Positions 1 to 64,000 of a stretch of DNA of 64,000 bases are shown piece by piece; the stretch's first letter is position 1, and every line of letters starts with the position of its first letter. The notes below the pieces were generated by a model that did not search any database, was not told the origin of the DNA, and saw nothing but the letters and a program-made list of their open reading frames with translations. Origin of the DNA: Eutreptiella sp. 'Long Island Sound 2002' (taxonomy: Eukaryota; Protista; Euglenida). Both the position numbers and the translations under genes were made by a program. The DNA lies in assembly GCA_964036045.1 (NCBI GenBank), contig OZ038378.1, forward strand, positions 2,356,001 through 2,420,000, read 5' to 3'.

Positions 1-521
1 GATTCATGGCCGCGCGGCATGGGACTATATCCCCGACCCTCCGCGCCGGAGTCCCTTTTTTGGGGGGGCTGAGGGGGGGGGGGGGGGGCTGGCGGTTGTT
101 GTGTGCTCCCTCCCTCGTGGGGGGGGGGGTCGCCGGTGGGAGCTCCGTCCGGCTTGGCCGAAAAAACCCGGTGGCGTCCCCTGGGCTCGTGGGCCCCTTC
201 GAGGAAGAACCTCGGATTCGCCGGGGGGGAATCCGCTACGTTCCCTTCGGTGGTGCTGAGTTGTTAAAAGGAGCCGATGCCCGCCCCCCCCCCCCCCCAT
301 ACCACAGCAACAACACCCGAACGCCGGGTCCGTGGGGCCGAAGGGGCGCGCTGCCAGTGCAGGAGGTACGGGGACACGGCCGCGCACGAAGCGGCAGAAG
401 ATGCGCCATCGATGGCGCGTAGACCTCCGCAGCCTCCAGCTCGACGCAGCCGCACACGTCTGGCCTCCGCCACCCCCCCTTTTGGTGGAGTGCAGGAGCA
501 CCGGCCCATACCCGCGGCCCC

Positions 522-755
522 TCACGCCTTCTGGGCGTAGTGGGGGAGCACGGAGGCCGCCCGCTGCTGGAGCTGATCATCGTCCGGGTAGCGGGGCACG
601 ACGGCCTTGAGCTGCGCAATCACGTGCTGCAGCTGCGCCCGGGCCTCTGCGATGGGCCGCAGTTTGTCTAAGAGATTGAGCACCAAGAGCAGCACCGGCG
701 TTTTGTCCACCGCATCGCTGGACTTGGCAGCGCTGGACATGAGTTGCGGGAGCCC
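522..755 (-). CDS. Terminal exon, helical (GLPQLMSSAAKSSDAVDKTPVLLLVLNLLDKL...HYAQKA*)
   Basis: cttgcag|ggg acceptor and in-frame TGA at 522-524. Confidence 0.85.
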   Translation of the reverse strand, partial: GLPQLMSSAAKSSDAVDKTPVLLLVLNLLDKLRPIAEARAQLQHVIAQLKAVVPRYPDDDQLQQRAASVLPHYAQKA

Positions 756-3700
756 CTGCAAGAATGAGGGCAGCCATGCAAATGGAGGGGGGGTGATGAC
801 ATGCAGGGGGTTTGGTGGGGGGGGGAAGGGGGACCCCCTCCTCCGAACTGTTGGGTATGCGGCCCAAGTGTGATCCGACTATTCGCAACGCCCCTATTTG
901 CATGTACGGTAGGGTTGCATCAGCCTGGGTATTTCCAGCAATGGGTACAGAAAACCTCAAGACTGCGGGTGTCTGAGGCGGTCATGGGGTTTGAAATACA
1001 AACTGGGGTTAGAGAAACATCATAGGGTGAGAAATGCATCAAGGGTAAAGTGGAAGCCTAGCCCACAAGCCTAGGACCTCAGGTCTCAAATGTCTTGCAG
1101 CCCCGGTGCCTGACCCCTGTCTCACCCCAGTCTCTTCTCCCCTCCCCCGGCGTGGCTGAGGTGCAGCTGTGGGGCTGTGGAGGTGTGGGGTGGTGAGGCT
1201 GCAGAGGGCTGTGTGGCGGTGGGGCTGGACGGGCGCCGGGCCATACCTGTTCCACCAGCGCACTCAACTCCTTGCCGCCCTCCACAACGCGGTCCACTAT
1301 GTAGAGCCCCATCAGCAGCACCTTGAAGTTGGGGTCCAAGTCCTTCATGATTTGCAGCACCGTTTCCAGGGCCCCGTTCCGGACCTTGTCACAGGCCTCC
1401 CCCTGAGAACAAGGGCATGGCAAACGGCAGAGCACTCGGGGAAGGACGTTACTTGAGAATGGGGCAGCGTGTCCCTCACAGGGCCTTACTGATGGCCGGC
1501 TCTGCCGCAGGAATGCGGCGAATGTGAATTATCGCCGATTCACGTTGGNNNNNNNNNNNNNNNNNNNNNNNNNNNNNNNNNNNNNNNNNNNNNNNNNNNN
1601 NNNNNNNNNNNNNNNNNNNNNNNNNNNNNNNNNNNNNNNNNNNNNNNNNNNNNNNNNNNNNNNNNNNNNNNNNNNNNNNNNNNNNNNNNNNNNNNNNNNN
1701 NNNNNNNNNNNNNNNNNNNNNNNNNNNNNNNNNNNNNNNNNNNNNNNNATCGGAATGACTGGACCACTTGGGCCAGACCAAAATTCCAGACCACACCAGG
1801 CCCACTGACTCCACAAGACAGGGTGCACTAGAGGGCGGCCTGGTGGCGCATACCCATGTGGGAGTAAAGCCGGATGTACACGAATTGGCGGCACTTCTGC
1901 GGTTGCCAGTTTACCGATGGAAACTCTGGGAGGCCGTTGGCAAACCGGAACAAGAAGCTGCTGAGCTCCCGTTCTTGGCCACCCCGAGCGGGGGACTTGA
2001 TGGGCAAAGTGATGACCTGCATAGAGGAAGTACATGGCAGAGGACCCACAGCTCATGTACACCCCAAAGTGCTCACCACGTCGCGCTGATCATGCTGAGA
2101 TCCTTATTTTGGGGTGAAGGACATGTTGGGGTCTCTTGGAGATGAATCGGGGGGTGGGGCAGGGCTCCTTTTAAGGGGAGGGAGGGTGGGTCCAGGGGGG
2201 TGGGTGGGTGGGTCCCCCCCGCCCCCGAAGGCGCTGAAGAAAATTTTGGGTCCAAACTAATTGCCGCCAAAGGCACCAGAGACAATTTTTGATCGGCCAA
2301 AGTCGCCAAAAGAAAATTTGGCCCAATCTTTTTTAGGGGGAGGGGAGGGGGGGATCCAGGGGGGTGGGGGCACCCCCCCCCCCACCCTCACCCCAGCCCC
2401 CCAAGTGGTGCGGAGTTGTCAAACGGGGCCCTGGTGGGGGATCGAGCCCCGAATAAGATTGCCAAGGAGGGGTCCTGACGGGCCCCTGGGCCCTGCACCC
2501 TGCCATCCTCTTTCACCCTGCTTCTGAACGCCCCCAGCAGGGGGCTGTTGGACCGAAGACAGTGGTTGGGTGGATCCGACTTTGGTCCCCCAGTAGCGAC
2601 CACGAAAGCCCAACAAAGAAGAGGGCACCGAAAGCGCTGCTCCAGGACACAGGACGCCTGCAGTGCGAGAGTGGGGTGGGGTAGGGTGGGGTAGGGTGGA
2701 GGGTTTGCCAGTTGGTACTGCTGGTTTGATGGCTGTAGACGGCGGATGCTTTTGCGGTGCAGTGGCTCCCATGCTCCCCGAAATAGAGTGACTGGGGAGC
2801 GGGGTGGGCTGTGGGTGATAGTGAATTACTGGTCCCATTGCACACGGCTGCAGCATCTTGCCCCCGCAATGCTGCTCTGAGGCCAGAAATGGAGGGGGGG
2901 CGGACACGGGGCAGGGGTGGGGAGCTGAACGGGGGAGGGGGGCTGCAGGGCGTGGGGCTTGAACCACGGGGGCTGCTCCCAGCCAGGGTTCGACCGCCAG
3001 GGGCGTTCAACCGTTTCAGGCGTTGTAGAGAGGGGGGAGCCCCCCCCCCCCCTTCGTTGACCCAAACCTCGGGGGTTGGTGGGTCAGGCGGTCAGCCGCC
3101 GGGCTCCGGGGGGGGGGGGGGGGGCAGTCGGTGGGTACCCCAACATACATACCTCAAAATGATCCCCATGACGCGCTGATCATTTTGAATATACACAACT
3201 GGGGGAAATTTTTTTCCAAAACATTTGCCCATCAACTCAGGCTCCCATCAGCCAAGAACCGACCCGGAGGTCGGGTCGGGATCAAAATCCTTTTTTGTGT
3301 TTTTCATCCCTTTTTGAATTCTCCACGAAATTCCGAGTATTTGAGTATAGACACATAGGGTCAAACAAAAAAAATTCCCCCTGCCATATGCCTAAAACAA
3401 AATCTCCGGCGCCCACAAAACCCAGTGTTCCGTACAACCATTTTGGGGTCTGTAGAGCCCCCCCCCCCCCCCCCCTTGGGGTCAGGTCCTGGCTGGGAGC
3501 AGCCCCCATGGCATGAACTGGGGTGGGGTGAGGGCGGGCACAACAAGCCTCACCAAAGGGGGGGCGCAGCGCGAACGAAGCACAGTGTCCGTCACATGAA
3601 GCCACAACAACTCTCACCAGAACGTGCACAACCCGCCGAACGCCTGCCTGGAAATCACAGCCCACAAAACGCCCACGTGGGGGCAGAGGCCAAGAACCCC

Positions 3701-6700
3701 AAAAATAAACCAGCACCCAAATGGGGCATTCCCATCCCCTCCCCCCCACCTCGTGCTTGATGGCCCCAGCCAGAACAAAGAGTCATGCCCCCCCTCCCTT
3801 GCATTTGTCACAGGAGCTTGTGGTGAGGTCTGGGGCTTCATTCCGCTTGGCCTCGGGAGTTGATGGTTGTGGAGGAGCCACTTGTTCCACTGAGTCTTGT
3901 GTCTGCGTGATGTAGTTGGGCAGGCCTGAGTGCATGGGGCTCCCAGTGATTGGGAATGATGGGACGACCGGGCCATTCCTACTCCCCTGCAGGGAGCATG
4001 GGTCTCATGGCAACGGGGAAGATGCATATGGACGGGCAGGGCAGGCAGTCGAGCGGGCGGAATGGATGGAGGAGGGTGGAACAAGCACTCTTGTTAAGAG
4101 CAGGCGCTGACGAGGTTCCCTAACACAATCACGCTACCCCCGACCTGCACCTGCACTGACGTGCCCCGCAACATCCCAGGCCCATACAGCACGCATACCA
4201 AAATGAAATTGGATCCTTCCCCGTTCTCGAAGTGGTACTGCACGGTTGCAGATCCTGAGCATTTTTTAATGTCCTGCTGCCAAGCCTCTGCATACTGCCT
4301 CTTGGCAGCCTCCAGAAGCATCCCAGGGAACCACAGCTTGACATACGGCTTCACCTGACAGAACAAGTGGGATGTAGAACAGAGGCACAGGAACCCAACG
4401 TGAACGGATTCCAGTCACTCACCAGAGCAAATACTTGGGCCATACGCCCTCGGGGTCTTCCGCTCCACCATAGTACCTTGGCTCCTTCTGTGCTTTCTTC
4501 AATTGGATTGATGTACGACTCTGTGTCCGCTGTCTATGCTTTGCCCTTTGTCCCCTGTGGCAATCTCTTTTGCAAATGCGAGCAGCAGCACAGGCACAAC
4601 GATGGACAGCAGGCAGGAGCACAGAGAGGAAGAGAGGGGCGGCTGGCAAGAAGGGGGCTGAAGCACGTAAACATGAGGACCAAAGCGGGTAAGAGGGCAG
4701 GAGTGAGACGAGTGTGAGCATACATTGGGGTTTGAGAGAAGCGGAGGGGGCGCACCAGAGAGATCACGCAGCAGTATGGCAAGCGAAGGCAGGCAGAAGG
4801 CATGAAACATGACGAAGGGCAGCACGTGAGGCAAGAAGAGATGGGAAACCACAAAGGGCATTGGCCGGTACAACGACAAGAACTATTGTCAATTCAGGTC
4901 AGAGATGTCCGGCTGACACACAAACAGTGTCAGCGGAACCCATGGGAGATTGACCTTGTGTACAGCTGTTCACGAAAAGCGCCAGAAACTAGTCAGAGCA
5001 TGCGAACAAGGCAAGGGCGAAAGCAGGCAGGCAAACCGAGCGGCTGACAGATCAAGCAAGCACAGCGACGCAACGACACAGCAAAGTCAGGGCAGGTGGC
5101 AGGCCAAATGGATCAGAAACATGATGGCAAAAGGCCGGTGTGAGGATAGCGAGATGAAATAGAGAGAGGAGAAGGTATGGAGGAGAGAACGGCAGGAGGG
5201 GCAGCCGAGCTCAACAACAATGATGACAAGGTCCCGCAACCAATGGCACACAGTGCGACCCTCATACAACTGCCGGATTCCTCTGTTACGACACCGCATA
5301 TCAGAGAGCTGGGCAGTCAACAGTAAGGCCCTAGGAACGCAACATGTCGGCTTTGACATACATAAACATGAATCTAGGCCTTTGGGAACTCGCCGGACTT
5401 TCGACCCGAATAGAGGGGGGCTCTTGAAACGGGGCTTGAAGGCCCTCCCCCATGTCAATGTTTACGGGCCCCTGAGTGTGCTTGAGTGTGGCAACGGAAT
5501 TGAAATGGCGGTTGGCATTGTGATTGAGGTGCTGAGTGGGGTTTGTTTGGGATTTCCGTTGGAATTGGGAGTGGCAGAGGGTGTAGCTGTGGTGAGGAGG
5601 CACTGTTGTACCTGGCAGAGATGTTGCGGGAAGGTACAGTGACTGGTGTGTCGAAAAAAAAAGGCCCACCTGCCCCCGCCCGGGTCCTTGTTCATCCTGC
5701 CCTATCCAATTTCAGTGCCCAGATTACTGATCCCAATCCCAATGATCATGCTGATCCCACTCCCAACCCCATTCCCACCCGCAATCATAACAACAATCAC
5801 AACCCCCATCCCATTGCTGGACCCATTCACACAGCTCATCAGAATCCCAATCCCCATCCCACTCTCGCAACCCCACACCCAATTCTATCACCATCCCGTT
5901 TTCACACATCGTGCATGACCCCCCCTTCCACACCCCTCCCACACCCCTCCCCACTCCAAATACCCAGGAGGGGTCGGCGAGCTGTGTCACCCTTGGGGTC
6001 CCATGTCATCTGAGGTGACGAAGGCGCAGCGGGCTCACCCGGGCGCTCCGCTCCCTGAAATGCTCCTGGAGCAGGGAACTGTTCCGCGTGCCCCAGGACC
6101 TTCCATCCACCAGGACACCACCCCCCCAGCTGGTGTAGCACTCTGTGCAGCGCTGCCTGTGCCCCTCTAGGTCAGTCAAAGAGCGCTGCAGACCACACGT
6201 CCTGGCTACGCGCCCCATGCACCCCTCCGGGGTTCAGTCGTGGGCCGGCGGAAGCGGCAGGTCACATGACCCACAGACGCCCCCAGCAGCCATACTGCTC
6301 CCCTGCCCCACCCCTGGGGCCCGGAGCACCTGGCACACACAACCCCTCATGCGGTGGCACACAACCCGGAGAGCACACACAGAACAGCACCCGCCACGAC
6401 AGATGCCGGGCCAAGCACCTGCCAGAGGTGAGACCCGGTGCCCCCCCCCCCCGGACGCGCGCCGACGACGCACACAGGCACGGCGGTAGCTCCCTCCCAT
6501 CAGCGCATCGGTGGGTTAGGGGATCGTCAACAGTCTGGGCGGCTGTGAAACCAGACGATCGGAGGCAGACGCCCAATCGCACCAGCGAGGTAAAGACGCA
6601 CAGGCTGTGGGACCCTCGCCTTCAGCGCAAGCCGAGACCCAACCCAACCCAACCCACTCCAAAAACTATTCCTACCCGGGACCACGCTCGCTCCCAGCAG

Positions 6701-9700
6701 CTATCCCAATCCCCCACATTCCCACTCCAACTCCCAGGCACTATCCCAACCAGCTCCAGCAAACCCTTACAATCCCAGACTCCACGAGCGAAGACCTGAT
6801 ATTTATTCTCTTCCATGTTGTCGGTTGCAGCCGCACCAGCGCCGGGAGCAGCTGCTCCCTTAATTTGGTCAAGTATCGCAAGGTGCACACTCGTGTCCGT
6901 CAAATCCTCCTTGGGGTCCACTGCCACGAGCATGCCCAGCATCATGCGCTTCAGCCTGCCCCCGCGCTTCGCATCCTTCCGCTTCAGCTTTGTCTGGTAA
7001 ATCATCTTGGCCGGGTACATCTCCCCAACGTATTCGCCTGAGTGCGCAAAGATGCGGTCATGCACACACAGCCCCCAAGCTGTTCCAGGGGATGTGCTGA
7101 CCTGTGTGGATGCCATCATGCAAACATGTCTGAGTTTGACTCAGGGGTGCATTGCAGGATGCTTTTGAATCTCAACAAACAACCCCCCCTTCCCCGGCGG
7201 CCTCTGGTGCCCTGATTCCCAGCCATCTACTGCCGCCGCTTCAGCCCTCGGTCCGTCTGTTGACAGCACACTGGAGTTGGACACGGGGTACCAATTTAAC
7301 GGGTGAAGGAGGGAAAGGAGTACCAGGGAATATGTGAACCATCTGCCCCTGTGAGATGTGGTGGTGCTGGTGCGGATGACAACTTGTGACACCGGGGTGG
7401 ACCGGCAGCGAGGAGGGCCCTGAGGGTCGGCGTGGCGGGCGCTGCTATCCGCTTGCACACGCGCCAAAGAACCGGGTGGGCGGGCTTTCTACGTGGGGGA
7501 GGGGGGGGGATAGAGCCCCCTGGCTAGATCCCCCCTCAAAAGGGCTCAATTGACAGGCCCCCAAAATCCCACGAGACTGACCCCCGGGCCCCGGAGGTGG
7601 CCCGGACCCGAAATTCGGCAAAATATGAAAATGGGATTTTTGGGATCAGCGCATCAAGGGGGTTCAGAAAAAGCATCATTTGCCATGCATTTGGTGGGGG
7701 GGATTGACCATTTCCAATGGTCAAAAAGATTTTCGGCGCCTGTGGCGCCAGACTTCATAATCACTGATTCATGTATCTGTCAATTGATCTCTTTTCCTAG
7801 TCCCGCCCCCAGTTTTTTGGGGGCTCTATTGACCTCCCCCCCCCCCCCCAAGCTGAAAACCCTCTCCGGGCTCTCCGGGCTCACACGCGCAGTCGCAAGG
7901 GCCTGGCTACGCACAACTGCACCGTCAAGGGCGAAGGAGGTGTATGTCTGTTGGAGAGAGATTGTTGTGTGGGTCCAGCAGAGCGCCAGCCGTGCTGCGA
8001 GAGGCTGGGACAAGAAAGGGGGCAGCAGGATCGGTCACCCGTCTTCAAACTGAAGATGGTGCAAAACTGCACGCCAACAACAGTGAGACCCCCATCACTT
8101 GGGACTATGCCCTCAACACCAGCCGGAATGCCGTTTCTCGGTCGCTGTGCCCCTTTCGTGCACCTACGACTGCACCTTCAATGCTTTCAGGCCGCTCTCT
8201 TCATCTTGCTGAGTCACGAGTTGATGCCGTGCTCTTGTTCGACACCGGCTACTCCCGCTCAACAGAAGTCTCCACTACATTTCTGCTGCTTCACGCAGCA
8301 AAACAGCCTTGAGACCAACACGAAAATGAGTGCTCAAAGAATGGTACCAAAATTGTGCTTCGCCATCGCTGCAGAAACAATGGTCTGGCACGCCGTTGCA
8401 AGCGGTGCTACTGTCATCACATCACAGCCCGTCCCTTCCAATGTTTGTTCTCATCTCGCACCTCTTCTGCCATGCCACGACCCCCATCGAGGGAGAGGAG
8501 CTTGCATCTCTTCTTCTGATTGCCAATTTGCAGGCCCCACGGCACTGCTTGCACTCAGCCCCACAGCGCAGCGCAGCGCAGGACCGCATACAGACCTGGC
8601 TCATCGTTCCGGGCCACGGAGCAACTGGGCTCTACCACCTGCAACTTTTGCAGTTTGTCAAACATATAAGAGCTCAAGTTCTCGAGAGAAATGCGGTTGT
8701 TCTCCTCTTCTGGCACATCCCCGCGCCTCTGGGGCTGCGCAGCGCCAAGAAGGCCCTTCTTGAAGTAGTACGAGGCCCAGGGAAACGGGCGTTGGGTATT
8801 GTGGAACCGCAAGAAATCCCCGGTGCTGGCCTGAGCAGGAGTAGAGGCAGGGTTCTGAGGGTCGTGTGTGTGCGTGCGTGCGTGCGTGCGTGTGTGTGTG
8901 TGTGTGTGCGTGCGTGTGTGTGTGTGTGTGTGTGTGACCTGTACTTTTAGAGGTGGATCCTTGTGCAGCGTTGGGCTGGACGCCCCATTCGGCTCAGGTC
9001 TGCTGAGGCCTCTGTGGAGCGTTCGTCCCCTCCCTTCTGCGGAATCAGAACCTCTGTGGTTTGTTGGTTAGCTAACCAGAGTGTTGGCTCTCCCGTGCCT
9101 CGTCAGACAAAGCGGATGGGCTACGGTGTCCTCGGCTGCAGTCTCCTCCAGTCCCTGTGGGACAGGCACTGGGGGGGACCGGGGCGGTGGTGTTTTTGGC
9201 CTCCTGCGCTTGGGGGCTGGAGGGGTGATTGGTTGGTGTTGGTGTGCGTGTGTGTGTGTGTGCCAAGGTATTCCATGCCTGCACACTGCAAATCATAGGG
9301 TGCTGCACTGAAGGCCCCAGCAGGGCTGCCCAGGCAGGGCTTCGCTGATTTGCCCAAGGACATCAGCTACAAACGCAACCATCCCACAGTGCACCACCAA
9401 GAGACGTACGGAGTGTGGGCATGCCTGTGTGTGGTGCGGGAGGACTGGCATTGGGTTACAGAATGGTCGCTGCCAGGGCTGGTGAGGGGGGTTTTGGTTG
9501 AGGGTTGTGGGATGGGTGACGGCTTTAGAGAGGGTCGTGGTCATGGTGGTATTCCGGTACGGGTGCTGTACGTAGCACATGTGCAACGCGATGCCGGGGC
9601 TACGGAGGGCCAGCGCTGAACGGGGTCCGTACCTTCAGCCAGAAGCTGTGCCCAGGCACTGCGGCCGGGTCCAAGTCAGGGACCTCGCGCCACCAATGCC

Positions 9701-12700
9701 TCTCTCCAAAGCCCACGGCCTCCACCGCCAGCATGCAGTGCACGCCCAATTTGATCTCTGTCCCCAGCACCAGCTCTTGGATCTCATGCATCATCAGGGC
9801 TGTATCTTCGGATGCCTCGAGCGGCGTGTCGGCAGCGAAGAGATATTGCACTGCAGGCGTAAAGGGAGCGGCAGGGCGACCCCTGGAAGGGGGCACTGTC
9901 CGGTCCATCCATTGAAACAATTTTGGGAAAATGCAAAAATCGCATGTTCTCACGCGTTCCACGGATATCAGCATTTTTCTGCAGGTCCCTCCAATTTGTC
10001 GAGATTGTCTGGCGCCTTCAGCACCGGAGACAGAGAAGAAGGAAGGGCGCCCTCACAGCTGCCCCGTGAGGTGCCACCATGCCAATGAGGTGTCCTGGAG
10101 ATGGTCCAGGTAAAGGCGGCGGGGGTGTCAACTGGGATGCGAAAACGAATCCCCCTGCTCAGGCATTCCCCTATGCCTGAGCTGTATCTGGAAACTGATA
10201 GCTGGAGCAGGCGTCCCACTTCATTTCGACTCAAGGCCTGCTCCTCCGGCATTGGCTGATCAAATGCCTGACCTGGGGGAACGGGTGGGGGATGGGGTGG
10301 GGCTTCTTGTCTGGTTGCGGAAGAGCGTACAGCGCAGGATGAAATGCGCCACAGGCAGCAACCGTGGAGGCTTAGAGGAGTGTATGGGGAAAGTAACCCA
10401 CACTGTGGCTCGGCCCGGAACTATACAGTCCAAAGCCCAGACTCCCAAATGCACATCCCAAAGCCGAAATCCAAAACACACAGCACGAAAACGCTGCTGG
10501 GGTGGATCTGACCGCAGGTCCAAAGCCTCTCAAAAACCCTTCCGTTGCGGGGACAACGTTAGCACAAACTGCCGCTGTCATGCACATGACCAGCGACGGC
10601 CGGGGACACGCTGCTCCGCACAGACAGACACACCTGGGGTGGGCTCCTCTATCACCGCTGCCTCCGTCTCATTGTTGGCTTCCTGTTGGCTTTCAGCCTC
10701 GGCATCGACCTCCTGCGCCTGGCGTGCGGGATGTTGAAATGCAGAAGGGGGCGCTGAGTGCGAGGGTGTCAGCAATCCCACCCTGTGCTACACCAGAATT
10801 CCGCTGCAGCTGCATGAATCACATCCTTTGATTCATGTTGATGCGGGCTCATGCCACATGGGAACTGCTTGTTGGCTGTGCCTTGCAGGTACTGTCTCAA
10901 CTGTAATTCTACAAATACGTACCATTGCTTCTCCGTGGGTCGGGCACAATGCCCGCACGGTGTCCTTTTTCTGCGATCCAGAACCGGTGCATTTTCCCCA
11001 GAGGGCCCCGCATTGGCTGTTTCGCTGGGCAACACACCAATGAACACGTCCCCCACCTTCTGCCCCTTTTGTGCCTAACACCATTGCAAACTTCCTGTCA
11101 CATTTGCTGCTTATACTCCTTCTTGTGGTGCTCCTTTGTAGAGGAGAGATTCATTTGCAATTGGGGTTGGGGGCGGTTGGGGATACAGAGCCAGCATAGC
11201 AGGCAAAATGTTTTTGGATTTTTTTTTTGGAATTTTGGTTTTGTTTGTGGGCGCTTGCATGTGAGCCGTGTGTGAAGTAGCCCGTGACCACCGCTGATTT
11301 TCTGATTGAGGACCCCTTCTCAGGATTTTCCGGCGAGGACAAGCTCAAAACTCATCCCAAAAAATTCCAAAAAAAATTCCAAAAACTAACACCATTGCAA
11401 ACTTCTTGTCACATTTGCTGCTCATACTCCTTCTTGTGGTGCTCCTTTGTAGAGGAGAGATTCATTTGCAATTGGGGTTGGGGGGCAGTTGGGGATACAG
11501 AGCCAGCATAGCAGGCAAAATCTTGGTGGTGGCTTGAACATTGGCCGTCAAGTGATGCAAGTGGTCAAAGGTTTTAGAAATTTCTGCTTCCGCATGAAAT
11601 ATTCCTCGACACACTCCGCATGTTTGTCTTCCGGGTCCTTGCAACGAAGAGGGGAAGGGATGCCTTTTTGCTCTTCGGCAAATTTGAACCTCCCATCAAA
11701 TTCTGAGCATTAGGACTACAGAGAGCAGGAGTAGAGTTTCATAAATCTTGCATAAACCATACTGCTTTCAGCAAAGTCCCTGGAAGAGTAGAAGGGAGCC
11801 AGGTGCTTACTGGAATGTAAGATTGCATTCCCTTGGGACCGCCCCTTCCCAATGGCCCGATGCAGTCAGCAGCGCACAGGATGGGTCCAAAACATGCTTC
11901 ATGTGTGATACTTTGATCATTTGATCATTGTGAGGGTCAAAGCGTGAACAAAAAATCGATGCTGTAATTCTCCATTTTTGAGCTGGCGAGGCTGAAAACT
12001 GCCCCAGCAGCTTATGCACCAGTGCCTTGGGAACCCTCCCCCAGCATCCAATACCCACCTAACTAGGTACTGGACTAATACTGAACTAGGTACTGAAACA
12101 TGCTTTGCATGTGACGTTTGATTGTTGTGAGTGGTTACCATGTCAAAACAATCAATTTTGAAAATGTTGGGTTCTGAGCTGTTGAGGTTAAAAACTTTGC
12201 AGTTTTGGCCCATTTCTTTTTGCCAATGCAAGCGATTCCCTAGCTTTCGGGAGGGGCGGGGGGGGGGGGGGGCATTGCTTGCGCTGGCAAGGGCTGCAGG
12301 CTAGAAAACATGTCCTTTTGCATCTTCCAGAGCTATATTTTCACAACATTCTCAATCCCACCCCTCAAGGGAGGGGTACAGCAGGGTCACTGAGGCCGCC
12401 AAAAATGGTTTCCGCACTTGCCTTAACAACACTCACCATTTTCACTGCAAACGGTGGCAAGGCATCTTTTGGACAGGCCATGACCGCCCCTGGGTTGCCA
12501 AACGTGTTCTTTTGCATGCCATAGTGGGTATACAGCCTGTTGGGGTGTTCCACGGGCCCTAAAAACACCGGAACCACTATCACAACAAAAAATATCCAAA
12601 ACTACATCAACTACATCAGCGCTAATCCCATACTGCCTGGGCAAGCCCCTCAAAAACGACTTAAAAAATTTTGTCTCAAAATCATAGAATACAGAAAAAA

Positions 12701-15700
12701 ATCCAATCATGATTTCCAACTCACAAAAAGAGGGGGGGGTCAAATTCTCTGTCTTCGGCAAGACAATCTCGCAGAAAACTGGTGGTTACAAGGCGAAAGA
12801 CACACTTCACAGTGTGCAATAGCACCCCCAAGCACCCAATGGCCAAATGCAGTAAAATTGCATACAGAGGGCCTCAAACATGCTTGACATGTGATATTTG
12901 ATGGTTGTGATGGGGGCAATATTAAAAAGATCGGTTTTCCTTGCGATGTTGGAATTTTCCATGTTTGAGCTGTTTAGGATGAAAATCGCTATTGCAGTCT
13001 AGACCCTATTTCTAGCGCAAATAATAATTATACTGCTTTCGGCAAGTCCACCTAGGAGAGAGTTGTGAAATCAAGAGCTGGTGCAAACGCCACACATCCC
13101 CACTTTTGGGGGATATTCACGCTGTATACCACAAGGTAAGGAATGAGATGTTCAACCCCTTGTAAAGTTATCATTTGGGGACCCAAAAGTGTACCCAAAT
13201 TTCTTCATTGTGACCCGGCCCCTCATCCTGATTCCCCTCAGCCGGATGCCATTTGTTTTGCATCCTCAGCAAGGTTGATCACGGTATTTGGTTATTGGGT
13301 GTTGGGGTGAATCAGGGCACATTGCAAAGTTTTCTGAGGCAATTGCCATCAACAACTATTAGCCAACTTTGTGGCATGTTGTTAAGACCAATTATCTGCA
13401 AGGTGAACTTGCTGGAGGGACGAGAATTCCAAAACTGCTTTTTTTTTGACCTCGTGACTACTCACAATATCGCCACCGTCAAACATCCCATGTAAAACAT
13501 GCTTTGGCCCTCTGTAGGTGTTTTCCACCCTTCAGGGTGGGGACAAGGCTATGGTGCACAAATTGCTTCAACAGGTTTTCAGCCTCAATAACTCAAAAAT
13601 AAAAATCCCAAAACCTTTTTTCTCGATTTGGTGAAAACTCACAATGATCAACTATTGTATGTAAAGCATGTTCTTGGCCCTCTTAATGTGGCTTTCACCA
13701 TATTTGTCCTTTGGGTGTTGGTGGTCGTGGGGGAAAGGGGGGGGGGGCGTATTGCCTCGTGCAAAATTTGCTTGAGTTGGTCCCGTCCACAACTCAGCCT
13801 TGTGGGTCATTCAAGGAGCATTGTGCCACACACCACGCTGTCCCTTGCACTCCAGGATACATGGGGTATGCTGTCAAACTCCACCTGTAGGCAGACCCCA
13901 CGGAACACCTCTGCCACGGGGGGGACGTCTCCTCGCTTTTGTACACGACTCCCTCCCCCAGTAGAAGTGGGCCGAAGGCCCCCAGGGCGGGGGGGGGGGG
14001 GGGGGGGGCAGTTGGGGGGGGGGGGCTAGCCGCCGAGGAGGGCCTCTCTAGGGACTGGCTTGTCGCTAGGGGGGGGGGGGGTGAGAGGATTAGCAGAGGA
14101 CTAGTCCAGTCTGGCAGAGACGCGGTGGCCTAAGGGGTTATTCTACAACAACAGAGGCCCCCACTCTACCTCCTCACCAGTGTAGGGTTAGGGTTAAGTT
14201 AACCCTAACCTGAACAGGGAGGGCTGCCACGTGGGCAGGGGGGGGGGGGTGCCTCCCATCCACGCTCTAGTGCCTGGGAAGGGAGGGGTGCCACGTGGGC
14301 AAGGGGAGTGAAAAAAAATTCGATTGCCTTCGGCAGTGCACCTCGAAGAGAGGCTGACAGTCAGCCAATCAGTCGGTTAGCCAGTCAGTCAGACAGAAAC
14401 ACACAGTTTGGGTTTTTTGCAGTGGCAGACTCGGCCCTAAGCAGTGGGGAGGACATGGGTCTGCAGGGCAAGTAGTGGCCGAATGGTAATGCAGTCGGCC
14501 GCAGGCCCTGTGAATGGGGGTTCGAGCCCCGGTGGGGCGAACATGACGTCTGCGGCGCCGCCGACGGCAGTCCACCGACCAGGATTTGAACCGCCGACCT
14601 AAAAATCTGTAGTCGGCTGCGTGACCATTCGACCAGTGTTTGTTGTTACAGCATTGTGCCTCCCCACTGCTTAATGCCTTCTGAGCACAAACTTTTGACC
14701 CCCCCCCCAACCCCCCCACCCCACCCCACCCCCTCAAAAAAGTGATATCCAGTTTTAGGGGATGGAGGCCTCAGAATCAAAAAATCCATTGGGGGATGGT
14801 CTTACTGGGCAAAATAATGATTTTACAAGGGGTTGGACATCAAATATCATGCCTTTGGGTATGCTACGCGAATGACCCCAAAAAAGGGGGGTATACGACG
14901 CCCGCGCCTGCGCTTGATCTAACAACCTCTCTTCGAGGTGATTTTCAGGCGCCTTCGGCGCCCCCATATGTAAGGCCCGTAGCTATTGACTCTTGGCAAC
15001 TAAGTGGGCCTGGAGGGCAGGGAGGGGTGGGGGGGGGGGGGGGCGCGTACCAGAACTGAGGAGACAACCCTCCCCCACCCCTGTGACCTCTGCATCCGCC
15101 ACCAGAGCACACACAATTCCAGCCCGTTTGGACTGGCCCGCCGGTGCAAAAGTGGAAATCTCTCTCCAACTGCTCTCCTTCACACCTCACTCCTCATCCC
15201 AGCACTGGGTAGGACCATCAAAACCCCCCACCCACCCAGTGTTGCCGAGTGCGACGGGCCCAGAAGGGTCAGAAGAGCGAGTGTGCCTCTGCCACCAGGG
15301 CACCCCACTTCTTGGAGAAAGTGCTATCCGGATGGAGCCGTAGTACCACTTTCACACACCAGTTGTGAGGAGGTGCATGACCGGCCTGCCCCCTCAGCCC
15401 GGGTGGTCCGCGAATCGCCTCCACCTGTCCACAAAGGGAGGGGGATGCAGGTCCATGCAGTACTTCATATGTGTACGTGGGATAGCGCAACACACTTCGT
15501 TGTTGGTTTGTGCCATGTTAGCCTCTTGGTCCTCGTCTTTGGCTTTCTTTTTCTTGGACTTCTTTGATTCCGGCTTCTTGGATTTGGCAGTGCCGTCGTC
15601 CCCGTCCTAAAACACATCAACACGAGCGGGTCCGCAGCAGGGCGCTCGATGTGCCGGCCTCTGTGGTGACCCGTGTTGCTGCGGCCAGAATTTTCACTCC

Positions 15701-18700
15701 GTTTCAGAGCCCGTGGATCAGGGAAGAGGCCCATGGATCAGGGAAGAGGCGCACACACTCATGCGCAGGTGGATACACACGTTGAGTTGAGGCCGCCCCA
15801 ACGCAACACAGCTCATTGCAAGAGGCACCTCGCAGGTATGCAGTGCTCTACCCAACGGTGTTCAGGCGCTCCTGGGACCGGACCTCCACGACACAGCCAC
15901 AAACACAGACCTTCTTTTTTGCCGGGGCTGCGCGCCCCCCTTTCTTGAGCTTCTTGGCCTGCTCCTCCTCCTCCAGACGTTTTCTCTCCTCCTCTTCCTC
16001 CTGCTTCTTGCGCTCCTCCTCCTCCGCTTTCAGACGGGTAGCCTCTCTGGCCTGATGCCGTGGGGAGAAATATATGCCGAAGTACACACGGCAGCATTAC
16101 ATACGAGAGCAGGTTGAAGGGGTTATACACGAGTTGGGGGCATCATATTCTGGATGCGCCATGTACCGTGGGAGAGATTTTTTCTGCAGCCCAGGTCCTG
16201 GCTTGGCAGCGACACCGGCAGTCGAAACCCGGGGAATGGGGAAAAGGGTTGGGTTGGGTTGTGTTGGCTCTCAGCTTGCGCCGAAGGCTCGGATCCCACG
16301 GCCGGCCTGACCGTACCTCACCGGCGAGACTGGGCCCAGGCCTCGATCGCCTGGTCTCACAACCGTCCAGACTGCTGACGATCCCCAAACCCCACCAAGG
16401 CGCCGGTGGGAGGGAGACACCGCCGTGCATGGGTGTATTTGGCGGCCTAATGCCGCCGGGGTCCTGTGGGGGTTTTCAGGGCAGAGGGTACAGCACGGTG
16501 GCACACCTTGATTCTTCTCCAGCGGGTGGGGGGGGGGGGGGTGGCTGTGTGTGCTCTGCGTCCCAGTGAAAGCACAGGGGGGTCCTATATTGAGAAGGCT
16601 GGTAGAGATGGTGGATCAGGTGACCCTCGGCCTTCTGCAGCCCACGATTGTACCCCAGAGGGGTGCACCAGGCTAAGAGGGATGAGTGATCTTTGGTGCT
16701 CCTTGATTGCCCCAGGGGGGCACTGGTGGCGCGGCACAGAGGGCAGACCGTTACGCCAGTGACCGGCTCCAGCAAGGTTCCTCCCCAACAGCCTTCAGGC
16801 CAGGGCTGTCCTTAACAAGAAAAAAAAAAAGCCATCGCAACGCCAAACGAACGTTCACGGGGACGCTCTCTGCTTCATGGACAAGACATGAGCCAGACAC
16901 CACAAGACCACGGAAACAGTATTGAACGATGGGTGGCGGTTGGCGACGGTTGGCGCTCGGCGGTTCCTGGGGACTGTGCTTAAGGGATGTCCTTAACAGC
17001 AAAAATTAATTATCAATTAATTATTATGAATTCATCAATCAATTGATTATTGGGCTTCACAAGGACAGCCCTACTTCAGGCCCACAACTGTAACCCATAG
17101 GAGTACACGGGGCATGGCTAGGGTCAGTTGGTCTCAGGCGCTAATCGGCTGTCTCAGAGTAGCGCTGTGCAGAGCACAGAAGACCGTTACGCGAGTGACC
17201 GGGAGGGTTTGGGGTCTGCCTGGTGTCACATCGGAGGAGGGTTCCGGGGCGTGCTGAGCACCTCCTGCCCCAGAAACACTCAGAAGAGCAGATCCCCCAA
17301 CGCCTGGGTCACCTTGAACGAGCTGGGACCCGGAGGGTACACCGCTCGCCAAGGCGGGAAGAAAATTGCTCTGCAGGGGGGGGGGGTGACACGGGGGCCC
17401 ATTTTCTCAACCCCCCGCCCCCCCTTCTTGGCCGCCATGACGGGAGGGGGGGTTCAGGGCGGGGGTGCCCGACCTGCTGTGCCGGGGGGGGGGGGGGGTC
17501 AACCCAACATCTATGGCTCAAAATGATACCCACGTCGCGCTGATCATTTTGACTACTCAAATGTGGGGGGGGAAATTATTGGTGGAAAAAACTTTTTCGG
17601 GCCAAAATTTTGTGTTCCTGCGCCTTCGGCGCCAACATCCGTTCTTACACAAAACAAAGGGCCCGACACGGAACCCCATTTCTCCAACCCCCCCCCCTCC
17701 TCCTTCGGCGGGCGTTCATGTCACCCTCCCCCCCCCCCCCCCCGCAGAGCAATTTTCAGGTCGCCCAACCTCTCCGGGGTGGGACTGGGGGGGGGGGGGG
17801 CACGAGGCCATGGTGTTAGTTTGTTTGCCTTTGGCGCCTATTGGCCTCTCGCCACTGCGCATTCTGACCCTCTGTGGGTCCGAACTTGTTTTGGTCGTGT
17901 CACCGGAGCCCCTGGATGACTTGTCCAGTTTGACTACTCCGGGGTCGACTGTCCCAGAGACGGGGGGTGGGGGGGACTGACCGCCCCCACCCCACCCCAC
18001 CCACCAGGTGATGGCTTTCCTTTCCAGATTGTGTGTCGTGAACACTCTGTGCATCGCTCCACGGACCCCCATCTCATGCGCTAGAGTGCACTCCTTGGGC
18101 CTCAGGATTTGTCAGCCACCCCAAGTCCCACCCATGCAGGGCATGGCACACGTGTTTTTTCGACGGTCAGTGCCTACCAAACCAGACAGTCTAACAAACC
18201 CGAACGAGCTGCAGGGCAGGTGCACGGGAGAGTGAAGACCTCTTGTTCGCGCCGTTCGATTTCCGCCACATGATCCTCGTACTCTTTCTCCAAATCCGCA
18301 GCGCTTGGACCGTCGTAAAGAAGCCCCGACGTCCCCAGACATGAGATAAAAACAAGCAGCTGCACGTCTTGTTCTTTCGCTGTGCAGAAGTCAGGCACAA
18401 TATAGCCCATGCATTGAGTCTTCAGGGGCGTCTGAAGTGCACTCAAAGCGGTATTTAACGGCGCAGACAACGCTCTGGTGTCCTTTACCCAAACGCGGGC
18501 GGTTGCTGGATACCAACGGAGTTTCGCAGCATGGGACTGATGTTTCTGACTCGAGCAATGTTGTTACGTTTCCTGGGGTTGGTTCATTGGATCGGGGGTC
18601 TGGGAGTCGGAGCCTTCAACCACTGTCTCAGCCGTCAAATGGGAACCAGCAGAGCGTGAAAGCCAGTCAGCGGCAGTTGGAGGATAACAAGGGCCGCTTT

Positions 18701-21700
18701 AAGGTCGGTCTTGGAGCATGTCTCCAACAAAATTAAAAGAAGAGGAAGAAGAAGCGTGCCTGTGGCCAAACACCCGCTGGTTGCACTACACACATATGCA
18801 TGCATGCAGGCGTGTTGGGCAGCGAAGCAGTGCGTGGCATGCAACGCAATGCGCACTCCAACATGGTGAACATGCCTCACAGACACTTCAACCACTTGGG
18901 GGAGTTGAGCGCAGTTCTCGAACCCAACACACACGGTGTGAAGAGGGGGGGGGGGGGGCTTTCCTAAGGGGGAGGGAGGGTATTTGAATTCCCCTCTAAA
19001 ATGCCAGCCTATGAATACACACAAATGGGAGTACAACTGTTGGCCACTTACCTTGAGTGAAATAAAAATAGCCAATGAGCAGTGCAAGACATTGGCCAAT
19101 TCATGATGAATCACCTCACAAAGGGTGTCAGATCAAAACCAAGCGGGCCACATATATGGGAAACACCACGTACCACCGCGGTTTTGGGCCCATTCACACA
19201 CCATAGCCCCATGGGTCAAAGTCGGGGCTTACACCTGTGTTTTTGCCCAACAATAGTCTCCCTCAATGAGTGTTAGGCCGGCACCCCCCTCTTCAACTCC
19301 TGCCCACTGAAAACCCACTCACAGGGGGGCAGGGTCAAAAAACTCACCCACACCTTTTGGGTATCAAAAATAGCAAATTTGAAACTTCACAATTTTGAGG
19401 TTGAGATTGAAATTGAGATCGTTGGATATCACCTTTGGAACATTTGTCTTTTAATCTTTTGAGACCGCAAAATATGCAGTTATGACCCTATTTTCAGTGT
19501 GCACAACAATTTCATGCTTCAAACGGGCAATGAGCACCCTGGGCAAGGCTAGTGAAGCGGCAGGCTGAGGGCCAACTATTCTAGAACTATTCTATTCTCT
19601 CCACTGAACTGAGTTCTGCCCCACTACCTTGACTGGTCCTCAGAGACGATCGGAGCAACATTACAAGACAATAATTGATTGTATTCTTTACCCGTGTAGC
19701 CGTGTAGCAGAGAAAGGGGTTAAAAGTTCAATGGAATAAAAGAACACAAGAATATGAACAAGAAGTCACCACCTGAAGCACATAGAAAGTAAGTGACAGT
19801 GTCCCATGGCCAATGACACAACAATATACCACACAAAACCACACAAAAGCTACTGTTCGTCGACGACTATGAATACTACAAAACACACAAAGAAGGCCAG
19901 GAGTGCATGTGCACAGCAAGAGGGACACCATGTGCGCAGATGATGGGAAATGTGTGCACCATGCCATGGATGTGATGCATGATGACACAAATCAGGATTG
20001 AGCTCAAGAATGTGAAGATGAGTCAAATGATGGAAGAATGACACTGATGGTGACTTGGGGCAGTAAATGGGCGATGATCCTGATCATTCATGATGATGAC
20101 CCATGATGGGGGATGATGGGGGGATACTGGCATGATCCTGAATTGAGGTCAAGAATGCTGCCCAGAGTCATTCTGGCCATCATCTTACTAAATTCAGCCA
20201 GAATATCGGTCGGTCACCCAACTGGGTCATGATCGACGATTCAGAATCATGGGTAAGAAATTGGCCACATGCTGCATGATGAGCATTTGGGCTTGGCATG
20301 TCGATTTCTGATTCCTAACGAAAATGATCAAATGAACAGAATCTGACCGAAAATAAGGTCCACTCTTATGGTTTCCTAAGAGTGGTCTTGGTCTCGTTTT
20401 CAGATGGCTTCTCGAAATGGAGGAAATTTTCCACATGCCGGGGGGAAATACCCATCATGTCCATCATGCATCATGGTATTCTGCATGACACATGACACAT
20501 GAATGAGCCAGAATGATGCCTGAAATGTCGAGAATGAGAATGAAATTGAACCAATCTGACTGACAACTGGGGCTAGTAGCGGGCTAGTAGCGGGTCTGAT
20601 GTGTCACTAGAGGCTGCCTAACATGTTTAAAACTTTGATGAAAAAAAAGAAACCATGGGTATCCCAAAACCTAACATTTTAAAGAGTGATCGTTGGTCTA
20701 CTTAGTCTTCTCCTCCTTTTGCAGCCCATTGTGGGTATACTGCCACAACATCCCTCGTCCCACAGGGTCAGTAAGGCCGCCAAAAACACTTTCAGTGCTT
20801 GTCTTCACTAAGCACCAAAGCCCAAAAACTACAGAAACTTTATGAGCGCTCATCCTGCATGGTGTCGGCATGCCGCACAGGCTCAGGAGCCAAAGAAGAC
20901 TTTCAGCATTTATAGCTCAAACGATTGCCCAACTTTGTAGTACCTTGTTAGGACCAACCTTCTCTGCAATGTGGATTTGCCAGAGACATCAGAATTTGCC
21001 TTGTCTGCATACCACAGTCCAGGACATAGTCCCGTGGCTACAGCTAGAAGCCTAGGTCCCCGAAAAGGCGGGGTGGAAAATAAAAATTGAGAGGGGTTTT
21101 CTTTGAGGTACCCTTGCACCGACACTTGATACAAAAAATATACCCTCGTGTGACACTTGAAGAAAGTTATTTTTTGTCTTTTTTTTCTCGGCTATCACGC
21201 GAGGGGCTCACGTGACACTTAAAAAACCAAATTCATAATTCTTTCATTCGTTTTACCCTCGCGTGACACATCACCCCATTTGCAAAGCCCAGTTCCAGTC
21301 TGCAAACTGAATGCGGGCAGGAGGCTAGCCAATTTTTCACAGTGTACTTCAGAGCAGCAGAAAGAAATGCAGATGGCGACCGAACGTGAGGCACCAACCT
21401 GCTTTGATTTCCCTCAGAATGTTGGCCTTCGTGGGGCGGAACTCTGTGTCCTCCGCATCGTCGGACATTACGATAACTTCATAACCAAGGTGCTGCAGGA
21501 TCTCATCCAAATCACTACAGTCGATGGCTGGGTGGCTGATGGGGCAGAGGCGGGGGTCGTCATACCTGAAAGGCAGTGCGTTTGGAGGAAAGCAGGGCTG
21601 CTTCCAAGAGGCGAAGGGTCCCCCACAGTGAGCTCTGTGTGTGGCTGATGCCAACTGGATGGTGGAAGTTGGACAGCAAAGTGTGTACTGTGGTCATGCA

Positions 21701-21986
21701 CTATGATCAAGGGGCAGGATGTTGCATCAAGGGCCTCCTACACCAACGAGGACACAGCTGGGATTATGCCGGGGTACTGCAAAGGCATGCGGAACGATTT
21801 CTGTCAGCACCAGTGGCGAAGCTCTACCGTCTGAAGACCTCCTTTGTCAAACGCCCCTCAGTCAAAGAGACCTACAAACACACCAGTTTGCTGTTTTCGT
21901 GGAGATTTTGCAGTAATCTGACTGGTCAGGTTCCAACAACCCAGCAACCGTATTGCAACAACTGTATTGCAACAGGATCTCTGAAC

Positions 21987-22033
<47 letters not shown>

Positions 22034-25000
22034 AATGTGTGCGCTTCCATGCATGCTACAGTGCTGACAAAAGCACCTGGCGTTTAATGCCCTGGACACT
22101 CTTGGGTCAGCAAGGGGCGTGTGGGTTTCCAGCATTGTGTGCTAACAATCGCCCAGTTAGACAGCCGGTGCATTCTGAGGGTTTTACTTTACATGTCTGG
22201 CAACCCCATACTCAATCTTACTTCAGATGCGCGACCCACTCTGCACTCATCACACACTTCCCAATCCCGATCAGCAAGGCCCTCCATTCGTCCTTCGTCC
22301 GTGTCTCTGCAGGGAACCGCCGCTGCAGGTCCAGAATCCGGCGCTGCCTCGCCCGCTTCTTCTCCCGGGCCTCGCCCAGGAGGTTGGCCCAGCGCCGGGC
22401 AAAGTACGCCCGGATGCTTTTCTGGATGACAATGGCCGTAAGGTACTCCCCACGATTGCGCATGCGGTTGCCCATGATGACCGTGGACCAGGCCTCATCG
22501 CACGTCGGGTTGCAGGAGGACGTCAGGACAAAAAACATGCGGGACAGCTCGTCGCCATGCAAAAGCGCAGAGTGCATCAGCCGCGAGAGGTTGGAGCCGT
22601 GGTGGACAGTGCTGTCGTTGCTGCGGCTGCAGGGTGGAGAAGGCTCTTTACACACCTCCACCTCCTTGGGCAAGCACGGCGCAGATCAGGAAAGGCAAAG
22701 GTCAGGTTAGGCGGGGATCTGGTGCTTGTACAAGGTTCCACACATCAAGCATGAATGCAACCACAAGCTCCAAGAGTAATCCCAACCCACCTCAGCTTGT
22801 TCAGAAAACGGCTGCGCTTCACGGCAGAATGTTGCTACCAGAAGATGTAACTCGTACATGCATGGCCCAGTCCCTCTTTGGCACAGGCTCACATGGGCTC
22901 ACACAGGCATAGCATGGGCTCACATCCGTGTCATCTGACATCCTCGACCGCAAAAACGGCCGTCACAGGACAGACCACAGAACACACGGCCACAAGGGCA
23001 ATGGTTGGATGGGGTTGCCGTGCTCAGGTGAAGCGGCGCTTGCACAACAGGAGAGGGGTGCTAAAGAACATTCTGGGCTGCCTTTGGGGGGGGGGGGTGC
23101 CGAAAATGTATGAGTAAAAGTGTGGGCTTGTACTTCCGGGTCACAACATTTTTCAGCAGGAAATTGCTTGCATGGCATGTCCACAGACGGTGGAGAAGCA
23201 CAATTTTGGTAGGCTAGAGTTGTTGCCCCTCTGATTACAGGTGCTGCTTCAGCCCCATAGCATTCCTCTCATACCGGCGCCGGAATGCTTCACATTCAGC
23301 CAAACCCAAAACAGAGATATGTAACACATTCCGGAGCACCAAGTGTTACACATCAGTGGTGCGCAGCATTTTCAGGCATTTTGCCTTTTGCGGGAAAAAT
23401 GAAGGTGACTTGGCACAGTGAGCGGGGGGGGGGGGGGGGGAGGCATGACACCTGAGTTTATGAGTGGATTGCTGTCTGATTGTGGCGGCGCCCACTGGCC
23501 TCTCACCACTTACCCTTGTCCTTTCCATCAGCCCTTTCCCTCTGCAAGTGGCGGTGCAAACTGACAACGGCCCCCAAAATCGGGGAAAATGTTCCCTGAA
23601 TTGGGCGAATAGATCGAGGGGCATAATGAGGAAAACAGACTCAATTCAGGGGGCTGAAGGTGGAGCATTAGGTCTTGGACACTGTGAGGGCCCCCTTGGG
23701 TGAGCTTACATGCAAGAAGTGCAGAGAGAAGAGATTGGTATCATCTTTCATATCATCTGACATCCTCGTGTAGATGGTAAGCCTTTTTTCCAAAAGGTTT
23801 GCAAAACAGAAGCCCATCGTTCTTGTGCAACCCGTACTTGCCCCATTTGTTAGCGCGATTATTCACAGTCACGTTTTTTGCATCATTTTTGCGGGCTGCA
23901 AGCTGTCTTAGGTCCCATAGGATTTGTTCTCTTGGTTCCATCAGTGGTCGATTGGAATGTTGGTGTTGCGGCCAATGTTGTTGTTGGTGTTGTTGTGGTA
24001 AAGAAATGGGACGGTTGCACGCAAACAGAGTGTACACAACTCATCCTCTGTTGAAAGGTGAGGGTGTTGTGCTGCAAATAGTGTTTGCTCAAGTCCACCA
24101 AGGTCTGTGACAACTGTCAACTCTGACCCCATGCTAAAATAAACAGCACACTTTACCATCAGTGATCACTGCTAATCTAATCTGTATACAAACTAACCAA
24201 ATGCACATTCGGTCCCCCACAATGAGGGGGGGACCCCAATTGCATCACCGCCCTCCCGCCCGCCTAGGTAAAATGCCTATTTCTGGTGGTCAATCTTGCA
24301 ACCCACTAAATCGAGCTCACAAATCAGGGTCAATCGGAGAAATCGGACCCCGATCCGGGGGTGGGGGGGGGGGGTTGCATTGGCCTCTCACCACCTTGTC
24401 CCCTTGCTCTGCTGGTCCTTCCTTTCCCTCCCTCCTATCTTGTCCACAAGCCTTGTTCCATACCGAGATGACTATGTATCCCAATCAATGGCGGTGTGCT
24501 TGCCATCTGGCAGCATCGTTTCATTTTCCATCTGCAAACCTACCACCACGCCGATTTTGGAGTGCCTACTTGTCTATCTTTTGGGCTGCCCGAATTGGTG
24601 TTCCTCGAGACTATATCACGTTGATGACACTTGCCACGCACACCCTAACAAGAACGTTCATACTGTGGCGGTAACACAACAAAAAAAATTCTGCTTGTGT
24701 GGAGACAAAATCAAAGTGGCCACATAATCCGGGCTGCGGTGGGGGCTCACATGTGGGCAAAATGGCTCTGTCTCGAGGTCCCCAAGGCTGGGACAAAATC
24801 AAAGATGTCTCTGGGGCCTACATGTGGCCAGGTGGCCAAGCCACATTTCTCTTGCCGCTTTGAGGGTCCCCATATAGGGCACCAAAGCAAATTAGCTTCA
24901 TGACCAATGCCGTCTTGGGGGGCCCACATGTGGGGAAAATGGCTGCATAACGCATGCTATCTTGGAGGTCCCCAAAGCGGGCACAACATCCAACTGGCTA

Positions 25001-28000
25001 AATGAACCCTGCCATCTTCGCCGTCTTGTTGGCCCCCAACGCGGAGACAAAGGCAAAGCTTTCTTGGGTGATTAACTGCGGCAAATATTGCCGCATACCT
25101 CGTGCTGTGTTGTGGTTGTCCAAAGACAGCACAAAATAAAACGAGCTACGAAACCGTTGCCCTCTTGGGGGCCCACATGTGGGCAAAATGGCTACATCAC
25201 CCATGCCGTCTTCGGGGTCACTGAAGGAGGGACAAAATACCGTCGCCATACAACCCTGCCATTTGGAGGCCTACATGTGGGAAAAATGGGTACATAACCC
25301 ATGCCATCTCAGAGGTACCCAAGGCACGGACCAAATCAAAGTTGTCATGTAACCCCGCTGTCTTGGAGGCCCACATGAGGGCAAAACGGCCACCTTACTC
25401 CGGCTATCTTGGGGGTCCCCAAGGCGGGAACAGAATCAAAGTCGTGTTTGGCACCTACAAGTGGCCAAGTGGGCATGCTACATTCTTCTTGCCGTTGGAG
25501 GAGGACAGAAGCAAGTTAGCCACATGACCAATGCCGTTTTGTGGGCCCAAATGTGGCGAAAATGGCTGCACAACGCCTGCTATTTTCGGCGTCCCCAAAG
25601 CCGCCACGAAATCAAATTGGCTGCATAACCCATGCAATCTTGCCCGTCTTGCTCGTCTGCAACGAGGGGACAAGTTCTATGATCTCCTAAATGCCTAACT
25701 CTGGCAAAAATGACTACATACCTCGTACCTTGTTGTGGGTGTCCGAAGACAACACAAAATCAAAGTAGCTAAAAAACCCTTGCCAAAGTAGTCTTCCGGG
25801 CCTACATGTGGCCAAAGGGCTGCATACCTCTTGTTGCTCCCCAAACAGGGCACAAAATCATAATGTCTACACCAACCTTGTTGTCGTAGCGGCCTACAGG
25901 TGGGCAAATAGAGTTCAAAACCATTGCCGTTTTGGGGGTCCCGAAAGTAGGTAAGAAATTAAAGTGGCTACATAAACCCTTCCATCTTGGGGATCCTCAA
26001 AGCACTAACGAAATTAAAGGTGTCGCCAGGGCCTATATGTGGTCATGTGTTTGCACACCTCTTGCCGGTTTTGAGGGTCCCCTAGGAGGCCACGTAATCC
26101 AGCAGGCCGCAAAACCCCTGTTGACCTAGCGGCCCATGGGTACACAATATGGCTACGTAACCCTTGCCGTCTTGGACGCCAAGGTGTGGGTCGTGGGGGC
26201 CCACTTGTGGTAAGAACACTTCATGACGCTTGCCGTCTTGTGTGTCCCAAAGCGGGGAGGATATCCCAGTGGCCACATAACCCTTGCCATCTTGAGGGCC
26301 CACATAAACGGCTACGTAAACCCTGGCGTTTGGGAGGTCCAAAAAGCAGGGACAAAATGAAACTAACCATGTAGTTACTTTCCCTTCCCCTTCCTCTGTC
26401 GGTAGTCCCAACAGAGCCCCGAGACTTTCCCTGTTTCACTGCTCAGAGTCAAGTCCACATAGAGGAGGGCAACAGCCCTCGCCGCGTGAGTCCAGTTGCG
26501 GGGGGGGGGGGGGGGTAGAGCCTGTAAAAAAGGGGGGGGGGGGGCTAGAGCAGCTTCTGGTGCAACTCGTTTGTCCGGATGTTTTTCTAGGAACTGCTCA
26601 GCAGTGAAAGCAGAACAGAGGAAACAGGAACTGCTGGCGGACTCCGGTACGCCTCGAACTCGACAGTGCACGCACGGTCAGGACTGTTGTCGGTTGCCGG
26701 CCAAACAGCATCGGCTGCCCATCAACTGCCGCCAGGTGCCCGCCAACTGCCGGTTAACTGCAACCGCCGTCGATGAAGTACAGCACATGGCCAAGTGTGT
26801 AAGGGAAGTCAACACCGAAGGGAAGAGCAGAGATATCAGGGGGTCAAGATAGTGTTGAGAACCATAGCCCGCTCAAGGTGTTGGGTTTTAGGGGAGCGTA
26901 GGCTGCGAGGTCATGTAGGGTGGGTTGATGGATGACTTGGGCCGCCTCTGTTCTCAGCGCGAGGGGTGTCGATGGGGCATTGAAATGTAGGGCCTCAGCA
27001 TCGGGAACATGGTGAGCCCCTGATCCAAATGGTAGAGCTCAGTCTTGTCCATTAAATATCGACTCCACTGTAACCCCCCAACCCCTGGTGGCTTCCGGAT
27101 GGTTGCTGGTAATACCCGGTGGCTTCTGGATGGTTGCTAGGATGTCACCCGATTCCATTTTCAGATCGATGGCCGGACCGCCTTGAGGCATGAGCACCGG
27201 GAGAAAGGGAAATGGTCAGATGCCGTCGCAATGTCCCAGACCAACGCCAGAGGAAGCTAAGATCAAGGGGTTGGGTGGGCATGCAACGGACGCCACAAGC
27301 ATCTGACAACTTGCTGCGCTCAAGCACCGCCTGTTCCCAGTAATCTCATGGGGCGTGGGCGGTGTCTCAATCCGTGTGTTTCCAATGGCGAACCGGGACG
27401 CGCTTCCCACGACGCACCCAGAAGAGGCCGCCTTTCAGGGGTAGGGTGTGCTTTTCCTCCCAGGCATGATCATTGAACTGTGTAATGCACGTCAATTAAA
27501 GGACATTGCGTGTTGGAAAACATACACCATGCACATCATGACGCACGGATTAAATTGCAGATATACAAATCCTGCCTCCTCGGGAGAGACATGCAGGTAC
27601 ATGCAAACCAGCGCAGTGCAAACATGCACTGCCTGGCAACTAAATCTCAATAATATGGTGCATAATGAATATTAATGGCTTTGGGCTTTTTCAGTGTTAT
27701 GTGCTTGTGTCAGGGGCCACGGGCCAGGATGTCAATGGGGGGGGGGGGGGGAAGGTGATGTAAGTCGGCGAGCCATTTGCTTTTGGCAGGGACTCTGAGC
27801 AGTAAATACTAGTCATCACAAAGGCCATGAATCATGACTTTCAATTCTACAAAACTACATCCACAAGGGCATCAGGGAAAAATCGGTTTATGCACAGTAC
27901 AAATACAAATGCAGCGTTCTGGTCAGGTTACACTGCGTCAGGCAGGCAGAGACACGGACGGGGCCTCCTGCTCGGTCACCACAAAAGTTGTCGGATACAG

Positions 28001-31000
28001 ATATTCGATGAGCTGTGCATTGAAACTACCCACTTGCTGTGGGTATCTTCCAGGGGGACACGTTTTGGGGTGACCCACGACGGATGGAAGTCAACAGACG
28101 GCAGTCAACAATTGACCTGACGGTGCACAAAATGCACAGGGTAGGGCGATGATCAGGGTCCTTGACATGGAGAAAAAGAAAGAAGAAAGAGGGCGGGTGC
28201 CCCCCTCTTGTACTCACCCCGCCCCAACCAAAGTGCAACCCCTGTGGACCCAAAAAATCTAGGCCCCGGGGTATCTTAAGTAGGCTGGGGAGATCATGCC
28301 ACTAGCTGCTGACCAGAATACCCAGTGCGGAGCAATTGCAGCCCACAGGGGCGCTACAACGTGCACAACACCCTGGAGTTTCATAACCCCCCACACACAC
28401 ACAGCTGCACCTGCTCCAAACGCCCCCCACCCTGCTCAGCCCCAATGCACACCTCAGCCTGGCTCGCTTATACATCTGTGGGTGACTGCCAACATGCTGC
28501 ATCGCCTCCTCACACGCCACCAAGGCCTTGTTCAGGCACGCCCTTGCCTTCTCGTCAGATCCAAAATTGGTCTTCGGGCTGGTCCAATGGAACGTTGTGG
28601 GGTCGAAAGTCGACCGCTTATGGCGGTACAGCCCCACAAGATCGAAGATGCTGAGCCTGGAGCGAGAGAGGGCAACTGAGGTCTAAGTGCACGATGTCGC
28701 CTGAAGTATGTTTGTGGTAGAAATGGATACCGAGGGTCAGCATCTTCGACAGCACTTCGTCAGGCCATTTGGATTGTTCGGACGATGACCTGTTCCCCTC
28801 TCGACACCCCTTTCGGGCTTGGCCACAAGACTTCTCGCTTTGCTACAACGGTCCGGAGCGGCCAGAAGCGGAGATGGTTTCGCAGGATCCGGGGACCAAA
28901 TACACACGAACATGGAGCAATGGTGCATCCACTTACCACTCAGGTAAGGGGCAGCCAGTAGAGCTCTTTTCAGGGACCCCGGCCCCCCGCCAATTACCCA
29001 TTTGAAAGGATGACAAGGACCCTGTTGTTGACAGCCTCTTGTTGACAGGATCCCAAGAACCGCCCCTGAAGGGTCCAGGGCATCACCAGCAGTGGCCATT
29101 ACGCTCATGGCTCACCGGCTGCTTCATCTGCAATTGGAACTGCACCACAGGGGGGGCAACTCCTCGGGTTTGGACGCCAACTACCCCCCCCCCATAACCG
29201 TTGGCCGGAGGCTCCCTCAGGGGGGGGGGGGGGGGGGCTTGGGAGGGGGGGTTGTGGGAGGGGCGATGGGGGGGCTGGGTCTGGAAGGGTCGGTTGGGGG
29301 GGGGGGGGGTTGTCCAGGTGGGGCGATTTGGGGTGGGATGGGGTGGGGTGGGGGGCGCATTGGGGGGCCAAGCGTTGGCCAACCAGAGGCTCCCCTTACC
29401 TCCCCTTGCCCTCCCTCTAACCATACCATCACCCTAGTCAAGACTGAAGATTGCGACCGAGCTGGTGGGAGAGGGAATGCCGGGGCCGAATAAGGATGCA
29501 TATTGAGGGACAACAAAAATGATACCCGCCACTTTGACCAATATACAGCACCATCAGTCCGAAAAATGCCCATTTGAAGGCTTTTTTGGAGCTTGCATGG
29601 GCTCATGTGGGTCCAAGATGGCTCAAAATGGCCTGAAACCACTTGTCTGAGCACCCCAATAGGTCTAGGAACAACTTTGGAGAAAATCAGTTTTGGCCAC
29701 TTAGGGGACCCACAAATGACCCTGCGACCCTACCCTAGCACATGCACTGAGCACGCTGCACCGTTCCAATGGGCCATTGAAGGGTGTTGACTGCACGGAA
29801 ACAGCTTGCAAGCGATCCCCTTCATCATCATTTATCACCACGAGGGTGCCCAATGCAATCCATGGCATTCAAACACGGCACATTCCCCCCGGACCTCCCG
29901 GTACGCATCATGGGGGCGGGGCGGGTGGTGCGGGAAAGGGGCTCAATGGGCAGGAGCATTATGAAGTAACCAGAGAATCCAGTGCTGCAACCACTGAAGT
30001 CGCCTGAAAGCAGGTGTTAGATTGTGGCTACCGTGAGCAAGTGCACTTCAGTACTTTTGTTGGGTGTGTATGTGTATGTATGTGTGTGTGCGACTGCGGG
30101 GCTCACAGTGAGTCCAATCAGTAGTTCTGAGCTACTGTCGGCCAAAAGCTCCTCGAAAATTGTCACAAATTCCTGATTCAAGACCCAAGAATATCCTGAA
30201 TTTAACATCCTGGAAAATGCTGCGCTCATATCACACACTCCGCCATGTGGGCCAAATTGAAAGGCCTCAGCCCCCCCTTTACAACAGAGGGGACAAATTG
30301 GTGGTGCTAGAAAAGATGGGACAATTGTGCAGTTACTCACCAAACGTGGGTCAATGGTTCCTCAGGGGCCTTCAGACATGCACGCGGCCATACGTTGCAC
30401 ATTGAAGCGCAATGCATGAAGAGGGTACTTTGTAAGGCTACACCGTGAGTACTCACAGTGCTGCATCCCTGCGGACAAGCGGCAACGGCTCGAGGGGAGA
30501 CGAACCTGGCATCCCCTATCATCAAGGTGATAACCCTGTGGGCCTTCATGTACCCGTCGCCTTCGGCATGTTCGTGCGCCTTCTGGAAGTGCTGCAGGAC
30601 TTTGTCCGGGGTTGTGTGGCGCCAGCACGAGTCCGGCACCATATCAAACACAACGGGGGTGGTCTGCCCGCCCCGCCCACTCATCCACTCCACCTCCTTC
30701 AGGTTTGGCACAGGGCAGTGGTGGATGGCGTCGTACAGGCACTCAGCATAGAGACCTGATGGCATGCAGACAGCCGGGCAGGGGGGCTTGGGGAGGGGAG
30801 ATGATCGGGGTGGCGGGGCGCAGACTTTGTGAAAGACAGCACCAACAGCATGTCAGGTGAGGGACCAGGGGCCTGCAATGGGACAGAGCAGAGGGGGGCA
30901 AGCAGGCTATTGCTTAAGGACCCTGGGGGGGGGGGGGGTTGTTTGGGACCCTGGCCAGCCCTGGCCGACCCACCCACCAACCCACATCAGAAAATTTTTC

Positions 31001-34000
31001 CTCGGGCAAAAAAAGACAATTATTAAAGGGGGCCAGGAATTTGAGGCCAATTTTAGGTACACAAATTTGCTTTTGGCCTCTCCTTAAGCAATAGCCTGGG
31101 GGAAAGGGAGCACACAGGCGCGGGGGGGGCTGATGCGATGGAGAGAGAGGGAGGGAACACATCGGGTTGGAGGAAGGCACACAACCAGGACGAGGCAGAG
31201 GGAGGTCTGCATTTGGGCAACACCGCCCCAAGCAGGTCAGATGATTGGGTCTTGGACGCTGTGAGGGGCCCCTTGGGTGACCTCACATGCAGTGCAGAGA
31301 GAAGAGATTGGGATCATCCTTGATATCATTTGACCATCCATTTGACATGCTGCCAATGCCTTGGGCCATAGACCCGCAGTCCATCATAAAACACAATCAC
31401 GTCCGTTTGTGTTTGAAGCCAACAGCCAAACACTTCCGGGCGACCTCGTCCCACAGCCCAAACATGTTCAGAGTGCACAGTGCCCTGTACTCTGCACCTC
31501 GACCCTCCCTCAAGGAGGCTGCCTCACAAAACGGGAGGTGTGCTGGCCCTCGCAAAGAGATACGCACTTCCAGAGCAAAGGCCCGACGAGGGGAGAGGGG
31601 ACAGGGGTCAAGGACAACGGAAAGGGTTCGCAGGACGCGCCACGCTGCAGGGCCGTGACTTGCAGGGATGCCCTGCAAGTGTACGTGTAGGTGTTTGTGG
31701 GTGGGGGGCAGGCACGCTTTCGACCGGGCGAGGGGGCGCAGGGAGGGTGGTCTGAGACCCTCGGCTTCGTGTATCATGACCTGGCCCAAAATATGATTCC
31801 ATAAAATATATTATTCCACTCGACAGGACTCGGACAGGAAATGAGGGCAACAAGGAGCTGTAGGGGCCCATGGGCCGGCAGAGGTGGCGGAAAAAGTACG
31901 CATCGCTGATCCTGCGACGCCCTGCCGACACATCTGCATGGATCTGTCCGCAGCCCCCCACGGTCGCCTTCACACAGGCAGCCCCCAGCGCCCCACCCCT
32001 TCGTCTTTTCCCACAAACTTCCCCACAATCAGCCCCACAGTCCATGCCATGGCCTATCCCACTACCTGCCCGATCAGACCCCTTTGTGGAACCTCAACAG
32101 CAACACCTCCCGACATACAGAGCCCCCCCCCCCCCCCCCCGGGGCTATGGGATACAGATGCGTGTGCACGACCAGTACCAAGCGGCACAGAGCAGAAGTG
32201 CAAAGCAAAAGTCAAAGAGAAAGGCTCTTCAGTGACATGTCATAGGCGCCTTTCGCTGCAGTGGAGGCAAACACAGGGAGTGCGAAGCGGTTCCACGGCA
32301 CCCAAGTCCTATGAACTACATCCTGGTTGCATCATGCATCATGCATCACCAGCCCCTCTCCCCCTTTGCCTCCAAAGCAGCACCTCCTTCCAACCCCAAC
32401 CAGCCCAACCGCGCCGTGCCTCACCGACTCAGGCCTTCATACTTAGCCCCATTGACCCCCCCCATCTCCCTCCATCAACCAACCCCAAGAGCCTCCCGTT
32501 GCCTGCCATCGTGCGCCGTCCTAACCCCCCGCCGCTCAGGCAGGGAGTGGCCGCTACAGGGGCAAGATTGGGGGGTTCTCGGAAATCTAGTGACATGCGT
32601 GAAACCCCCTGCAGACCAAAACTTAAAAGAGGATGGGGGGGTGGGGGTTGAGGGGGGTTTTCGCTGCGTGGGGGCATCGTCGTGGGGTTTGGGGGAGACC
32701 TGAATGGTGGCGTACACCAATCTGTGGGCAACCCAAAATGGAGCCTTCCCCAGCCCCTCAGGGCATACTCCCAGACTTTTTGAAAAATGCCCCTGCCCTC
32801 TCAGGGTCGCCTAATCAGGGATCAAAAAAATCTTGTCACCGCAGATTTATTTAAGAAAAAATGAGGGGGGGGGGTTGCGTCGGCAAATGCCCTTAAAACC
32901 CCCCACGGAGCAGTCTTAAGGCTCAATCATGGTCGGTAACAGATACTGGATGCCCCCGCCCAGGCAATTCCAGCCAATGTTCCAAGTGTCAATCAGCAAT
33001 CCAACTGCTATGCTAGTCTTAAAAACGGGGGGGGGTTCCAAATCCCCCCATGATGTCCAGTTTCTCAGCAGCCCCCACCCCCCTTTAGGCAGGATGCTGC
33101 CGTGGTGCGCAGTGGGACGGGCCTTCTACTCTGTCCTGCCCCACGCATGAATGTCCTCGCCCCAAAAGCAATCCACACGAAGACATGGCACCCAACCCGC
33201 CTTTATGGAACCCCCGCCCTTCGCCGGGCCTCCCCTTCACCGGGGCTTGAGGCCTCGTGGCCGCATCCCCTGGACCGAGGCAAGGCATCTGGCGTCACAT
33301 CGGCAGGGCCAGACCTGTGTCACAGGGGGACCCAAACACTTGGAGGTAGGACAACTTGATCTCGTTGTTGTCCCATTTCTGCTGCTCTTCGGCGGGCCCT
33401 TTGGTGGTGTCCTCCTGCACAGAGCAACGCCGTGCCGCACACGCGGGGCTACAGGACGCGTGCCTGCGAAGGCGCTCGGGCGTGTGCCCATGTGCGGATT
33501 CCGAGACGCAAGCGGATCACGAACACACGAACACGAAGGGCGGCGGAGGTGTGCGTGGGCGCACACCCCACCGCACTTTTGGGGCACAGACAATAAACGC
33601 ACGCCCTCTGTCCAGCGCAGCACAAGACGAAGCCGGGACAAAGGCATTGAGACCTCGATTTCGCGGTGCTCCAGAGCGAACGGCATCTCCACAATGTGCC
33701 AGGTGGCCCCCCAGGCCTTGCCCTGTCGGCAGACGCCGTTGTGGCCGTTACCCGTGTGATCGAAGATGACTCTGGCCTCGATGCCCTCCCGCATGGGCCA
33801 GTGTGCGAATACGTTGTGGCCGGCGTAGAGTTGGATCTGCAACACGAAGGGCACAAGAGTGGGACGCTCTGCGGCAGAGGCGCACCGAAAGAGACCAGCG
33901 CTTTGGACTCGGGACCAGTAGACTGTTGCATGCAGCTGCAAAGAACGTCCAAAAAAACCGTCAGGTGCTTGTTGGGCAACTTGCACCGAAGGGTAACGCA

Positions 34001-37000
34001 TACACGCGCACGGATAAAGGTGTATGTTGAAGGCAGTGGTAAACACTGTCACTGCACGCCATGAGAGAAACAACTTTCAAGGCGCCTCACCACAAGCGGC
34101 CCCATGCCTTTGGTTTCGATTGCTCTTTTGTCCAAGGTGCAGTGGGGAAATGTCAGCTTCCACTTCGCCAGGACCAATATCTGGACTACGGTGAAGGCTG
34201 TTGGTACACAGCTGCTCAATAGTGTGCAAGTAATGGCAATGGGGCACAGTATGATTTGAACGTTTCATCATATTCCTGCAAACTGCAGAAGTGGTGAGTG
34301 AGTGGGTCGAGGTGTAAACAGAAACCACCATGTAAAAACGAAAAATAACTCCAACAGCACAGACCATTGCTGATAGCAGTGAACACTCTGCAGTAGGGCT
34401 GTTTCAGCACCGCCCAATGGCAACACCCCATGCTATCAGTCCAAGGGAAAGCACGCCCTAAACAAAGGCTCAAAGCAGTTTTCAGTGCAAAACAGTGATT
34501 CCTTTTCTTCCAAACGCAGCATGGACGGCCCTGGCAGGGAGATTCTGCAAAATACATCCTTTTGCATGCGACCATCGGTATATTGTCACAATATCCCCAA
34601 ATCACAGCCGTCGACAGGAAGCACCACGAGGTCCTTTAGGCCGTCCAAACAAAACATTGGCGAAAAAGGGGGGTTGGGTGCCATTCTTTGGCGTGGTTTC
34701 AGGCTGTGTGTGGTGAGTGGCTTGTGAGGTTGCAAGGCACCACTGTGGCAATGACTCACAGTTGTGCCGCTGCCTGGGTGGGTGCATGTGTCAGGGCCCT
34801 GCAGCGGGGCCTGGGTAGTTGCGTTCCAGCGGTGTGTGGACAGCAACAGCAATTTTTTCGACAGGGCCACACTTCCATAACATTTGTCGACGGCGGACCG
34901 GAACGAGTACTGCGAGTCATCGGGGTCACATCTCCTTTCCAGGGCAACTGGGTCAGCCATACATCAGCACAAGTGTCGCATTGCACACCAGTTTGTTTGT
35001 TTTTGTTTTGCCCGGAGCGCAGGGGTCTTTGAGATTGCTAGCCACCTCTAGCAGTGACTCACAAAGGTACCCCACACATCTATGAGTGAGCCCTTGCAAA
35101 CTCCGCATGCAGGCATTTTTGTTTTGCATAAGGGGGAATGCAAGGGTCGGTGAGGTTGCTAGCCAGGACTCTGGCAGAGACAGGGATGCCCCGCCGGTTT
35201 CGCAAATGCCAGAGATGGAGGAAAACCAGAAGAAAATGCAGCGAAAATCCAAACTTATTGTGCAGTGGTTATCGGGGGAGGCTTGGGAAGCCTCAAGCTG
35301 TGCTGTAGCCGGCCCAAGTGCTACTTCTCACTCCTACAACCCAAGAAAGGACTCTGACTTGGAAGTATGGAATACCATGGGTATGCAACCTGCGCAGAAG
35401 CATGGCCCATGGAGGGGTTGCCACAAAGGCTAAGTGACCGGGGGGGGGGGGAGTATTGTGGGTGATGGTGGGATGCATCAATGGTATTTCCAGAAACTTT
35501 CTGCGCGGTGTTGCGAGTGGAGTGTGCCCTGCAACAAAACTCGCCGGGGGCAGAAATCACTCAGCAATGGCCTGGACAGGGGCTGAGCCTCAGAGGTTTG
35601 ATGGTGGATACCTGCTTCATGTAGCCCCTGAAAACATTTCCTGTCACTTCCCCTTTCTTGACGGTGGCCCCCAGGCACAACCATTGGGTCCAGGGGATGA
35701 AGGTCTGTGGAGAATTCTGTTCCCCAGGCGTGAGGTCGCAGCGCATGCCATCCACCATCACTGACATCTGTGGAGATGCGCAGACATGGGGAAGGGCGGG
35801 CTGAAACGGAGGCATAAAGGTGTGCCACAAGGGGGAGGAGGGGGATCCTTGGCCACCAGAGATGGGGGTCCATCAGGGGCGAGGGGGCTGGATGATGTTG
35901 AAGCTGTTCTCGCGCCCCCGCCCTCCAAGATGCCAGATTGTGTATTTCACGAATTTTCTTGCCTTCAGCAAGGCACCCTCGAAGAGGGACCGGTTACTGT
36001 TCCTGTAGTATCCCTAGAGGTGGTTGCACAGCACTAGCAAACAGTAAGATTGCATGATTCACAATCCAATGCAGGGTTGCATATAGGGGGGGGGGGGGTC
36101 CCCCACCAGACCCACCCCCTACCCCCGTGGGACAAATGGCTAATGGCTAATGGTACGCGGACCAACATCCTCTAGGCTTGCACACTCATTCCACATGGAC
36201 ACATCGTAGAACTGCAGCAGCTCCGACTGCCCCTGTGTGCAGGCCATCTTTTTGTGGCTGATTGTAAAACTCTTGGCGTCGGTTTGGAAGCCACTCTTTT
36301 TGAGCACCAAGCCACCCACGGAACCACAGCAAAGCCTGTGTGATATCAGAAGTTTGCAGAACTCGTTGTTGTGGAGAAGGTAACGGCGATTTGAAAGGGT
36401 CGAACAGTGTCATCTGTTTCATTGCCTTTGATGGTGTTGCTGGGAACCACCCCTGAGGACGTTGGTAAGCAGCTGCAGCGATGGCAGCAAGGCTGTAAAT
36501 GGTAGCAGCGATTGCAGCAAATGCATGTTTTGCAGCAGAAGTCAAAATTTGGTTCCGTTGTTGCTCTGCAGTCTCACGCGCTGCAGCCCGCTTCTTCAAT
36601 GAGGCGCGTTTCACACGGCAGGCATTAGCATTAGCACAGCCGCCGCCCCAGCCCGGCCTGGTATATGATCTGCCCATGCAGTTTTCAGCCTGATCAAACG
36701 TTGAAAATTTCAAAATCACTTTTTTCGACATTGTGACCACCCAAAATGATCACATATCACATGTAAACCACAAGATGGTGGCATGATTTGCTTCGGCCAT
36801 TGGATCAGGGTGGCATATAACACCGCGCATTTCTGGAGGTGGCCAGCACACCATGGCGAAATGGGAGGGGAAACACACAAAGAGGGTTTACCACAGGCTT
36901 TGCATGGGATATTGATCGATGTGGGTGGTCACACTATCAGAAAAATTCGTTTTGGAAATCTTGAATGTTGAGCTGTTGAGGATCAAAATAGCATAACACG

Positions 37001-40000
37001 TTGTGCCACTAAGCAGGCTGCAACCAACAAATTCTATTGCCTTCGGCAGTGCACCTCGAAGAGAGGCTGACAGTCAGCCAATCAGTCAGTTAGCCAGGCC
37101 AGCAGTCAGTCAGACAGAAACACACAGTTTGGCTTTTTTGTCAGTGGCAGACTCGGCTCCAAGCAGTGGGGAGGACCAATATGCACCGGGCAAGCAGTGG
37201 TCGAATGGTAATGCAGCCGGCCGGCGACTTTTTGGTCGGCGTTTCGAATCCCGGTCGGGCGAATAGGGCGGGGCGGCGCCGCCGACGACCGTCGACCGAC
37301 TAGGAATCGAACTGCCGACCTAAATCTCTGCAGCCCGCTGCGTTACCATTCGACCGGTGTTTGATGTGACAACGGATTGCGGCCCCGCTGCTTGGAGCCT
37401 TCTGAGCGAAAATTTTTGACCCCCAGCCCCCCCTCAAAAAAGTGATATCCAGTTTTAGGGGATAGAGGCCTCAGAATCAAAAAATCCATTGGGGGATTGT
37501 CTTGTTGGGCAAAATAATGATTTTACAAGGGGTTGGACATCAATCATCATGCCTTGGGGTATGCTACGCGAATGACCTCCCAAAAAGGGGGGGTATACGA
37601 TGCCCGCGCCTGCGCTTGATCTAACAACCTCTCTTCGAGGTGATTCTGCGGGTTCAGGGAGGCCATGGCCTTGGCTACACACGCCTATCGGCTACTACGC
37701 CAGTCCCCATGGGTGCTAGAGTACCCGTATTGACACCACGTGATGACCCAAACCCATTCCACAGCTGACAAAGGGTTGTCCAAAACAGTCAAAGTTCGAA
37801 ATATTCTCAACGGCCACTGAACAGCCCACAAACGGCAATTTCAGGGCTTTCGTGGGCCCGTGGCCCTTGCTACATGGGCCAAACAGCTGCTACATGGGCC
37901 CTTCTTGGTGCTAGAGCACCTGCATTGGCACCCCATGATGACTCCAACCCATCCCACAGCCCTTGAAGGGCTTGCAGAAAAATCAAGTTTTCGAAACTTC
38001 TTCAAATGCCCCTCATCAACCTACAAACAAAATGTTGGGGCTGTCACAGGGCCCATGGCCCTGGCTAGCCCAGCTGGTACGTGGGTCTCTATGCGCGCTA
38101 CAGTACCGGCATTGACACCAAATGATGACCCAAACCCATCCCAAAACTCTCAGAGGGTTTTCAAAAAAGTCAAATTTTCGCAAAGTTTCAAGTGCAGTGT
38201 ACATGACATCTTGATACAACCCTGATCAACAAAGTAGAAATTTCCAAGTAAAAACAACACATCTAAAAATTGCGTCAAACATGTTGGTGGGCTTTATGCT
38301 CTCAATTTTTGTCCACACTTTCCCTGGTGCTGGGCGAAGAACCAGTGCTTGTGCAATGCCCAAATGGGCATCCATGGTGAGGTCCTAGTCGGGGTCCATG
38401 TTGTGTTCCAGGTGCAATCTCTGCCAAATGTTTTATAAGTATCTGCTTCATCGCGTACATAGGGACCGTCACATCCTGTCTGTTGGATCCATCAGTTGTT
38501 AAGTGGAACCCTTTGCAGAAGGGGTAGGATGCAGCAAGTACAAACAAAGGAGCAAACGTTTCCCTCCCAGCAGAAGTGCGGTTTCAGGGGTGCCGTTGTT
38601 CCAGCCAGCTTGCCTTTATGCAATGAGGCAGTCAGTACAAATATTGCTCCCCAAGAAGCCCTGGTGCCCCATCAAAATCCGGACACCAACATTTGTGGAC
38701 AGTGGAGAACAGGTACGATCACCAAATGTACAAGAGTGCGTCTCAGCCCAATCACATTGGCTTTTCTATAAATGGGCAATGGTAAAATTGTTCAGGATCT
38801 GGTCACAATTTTTTGCACCAGAAATCGTCTTGAGGAGGGTTGTTAGATGAAGCCCAAGCAGTCATACACCCCCTTTTGGGGGGGCATTCACGTAGCACAC
38901 CCCGATGTATAAAATTGGATGGTCACATGTAAAATCATCATTTTGGGAGACCAAATGATCTCCCAACGGTTCTCTCAATTTGGACACCTCAGCCCCCGCC
39001 CCCCCAGGCTGGTACCGGTTTTTTCGGGGGGTGGGGGGTTGGAGAAAATCGAAAAACACCAAACCCGCCCCCCAGTGTGTGACCCCGAAATCATGATTTT
39101 ATATCATTTTTCGAATTTGAGGTGAAAATTTTTGGAGGACTGGGGGCTTTGAGTGTCCATTTGCCACCTGGGAACCTCCCGTGCTGTCATATCTGGGGTA
39201 CCTCTGTGTTCTCCTTTTCTTCCCCACATTTGTGTCTCCTCTTGATTTCTTCGAGTGCGTTGAGCATTTTAAGCTGTTAGTGGCTCTTACAGGTGACATG
39301 TACTGCCTGGGTGGCCACTAGGGTTGAACCTCAGCTAAACGGGGCATAGGCAATACCTTCATAGCAGGGACACGGTGGCTCAAGGGTAGGATCAGGAGGG
39401 CAGTCATTAAAGATGAGGGATGGATGCACGGATGCTACATCCGGCCCAGCCCCTAAGCCCGTTCTTCCATCCCACATCCTCTACGCCTCCTACCCCATCC
39501 CCTGCGCATATTGCCCCCAACCCATGCCCAATCAGCCAACACCCCATCCCCTATGCACCTCCCATCCCCCATGCTCTTGTCCCGTAACCACGGGGGCCGC
39601 CGCGAGCCAATGTGTGACCCCGAGGGGTGTGCAACTGTTTTGGGGGCTGTAGGGGGGGGGACCCCACCCCCCCTTCATTGACCCAAACCCAGCACCTTTC
39701 CGCCAGGCACCTCCAAGCGCGCAAGCAGACAAAGCTAACAAGACGCACTGTGACCAGTCATAGCTCGTGATTGTTTTGTTGCACTGCAACACTTCCAAAG
39801 CAGCACTCAATGTTGCCTTGAGTTCGCCCATAGGCTATCGAATGTCTCTTAGGCTGCCTTGGGTCAGCTCTCTCTCCCCCCTGTGGAACCCGGTTACCCA
39901 CGCATGGTCGGTGCAGTGCTCTTAGTAACCGTGCATGCAAAACGGGTTATGCCGGTATCCACTGGCCCACAAATAGTGTCCCTTCCCGTTGTTACAACCA

Positions 40001-43000
40001 CAGACATGTAATAGAGAAGGGAAGGGAGGGGAGGGGCCTCAAGCATCGGAATCATCCTCCCACTCGTCGCGTGCCCTCTTGCCGGTACTCTTGGGGCGAG
40101 CACGCTTCTTTGGCCGGGCTGCTTGCGATCTTGTGACCCGGCAGGCTGCCGGCCCATCAAACATGGATTCCGATGGCACATAGTCACTAGTGCCAGACGG
40201 GGCACTGCTGCTCGAGGATGCACTCGTACTGGAGGAGGCACTGGTGGTGGAGCTACTGCAATGGGGGGGGGGGGGGGACCCCTCAATTTTGGACGCCAAC
40301 TCCCCCCCCAACTAACTGTTGGCTGGAGGCCCCTTTGGGGGGGGGGGGGCTTGGAGAGGGGGGTTCCCCAGGGGGGGGGGGGTCGGGCACCTCCGAACAG
40401 TTGGGTATGCGGCCCAGGTGTGATCCGACAGTTCGCACCACCCCTTCCCACAATAGAGGGTAGGGTATCATCGGCTTGGGTATTCCCAGCCACACTGGGA
40501 ACTTCAGGGGGGTGGGCTCCTGAGGCGGTCATGGGATTAGAGTTACACCATGCCACAAGACATACATACATGTGTGTGTGTGTGTGTGTATAGGGGTTGG
40601 AATGCAATTGCGAAAGCGTGGTCATAGCAACTCGGGGCGGTGGCCTCGGACCACACCGCCATAATGGTACATCACCCCTCCCCACTTACACCACACTTGC
40701 ACCAGCCTTCTCCCCCAACGTTTCAAGGAATGAAAAAGAAGGGCCTGAGACCAAGATTGACTCCTTGGAACACTTTCTACGGATCGACCTAAGGAGGGAG
40801 GGGCCTAAGACCAAGAGTGGCTCCTTGGAACACTTTCTACGCATCGACCTAACAGAGGGAGGGGCCTAAGACCAAGAGTGGCTCCTTGGAACACATTCTA
40901 TGGAACACATGCATCGACCTAAGAGGGCAAGGAAGGGGTGTCCCCCGCTACTGGGGAGAAATCAATGGCTCCAATAAGTGCGCCCCCTTAGTGCAGCCCC
41001 TACAATGCTACCGGTGGGGCACGGGTCAAAAAAGATGCCCGGCGCGTGCCACGTTCCTCCAACGTTCCCCCATTGGGCGCCCATTGGCTCCTTGGGTTCA
41101 TCCCTTTGACAACTAACTGTTGGCCGAAGGCCCCTTGGGGGGGAGGGGGGGGGGGGGTAGTTGGCGTCCTAGGACCCGCGGAGTCGCCCCCCCCCCCTCC
41201 CGTGAACTGCTGCTGCTACTACTCCCACTACTACTAGCCATTTTTAGAGATGGGGAACCGCCCCATTTGCAACTTAGCCATTTGTGCACACCCCATGGAG
41301 CATTGAAGTGTGGTAATCATCAACTGCAACGCAACATAGCCATTTGTAGAGATGGGGAATCGCCCCATTGGCAACTTAGCCATTTGCGCACACCCCATGG
41401 AGCACCGAAGCGTGGTAATCATCAACTGCAACACAACATAGCCATTTGTAGAGATGGGGAACCACCCCATTTGCAACTTCCCCCACTCGAGGCCAAAGCG
41501 TGGGAGTCCATACCCCCAAACCAAGAGGCCACGCCAAAGCGTGGGAGTCCGTATCCCCAACTCGAGGGGCCACGCCGAAGCGTGGGAGTCCATATCCCCA
41601 ACTCGAGGGGCCACGCCAAAGCGTGGGAAAGAGAGACAAGAAAGAAAGAAAGAATGCAGCACCGGCATTCGCCCCGGAAAGAATTTGACGCTGCACTTGG
41701 GCCGGGGTTTTGCTCCAAATGCACGATCTTCACTTCACAAAAAACAACATTTATATAGCGGCCCGTCTTGCTAATCTTTCGCTGGAAAGCACTTTGCAAC
41801 AAACGACATTTGTCAAGCACCTCGTCTTGCTAATCTGGCGCTCAAAGGCACTGATGGTTTGATGAAAAGGAAGCATACATAAAAAAAAGGGGGGCGTTGT
41901 CGGCGCCATGCAAAAAAAAGGGGGCGCCGTTGGCGCCATGCCCCCAACCCACTATCTCTCAAAAACCCGTCTCCGTCCCCAACTCAAGGGGCCACACCGC
42001 AGTGTGGGAGTCAAAAAAAACAAGTGGGAGGCAAAATTGTTTAACTTGTCTTGTCCCCATGCACAGGGGCCCCAACAAAAGTAGGAGGTCGCTTTGTGCA
42101 TTTTTGAATTCCCCTAAAAGATCCGAGCATTTTGGGTGTAAACACATGTGGTGAAAACAAAACTTCGCCCTGTACCGGGTTCCTAAAACAAAATCTCTGG
42201 CGCCCCTGGCGCCGACAAAGCACAATATTGTTCCGTGTAACAATTTTGGGTCCGTAGAGCCCCCCCTACCCCCCCTTTGGGGTCAGGTCCTGACCAGGAT
42301 CGGCCCCCGTGCCCGTAACTTCCCCAGAACTCCCCCCCCCCCCGTAACTTTCCCACAACTTCCCCATAACTTCCCCATAACTTCCCCATAACTCAATCTC
42401 CTGTGCTCAATCCTCTGCACCATTTGCCCAACCCCAACCCATACCTCACATGCGCCACTGTCACCCTGTAGGCGTCCCAAAAAGGTGGGAGGAACCATCA
42501 CTTCTCTTCTCATCCAATCACTTCACCCCGCGCCTCCTTCCCATCCCCCAAATCGAAACCTGATTGTTTGCAGCATTCACAATCTTCCAGATGACGTTGT
42601 GCCAAGCGTCATCGAATATATCCGCCTTCAAGGTGGCGGACAGCACATCGCCTCGCGCATCCCGCATGTAGAATAGGATCGACCCTTTGTCGAAATTGAA
42701 CTGGGCGTCGGTGTTGAACTCCACGCACAGGCACGCGTGTTTGCGTGTGGTGTCTGTGATGTGCATCAACGACATCATGTCCGTGCGCACGTTTGTTTTG
42801 AACCAGAAGTCCTGGGCAGCAGAAAAGGTGAAGAAGGTGGAGATGGGGCCAAGGTGGTGCAGGAGGTTGGAGTCCGGAGCAAGTGATGGAGGGGGACAGG
42901 GGATGGGACCAAACAGCACTGGGAACGCTGGGGTAGTGGTGGCGAACGAGTGATGGAGGGGTGGGCAGGTTTGGTGTGGACGGAGCGGTGGATGACAGGG

Positions 43001-46000
43001 GACGGCATGCCGCAGCACTTGTAGGCGAACGTTGATACACGGGGCACAAGGGGAACGTTGACAGAGGGACCCGTCGTCAGTGACGAGAGGAAAGGAAAGT
43101 CCACCCGCGCATTCAACCGACCCCCCAACAGTGCACTTCCCAACAGACATCACGCGTGACCAGCCATCACAGTTCCATGGGCACATGAAAGAAGACGGGG
43201 CTATCCCGGTCCGGTCGCTGCGCCACACCATGCGACAACTTGCGGCGCGGAGCAGCACTGGAGCACGGCCGGTGCAAGAGAGCAAAACACAGAGAGGGCC
43301 ATACCACTGTACAGTTCCCGACGTGCTTCCCAAACTCGCCAAGATTGCCGAGGTGGACGTAGGAGTCCTTGCCATTGAAATGCAGCGAACCCTCCGGGAT
43401 CTCCACCCCCTGCCACGGAATGTTCACCAAGTGCCCATTGCGCCCGTGCACGATGTCTCTCACCGATGTGCCAGTGCCCTCGTTCATGGGCCAGTGCCCG
43501 AGCAGTGCACGGGATTTGTCATATAGCTTGAGGCCCATGACGTTGCCAGCGAATTGATGGTCCAGTTCGGGCTACGAAACACGTGCGTGAGCGGAGAGGT
43601 GGCACGAAAGCCACGGCACCTGCCGTGCCACTGGCTTTGCCGTCATTGACAGACGTGAACAAATGTGCGGAGTCCAGAGGGAAAATGGTTCCAAATTGGT
43701 ACTGCAAAACCACAAGGGCTGAGTCACAGTTCCCAACGGTTGCCGAACGCCAAGTGCAACACATACTTCTCAGTGTGGCGCACACAACTCATCTCAGATT
43801 GGTATCTGACCAGCGACCTTGCACTAATGCTGCACCTTCTGCCAATTGAGCTACCAGGGCCGTTGTTAAAACACCCACCAGGGCAGCATCGTGTAGGTAG
43901 CATGTCAGACCATAAAGAAGATGAAGCTCTATGGAGGTGTGGCGGGGCTGCAGGGGGGGGGGGGGGGTTGATTAAGGTGAGCTAAGCAAAATATAGGTAG
44001 AACCTTTGGTAGACTGACCTTCTTTAACACAGCCACCCACCATGAGCGCCTGGATTGCAACCACGCAAAGGCACATAACTTCAAAAAGGAGTGGGAACGA
44101 GGAACGATGCAAATTGGCGGGTGAAAAGCACGCTTCAGGGGTGGGGGAATTGAGGGCCAAGTAAATGCGCCGGTTGGTACTTCTGGGTGTACACTCATTT
44201 GGGTTTTCAAAAATTGTCTCCGTTGCTTGTCCATAGGCAGCAGGGAACATATTTTTGGTAGGTGAGAGTGGGACAGTTGTCTTTTTTGCTCACCAGTGAT
44301 GCTTCTGCCCCTAGGCATCCCTCCCATGCCGGCACCAGCATGCTTCACACTCAGTCATACCCATGACTGTGAAGTTTCGAGGGTGCTCACCACCACTGTT
44401 GTGGGACATGTAACACAGAGCAGAGAGTTCCGGGTCACCAAGTGTTTCACATCAGCGGTGCACAGCATTTCCAGGCATTTTGCCTTTTGGAGATAAAGCA
44501 GGGGTGGCTTGGCACTGTGGTCTGTGAACAGGCCGCCTGGTCCCTTGTGCAGGAGGGGCAGAACTAGCAGAAATTCCAAAGCCAACATGCGGTGGCCTGG
44601 TTGCTACAAGCATGGTCCGGGCGCCCAGAGTGTCTTCTGTGTGTTTTCCTGTGTTCTTGTGTGTGTGTGTGTGTGTGTGTGTCTGTTTATGGGGGGGTCT
44701 GCGTGGTTTAAGTGAGGGCATGGGGTAGCAGGCCAAGGTCTTTGTTGTCAGAGGATTTTGCCCATCACAGCTGCACCCATCACAGCATCAGTTTACCTAC
44801 CTTGCGCAGCTCACTGGACCTTCCGAAGCTTGATCACTGCCAATTCCGGTTCCAGTGGTGGCAAGTGCAGCGATCCTTCCCTGATTCCGCGCTTCCCCGT
44901 GCCCCCTTGCAGACATCTCAAATTTGGTCCCTGGGTGTCCAGGCTTGTCAGTACTCCGACGCAGGGTGTTGTGTTGTGTTGCGTTGCGTTGCGTTGTGTT
45001 GTGTTGTGTTGTGTTGTGTTGTGTTGTGTTGCGTTGCGTTGTGTTGTGTTGTGTTGTGTTGTGTTGTGTTGTGTTGTGTTGTGTTGTGTTGTGTTGTGTT
45101 GTGTTGTGTTGTGTTGTGTTGTGTTGTGTTGTGTTGTGTTGCGTTGCGTTGCGTTGCGTTGCGTTGCGTTGCGTTGCGTTGCGTTGCGTTGCGTTGTGTT
45201 GTGTTGTGTTGTGTTGTGTTGTGTTGTGTTGTGTTGTGCTGTGCTGTGCTGTGCTGTGCTGTGCTGTGCTGTGCTGTGCTGTGCTGTGCTGTGCTGTGCT
45301 GTGCTGTGCTGTGCTGTGCTGTGCTGTGCTGTGCTGTGCTGTGCTGTGCTGTGCTGTGCTGTGCTGTGTTGTGTTGTGTTGTGTTGTGTTGTGTTGTGTT
45401 GTGCTATGTTGTGCTGTGTTGTATTGTGCCGTGTCATGTCGTGCCATGTCGTGTTGTGCGGTGTTCTGTCGTGTTGATGGTGTTCTGTTGTGTTTTGAGT
45501 AGTTGGTTTGTTTTCGTTTCGTTTCGTTTCGTTTCGTTTCGTTTCGTTTCGTTTCGTTTCGTTTCGTTTCGTTTCGCTTCGTTTTATGTGTGTCCCTTGG
45601 TATGGTGACATGTGGGTGTGTCACATGGAGGTAGTGTGCCAGCACTGGCCCTAGGTACACACACATACAGGGGGGCACTGGCAACACATCTGTCTGGCCA
45701 GGAATGGTCGCTGTTCTCAACGCTATGGGCGGAACAAACAGCATGGGATAGCTTCATTGCAACTGCCTGTGCCCCCGACAACTAAGGGCACCTCTCTTCC
45801 ACCCTCAAGGTGGTGGTTGCAAGCGCACACATACTAGCTACCACCTGCCCCTCTTCCAAAGCACACAACCTGCCTAGACACCACTCCGAACCTTGGTGGC
45901 ACAAACACCAAAAGCACACAACTACGAAGGCCCACTGCAGGGCCTCGGTGGAACACACACACCTGCATAACCACCTATGCCCCAGTGCAGGGCACTTGCA

Positions 46001-49000
46001 GAACAACCACAGGCACCCTTCCACGAATCGGCGAGAGGGGTGTTGCTATCTGGTGCTCACCATAGCGTATTCCTATTTGGTGCTCATACATCGATAGGGT
46101 AATGCATATGGAGCTCATAAACCCGTTGGGTATTGTCAGTTGGTGCTCACAAAACGAGGGTGTTCCTGTTTGAGGTTCATAAAGGGATAGAGTGTTAATA
46201 TTTGGGGTTCAGAAAATGAGCCACACTCCAGCCCAACCTGAGGGTGCTGTTCAAGAATACCAAAAGAAAACGGGGGCTGGATGTCAGATTGGGCTGACCT
46301 CTTACGCACGGGACCGCTCCCTCATGGGGGCCTTGGGGGAGGGAAGCAAATGAATAATGTCCGGATGCATTGTGCCTGCAATGATCTAGGATGACCTTTT
46401 GGTTGGGATGCATACCACACTCATGCACAACACTCGCAATACACAAGAGCACTCATGTTTCCTGCTCCACGGTGCTGTTCAGCTTGGTGGCTCTGCAGTT
46501 CATGTTCTCCCTCCCTCCACTAGGGCGGGGGTGCCATAAAAGTTTGAACGGGTATGCCAGTTGGTACTGCCAGGTGTACGTAGATGTTCGCCTTTTGAGG
46601 GAACTTTCCAAGAGGGAGGGGGGGATAAAGGTGGGGTCGGTTGGCATTTTCCGTATACTGCAGATGGTCGTGATTTGTGAGAATGTGCCTTCAGGCGGTT
46701 GCGGTGCATTGCTTTCGCTGCTCACCATTCACGGAGCCTCGATTTCCTTCTCCCACAGTTGGAGTGTGCTGCTGGCATCGCATGTTAGTTCGCATCACTT
46801 GACCCCAGCGCCGCAACTGCTTTGGAAGCACAGACCGTTGCTTGTCACCACAGTTGCATGCCAGGGCCCAGGGCCCCGAGTCACAGGGCAGTTCCGACAG
46901 CATCCCCCATCCTGTGGCTGATTGTCTGCTGCGCAAGTACAGGCCTAGTTGACCAGCAGGGCGGGGAGGTGGGACTAAAAAGTTGAAGAAAATTGCCGGC
47001 AGTGTTGGGAGGGGTTGCAGGGAGGGGGGCCAAACCGTTGATCACCTGTACTGGACGCGCACCCCCATATAGGCATACACTCGTGCACACGCGCATGCAC
47101 CCGCATCCACACTCACGTCCGAGTGCCAGCGCACGTGCACACACGCCTCACAGGAGGCACCAGTGCATACCTCACCCTCAGCATCAGTCCCCAACATCGA
47201 CATGCCGACACCAATCCACTGATCCCACTTCGCGAAAGACGTAGGGCCATCCGTGCGCCCAATGCCCATGTTCATGAGCTTGTTTCCGTCGATCCAGATT
47301 TGTTGAAAATTTGCAGAAGAGTCAATGACCTGCAATTCCAAAGCGGTGGAAATGGCTGCTGCTGGGCATCCCCTTGCCTTGTCCGTACCTTGACGACGAA
47401 TCTCATCCATTGGTCAGGTGGTCAGGTAGTCCACCAAAAGGTGGCATTCACCGAGGCCGGCACGGCGTATGGCTTTTCTGATTCACCCTCAGCCCCACCA
47501 CATCAGCGTATCCCCTCAACTCCTCGTTTAGGATCCATCTGATCACGAACGCGTTGGCGTGGGCCATTGCATTGGCCTCCAGTCCCCATTCACAGGTCAA
47601 AACCCACCCACCCCAACCCCCAAGCACAAGCCAGTTTCGGTCTAGCCCAGGGCCCGGGTTCAGGCCACCGATGAGGAGCACCTGAGCCCCAAAACCATCC
47701 CAAACCATCCAACGTTACTGAGGCTAAAAGCTCGTGTACTGACCCACAGGCCTACGTGTGCAGGAAAGGGACAGGGAGGACGCTGTAAACCGGTTTGCCA
47801 AGGCTGGGAAAGCGGGTGGGGTGGTTTGACCCTTCGAGGGTTCGCGCACCAAAAATGACCCAAACTTTTTCCCTGTCGTAAAATTGGATTTTTCGCCTGA
47901 GGGCTTTTGTGTCGATGTGTGTGTGTGTGTGTGTGTGTGTGTTGGGGGGGGGGGGGGTGTCTTCCTCAAGGAAATTTCCAAAGCATCACTGGGGAAGGGG
48001 GGACCACCACCACCCGGAACGTTGTAGAGCGAGGTGAAAGATTGGTGAAGCGGTTTGTGGAAGTATTTTGGGGGCTTCTGGTGGGTGTAGAGGGTCACAG
48101 ACCCTTGTGGAGGGTTGTGAAGACGTGCAGAGCACCACGTGGGGTTGTCATGGTCGTACAGGGTTATGAGGGCATAGGGGGATTTTGGAGTGTAGCCAGG
48201 GGTGCAGCTTGCTGCAGAGGGTTCTCGAGGCAGGGGGGCAGCAAACACCCACAGCAGGCAGGGGGAAGCAGGGGAACAGCAACCTCCCACAGAAGGTGGT
48301 GCCATCGGCCGTCGAAAACATCCTTCCGCGTAGCAGAGGTCATTTCTTTGCGCATGCCGTCCATGATGGAGAAGTGGAGGCTGCCGTCCTCGTAGTCCTG
48401 CTGCAGATTTTTGTTGAGCCTGACTGCTATCTGAGGCACGTGGTTCTGCGGGAGTGGGCAGAAAGTCATGAACAATGAATGACAGGGGTGGGCAAGGTGG
48501 AAGGGGGCAAGGCAATGTGTAGCCCCGCAGATGGCCCTGCTGGAAGCGCTAGCCGCCGCACTAGCCCAAGTTCCAATGCCAGCACAGCCCCATCCTCAGC
48601 CCTAAGATGGCGCAGGCCTGGCCCCAACCCCAGCTCCAGCGGTAGGCCTATCCCTCATTCAATCAAGACGGCACATTGGGTTTTGTTCCATGGAATTAGG
48701 TACGCCAGATGCCGGCGGTTGACCACCCACAAACGTCAGTAACCACCGTGGCATTACCGCCAACGGCCGTCGGTTAACCACGAGCTGGCACCCCCACCCC
48801 GCACCAATAGTGTGGGGGTGTAATCCGGCCGCCAGGGTGGCACCATCCGAGGCCGGGCAAACACACAACCCGGTGATAGGGCCGATGCGCCACGCAGTGG
48901 CCCCAGAGCGGGGTCGACCCCACCACACCCCGGGCCGTCTGGCCCACAAAGCACATGGGGCTAGGAAGGACTCATGGCAACCCCATGGGAACAGGGGCAA

Positions 49001-52000
49001 CCGGGAGGGGGGGGGGGATCGACAGAGCCCCCTGGCTAGACCCCCCCTCAAAAGGGCTCAATTGACGGGACCCCCAAAATCCTAACGAGACTGACCCCCG
49101 GGCCCCGGAGGTGACCCGGACCCAAAAATCGGCAAAAAATAAAAATGGGATTTTTGGAATCAGCGCTTCGAGGGGGTTCAGAAAAGCCATCATTTGCCAT
49201 ATATTTGGGGGGAAATTTTTCCATTTTTCATGCTCAAAAAAATTCTATTGCCTTCGGCAAGGCAATAGAATGGCAAGGGGAGAGGTGCGAGAGGGCAGTT
49301 TAAGAAGGGAGGAGACGCATGCTAGGGCAGGGACGCTATGGCATGAGGGGTTGGCATGCATGGTCACCACATGAAAACCATTTTGGTTGTCACATAGTGT
49401 CGGGCACCTCCGAACTGTTGGGTATGCAGCCCAAGTGTGATCCGACTATTCGCAACGCCCCTACTTGCATGTACGGTAGGGTTGCATCGGCTTGGGTATT
49501 TCCAGCAATGGGTACTGAAAACCTCAAGACTACGGGTGTCTGAGGCGGTCATGGGGTTTGAAATACAAACTGGGGTTAGAGAAAACATCATAGGGTGAGA
49601 AATGCATCAAGGGTAAAGTGGAAGTGAGTCAGGGTGCTGGTAAAGATGAATTGGACACGGTACACAAAACGGCTTGTATTGCGCATTCACCGTTGGTGTG
49701 CAAGAAAAGGAATGAGATGGATTGGAGAAGGGGTTGCATTGGACAATTGGACACAGTGCACGGAACGGCTTGCATTGCGCATTGTTTGTTGGTGTGCAAG
49801 AGAAGTAATGAGATTATTTGCAGAAGGGCTTGCATAGGACAATTGGACACGGTACACATAACGGCTTGCATTGCGCATTCACCGTTGGTGTGCAAGAGAC
49901 GAAATGAGATGATTGGAGAAGGGCTTGCATTGGTCAATTGGACACGGTACACATAACGGCTTGCATTGCGCATTCACCGTTGGTGTGCAAGAGAAGTAAT
50001 GAGATGGATTGGAGAAGGGCTTGCGTTAGGCAATTAGACACGGCACAGATAACGGCTTGTATTGCGCCACTACCGCTGGTGTGCAAGAGAAGTAATGAGA
50101 TGGATTGGAGATGGGCTTGCATTGGACAATGGGACACGGTGCACGGAACGGGTTGCATTGCGCATTGATCGTTGGGGTACAAGAGAAATAATGAGATGGA
50201 TTGGAGAAGGGATTGCATTGGAGAATTGGACACAGTGCACGGAACGGCTTGCATTGCGCCATTTCGCGTGTTTGGCACGGGTTTTGACCGGCCCTAGGCA
50301 GGGCTAGAGACTGCAAAAAAGGTCCTTTCGTATCCTTGTAGGCATATACTGTCACAACATCCCCACTTGCAGCCCTCGGAGTGGGTAGCGTGGGGTCCCC
50401 GAGGCCACCAGAACCGCCAACATAGCAAAAATGGCTAAAAACTGCATAAACTGCATAAAAGCGCTCGTCCCACTCCGCCCCATACAAACCCCATGGAGTC
50501 GGGACCCGGAAGCACTTTTTCAGCTCGGAATTAAAAAAAAGCAAAGGATTCATGATTTTCGACCTAAAAAAGGGGGGGGTCATTTGTTGACCCCCCACCC
50601 CCGACCCCCCTGCCCCCCCCCCCAACTCCCTCCAAACCTCCAAAAAGTGGGTTTGAATTGGGGGGGGCGCTAGGGGGGTCCGGACCAAAAACTCTTTGGG
50701 GGATGCGGTTATTGGACAAAACAATCATCTTACAAGGGGTTACACAAACCATTCAACCCCTCGGGGTAGGGTACGCGAATAGCCCCAAAAAGGCCCAAAA
50801 AGGGGGGGTATGTGGCGTTTTCCCCGATATACGGGCCTGCGTGTCTTTGATCTAACAACCCATGCGAGGTGATTCTATTGCCTTCGGCGAATCCACCTTG
50901 CGGAGAATCTACCCCAAGCAACACACACCCAAAATAGGGTAAAAACTACATAAATACGGGCTAAAACATGCTTGGATGGTCATTTTAGGTGGTCACGCTA
51001 TCAAAAAAAATAAGTTTCAGAAACTTCGATTTCTGAGCTGCCCAACGTGAAAAGCTACATACAGGTTGTGTACCAATCCCCTGGGAGCCCCCCCCCCGGC
51101 GCCGCCCCGAATTCAATACCCAAATAAAGTGAAAACCACATAAATACGGCCTAAAACATGCTTTACATACCTTGGATGGTCATTTTGTGTGGCCACGGGA
51201 TCAAAAAATAAGTTTTGAAAACTTCCATTTTTGAGCTGCCAAAGGTGAAAAGCCGCTTTAGCAGGTTGTGTACCAAACCCTTGGGAGATCCCCCCCACAC
51301 GCGCCCAATACCCAATACCCAAAAACACGTAAATACGGCCTAAAACATGCTTTGCATATCTTGGGTGGTCATTTTAGGTGATCACAATATCAAAAAAATT
51401 GTTTTCGCAAACTTCGATTTTTGGGCTGTCCAAGGTGAAAACTTCATCAGCAATATGTGGACCAATCCCTTGGGACCCCCCCCCCCCCCAAGCACTCAAT
51501 GCCCACATGAGGTGAAAAACACATCAATACAGCCTAAAACATGCTTTACATAGCTTGGAGGGTCATTTTGTGTGGTCATGATATCAAAAAAATGAGTTTC
51601 GGAAACTTCGATGTTTGAGGTGTATAGGCTGAAAAACTGCATAAGCAGGTTGTGTACCAATCCCTTGGGACCCCCCCCACCGCACCCAATACCCAAATGA
51701 GGTGAAAAGCACGTAAATACGGCCTAAAAGATGCTTTACAGATCTTGGATTATCATTTTAGGTGATCAAAATATCAAAAAAAAAAGTTTCGAAAACTTCG
51801 ATTATTCAGCTGTCCAAGGTGAAAAATTGCATAAGCAGGTTGTACACCAGCCCAATCACTCGTGTAAGCCATTATTGCTGGAAACAGTCATTTCCCGTCT
51901 CTAGCACGGGTTTTGACCGGCCCTAGGCAGGGCTAGAGACTGCAAAAAAGGTCCTTTCGTATCCTTGTAGGCATATACTGTCACAACATCCCCACTTGCA

Positions 52001-55000
52001 GCCCTCGGAGTGGGTAGCGTGGGGTCCCCGAGGCCACCAGAACCGCCAACATAGCAAAAATGGCTGAAAACTACATAAACTGCATAAAAGCGCTCGTCCC
52101 ACTCCGCCCCATACAAACCCCATGGAGTCGGGACCCGGAAGCACTTTTTCAGCTCAGAATCAAAGAAAAGCAAAGGATTCATGATTTTCGACCTAAAAAA
52201 GGGGGAGTCATTTTGTCGACATTTTTGACCCCCCCTCCCCCCCACCCGCCCACACCTCCCTGCAAACCTCCAAAAAGTGGGTTTCAAGTGGGGGAGGGGG
52301 GGGGGTCTAGGGGGGTCCGGACCAAAAACTCTTTGGGGGATGCGTTTATTGGACAAAATAATGATTTTACAAGGGGTTACACAAACGATTCAACCCCTTG
52401 GGCTAGGGCACGCGAATAGCCCCAAAAAGGCCCAAAAGGGGGGGTATGTGGCGTTTTCCTCTATATACGGGCCTCCATGGCTTTGATCGAACAACCTCTG
52501 CGGGGTGATTTTCAGGGTCACTAAACAGCTCCTACCCAGCGTGAAAATGGCGAAGTCATCACTAGCAATGGGCCATCTGGGGGGGGGGGGGGGATGGGGG
52601 TACCCGGAGTTGGGACCCGGGACCTCCACCATGGGTTAGGGGGTCCATATACAAGAAAAAAGTTCTTCAGGACCCAGGTCCAAATACACACACAGCGGCC
52701 ACAATACGCAAAGAAAATTTGACCCCCCCCCATCCCCCCCCCAAAACAAGTGGTACCTAGGTCGGGGGGGTACGGGGGTCAACATCCAAAAAATCATTGG
52801 GGGATCATTGTTGGTCCTAAAATGATGATTTTACAAGGGGTTAGATGTCAGAAACCATACGTTGGGGTATGCTACGCAGACGACCCCCCAAAAGGGGGGT
52901 ATACAACACCCGCGCCTGCGCTTGATCTAACAACCTCTCTTCGAGGTGATTTTCGGCCCCTTCGGCGCCAGATTTTATCATAACGGATTAAAGGTGCCTG
53001 TCAATTGAGCCCTTTTCCCAACCCCCCCCCAGATTTTGGCGGCTCTGTTGACCCCCCCCCCCCCTCACTTGAAAACCCGGTATGCCCAGGGCAGGTGACC
53101 CAAGTAAAGCCCCCGGCCACGGCCTCCCATCAGCGTCCATACTCCACTGCATCCTCCTCACCAACACCTGATCGAACGATTCAGACAGGAGTGCAGTCTG
53201 AATGGTGTGTGCCCCCCTGGCCCGTGCAGACAGACAGGGATCAAGACGGACAGACCGCTTTGTCTGTAATCTTGAAGAGAGTCATTATGCTCCGTCGCTC
53301 TGACGTACGGAACCACAGCTCAATTGTGAACCCCGTCAGCTTTGTGCACAACTCCGGGATGTGTGGGATTTGAATGTACGACGGGTCCCCGGTCTTCGAG
53401 CCCCCCAATTGAGGCACCTGGTCCTCTTTGCCACAACGTCCGTTATTGGGCACACTCGTTAGGCCTGTGAAAGCACAAGCAGTGTGTATATGGCAATGCA
53501 ATGGGAAATTCTATTGCCTTCGGCAGTGCACCTCGAAGAGAGGTTGACAGTCAGCCAATCAGTCCCTGAGCCAGCAAGCAGGCAGTCAGACAGATACACA
53601 CAGTTTGGGTTTTTTGTCAGTGGCAGATGCGGCCCCAAGCAGCAGCGACGCCATTCGCAATTCTATTGCCTTCGGCAAGTCCACCTCGCAGAGAATCTAC
53701 TGCGAGCAACACACACCCAAAATAGGCTGGAAACTACATAAATACCGGCTAAAACATGCTTTACATACCTTGGATGATCATTTTAGGTGATCACGGTATC
53801 AAAAAAACAAGTTTCGAAAACTTCGATTTTTGAGCTGCCCAGGGTGACAAACTGCATAAGCAGGTTGTGTACCAATCCCTTGGGAGGACCCCCCCCCCTT
53901 GGACCTAATACCCAAATCGGGAGAAAAACACGTAAATACGGCCTAAAACATGCTTTACATACCTTGGATGGTCATTTTAGGTGATCACAATATCACAAAA
54001 ACAAGTTTCAAAAACTTCCATTTTTGAGCTGTCCGGGGTGAAAAACTGCATAAGCAGGTTGTGCACCCGTCCCTTGGGAGACCCCCCCCCCCCCCGACCT
54101 GATACCCAAATAGGGTGAAAAACACGTAAATACGGCCTAAAACATGCTTTCCATAGCTTGGATGGTCATTTTGGGTGGTCACAATATCAAAAAAACAAGT
54201 TTCGAAAACTTCCATTTTTGAGCTGTCCGGGTTGAAAAACTGCATAAGCAGGTTGTGCACCCGGCCCTTGGGAGACCCCCCCCCCCCCCGGACCTAAGAC
54301 CCAAATAGGGTGAAAAACACGTAAATACGGCCTAAAAGATGCTTTGCATAGCTTGAAATGTCATTTTGGGTGGTCACAATATCAAAAAAACAAGTTTCAA
54401 AAACTTCGATTTTTGAGCTGCCTGGGGTGAAAAACTGCATAAGCAGGTTGTGTACCTCCCCATTCACTAGGCCATTATTGGTGGAAACAGTCATTTCGCG
54501 TCTTTGGCACGGGTTGTGAACGGCCATAAGCAGGGGTAGACACGGCAAAAAACGTCCTTTCGTATCCTAGTAGGCATATACTGTCACAACATCCCCACTC
54601 GCACCCCTCGGAGTGGGTACCACGGGGTCACCGAGGTCGCCAGAACCGCCAACATAGCATAAATGGCTGAAAAGTGCATAAACTGCACTAGCGCTCGTCC
54701 CACTCCGCCCCATACAAACCCTATGGAGTCGGGACCCGGAAACACTTTTTCGGCTCAAAATCGAAAAAAACCAAAAGATTCATGATTTTCGACCCAAAAA
54801 AAGGGGGGGTAATTTTTTCGACATTTTTGACCCCCCCCCCACCCCCCCACCCCCCCACCCCCACCCCCACCCCCCCCCCAAAAAGTGGGTTTCAAGTGGG
54901 GGGGGTCTGGGGGGGTCCGGACCAAAAACTCATTGGGGGATGCGTTTATTGGACAAAATAATGATTTTACAAGGGGTTAAACTAACAATTCAACCCCTTG

Positions 55001-58000
55001 GGGTAGGGTACGCGAATAGGCCCAAAATGGGGGGTATGTGGCGNNNNNNNNNNNNNNNNNNNNNNNNNNNNNNNNNNNNNNNNNNNNNNNNNNNNNNNNN
55101 NNNNNNNNNNNNNNNNNNNNNNNNNNNNNNNNNNNNNNNNNNNNNNNNNNNNNNNNNNNNNNNNNNNNNNNNNNNNNNNNNNNNNNNNNNNNNNNNNNNN
55201 NNNNNNNNNNNNNNNNNNNNNNNNNNNNNNNNNNNNNNNNNNNTTTTTCCAAGGGTGGGGGGGGTCTGGGGGGGTCCGGACCAAAAACTCATTGGGGGAT
55301 GCGTTTATTGGACAAAATAATGATTTTACAAGGGGTTAAACTAACAATTCAACCCCTTGGGGTAGGGTACGCGAATAGGCCCAAAATGGGGGGTATGTGG
55401 CGTTTTCCCCATATATACGCCTGCCTGGCTTTGATCTAACAACCTCTGCGAGGTGATTATCTAAGCAGTGGCCGAGTGGTAGCGCAGCCGGCCAGCATCC
55501 GTGTGGCCGGCGGTTCGAATTCCAGTCTGCCCAATTTGGCGCCGCCGCCGGCGGCGGCGCTAAATGTCAGCGTGTCAGGATTCGGACCAACGCCTGCCCA
55601 CATGCTGTTGGCTGCGCTACCATTGGACCGCTGGCCGTGTTACGAGCACCGTGCGTCCCCACTGCTTGTAGCCTATTAAGCAAAAACTTTTGACCCCCCC
55701 CCCACCCCCCCCCCACCCACCCCCCCACCCCCCGCTCAAAAAGTGATATCCAGTTTTAGGGGGTAGAGGCCTCAGAATCAAAAAATCCATTGGGGGATTG
55801 TCTTGTTGGGCAAAATAATGATTTTACAAGGGGTTGGACATCCAATATCATGCCTTGGGGTATGCTACGCGAATGACCCCAAAAAAGGGGGGTATATGAC
55901 GCCCGCGCCTGCGCTTGATCTAACAACCTCTCTTCGAGGTGATTTTCAACCTCCGCAAGCCTACTACAAGCCTTGGCTGAATTATGAAGGGTGTGAGTCA
56001 TACCTGACGCCAGCGCACGTTGAAACGGACGGTTTCAAACGCCCAAAACAGATTTGGAACGCATACAAAGGGATACCCCTAAATCCCAAAGGGACGCAAG
56101 CGGACACACCCCAAGTTGACAACTGGTCTGCCCAAGCGGCGAAGGTCTCACGCCAGTCGACAACACTGGTTGTTGCCGTCATTCATGTAGATCACCTAGC
56201 TTATGGCTCGCAGATCGCAGCAATTTGGTGACTCGCACTATCACACCAACCCCAGATGCACCAGAGCATCGTACCTTTTGATTCAGAGGGTGGACACTCT
56301 CTTTGGTGAACATTGTTGGCCAGAGCACTTTGGACGTCGCTCCGAGGCATGCATGCATCCTCCCTGAGTCTATACTGCTGTATGGACATAGAAACAGAAG
56401 AAAACAGACATTGGGAGTACCCCATACGATGCACGCACGCTTCATTTATACGCCTTGCGCGTAACACACCAGGCCCGACAAGCGAGCCTCTGCGCCTGAG
56501 CTGGTGTAGATTAGCGCCCGAGCTCCCGTGGACGGGCACCAGGCGCCTTGCCGTTGTCATGCAAGCACTACTGTGCTTTTCGCTTCTGTTTGGCAGCATG
56601 CAGTTTGAACGTCAGGACACCACAAAGGCTACAACCTAGGGACACCACAACGGCTGCTCCTACATGTGCAGAGTAGGCAGCAGCACCACAACAACCCGGA
56701 CAGCACACCAAATATCACACAGTGGTATGGGGGTGCAACAACACAGACAGAGGCTGGTGCAGGTCGTGCTGGCGGGTGCGACTGCTGCTGCTGCTCGCTC
56801 ACCCTGTGCAGAACCAGCCCAACTAATTGGCTCCAGATCTTTGAACTCGCTGAGTGGCAGAAAATTTTGAATACAATTTCCGCCTTCCACGCCAAAATAT
56901 TGGCAGCACAGCAGCAGCAGCAGCATTGTCTGAACCATGGTGGCTTCGGAGAGAACTGCGAGACGCACGGGCTTCACAGGACAACCTGGACGGCGGTGGT
57001 ACTCCCTCTCCTTCTCAGCGCGGTCCGCGGCTTTGGTTTGCAGGCTCGGGAGAGCACTGGCATTGTCTTGCTTGCCTCCTTTTTTGCCCTGAGGGCTGCC
57101 GAGGCTCTGCATGAAGGGGGCGCTCTTGGGGCGCTCTGGGCGGTCAGGTCGCCCTTGTGCAACCACAATCTGCATGAGCGAGCGTGTGTGCGCAAGGCAG
57201 ACTGCTATCGGACATCACTACAAAAGGGCGCGGCTGTCCAGCACACCCCGTATCAGAGAAGGGTGCTCGCTGGCATGCTTGCCGTGGACGACTCATGAAC
57301 CGCCGTTGGCCCACCACATCCCTGCTTCTTCGTCGTTGGGAGAAAAAAAATTCGGAAGAGCCCCTTACCTTGTGACTTGCTGTTCCTCAGCGTTGAACAT
57401 ACTATAGACACCTGATCACAGCACATCTTGCCCTTGTTCTACGGCTTTCACTGTTACTCCCGTTCTCCAGTGGAGGGCAACGCACCCAACGCAAACAAAA
57501 CAAGTGAGGGCGCGTGTGGAGACCAAGCGAACGAGTGCAACATGGGTCCCATAACAAGGGAATGATGTCAACCAGAGGACTGGCTTGCAGAACACGCTTG
57601 CTCTCATTTCTGCTTCAATCTTACAACTTCGTTTCCCTTGTTCAAGTGTGGTGTGGTACAGTGTGGTATAGTGTGGCACAAATGTGGTGTGGTGTAGTGC
57701 AAAACCTTTCATGGTTTGGATGTAACAAGAACTGTGGAGCCAGTGGGAGGAGATGGGGCATTGGTGCACTTGCACGGAGATGCATCTGACCAGACTCATC
57801 GAAAAAAAGGAAAGCTCATCATCTCTGCAGAGGTGCAGCACATGACGCACAGCACAGCCACCACATCATCGCACACCACATCATACACCACACAAAATAC
57901 AGCACTCAGCATACAGCATGGGACGGACAGCACAGCAACGCAGACACACCACGTCACACCTCAGAGAAATTGCAAATATTTTTCCCGCGAATTGTATGTT

Positions 58001-61000
58001 GTAGCTGGCCCATGTGCATGCCATGCATCACATCTCACATGGTGTGCCATACCGCCTATTTTGAAAGTGCCAATTTTTGATTCAGAAAAAGACACCCAAT
58101 ATTTGTGCCTTGGGTGTGCAAGAGCCTGCACACCTGTCCGTGTGTGTCCATGCATGCGCATTGGTGTGCCTGTATTTCCCAGACTCCCGTGCAGTGCAGA
58201 TACTATTGGCTTCAGCAGGGCACCTCGAAGTGGGACTCTTGTGATTTGTTCGCCCTCAACCCCCCCACTCTGTCTGTCGGGTTTTGTAAGGTACAAGGAA
58301 AAAAAGGATGGGTAAAAGATTGTGTTGTCAGGATACAGCCTGTAAGGTCGCACGAACCTAGCCTTTTCCCCCTGACTCGAGTAAACCTATCATGGGGCTA
58401 GCGGGCCCAAAACGGCATTTTCGGTGCCGATAAGCACCACCGTGAGGGCCTCTTTGTTGCTAGATGACTCCCCGTTGCCTGAATCATACTCCAGCTGGCA
58501 CAAGATGGCCACCCTACAACACTCTAATGGTTCCCGGGGGTCATCAGAGGCTATCCCGAAATCGCGATTTTTCAGTCAATGCGAGCCATGCAAGCCTAAA
58601 ACAGCAAAGACCTCACCAGTGGGGCCCCAAACGGGGGCCAATCTTGGAAAATTGGACATGGCATCTGGGACCCTCGCTATTGGTCAGGGGGTCCATACTG
58701 AAGAAAAAAGTAGGGTGGGACCTAAGTCAGAATGGATGCACAGTGACAGCTATAGGGCAACCAAGTTTGACCCCCAAGGGTCCCTTGGGGTCGTCACAAG
58801 TCACCCCAAAATCACAATTTTCAGCCAACCCATGCCGGCTTGAAAATAGCTATTTCCTCACTGGTGGGGATCGGGCGGGGGGGGCTTGGAAAGTCGGACA
58901 TAACATCCGAGACCTCGCCATTGGTTAGCAGGTGCTGATCGAAGGACTTAGCCCACGCAAACTGCACCCTGTTTTTCACCTCAAGGGCGGCATTTGTGTG
59001 CAAAAAAAAGACGCGCAGTTTCCGCGTGTTTCCACCTGAAAACTGAGAATTAAAAAACGGAGGAATCTCAAATATATTTTTTTAGGCTATCAGCGGAATG
59101 CAAGTAGTCAGAGGTATGAAAAAAACATTTTTTTTGGCATGTTGAGTGCGCGAGGCCTCGCGCACTCAATTATGCAGAATGTGTATTTACCAATGGTCCT
59201 GAATAAACAGTATTCCATGCCAAATGAGGCTCTGATGTCTTCATGGGTGCCTCATGGTGTACCGTTCGGGTCATGTCAGCAGCAAGAGTGGTCAATCAAT
59301 GGACGTTTTGTACACGCCATGCACTATGTAAGGTGTAATAGATCTAAAAAGGCGGCTTGCCCTCAGTCCTTGCTAAACACACGATTTTCAGTTGGTTTAC
59401 CTACAAATGAGGTGCCCAGCCTCCCATCTTTTGGGGCTGTACAACAGTCTGTCAGAAGCGCTAGGTCACAGGACGTATGAAGCAAGTGCTCTAGAGGAGG
59501 ATAGTCTAATCGCTACTCTTGAGCTCACTGTTTTCACAGGATTCCAAAAGGGAGGAATCTCAAAAAACCTTTTGGAGGCTATCGGCAGAATGCAAGTAGT
59601 CAGGGGTACTCAAAAACCCTTGCTTCTAGTATGTTGAGTGCGCGAGCCCTCGCGCACTGAGTGTTCCGCTGTGCAAGTCTTTAACCCATATTGAATCTTG
59701 CAGTTTTGCTTTTGCTCCATCCTTGCTTCATGCCACTTCCGATGTCAAAAAGTGATCTCAAAAAAGCCTGAAAATCTCACTCCAGCTGGCTGAGTGCGCG
59801 AGGCCTCGAGCACTCAGCCTCCCATGATAAGTATTTTTTCATGTGGACATGCACAGGATGTGTGAACAGCGCCCATCTTTAATAGTTTTCCAGACGATCA
59901 AAAAATTGGTATTCTTCAAATTAGCCAACAAAATTTTTTTTCGGGGAAAATGACCGGTAAACCCTCTGATTTTGGACTAAAGAATGGTTATTTGACCCCC
60001 CTAAAAACAGCAAAAAATGGGCAAAACTGATGAAAAATGCATTTTTTGGGAGGGTTTGAAAAACAGTATTTTCAAGATGGCAAAAAAAACTATTTTTTTC
60101 GGTGACAAAATCTAGGTGCTTAGGTGAAAAAAAGGGGGTGCAGTTTGCGTGGGCTAAAAAGGAAAACGTGCAACGCGGCCTAGGTCAGAATCCTCGCACA
60201 GCGGGGGCTAAGCAGGCCAACAACAACGCTTTCAGGGCCAATGAACACCACAGGCATGGTCCAGCTGGAACCACATGGCGCCCCATGGCTTTATACATAC
60301 TCATATTGTCACTAAATGGTCACCCAACGCCAGTCCAAGAGTCCTTAGGAGTCGTTGGAGGTCACTGCAAAATAGCAATTTTTCAGCCAAAACATGCCCA
60401 CCTGTGGGGCCCTAGGTGAGTACGTACAAAGCCAACAGGAGCCATGTAGCACCAACAAGGATCCCTAGGGGTCGTGAGGAGTCACCCTGAAACTATTATT
60501 TTTCAGCCAACCCATGCCAGCTTAAAAACGGCTAAGTCCTCACCGGTGGAGCGAGGTAGGGGGGCTGATATCTTGGAAAGTTGGACATAGCACCCGGACA
60601 TAGAATAGAAAGTGACCTAAGTCCGAATCAACACACAATGGCGGCTAAACGCCAACCAAATTTCGCCCACCATGATGCTAGCGGGCCCAAAACGGCGCTT
60701 TCGGGGCCAAGAAACGCAAAACTTGGGGACCTAGGACTGTTGTTGGGGGACCATTTGGTGACAAGGGGAGTACATATGAAGCGAAGAGGAGCCATGTAGC
60801 ACCAACAAGGGTCCCCGGGGGCCATCAGAGGTTACGTCGAAATCGCAATTTTTGAGCAAACTCATGCCTGCCTTAAAACGGTAATGTTCTCACCTAGGGG
60901 GGGCTGAGCTTGGAAATTTGGAGATAGCACCCAAGACTCCCACCATTGGTTTGGGTGTCCATATAGAAGAAAAAAGTGCAATGGGACGTGGTTCTCAATC

Positions 61001-63932
61001 GACACAACGTGGTGGCTACACGCCAACTAAGTTTTGCCCACCATGCTAGCGAGCCCAAAACGGCACTTTCAGGGCCAACAAGCAACGCAGTGAGAGACTA
61101 GCACCGTTGTTGGGTGACCATTTGGTGACAATAGAATGACGTATAAAGCCAAGGGGAGCCATGGAGCACCAACAAAGGGCCCGGTGGTTGCCAGGGGTAA
61201 CCCCGAAATCGCGATTTTTCGGCCAACCCATGCCGGCTTGAACAGGGCTATGTCCTCCCTGGTGGGGGCCCATAGGGGGGGGGGGGGGATCTTGGAACGT
61301 CGGAGATAGCACCTAGGACCCCCGCCATTGGTTAGGGGGTCCATATGGAAGAAGTGGATTGGGACATGGGTCCCAATCAACGACGTACAACGGCGGCTTG
61401 AGGCCAACCAAGTTTTGCCCACCACGGTGCTAGTGGGCCAGAGGTGCTTTTGGTGCCAATAAGCACGGTGAGGGCCTTGGACCATTGTTGTCTAAGCACT
61501 TGGTGACAACGGGATTACATAGAAAACCAAGGGGGGCCATGTGGCACCAACAAAGGTCCCTAGGGGTCATTGGGAGTCACCCCAAAATCGCGATTTCCCA
61601 CCCAACCCATGCCGCTAAAAAAGCGGCAAAGACCTCACCGGTGAGGCCCTATCGGGGGGTGATCTTGGAAAGTTGGAGATAGCACCCGGGACCCCCGCCA
61701 TGGGTTAGGTGGTCCATATATAGAAAACAGTGGAACGGGACCTAGGTCCTCATCGACTCACGGCAGCAACTACATGCCAACAAACCTTTGCCCACCAGGG
61801 TGCTAGTGGGCCCAAGATGGCGCTTTCAGGGCCAATAAGCACCACTAGTAGGGCCTAGTCGGTGCTAGGTATAGCTGCCTGTGGCTTTACACGCACTCCC
61901 ATTGCCACCAAACGATGACCGAAAAACAGCCCAAGTGTCCCCGGGGTCGTAAGTGGTCACCCCGAAATCACAATTTTGCAGCTAACCCATGGTGGCCTAA
62001 AAATGGCTGATTCATCACCGGTGGGGCCCCAAAAGGGGGGCCGATCTTGAAACCTTGGTGATAATACCGAAGACCCCAACCATTGATTAGGGGGCCCACG
62101 AAGAAAAAAAATGGAATGGGACCTAGGTCCAAATCGACACCCAGTGACAGCTACGAGCCAACCAAATTTCGCCCACCATGGTGCTAGCGAGCCCAAAACA
62201 GCGCTTTTGGGGCCAATGACCACCACTAGCAAGGCCTAGCTGGCGCTACATGGCTCCCCATGGCTTTATACGTACTCCCATTGTCACTGAACGGTCCCCG
62301 AACAAGGGCCCAAGGGTCCCCGGGGGTCGTTGGAGGTCACCACGATTTTTCAGCCAACCCATGCCGGCCCGAAATGGGCTACGTCCTCAGTGGTGGGGCT
62401 CCATACGGGTCACCTTTGGTCAGGGGTCATCAAACAAGGCAATGGTAACCACGCACGTGGAGCAGTCAATGACTCATCAGATGCATTAGGAAACGAAAAA
62501 AAATAGACACTCAGCAAATATCCATATAGAAGAAAAAAGTGGAATGGGTCCAAGTTCCGAATCGACAAAGTGGCAGCTATAGGGCAACCAAATTTTGACC
62601 CCCCCCTCCCAAAAATAGTGGCATCCAGGTGCAGGGGGGGGGGGGGGGTGGATGGTCAAAATCGAAAATTCCTTGGGGGGTAGTTTTGCCTCCAAAAGGG
62701 TTTTGCAAGGAGACAAATAACCGATATCATACATTGGGGTATGCTACGCAAATACCCTCCAAAAGCGGCGGTATGTGGCTCTCACCGTGCGCTTGATCTT
62801 ACAGCCCTCTACGAGGTGATGTCCCAGCCGGCCTCCTATATCTATCCCACACCACACCACACCACACCACACCACACCACACCACACCACACCACACCAC
62901 ACCACACCACACCACACCACACCACACCACACCACACCACACCGAACACCACCCTTCAGCCCGAGGGCCTCGACTGACTGTTCCTTAAAAGCCTGCATCC
63001 CATGTCCCCAGACCCCAAGTGTGTTCGCGACTGTGCTACAAGAGCCCAAAAAACCCACCCACCCCCTGGTGGAGCCTGTCTGGCCTTGCACCCACCACGG
63101 TGGCAGGGAGGGAGCCAGGGACACAATGTGTGAATGCCCCCTCGGCCCAGAAAGGAGGTCCTTAGCGGGAGCTCCCCCTCAGGGCAGTGCTCCCCTCCTG
63201 GCCATCCCTACCACCCTTGTAGAGGGGACTTAGGTGTGTCCTGCGCCGGGAGGGCTCAGCTTCCGCCGGAGTAGAATAGACCATAGCCATGCTGTCCTCC
63301 AGGTTGCATGTTAGCCTGGGCCCAGTATCCGCATCCACACACTCTACAACACAACCACACCACAGCACCTGTAGACCCTTCTGGGGCAGCCCACGGCTGC
63401 CCACCAATCTTGGATGCTGCCATGCGCCGGACATCCCAGCAGCCGACCGGGGTCGCGGGTGCGTGCCTGGGCTGAGGAGTTTGGTTGGGGAGCGATTGAC
63501 GCTCTTGGGGCCCCATGGAGAACGCAGAGGCCCCGGCTGCCTTTTCGCTTTTATCGGTGTGCGGTCTAGGTCAGGGGGCGCGCTGGCAGGGCGTGGTGGA
63601 GGCGGCACTTGGAGGAGGGAGCCCTGGGGCCCAAGAGCTGGGAGCGTGTCCATAGTGGAGGCCTGGGCATTCTGGACAGTCTGCCGCGTGCGCGCCACGA
63701 ACTTGCTCTCGCCATCCTCCGGCGAGGGAGGCTTAAAGGGGACGGTTCCGGGGGTCAGACCCTGCTCGGCGGCAGACTGCACTGCGTGCAAGAGCGCAGG
63801 CTGCAGGTGCAGCATCAGTGTGGGAATCAGGTCCTCCAGCAGGTGGGTCTTGCCAGTGCCTACGTGCCCATACAGAATCAGGCACACGTGGCGACGCTTG
63901 GCAAACTGCGACGTAATCTGGGTGCTCAGGGT
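522..63932 (-). CDS. Giant multi-exon gene, 5'-incomplete: P-loop (kinesin-like?) - LamG x2 - unknown domain - IQ - inactive caspase-like (C14) domain - ARM-like C-terminus; about 28 exons, about 1,850-1,900 aa in window
   Basis: Manual splicing gives GT-AG exons with matching phase at consecutive junctions. LamG, IQ and caspase motifs run continuously across junctions, e.g. GTDAEGE|PELDHQF, GNCTV|DFWFKT, LLIGIGK|YDDPRL, NNQ|MSVMVDG. Ends at TGA 522-524. Confidence 0.85.
840..1056. repeat. ~220-bp interspersed repeat (near-identical copy 49407-49624; diverged copy about 40385-40550)
   Basis: Direct comparison: cctccgaactgttgggtatgc...gggtaaagtggaag. Confidence 0.8.
1247..1402 (-). CDS. Exon: ARM/HEAT-like helices (GEACDKVRNGALETVLQIMKDLDPNFKVLLMGLYIV...LVEQ)
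   Basis: tctcag|ggg and cag|gtatgg. GAL.TVL.IM......V...GL is typical of armadillo-like repeats. Confidence 0.85.
1549..1748. other. Assembly gap (200 N)
   Basis: N run. Confidence 1.
2964..3511. mobile_element. Unclassified TIR element (CACGGGGGC-type ends)
   Basis: Perfect 20-bp IR gggggctgctcccagccagg (2968-2987) / cctggctgggagcagccccc (3488-3507). Related ends at about 39587 and 42120-42312. Confidence 0.65.
4145..4354 (-). CDS. Exon (VKPYVKLWFPGMLLEAAKRQYAEAW...NFILVCVLYGPG...VQVQ)
   Basis: tgtcag|gtg and cag|gtcggg. 210 nt. Confidence 0.82.
5990..6270. repeat. Interspersed repeat related in opposite orientation to 16610-16800 and 17080-17310
   Basis: Shared gcccacga.tg.acccc.gaggggtgca segment, which gives HPSGVQSWA in ORFs at both loci. 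Confidence 0.45.
6796..7037 (-). CDS. Exon (GEYVGEMYPAKMIYQTKLKRKDAKRGGRLKRMMLG...EENKYQ)
   Basis: ctcag|gc (phase 1) and cag|gtcttc. Confidence 0.82.
7495..7870. repeat. Interspersed repeat family E (second copy 49005-49246; fragment 52952-53070)
   Basis: About 230 bp highly similar to 49005-49240. Internal IR aaaagggctcaattgacag / ctgtcaattga. Confidence 0.7.
8596..8830 (-). CDS. Exon: caspase C-terminal part (YYFKKGLLGAA...NNRISLENLSSYMFDKLQKLQVVEP)
   Basis: ctcag|gcc and g|gtctgt. Matches the GL.GAA..DG.I...L..Y pattern of prokaryote-type caspase domains. Confidence 0.85.
9633..9850 (-). CDS. Exon: caspase fold with degenerate catalytic-Cys strand (QYLFAADTPLEA...ELVLG...CMLAVEAVGF)
   Basis: ctgcag|tg and aag|gtacgg. 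YLFAAD matches YL.P.D, and MLAVEAV matches the ILDAC motif. Confidence 0.85.
9954..10272 (-). CDS. Exonic region with unresolved internal splicing (GQAFDQPMPEEQALSRNE ... possibly RQTISTNWRDLQKNADIRGT)
   Basis: The acceptor ccccag|gt at 10272 fits phase 1. A 62-nt segment 10015-9954 ending c|gtgaga fits the next exon. The internal path is ambiguous. Confidence 0.5.
10634..10718 (-). CDS. Exon: acidic low-complexity segment (AQEVDAEAESQQEANNETEAAVIEEPTP)
   Basis: ccag|gcg and g|gtgtgt. Phase 1 out. Confidence 0.78.
11076..11521. repeat. ~135-bp direct duplication (11076-11210 and 11386-11521)
   Basis: ctaacaccattgcaaactt...gcatagcaggcaaaat occurs twice. Confidence 0.85.
11760..13720. repeat. 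Old degenerate copies of type-2 units, core and R module (R module reversed at about 13030-13200)
   Basis: aaaacatgct and ccatttttgagctg unit motifs. ttcggcaagtccacct is followed by reverse-complement R. Other relics at about 20640-20920, 36700-36990 and 38860-39400. Confidence 0.55.
14184..14210. repeat. Interstitial telomere-repeat palindrome (ggttagggttaa-g-ttaaccctaacc)
   Basis: 12-bp perfect inverted repeat made of TTAGGG units. Confidence 0.75.
14469..14540 (+). pseudogene. tRNA-like sequence (left arm, copy A)
   Basis: A-box tggccgaatggtaatgc and B-box ggttcgagccc. The cloverleaf is imperfect. Confidence 0.5.
14573..14640 (-). pseudogene. tRNA-like sequence (right arm, copy A)
   Basis: Reverse complement reads tggtcgaatggtcacgc...gactacagatttttaggtcggc-ggttcaaatcc, resembling a Cys/Tyr tRNA anticodon-variable-T region. 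Confidence 0.55.
15496..15606 (-). CDS. Exon: Lys-rich low-complexity segment (DGDDGTAKSKKPESKKSKKKKAKDEDQEANMAQTNNE)
   Basis: ttag|gac and gaa|gtgtgt. 111 nt. This frame is not in the ORF track. Confidence 0.8.
15911..16051 (-). CDS. Exon: E/K/R-rich charged helix (AREATRLKAEEEERKKQEEEEERKRLEEEEQAKKLKKGGRAAPAKKK)
   Basis: atcag|gcc and aag|gtctgt. 141 nt. Confidence 0.85.
16801..17073. mobile_element. hAT-superfamily MITE
   Basis: TIRs cagggctgtcctt / aaggacagcccta. Identical 8-bp TSD cttcaggc at 16793-16800 and 17074-17081. Confidence 0.85.
17362..17756. mobile_element. IR-bounded element related to 2085-2390 and 3150-3250 (aaaatgat..gatcatttt core, gcgccttcggcgc hairpin)
   Basis: 13-bp perfect IR aaaattgctctgc / gcagagcaatttt, extended by poly-G/C and ggtgaca/tgtcacc. 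Confidence 0.55.
18240..18379 (-). CDS. Exon: catalytic-His strand of the caspase fold, degenerate (DVQLLVFISCLG), then start of the charged insert
   Basis: cacag|cg (phase 1) and gag|gtcttc. LLVFISCLG aligns to the canonical LLxYFSGHG. Confidence 0.82.
21399..21565 (-). CDS. Exon: caspase-like domain N-terminal part (KYDDPRLCPISHPAIDCSDLDEILQHLGYEVIVMSDD...PTKANILREIK)
   Basis: ttcag|g and g|gttggt. Matches the C14 pattern ALLIGI..Y....L..P..D...L...L...GY.V....D....PT..NI. Confidence 0.9.
22258..22664 (-). CDS. Exon containing the IQ motif (IVIQKSIRAYFARR), a coiled segment and the first caspase strand (EWRALLIGIG)
   Basis: aag|gag acceptor after a pyrimidine tract and aa|gtgtgt donor (phase 2). 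IQxxxRxxxxR motif. Confidence 0.88.
23753..23900 (-). pseudogene. Possible relic of a CGGBP1-like / hAT transposase N-terminal zinc finger
   Basis: VTVNNRANKWGKYGLHKNDGLLFCKPF resembles the VT..DR...G..LH..GG.LFC..C pattern, with the second Cys lost. Adjacent DNA is repeated at about 31250-31345. Confidence 0.35.
24690..26345. repeat. Degenerate minisatellite of about 90-105 bp
   Basis: Repeated cacatgtgg / aaaatggct / gtccccaaag / acaaaatcaaag blocks. Confidence 0.7.
26567..26593 (-). CDS. Possible 27-nt micro-exon (FLEKHPDKR)
   Basis: cag|ttc...cga|gttgca, frame-preserving. Not required for continuity. Confidence 0.25.
28494..28656 (-). CDS. Exon (LSIFDLVGLYRHKRSTFDPTTFHW...ACLNKALVACEEAMQH)
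   Basis: ctccag|g and cat|gttggc. 163 nt, phase 2 to 0. Confidence 0.78.
30136..30209 (-). CDS. Exon (DVKFRIFLGLESGICDNFRGAFGRQ)
   Basis: ttccag|gat and ca|gtagct. Phase 2 out matches the next exon. Confidence 0.7.
30457..30755 (-). CDS. Exon: unknown alpha/beta region (GLYAECLYDAIHHCPV...AHRVITLMIGDARF...CPQGCST)
   Basis: atcag|gt and act|gtgagt. 299 nt, phase 1 to 0. Confidence 0.82.
33315..33414 (-). CDS. Exon (EDTTKGPAEEQQKWDNNEIKLSYLQVFGSPCDT)
   Basis: gtgcag|gag and g|gtctgg. Phase 1 out matches the next exon. Not listed in the ORF track. Confidence 0.75.
33654..33836 (-). CDS. Exon (IQLYAGHNVFAHWPMREG...IFDHTGNGHNG...EHREIE)
   Basis: ttgcag|atc and gag|gtctca. Third HWP..EG..D..GNG.NG motif. 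183 nt. Confidence 0.85.
35612..35767 (-). CDS. Exon: LamG2 C-terminal part (MSVMVDG...WLCLGA...FRGYMKQ)
   Basis: cacag|atg and cag|gtatcc. 156 nt. Confidence 0.88.
37190..37262 (+). pseudogene. tRNA-like sequence (left arm, copy B)
   Basis: tggtcgaatggtaatgc ... gtttcgaatccc. Confidence 0.5.
37294..37360 (-). pseudogene. tRNA-like sequence (right arm, copy B), Cys-like CT-GCA-GA loop
   Basis: Reverse complement reads ggtcgaatggtaacgc-agcggg-ctgcaga-gatttaggtcggc-agttcgattcc. Stems are degenerate. Confidence 0.55.
37700..38200. repeat. Degenerate ~190-bp tandem, about 3 units
   Basis: gtgctagag..cc.g.attg.cacc..tgatgac.caa.cccat recurs. Confidence 0.65.
40741..40925. repeat. 60-bp tandem, 3 units
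   Basis: gggcct.agaccaaga.tg.ctccttggaacac at 40741, 40801 and 40862. Confidence 0.85.
41238..41630. repeat. 102-bp tandem (about 2.3 units) followed by a ~42-bp tandem (about 3.5 units)
   Basis: gccatttgtagagatggggaa repeats, then ccacgccaaagcgtgggagtcc repeats. Confidence 0.85.
42560..42811 (-). CDS. Exon: LamG2 (DFWFKTNVRTDMMSL...DIFDDAWHNVIWKIVNAANNQ)
   Basis: ccag|gac and cag|gtttcg. Contains WFKT and WH motifs. 252 nt. Confidence 0.9.
43305..43571 (-). CDS. Exon: end of LamG1 and start of LamG2 (FAGNVMGLKLYDKSRALLGHWPMNEGTGTSVRD...SLHFNGKDSYVHL)
   Basis: gtag|ccc and gtg|gtatgg. Classic HW..EG.G...D..G..G and F.G..SY motifs. 267 nt. Confidence 0.92.
44965..45584. repeat. Compound pentanucleotide microsatellite (GTGTT)n/(GCGTT)n/(GTGCT)n ... 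(GTTTC)n
   Basis: Direct reading. Confidence 0.97.
47171..47329 (-). CDS. Exon: LamG1 (VIDSSANFQQIWIDGNKL...WDQWIGVGMSMLGTDAEGE)
   Basis: ttgcag|gtc and gag|gtatgc. Contains IWIDG and IG motifs. 159 nt. Confidence 0.88.
48284..48445 (-). CDS. Exon: LamG1 middle (NHVPQIAVRLN...DVFDGRWHHLLWE)
   Basis: cgcag|aac and gag|gttgct. Contains the DGRWHH LamG motif. 162 nt, phase 0. Confidence 0.88.
49247..50874. mobile_element. Related element or composite: hairpin end, 96-bp tandem array, type-2 core, R2 module
   Basis: attctattgccttcggca at 49247. The core and R2 match the type-2 elements. Its right end shares one ATT with the next element. Confidence 0.55.
49651..50260. repeat. 96-bp tandem array, about 6.3 units
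   Basis: tggacac marker at about 49652, 49748, 49844, 49940, 50036, 50131 and 50228. Confidence 0.9.
50872..52510. mobile_element. Type-2 element: hairpin end, 5 x ~190-bp tandem units, core, R2 module
   Basis: Starts attctattgccttcggc and ends cggggtgatt. The ctaaaacatgc marker recurs at about 50961, 51151, 51340, 51534 and 51724. Core 51880-52310 is shared with 50265-50680 and 54480-54900. Confidence 0.75.
52590..52951. mobile_element. Truncated element: fragment of the 375-bp unit plus an R1 module
   Basis: gggacctccaccatgggttaggggtccatata resembles the 375-bp unit. Ends ctctcttcgaggtgatt. Confidence 0.55.
53256..53464 (-). CDS. Exon: start of LamG domain 1 (PSYIQIPHIPELCTKLTGFTIELWFRT)
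   Basis: tttcacag|gc acceptor and gcg|gtctgt donor. Contains SY.I..FTIE.WF, the LamG-3/concanavalin-like signature. Confidence 0.85.
53660..55458. mobile_element. Type-2 element nested in type-1 copy C (4 x ~194-bp units; contains an assembly gap)
   Basis: Same ends and core as 50872-52510, with ATT on both sides. Confidence 0.72.
55044..55243. other. Assembly gap (200 N) with duplicated flanks
   Basis: N run. About 150 bp left of the gap is repeated right of it. Confidence 1.
55463..55532 (+). pseudogene. tRNA-like sequence (left arm, copy C)
   Basis: tggccgagtggtagcgc ... ggttcgaattcc, with a perfect gccggcca/tggccggc hairpin between the boxes. Confidence 0.5.
55566..55633 (-). pseudogene. 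tRNA-like sequence (right arm, copy C), most degenerate
   Basis: Reverse complement reads ggtccaatggtagcgc ... ggtccgaatcc. Confidence 0.4.
56275..56377 (-). CDS. Exon (QYRLREDACMPRSDVQSALANNVHQRECPPSESK)
   Basis: cag|cag acceptor and g|gtacga donor. Phase 1 joins GLTSVP of the next exon. Confidence 0.65.
56936..57201 (-). CDS. Exon (VCLAHTRSLMQIVVAQGRPDRPERPKSAPF...VKPVRLAVLSEATM)
   Basis: Acceptor cag|tct (phase 1) or cag|att at 57169 (phase 0). Donor atg|gttcag. Confidence 0.6.
57369..57401 (-). CDS. Candidate 33-nt micro-exon (VCSTLRNSKSQ)
   Basis: tag|tatgtt...acaag|gtaagg with a strong donor. Phase 1 in and out bridges exon 1 to the next exon. Confidence 0.45.
59142..59818. repeat. 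Three copies of a GC-rich palindrome (ttgagtgcgcgagg|cctcgcgcactcaa) at 59142-59169, 59634-59660 and 59789-59818
   Basis: The first is a perfect 28-bp palindrome. The first two are preceded by a duplicated ~100-bp segment. Confidence 0.85.
60190..62600. repeat. ~370-385-bp tandem satellite, at least 6 units (plus about 1.4 units at 58395-58930)
   Basis: Recurring gctag.gggccc, caccaacaa.gg.ccc and ccatatagaagaaaa blocks. Confidence 0.85.
62848..62943. repeat. (CACCA)n microsatellite; (GT)n tracts also at about 8865-8935, 21990-22030 and 47915-47942
   Basis: Direct reading. Confidence 0.95.
63212..63932 (-). CDS. Exon 1 in window: Walker A P-loop (VCLILYGHVGTGKTHLL) followed by a Pro/Ser-rich insert
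   Basis: Acceptor ctctgcag|acc. GxxGxGKT motif preceded by a hydrophobic strand. Donor is uncertain: g|gtaggg at 63212 (phase 1), alternative cag|gtgctg at 63369. Confidence 0.7.
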
Positions 63933-64000
63933 CTGCAGAGCAGGGGCAAGGGACGCAAGAGGGGACAGGGGCAGGGGCAGAGGTTCCCGAACCATGAGCA

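Follow-up and report, generated by a model that had tools for sequence, protein, structure and literature searches.

In the 64-kb window, by which is meant the whole stretch of DNA that was analysed, three sites (copies A, B, and C) each carry a cassette in which two tRNA-like units point toward each other (Table 1). An earlier note on this DNA had reported such convergent pairs, separated by a GC-rich spacer, and in all three copies the pairs are present, arranged around a GC-rich palindrome. Two perfect repeats that it described were also found, namely, the 15-bp outer inverted repeat of copy A (14438-14452 and 14659-14673) and the 22-bp palindrome at the center of copy C. Its further statement that the A and B boxes are largely kept is correct for copy A, in which both arms pass both boxes, but each of the other four arms deviates by one or two bases. 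The boundaries of the arms were set by a unit profile (nhmmer), and the boxes were scored with a regular expression consisting of TRGYNNARTGG, a gap of 20-45 nt, and GGTTCRANNCC; 200 shuffled windows contained no such unit. Two further features of the note, a CCGAC...GTCGG hairpin and a loop of variable sequence between the boxes, are real and are found across the family. When folded as single-stranded DNA, cassettes A, B, and C gave z values of -5.46, -7.75, and -5.64, respectively, each fold being better than those of 200/200 dinucleotide shuffles. Copy A, whose canonical 5' to 3' direction is the minus strand, is flanked by an A-run on one side and TTTT on the other. Copy C is without the entire left-hand module, the outer repeat, and the leader, and it adjoins a related element that ends at 55456, with 3 bases between the two.

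Table 1. Features of the three element copies, in window positions
Feature	Position	Strand	Basis
Copy A, carrier: ~620 bp, non-autonomous, Helitron2-type	14319..14941	-	Ends and flanks read; homology limits common to 20+ genomic copies
Copy A, cassette: outer 15-bp inverted repeat, two convergent tRNA-like units, GC-rich center	14438..14673	.	DNA fold
Copy A, left tRNA-like unit: matches A-box and B-box consensus	14469..14545	+	nhmmer profile, regular expression
Copy A, right tRNA-like unit: matches A-box and B-box consensus; T5 run in loop	14569..14643	-	nhmmer profile, regular expression
Copy B, carrier: two intact ends; flanks CAAA and TTC	37032..37643	-	Sequence read, flank analysis
Copy B, cassette	37160..37395	.	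DNA fold
Copy B, left tRNA-like unit: one mismatch in B box; T5 run in loop	37191..37265	+	nhmmer profile
Copy B, right tRNA-like unit: mismatches in A and B boxes	37291..37365	-	nhmmer profile
Copy C, carrier: other cassette lineage (group g1 type)	55460..55942	-	Compared with lineage consensi
Copy C, left tRNA-like unit	55459..55539	+	nhmmer profile
Copy C, central perfect 22-bp (GCC)n/(GGC)n palindrome	55539..55560	.	Sequence, DNA fold
Copy C, right tRNA-like unit: mismatches in A and B boxes	55563..55641	-	nhmmer profile

The cassette is mobile solely as a component of a longer element of about 620 bp, which is non-coding and has Helitron2-type ends. The same homology limits are seen in more than 20 copies of this carrier, and one backbone hosts every cassette lineage. 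Helitron2 elements have asymmetric terminal inverted repeats, one lying 0-2 bp from the 5' end and the other ~20-30 bp from the 3' end (PMC3627910). In the carrier consensus (22 and 49 copies), a 15-bp asymmetric terminal inverted repeat, CACCTCGAAGAGAGG, is located 1 nt and 20 nt from the two ends. The hairpins expected of a Helitron2 can also be read off the consensus: ACCTC-GAAGA-GAGGT lies inside the 5' repeat and ATTGCC-TTC-GGCAGT (window orientation) in the 20-nt tail at the 3' end. Both ends are present in 29 copies: AAA flanks the 5' end in 26-29 of them and TTT the 3' end in 26-29, and 28 have no direct repeat that could represent a target duplication. As in Helitron2, therefore, insertion is into a T/A-rich site without a target duplication, and the element has a 5'-terminal T. 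The carrier is consequently of the rolling-circle type, as had been proposed, with ends that agree with the published definition of Helitron2 (PMC3627910). However, it does not represent an undescribed class of element, as the earlier note had suggested, but a single non-autonomous Helitron2-type family. A tRNA-derived SINE or SINE dimer was ruled out, given the lack of a target duplication and of a LINE-related or A-rich tail; furthermore, the tRNA-like units lie ~165 bp and ~300 bp from the ends of the carrier as an inverted pair, unlike the 5' Pol III head of a SINE. A MITE or foldback element was rejected as well, since the repeats at the ends are asymmetric, insertion leaves no target duplication, and the long foldback is internal.

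The carrier family is estimated at 3,000-4,500 copies per 2.28-Gb genome. Genome-wide pattern searches returned 623 sites with convergent A-region 12-mers, 100 sites with convergent exact B boxes, and 852 + 867 single units having an exact A 12-mer together with a B 8-mer, with 0 for the reversed-pattern control in each case. In the loci examined, which were mostly picked for pairs, there were 67 convergent pairs and 0 solo units; 4 of the pairs came from DNA that had not been picked in this way.

The cargo is, as had been claimed, an inverted pair of tRNA-derived units whose A- and B-box-like motifs are spaced as in a tRNA. Nevertheless, when the arms were checked as tRNA genes, every arm tested was rejected. 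Neither the window nor any of 45 cassette loci yielded a tRNA with ARAGORN. With RF00005, the tRNA model of Rfam, there was no match at the gathering threshold, at E<=10 for each window copy, or at E<=1 for 15 loci. Functional tRNA genes are ruled out by these two programs, and the T stem and acceptor stem of the units are unable to pair. Because both a tRNA finder and a covariance model reject the arms, the units are, judging from their sequence, decayed tRNA relics in which blocks resembling the A and B boxes persist, and not working tRNA genes.

The unit profile matches true tRNAs (E = 2e-5) from the D loop through the T loop. The units align with tRNA-Cys(GCA) over ~74 nt without a gap, Cys tRNAs being ranks 1, 2, and 5 of 46, and some units carry a CTGCAAA loop. 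Three metagenomic tRNAs and this loop relic suggest that tRNA-Cys(GCA) is the closest to the parent of the units. The metagenomic set, which was used solely to type the parent tRNA, came from a cross-species search in which a strict unit pattern found nothing and a looser one found 115 contigs. About half of the 80 contigs examined were ordinary bacterial or phage-type tRNAs, and the unit pair and the element backbone were absent from all 80. In the genome itself, the best RF00005 matches are plastid-type and NUPT tRNAs, and a pattern search yielded candidate nuclear tRNA-Cys-like loci.

A type-2 Pol III promoter was defined as a box A (TRGCNNAGTGG-like) and a box B (GGTTCGANNCC), ~30-60 nt apart and colinear with a tRNA. 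The consensi of all four lineages have both boxes, 32 nt apart, and so agree with this definition at the level of sequence. The distribution of possible terminators is variable. A T4+ run is found between an arm's own A and B boxes in 60 of 116 arms (52%), a position that is unusual for a working Pol III unit, and directly after the unit in 16%; in about 30%, the first T4 lies within or past the partner arm.

Comparison of the four element lineages, each consensus being built from 3 to 25 copies, indicates that 39 of 44 box columns are invariant versus 94 of 189 in the rest of the cassette (p = 1e-6). However, in the flanking backbone the corresponding number is 307 of 335 (p = 0.57), and in the 3' module it is 198 of 206. 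Thus, the boxes are not conserved above the flanking element DNA, an outcome that the earlier note itself had named as one that would speak against its reading. Its suggestion that the contrast between box and loop hints at selection survives in part: among lineages the boxes are better kept than the leader, loop, and trailer, but they are not kept better than the backbone, nor is the difference seen in single copies. Where a box position does vary, it is one at which the Pol III consensus is degenerate. The conserved blocks extend beyond the boxes proper, a width that a Pol III promoter does not need, and the cassette as a whole is more variable than the backbone.

In samples of 25 and 11 copies, out of thousands, private variants were distinguished from shared ones. 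For the backbone, the private substitutions per site amount to 0.016-0.025, compared with 0.022-0.039 for the box blocks and 0.017-0.037 for the variable parts, and the changes in the boxes of inserted copies include CpG decay of TTCGAA. Since private mutations are as frequent in the boxes as elsewhere, inserted copies appear to be unconstrained. Co-evolution of the arms to preserve the hairpin was considered and rejected, because, in every region, a left arm is just as similar to the right arm of a sister element as to that of its own element. From the sequence comparison, the retention of the boxes relative to the leader, loop, and trailer is consistent with constraint in those copies that propagate.

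Taken together, these results have led to a model that we consider somewhat more probable than its competitors combined, in which the cassette is a captured inverted tRNA-pseudogene module that is kept only in propagating lineages and is possibly a landing site for TFIIIC/Pol III. In this model, a decayed tRNA gene, closest to tRNA-Cys(GCA), would have been duplicated in inversion around a (GCC)n/(GGC)n palindrome, and the resulting cassette would have become the interior of a Helitron2-type transposon that is abundant and encodes no protein. Lineages that still propagate would have retained the box-bearing blocks and nearly the entire backbone, while the leader, loop, and trailer would have drifted freely; after insertion, copies would decay evenly. 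If so, the combination of blocks kept in propagating lineages and even decay once inserted means that any role would be in cis for the element rather than for the host. The likeliest such role, we infer, would be to load the TFIIIC/Pol III machinery, which would open the chromatin or yield short transcripts; it is less likely that the units serve to make long convergent double-stranded RNA. A bolder version, which is speculative and on balance doubtful, is that the rolling-circle transposon needs, in cis, a pair of tRNA-derived Pol III/TFIIIC landing sites. By opening chromatin, or by stalling replication forks from both sides, the convergent boxes would expose the single strand required by an HUH-type transposase. 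Such a dependence would account for the fact that propagation continues only in lineages whose boxes are intact; if it is true, no DNA transposon before this one would have been shown to require elements of a Pol III promoter.

Another explanation, unlikely but the one among the alternatives to be taken most seriously, is that the cassette is a passenger without a role. The boxes would then look conserved simply as the paired parts of the foldback, and the unpaired leader, loop, and trailer would be mutation hot spots or segments rewritten by template switching. The variable segments do coincide exactly with the differences between left and right arms and so would be unpaired in the foldback; box conservation that is not above the backbone, together with the greater variation of the entire cassette, also points in this direction. 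However, the private rate in the variable segments is only ~1.3x that of the backbone, when 5-10x would be required, and left-right identity within an element shows no excess. Furthermore, the arms are just 71-77% complementary, blocks included, and sub-lineages differ by graded, length-preserving substitutions rather than by block replacement. Were the cassette indeed inert, it would be ordinary, though unusual, transposon cargo.

It is improbable that the two units are both active as Pol III genes and that their convergent transcripts provide double-stranded or hairpin RNA for small-RNA pathways. The master copies do have consensus A and B boxes at the 32-nt spacing, the foldback is strong, and read-through would be possible in those arms, about 30%, whose first T4 is in or past the partner arm. 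Nonetheless, the T4+ runs between the boxes in 52% of arms would end Pol III transcription early, which counts against long convergent transcripts, and a further 16% have a run just after the unit. In addition, the positions of the terminators vary by lineage, so there is no shared transcript design, and inserted copies decay freely.

Less probable still is a promoter of the trypanosomatid kind, in which the boxes would drive a divergent small RNA gene starting ~104 bp outside the unit, within the end modules. In the sister group of euglenids, snRNA and 7SL genes are driven by tRNA-like sequences reduced to boxes A and B (PMC4950102), but most Euglena U3 genes are not linked to tRNAs (PMC2784804). 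The units face inward, which leaves each of them flanked on the outside by highly conserved element DNA of about 130-290 bp, and on the left the A-rich target would give a T-run at the element boundary. However, the end modules match no Rfam family; on the right, a poly-C tract of variable length lets the distance vary, and a few bases past the predicted start there is a T4 run. Finally, that the copies have been exapted by the host as TFIIIC-bound insulators (ETC-like sites) in introns, a role the earlier note had raised, is hardly credible even though many copies have an intact B box and TFIIIC sites serve as boundaries in other eukaryotes, because the boxes of single copies, with their TTCGAA decay, gain private changes at or above the backbone rate, making a host role for each copy unlikely, and several thousand near-identical young copies indicate a transposon burst rather than conserved host sites.

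If the model of a captured module is correct, no clearer case would be known to date of Helitron cargo that derives from a gene for a non-coding RNA; capture of such sequence by Helitrons was still treated as unreported in 2023 (PMC10701932). Several thousand consensus-like Pol III box pairs have been spread through the genome by the carrier family, and these could inflate tRNA counts, 4,882 tRNAs being predicted for the Euglena genome (PMC11252322), and could create many potential TFIIIC sites. The restraint on the box blocks versus the free variation elsewhere, present only in propagating lineages, makes the use of host Pol III factors by a DNA transposon testable.

Among known elements, the non-autonomous Helitron2 elements, such as the 657-bp Helitron-1N1_CRe of Chlamydomonas (Bao and Jurka 2013, PMC3627910), share with the carrier a similar size, short asymmetric terminal inverted repeats, a hairpin at each end, a 5'-terminal T, scar-free insertion into T-runs, many copies, and no coding capacity. 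Unlike them, the carrier has an interior composed of a conserved inverted pair of tRNA-derived units, a target of AAA^TTT, and a euglenid host. In the literature, no published description of Helitrons in euglenids or Euglena was found, and the closest report of a Helitron with tRNA or Pol III cargo was that of a tRNA-Cys(GCA) cluster in Arabidopsis (PMC10701932), which likewise has tRNA-Cys-type sequence within DNA annotated as Helitron. That cluster, however, is a local tandem array of intact, expressed tRNA genes, for which Helitron tools did not confirm an element (PMC10701932), whereas the present family has thousands of dispersed copies, its Helitron2 ends are clear, and its tRNA parts are decayed and form an inverted pair.

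The organism's phylum is already known for tRNA-like boxes that act outside tRNA genes. In the trypanosomatid promoters, boxes A and B are 30-44 nt apart and the snRNA or 7SL gene is 104-106 bp away (PMC4950102). The units resemble these modules in belonging to the Euglenozoa and in being tRNA-like without a tRNA fold, with a box spacing (32 nt) in the same range. The trypanosomatid modules are single-copy host promoters with a defined gene (PMC4950102), whereas the units described here are transposon cargo with no recognizable partner gene. As in tRNA-derived SINEs, the A and B boxes are retained while the cloverleaf decays, and the copy number is high. Twin of Culex is a dimeric tRNA-derived SINE. 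The present units differ from SINEs in that the boxes are not 5'-terminal, the units are inverted rather than tandem, and the ends are those of a rolling-circle DNA element. The DINE-1/HINE non-autonomous Helentrons are short derivatives of rolling-circle elements and are very abundant; their end modules are conserved, and their variable center contains a simple repeat, which in DINE-1 is a tandem repeat or microsatellite. The carrier is like them in its abundance, its conserved ends, and its variable center, but here that center is a tRNA-derived palindrome.

Three copies (A, B, and C) of the cassette, the internal module in which two tRNA-like units (arms) face each other across a GC-rich center, lie where the earlier note had placed them. 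As had been claimed, copy A has a perfect outer repeat of 15 bp and copy C a perfect central palindrome of 22 bp, and the observation is sound. The statement that the A and B boxes, which resemble the motifs of Pol III promoters, are kept holds under a strict A-box/B-box consensus for both arms of copy A, but not for the other four arms, which are 1-2 bases off; shuffling the window 200 times with its dinucleotides preserved gave no strict unit. Folded as single-stranded DNA, the cassettes of A, B, and C give z = -5.46, -7.75, and -5.64, values equaled by 0 of 200 shuffles.

Positions of cassette arms, element modules, and other features (window coordinates, except where a chromosome or contig of the assembly, G000:C, is named)
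Feature	Position	Remark
Copy A arms	14469-14545 (+), 14569-14643 (-)	unit profile
Copy B arms	37191-37265 (+), 37291-37365 (-)	unit profile
Copy C arms	55459-55539 (+), 55563-55641 (-)	unit profile
3' module, copy A	14736-14941	206 bp; element consensus 420-625
3'-module variants	55245-55456, 50594-50804, 52231-52441, 54831-55041	different middle part
Stretch with telomere-type repeat fragment, G-run motifs, and A-run	14200-14312	TAACCCTAACC in the telomere-type fragment
Tandem arrays	44856-45600, 49553-50355, 51006-54488, 58627-62409	periods ~10, 96, 190-195, 350-380 bp
200-N runs	1549-1748, 55044-55243
Same-strand units	G000:C1:86856827-86870746	four, one lineage, 2.1-9.4 kb apart
TGGTAAAGC..CTGCAAA..GGTTCAAACC loci	G000:C4:134293312, C6:102586238, C7:20996146, C14:53103369, C24:10121997, C6:41671854
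Plastid-type tRNA clusters	G000 C1, C2, C4, C5, C7, C9, C21, C25, contig C2317	sampled loci L031-L035, L039-L040, L044-L057

The carrier of the cassette is a discrete repeat of ~620 bp, with identical limits of homology throughout a BLAST comparison of the surroundings of copy A with 30 genomic hits, and its ends satisfy the published definition of Helitron2 (PMC3627910). A 15-bp repeat, CACCTCGAAGAGAGG, is set back 1 nt at one end and 20 nt at the other; the near-terminal copy, at the first of these ends, is a hairpin in itself, and a second hairpin lies within the 20-nt tail at the opposite end. Read canonically, on the minus strand in the case of copies A and B, the carrier starts with T. 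Among the 29 copies with both ends intact, AAA flanks one side and TTT the other (26-29 copies for each), and in 28 there is no direct repeat between the flanks. All sampled cassette types reside in one backbone, that is, the element outside the cassette, with 79-90% identity to the family consensus. In copy C, the left-hand module is missing, as are the outer repeat and leader. The element is a non-autonomous family of the Helitron2 type, and its conserved cargo consists of two tRNA relics inverted with respect to each other; the proposal of a new class of element is not supported by the tests made.

Copy C begins 3 bases after the end of a related element, and the related family members nearby seem to form a head-to-tail chain. 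In the four 3'-module variants, the adjoining interior is not the tRNA-like cassette but another one; the variant at 55245-55456 is the one that stops 3 bases short of copy C. Of the two runs of exactly 200 N, each either an assembly gap or a withheld stretch, the second falls among the chained elements that directly precede copy C. The last three tandem arrays are in the right third of the window, which is rich in Helitrons. Directly upstream of copy A, the telomere-type fragment precedes two copies of a ~50-bp G-run motif, after which comes the A-run that is the target of this copy.

Searches of the assembly (2.28 Gb) yielded 623 sites with convergent A-region 12-mers, 100 with convergent exact B boxes, and 1,719 single units with the exact A 12-mer and B 8-mer; the reversed control was 0 in each case. 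When scaled by the share of motifs that are intact in a set drawn independently, these counts put the total at an estimated ~3,000-4,500 cassettes. Over the window and the sampled loci, the unit profile found 67 convergent pairs and 0 solo units, a count for which most loci had been selected as pairs, the exceptions being the three window copies and a chance pair in the flank of one sampled locus (L067, 707-875). The four same-strand units on C1 may stem from a tandem duplication at this locus or from elements joined in a chain. The 24-nt core of the spliced leader of Euglena gracilis has 5,458 genome matches at <=1 mismatch, and its reversed control has 0.

The units were rejected as tRNAs. 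ARAGORN predicts zero tRNAs in the window and in 45 cassette loci, and the Rfam tRNA model gives no match at its gathering score, none at E<=10 in any of the window copies, and none at E<=1 in 15 diverse loci; neither the T stem nor the acceptor stem of the unit is able to pair. Judged by sequence, the units are nonetheless tRNA-derived: their profile matches genuine tRNAs without gaps from the D loop to the T loop (best E = 2e-5). Among 46 metagenomic tRNAs sharing the 12-mer, the three tRNA-Cys(GCA) rank 1, 2, and 5, and the unit aligns with these tRNA-Cys sequences without gaps across the full 74 nt. In addition, one lineage has kept an anticodon-loop relic, CTGCAGA or CTGCAAA. A tRNA-Cys is a likely parent. 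The TGGTAAAGC..CTGCAAA..GGTTCAAACC loci, whose length from D loop to T loop equals that of the cassette unit, could represent either tRNA-Cys(GCA) genes of the nucleus or some other tRNA-like repeat. Plastid-type tRNA clusters (Asn-Arg-Val, Ile-Ala), some with point changes, occur many times on nuclear chromosomes and look like repeated insertions of plastid DNA or amplified copies.

In the earlier note, conservation of the boxes alongside divergence of the loop was taken as a hint of selection. Forty-nine full elements were aligned, and consensi were built from 25, 11, 4, and 3 copies to represent four cassette lineages; the loci had been chosen by motif, and A-anchored and B-anchored sets were compared to guard against circularity. 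Among these consensi, which rest on few copies, the four boxes are invariant in 39/44 columns (89%), the cassette outside the boxes in 94/189 (50%), the 5' module in 109/129 (84%), and the 3' module in 198/206 (96%). Conservation of the boxes is thus far above that in other parts of the cassette (p = 1e-6) but not above that of the backbone (p = 0.57), and this latter outcome is one that the earlier note itself had named as a refutation of its reading. Variation within the boxes is confined to a few positions, the degenerate ones of the Pol III consensus. The variable parts of the cassette correspond to three parts of a tRNA gene, namely the 5' flank plus acceptor strand, the anticodon loop plus its 3' stem strand, and the acceptor strand on the 3' side. 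None of them falls within either of the conserved box blocks, and each is constant in length within ~1 base.

In the largest lineage, private substitutions, those seen in a single copy only, amount by a crude private/shared split to 0.016-0.025 per site in the backbone, 0.022-0.039 in the box blocks, and 0.017-0.037 in the variable segments, and the extra variation of the cassette is almost wholly in variants common to sub-lineages. Consequently, inserted copies are without constraint, a local mutation hot spot acting after insertion does not explain the uneven pattern, and it is in the propagating lineages that the backbone and, to a somewhat lesser degree, the box blocks were kept. B boxes of inserted copies decay through CpG loss. 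Furthermore, because the two arms within one element resemble each other no more than the arms of sister elements do, the foldback as such is without sign of maintenance.

Among lineages that differ at half of the variable positions of their cassettes, the 3' module is still 96% invariant. A Helitron end usually needs ~30 bp, and this module, conserved far beyond that length, may have a function of its own.

An insulator role, with TFIIIC recruited by the boxes, is not supported, since inserted copies are without constraint and their B boxes decay. The spacing of the A and B boxes, 32 nt in every lineage consensus, and a short T-run directly after the unit in some lineages count for Pol III use. 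The placement of T4+ runs, which lie between an arm's own A and B boxes in 60/116 arms and just after the unit in 19/116, argues against long convergent transcripts, and only 35/116 arms would read into or beyond the partner arm. Because terminator positions vary among lineages, there is no common transcript design. Production of dsRNA from the inverted promoters is not supported by the tests that could be made. The reading with the best support is that the boxes would have a role in cis in how the element itself propagates.

Trypanosomatids are the sister group of euglenids, and in them tRNA-like sequences that carry just boxes A and B drive snRNA genes ~104 bp away (PMC4950102). A search of the end modules for a partner gene of this type found no known RNA family, and the distance to the predicted partner is not fixed on one side. 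In the literature, neither a description of Helitrons in Euglena nor a Helitron family with tRNA-derived cargo was found; the nearest reported association of a Helitron with a tRNA is a case in Arabidopsis, tentative there (PMC10701932).
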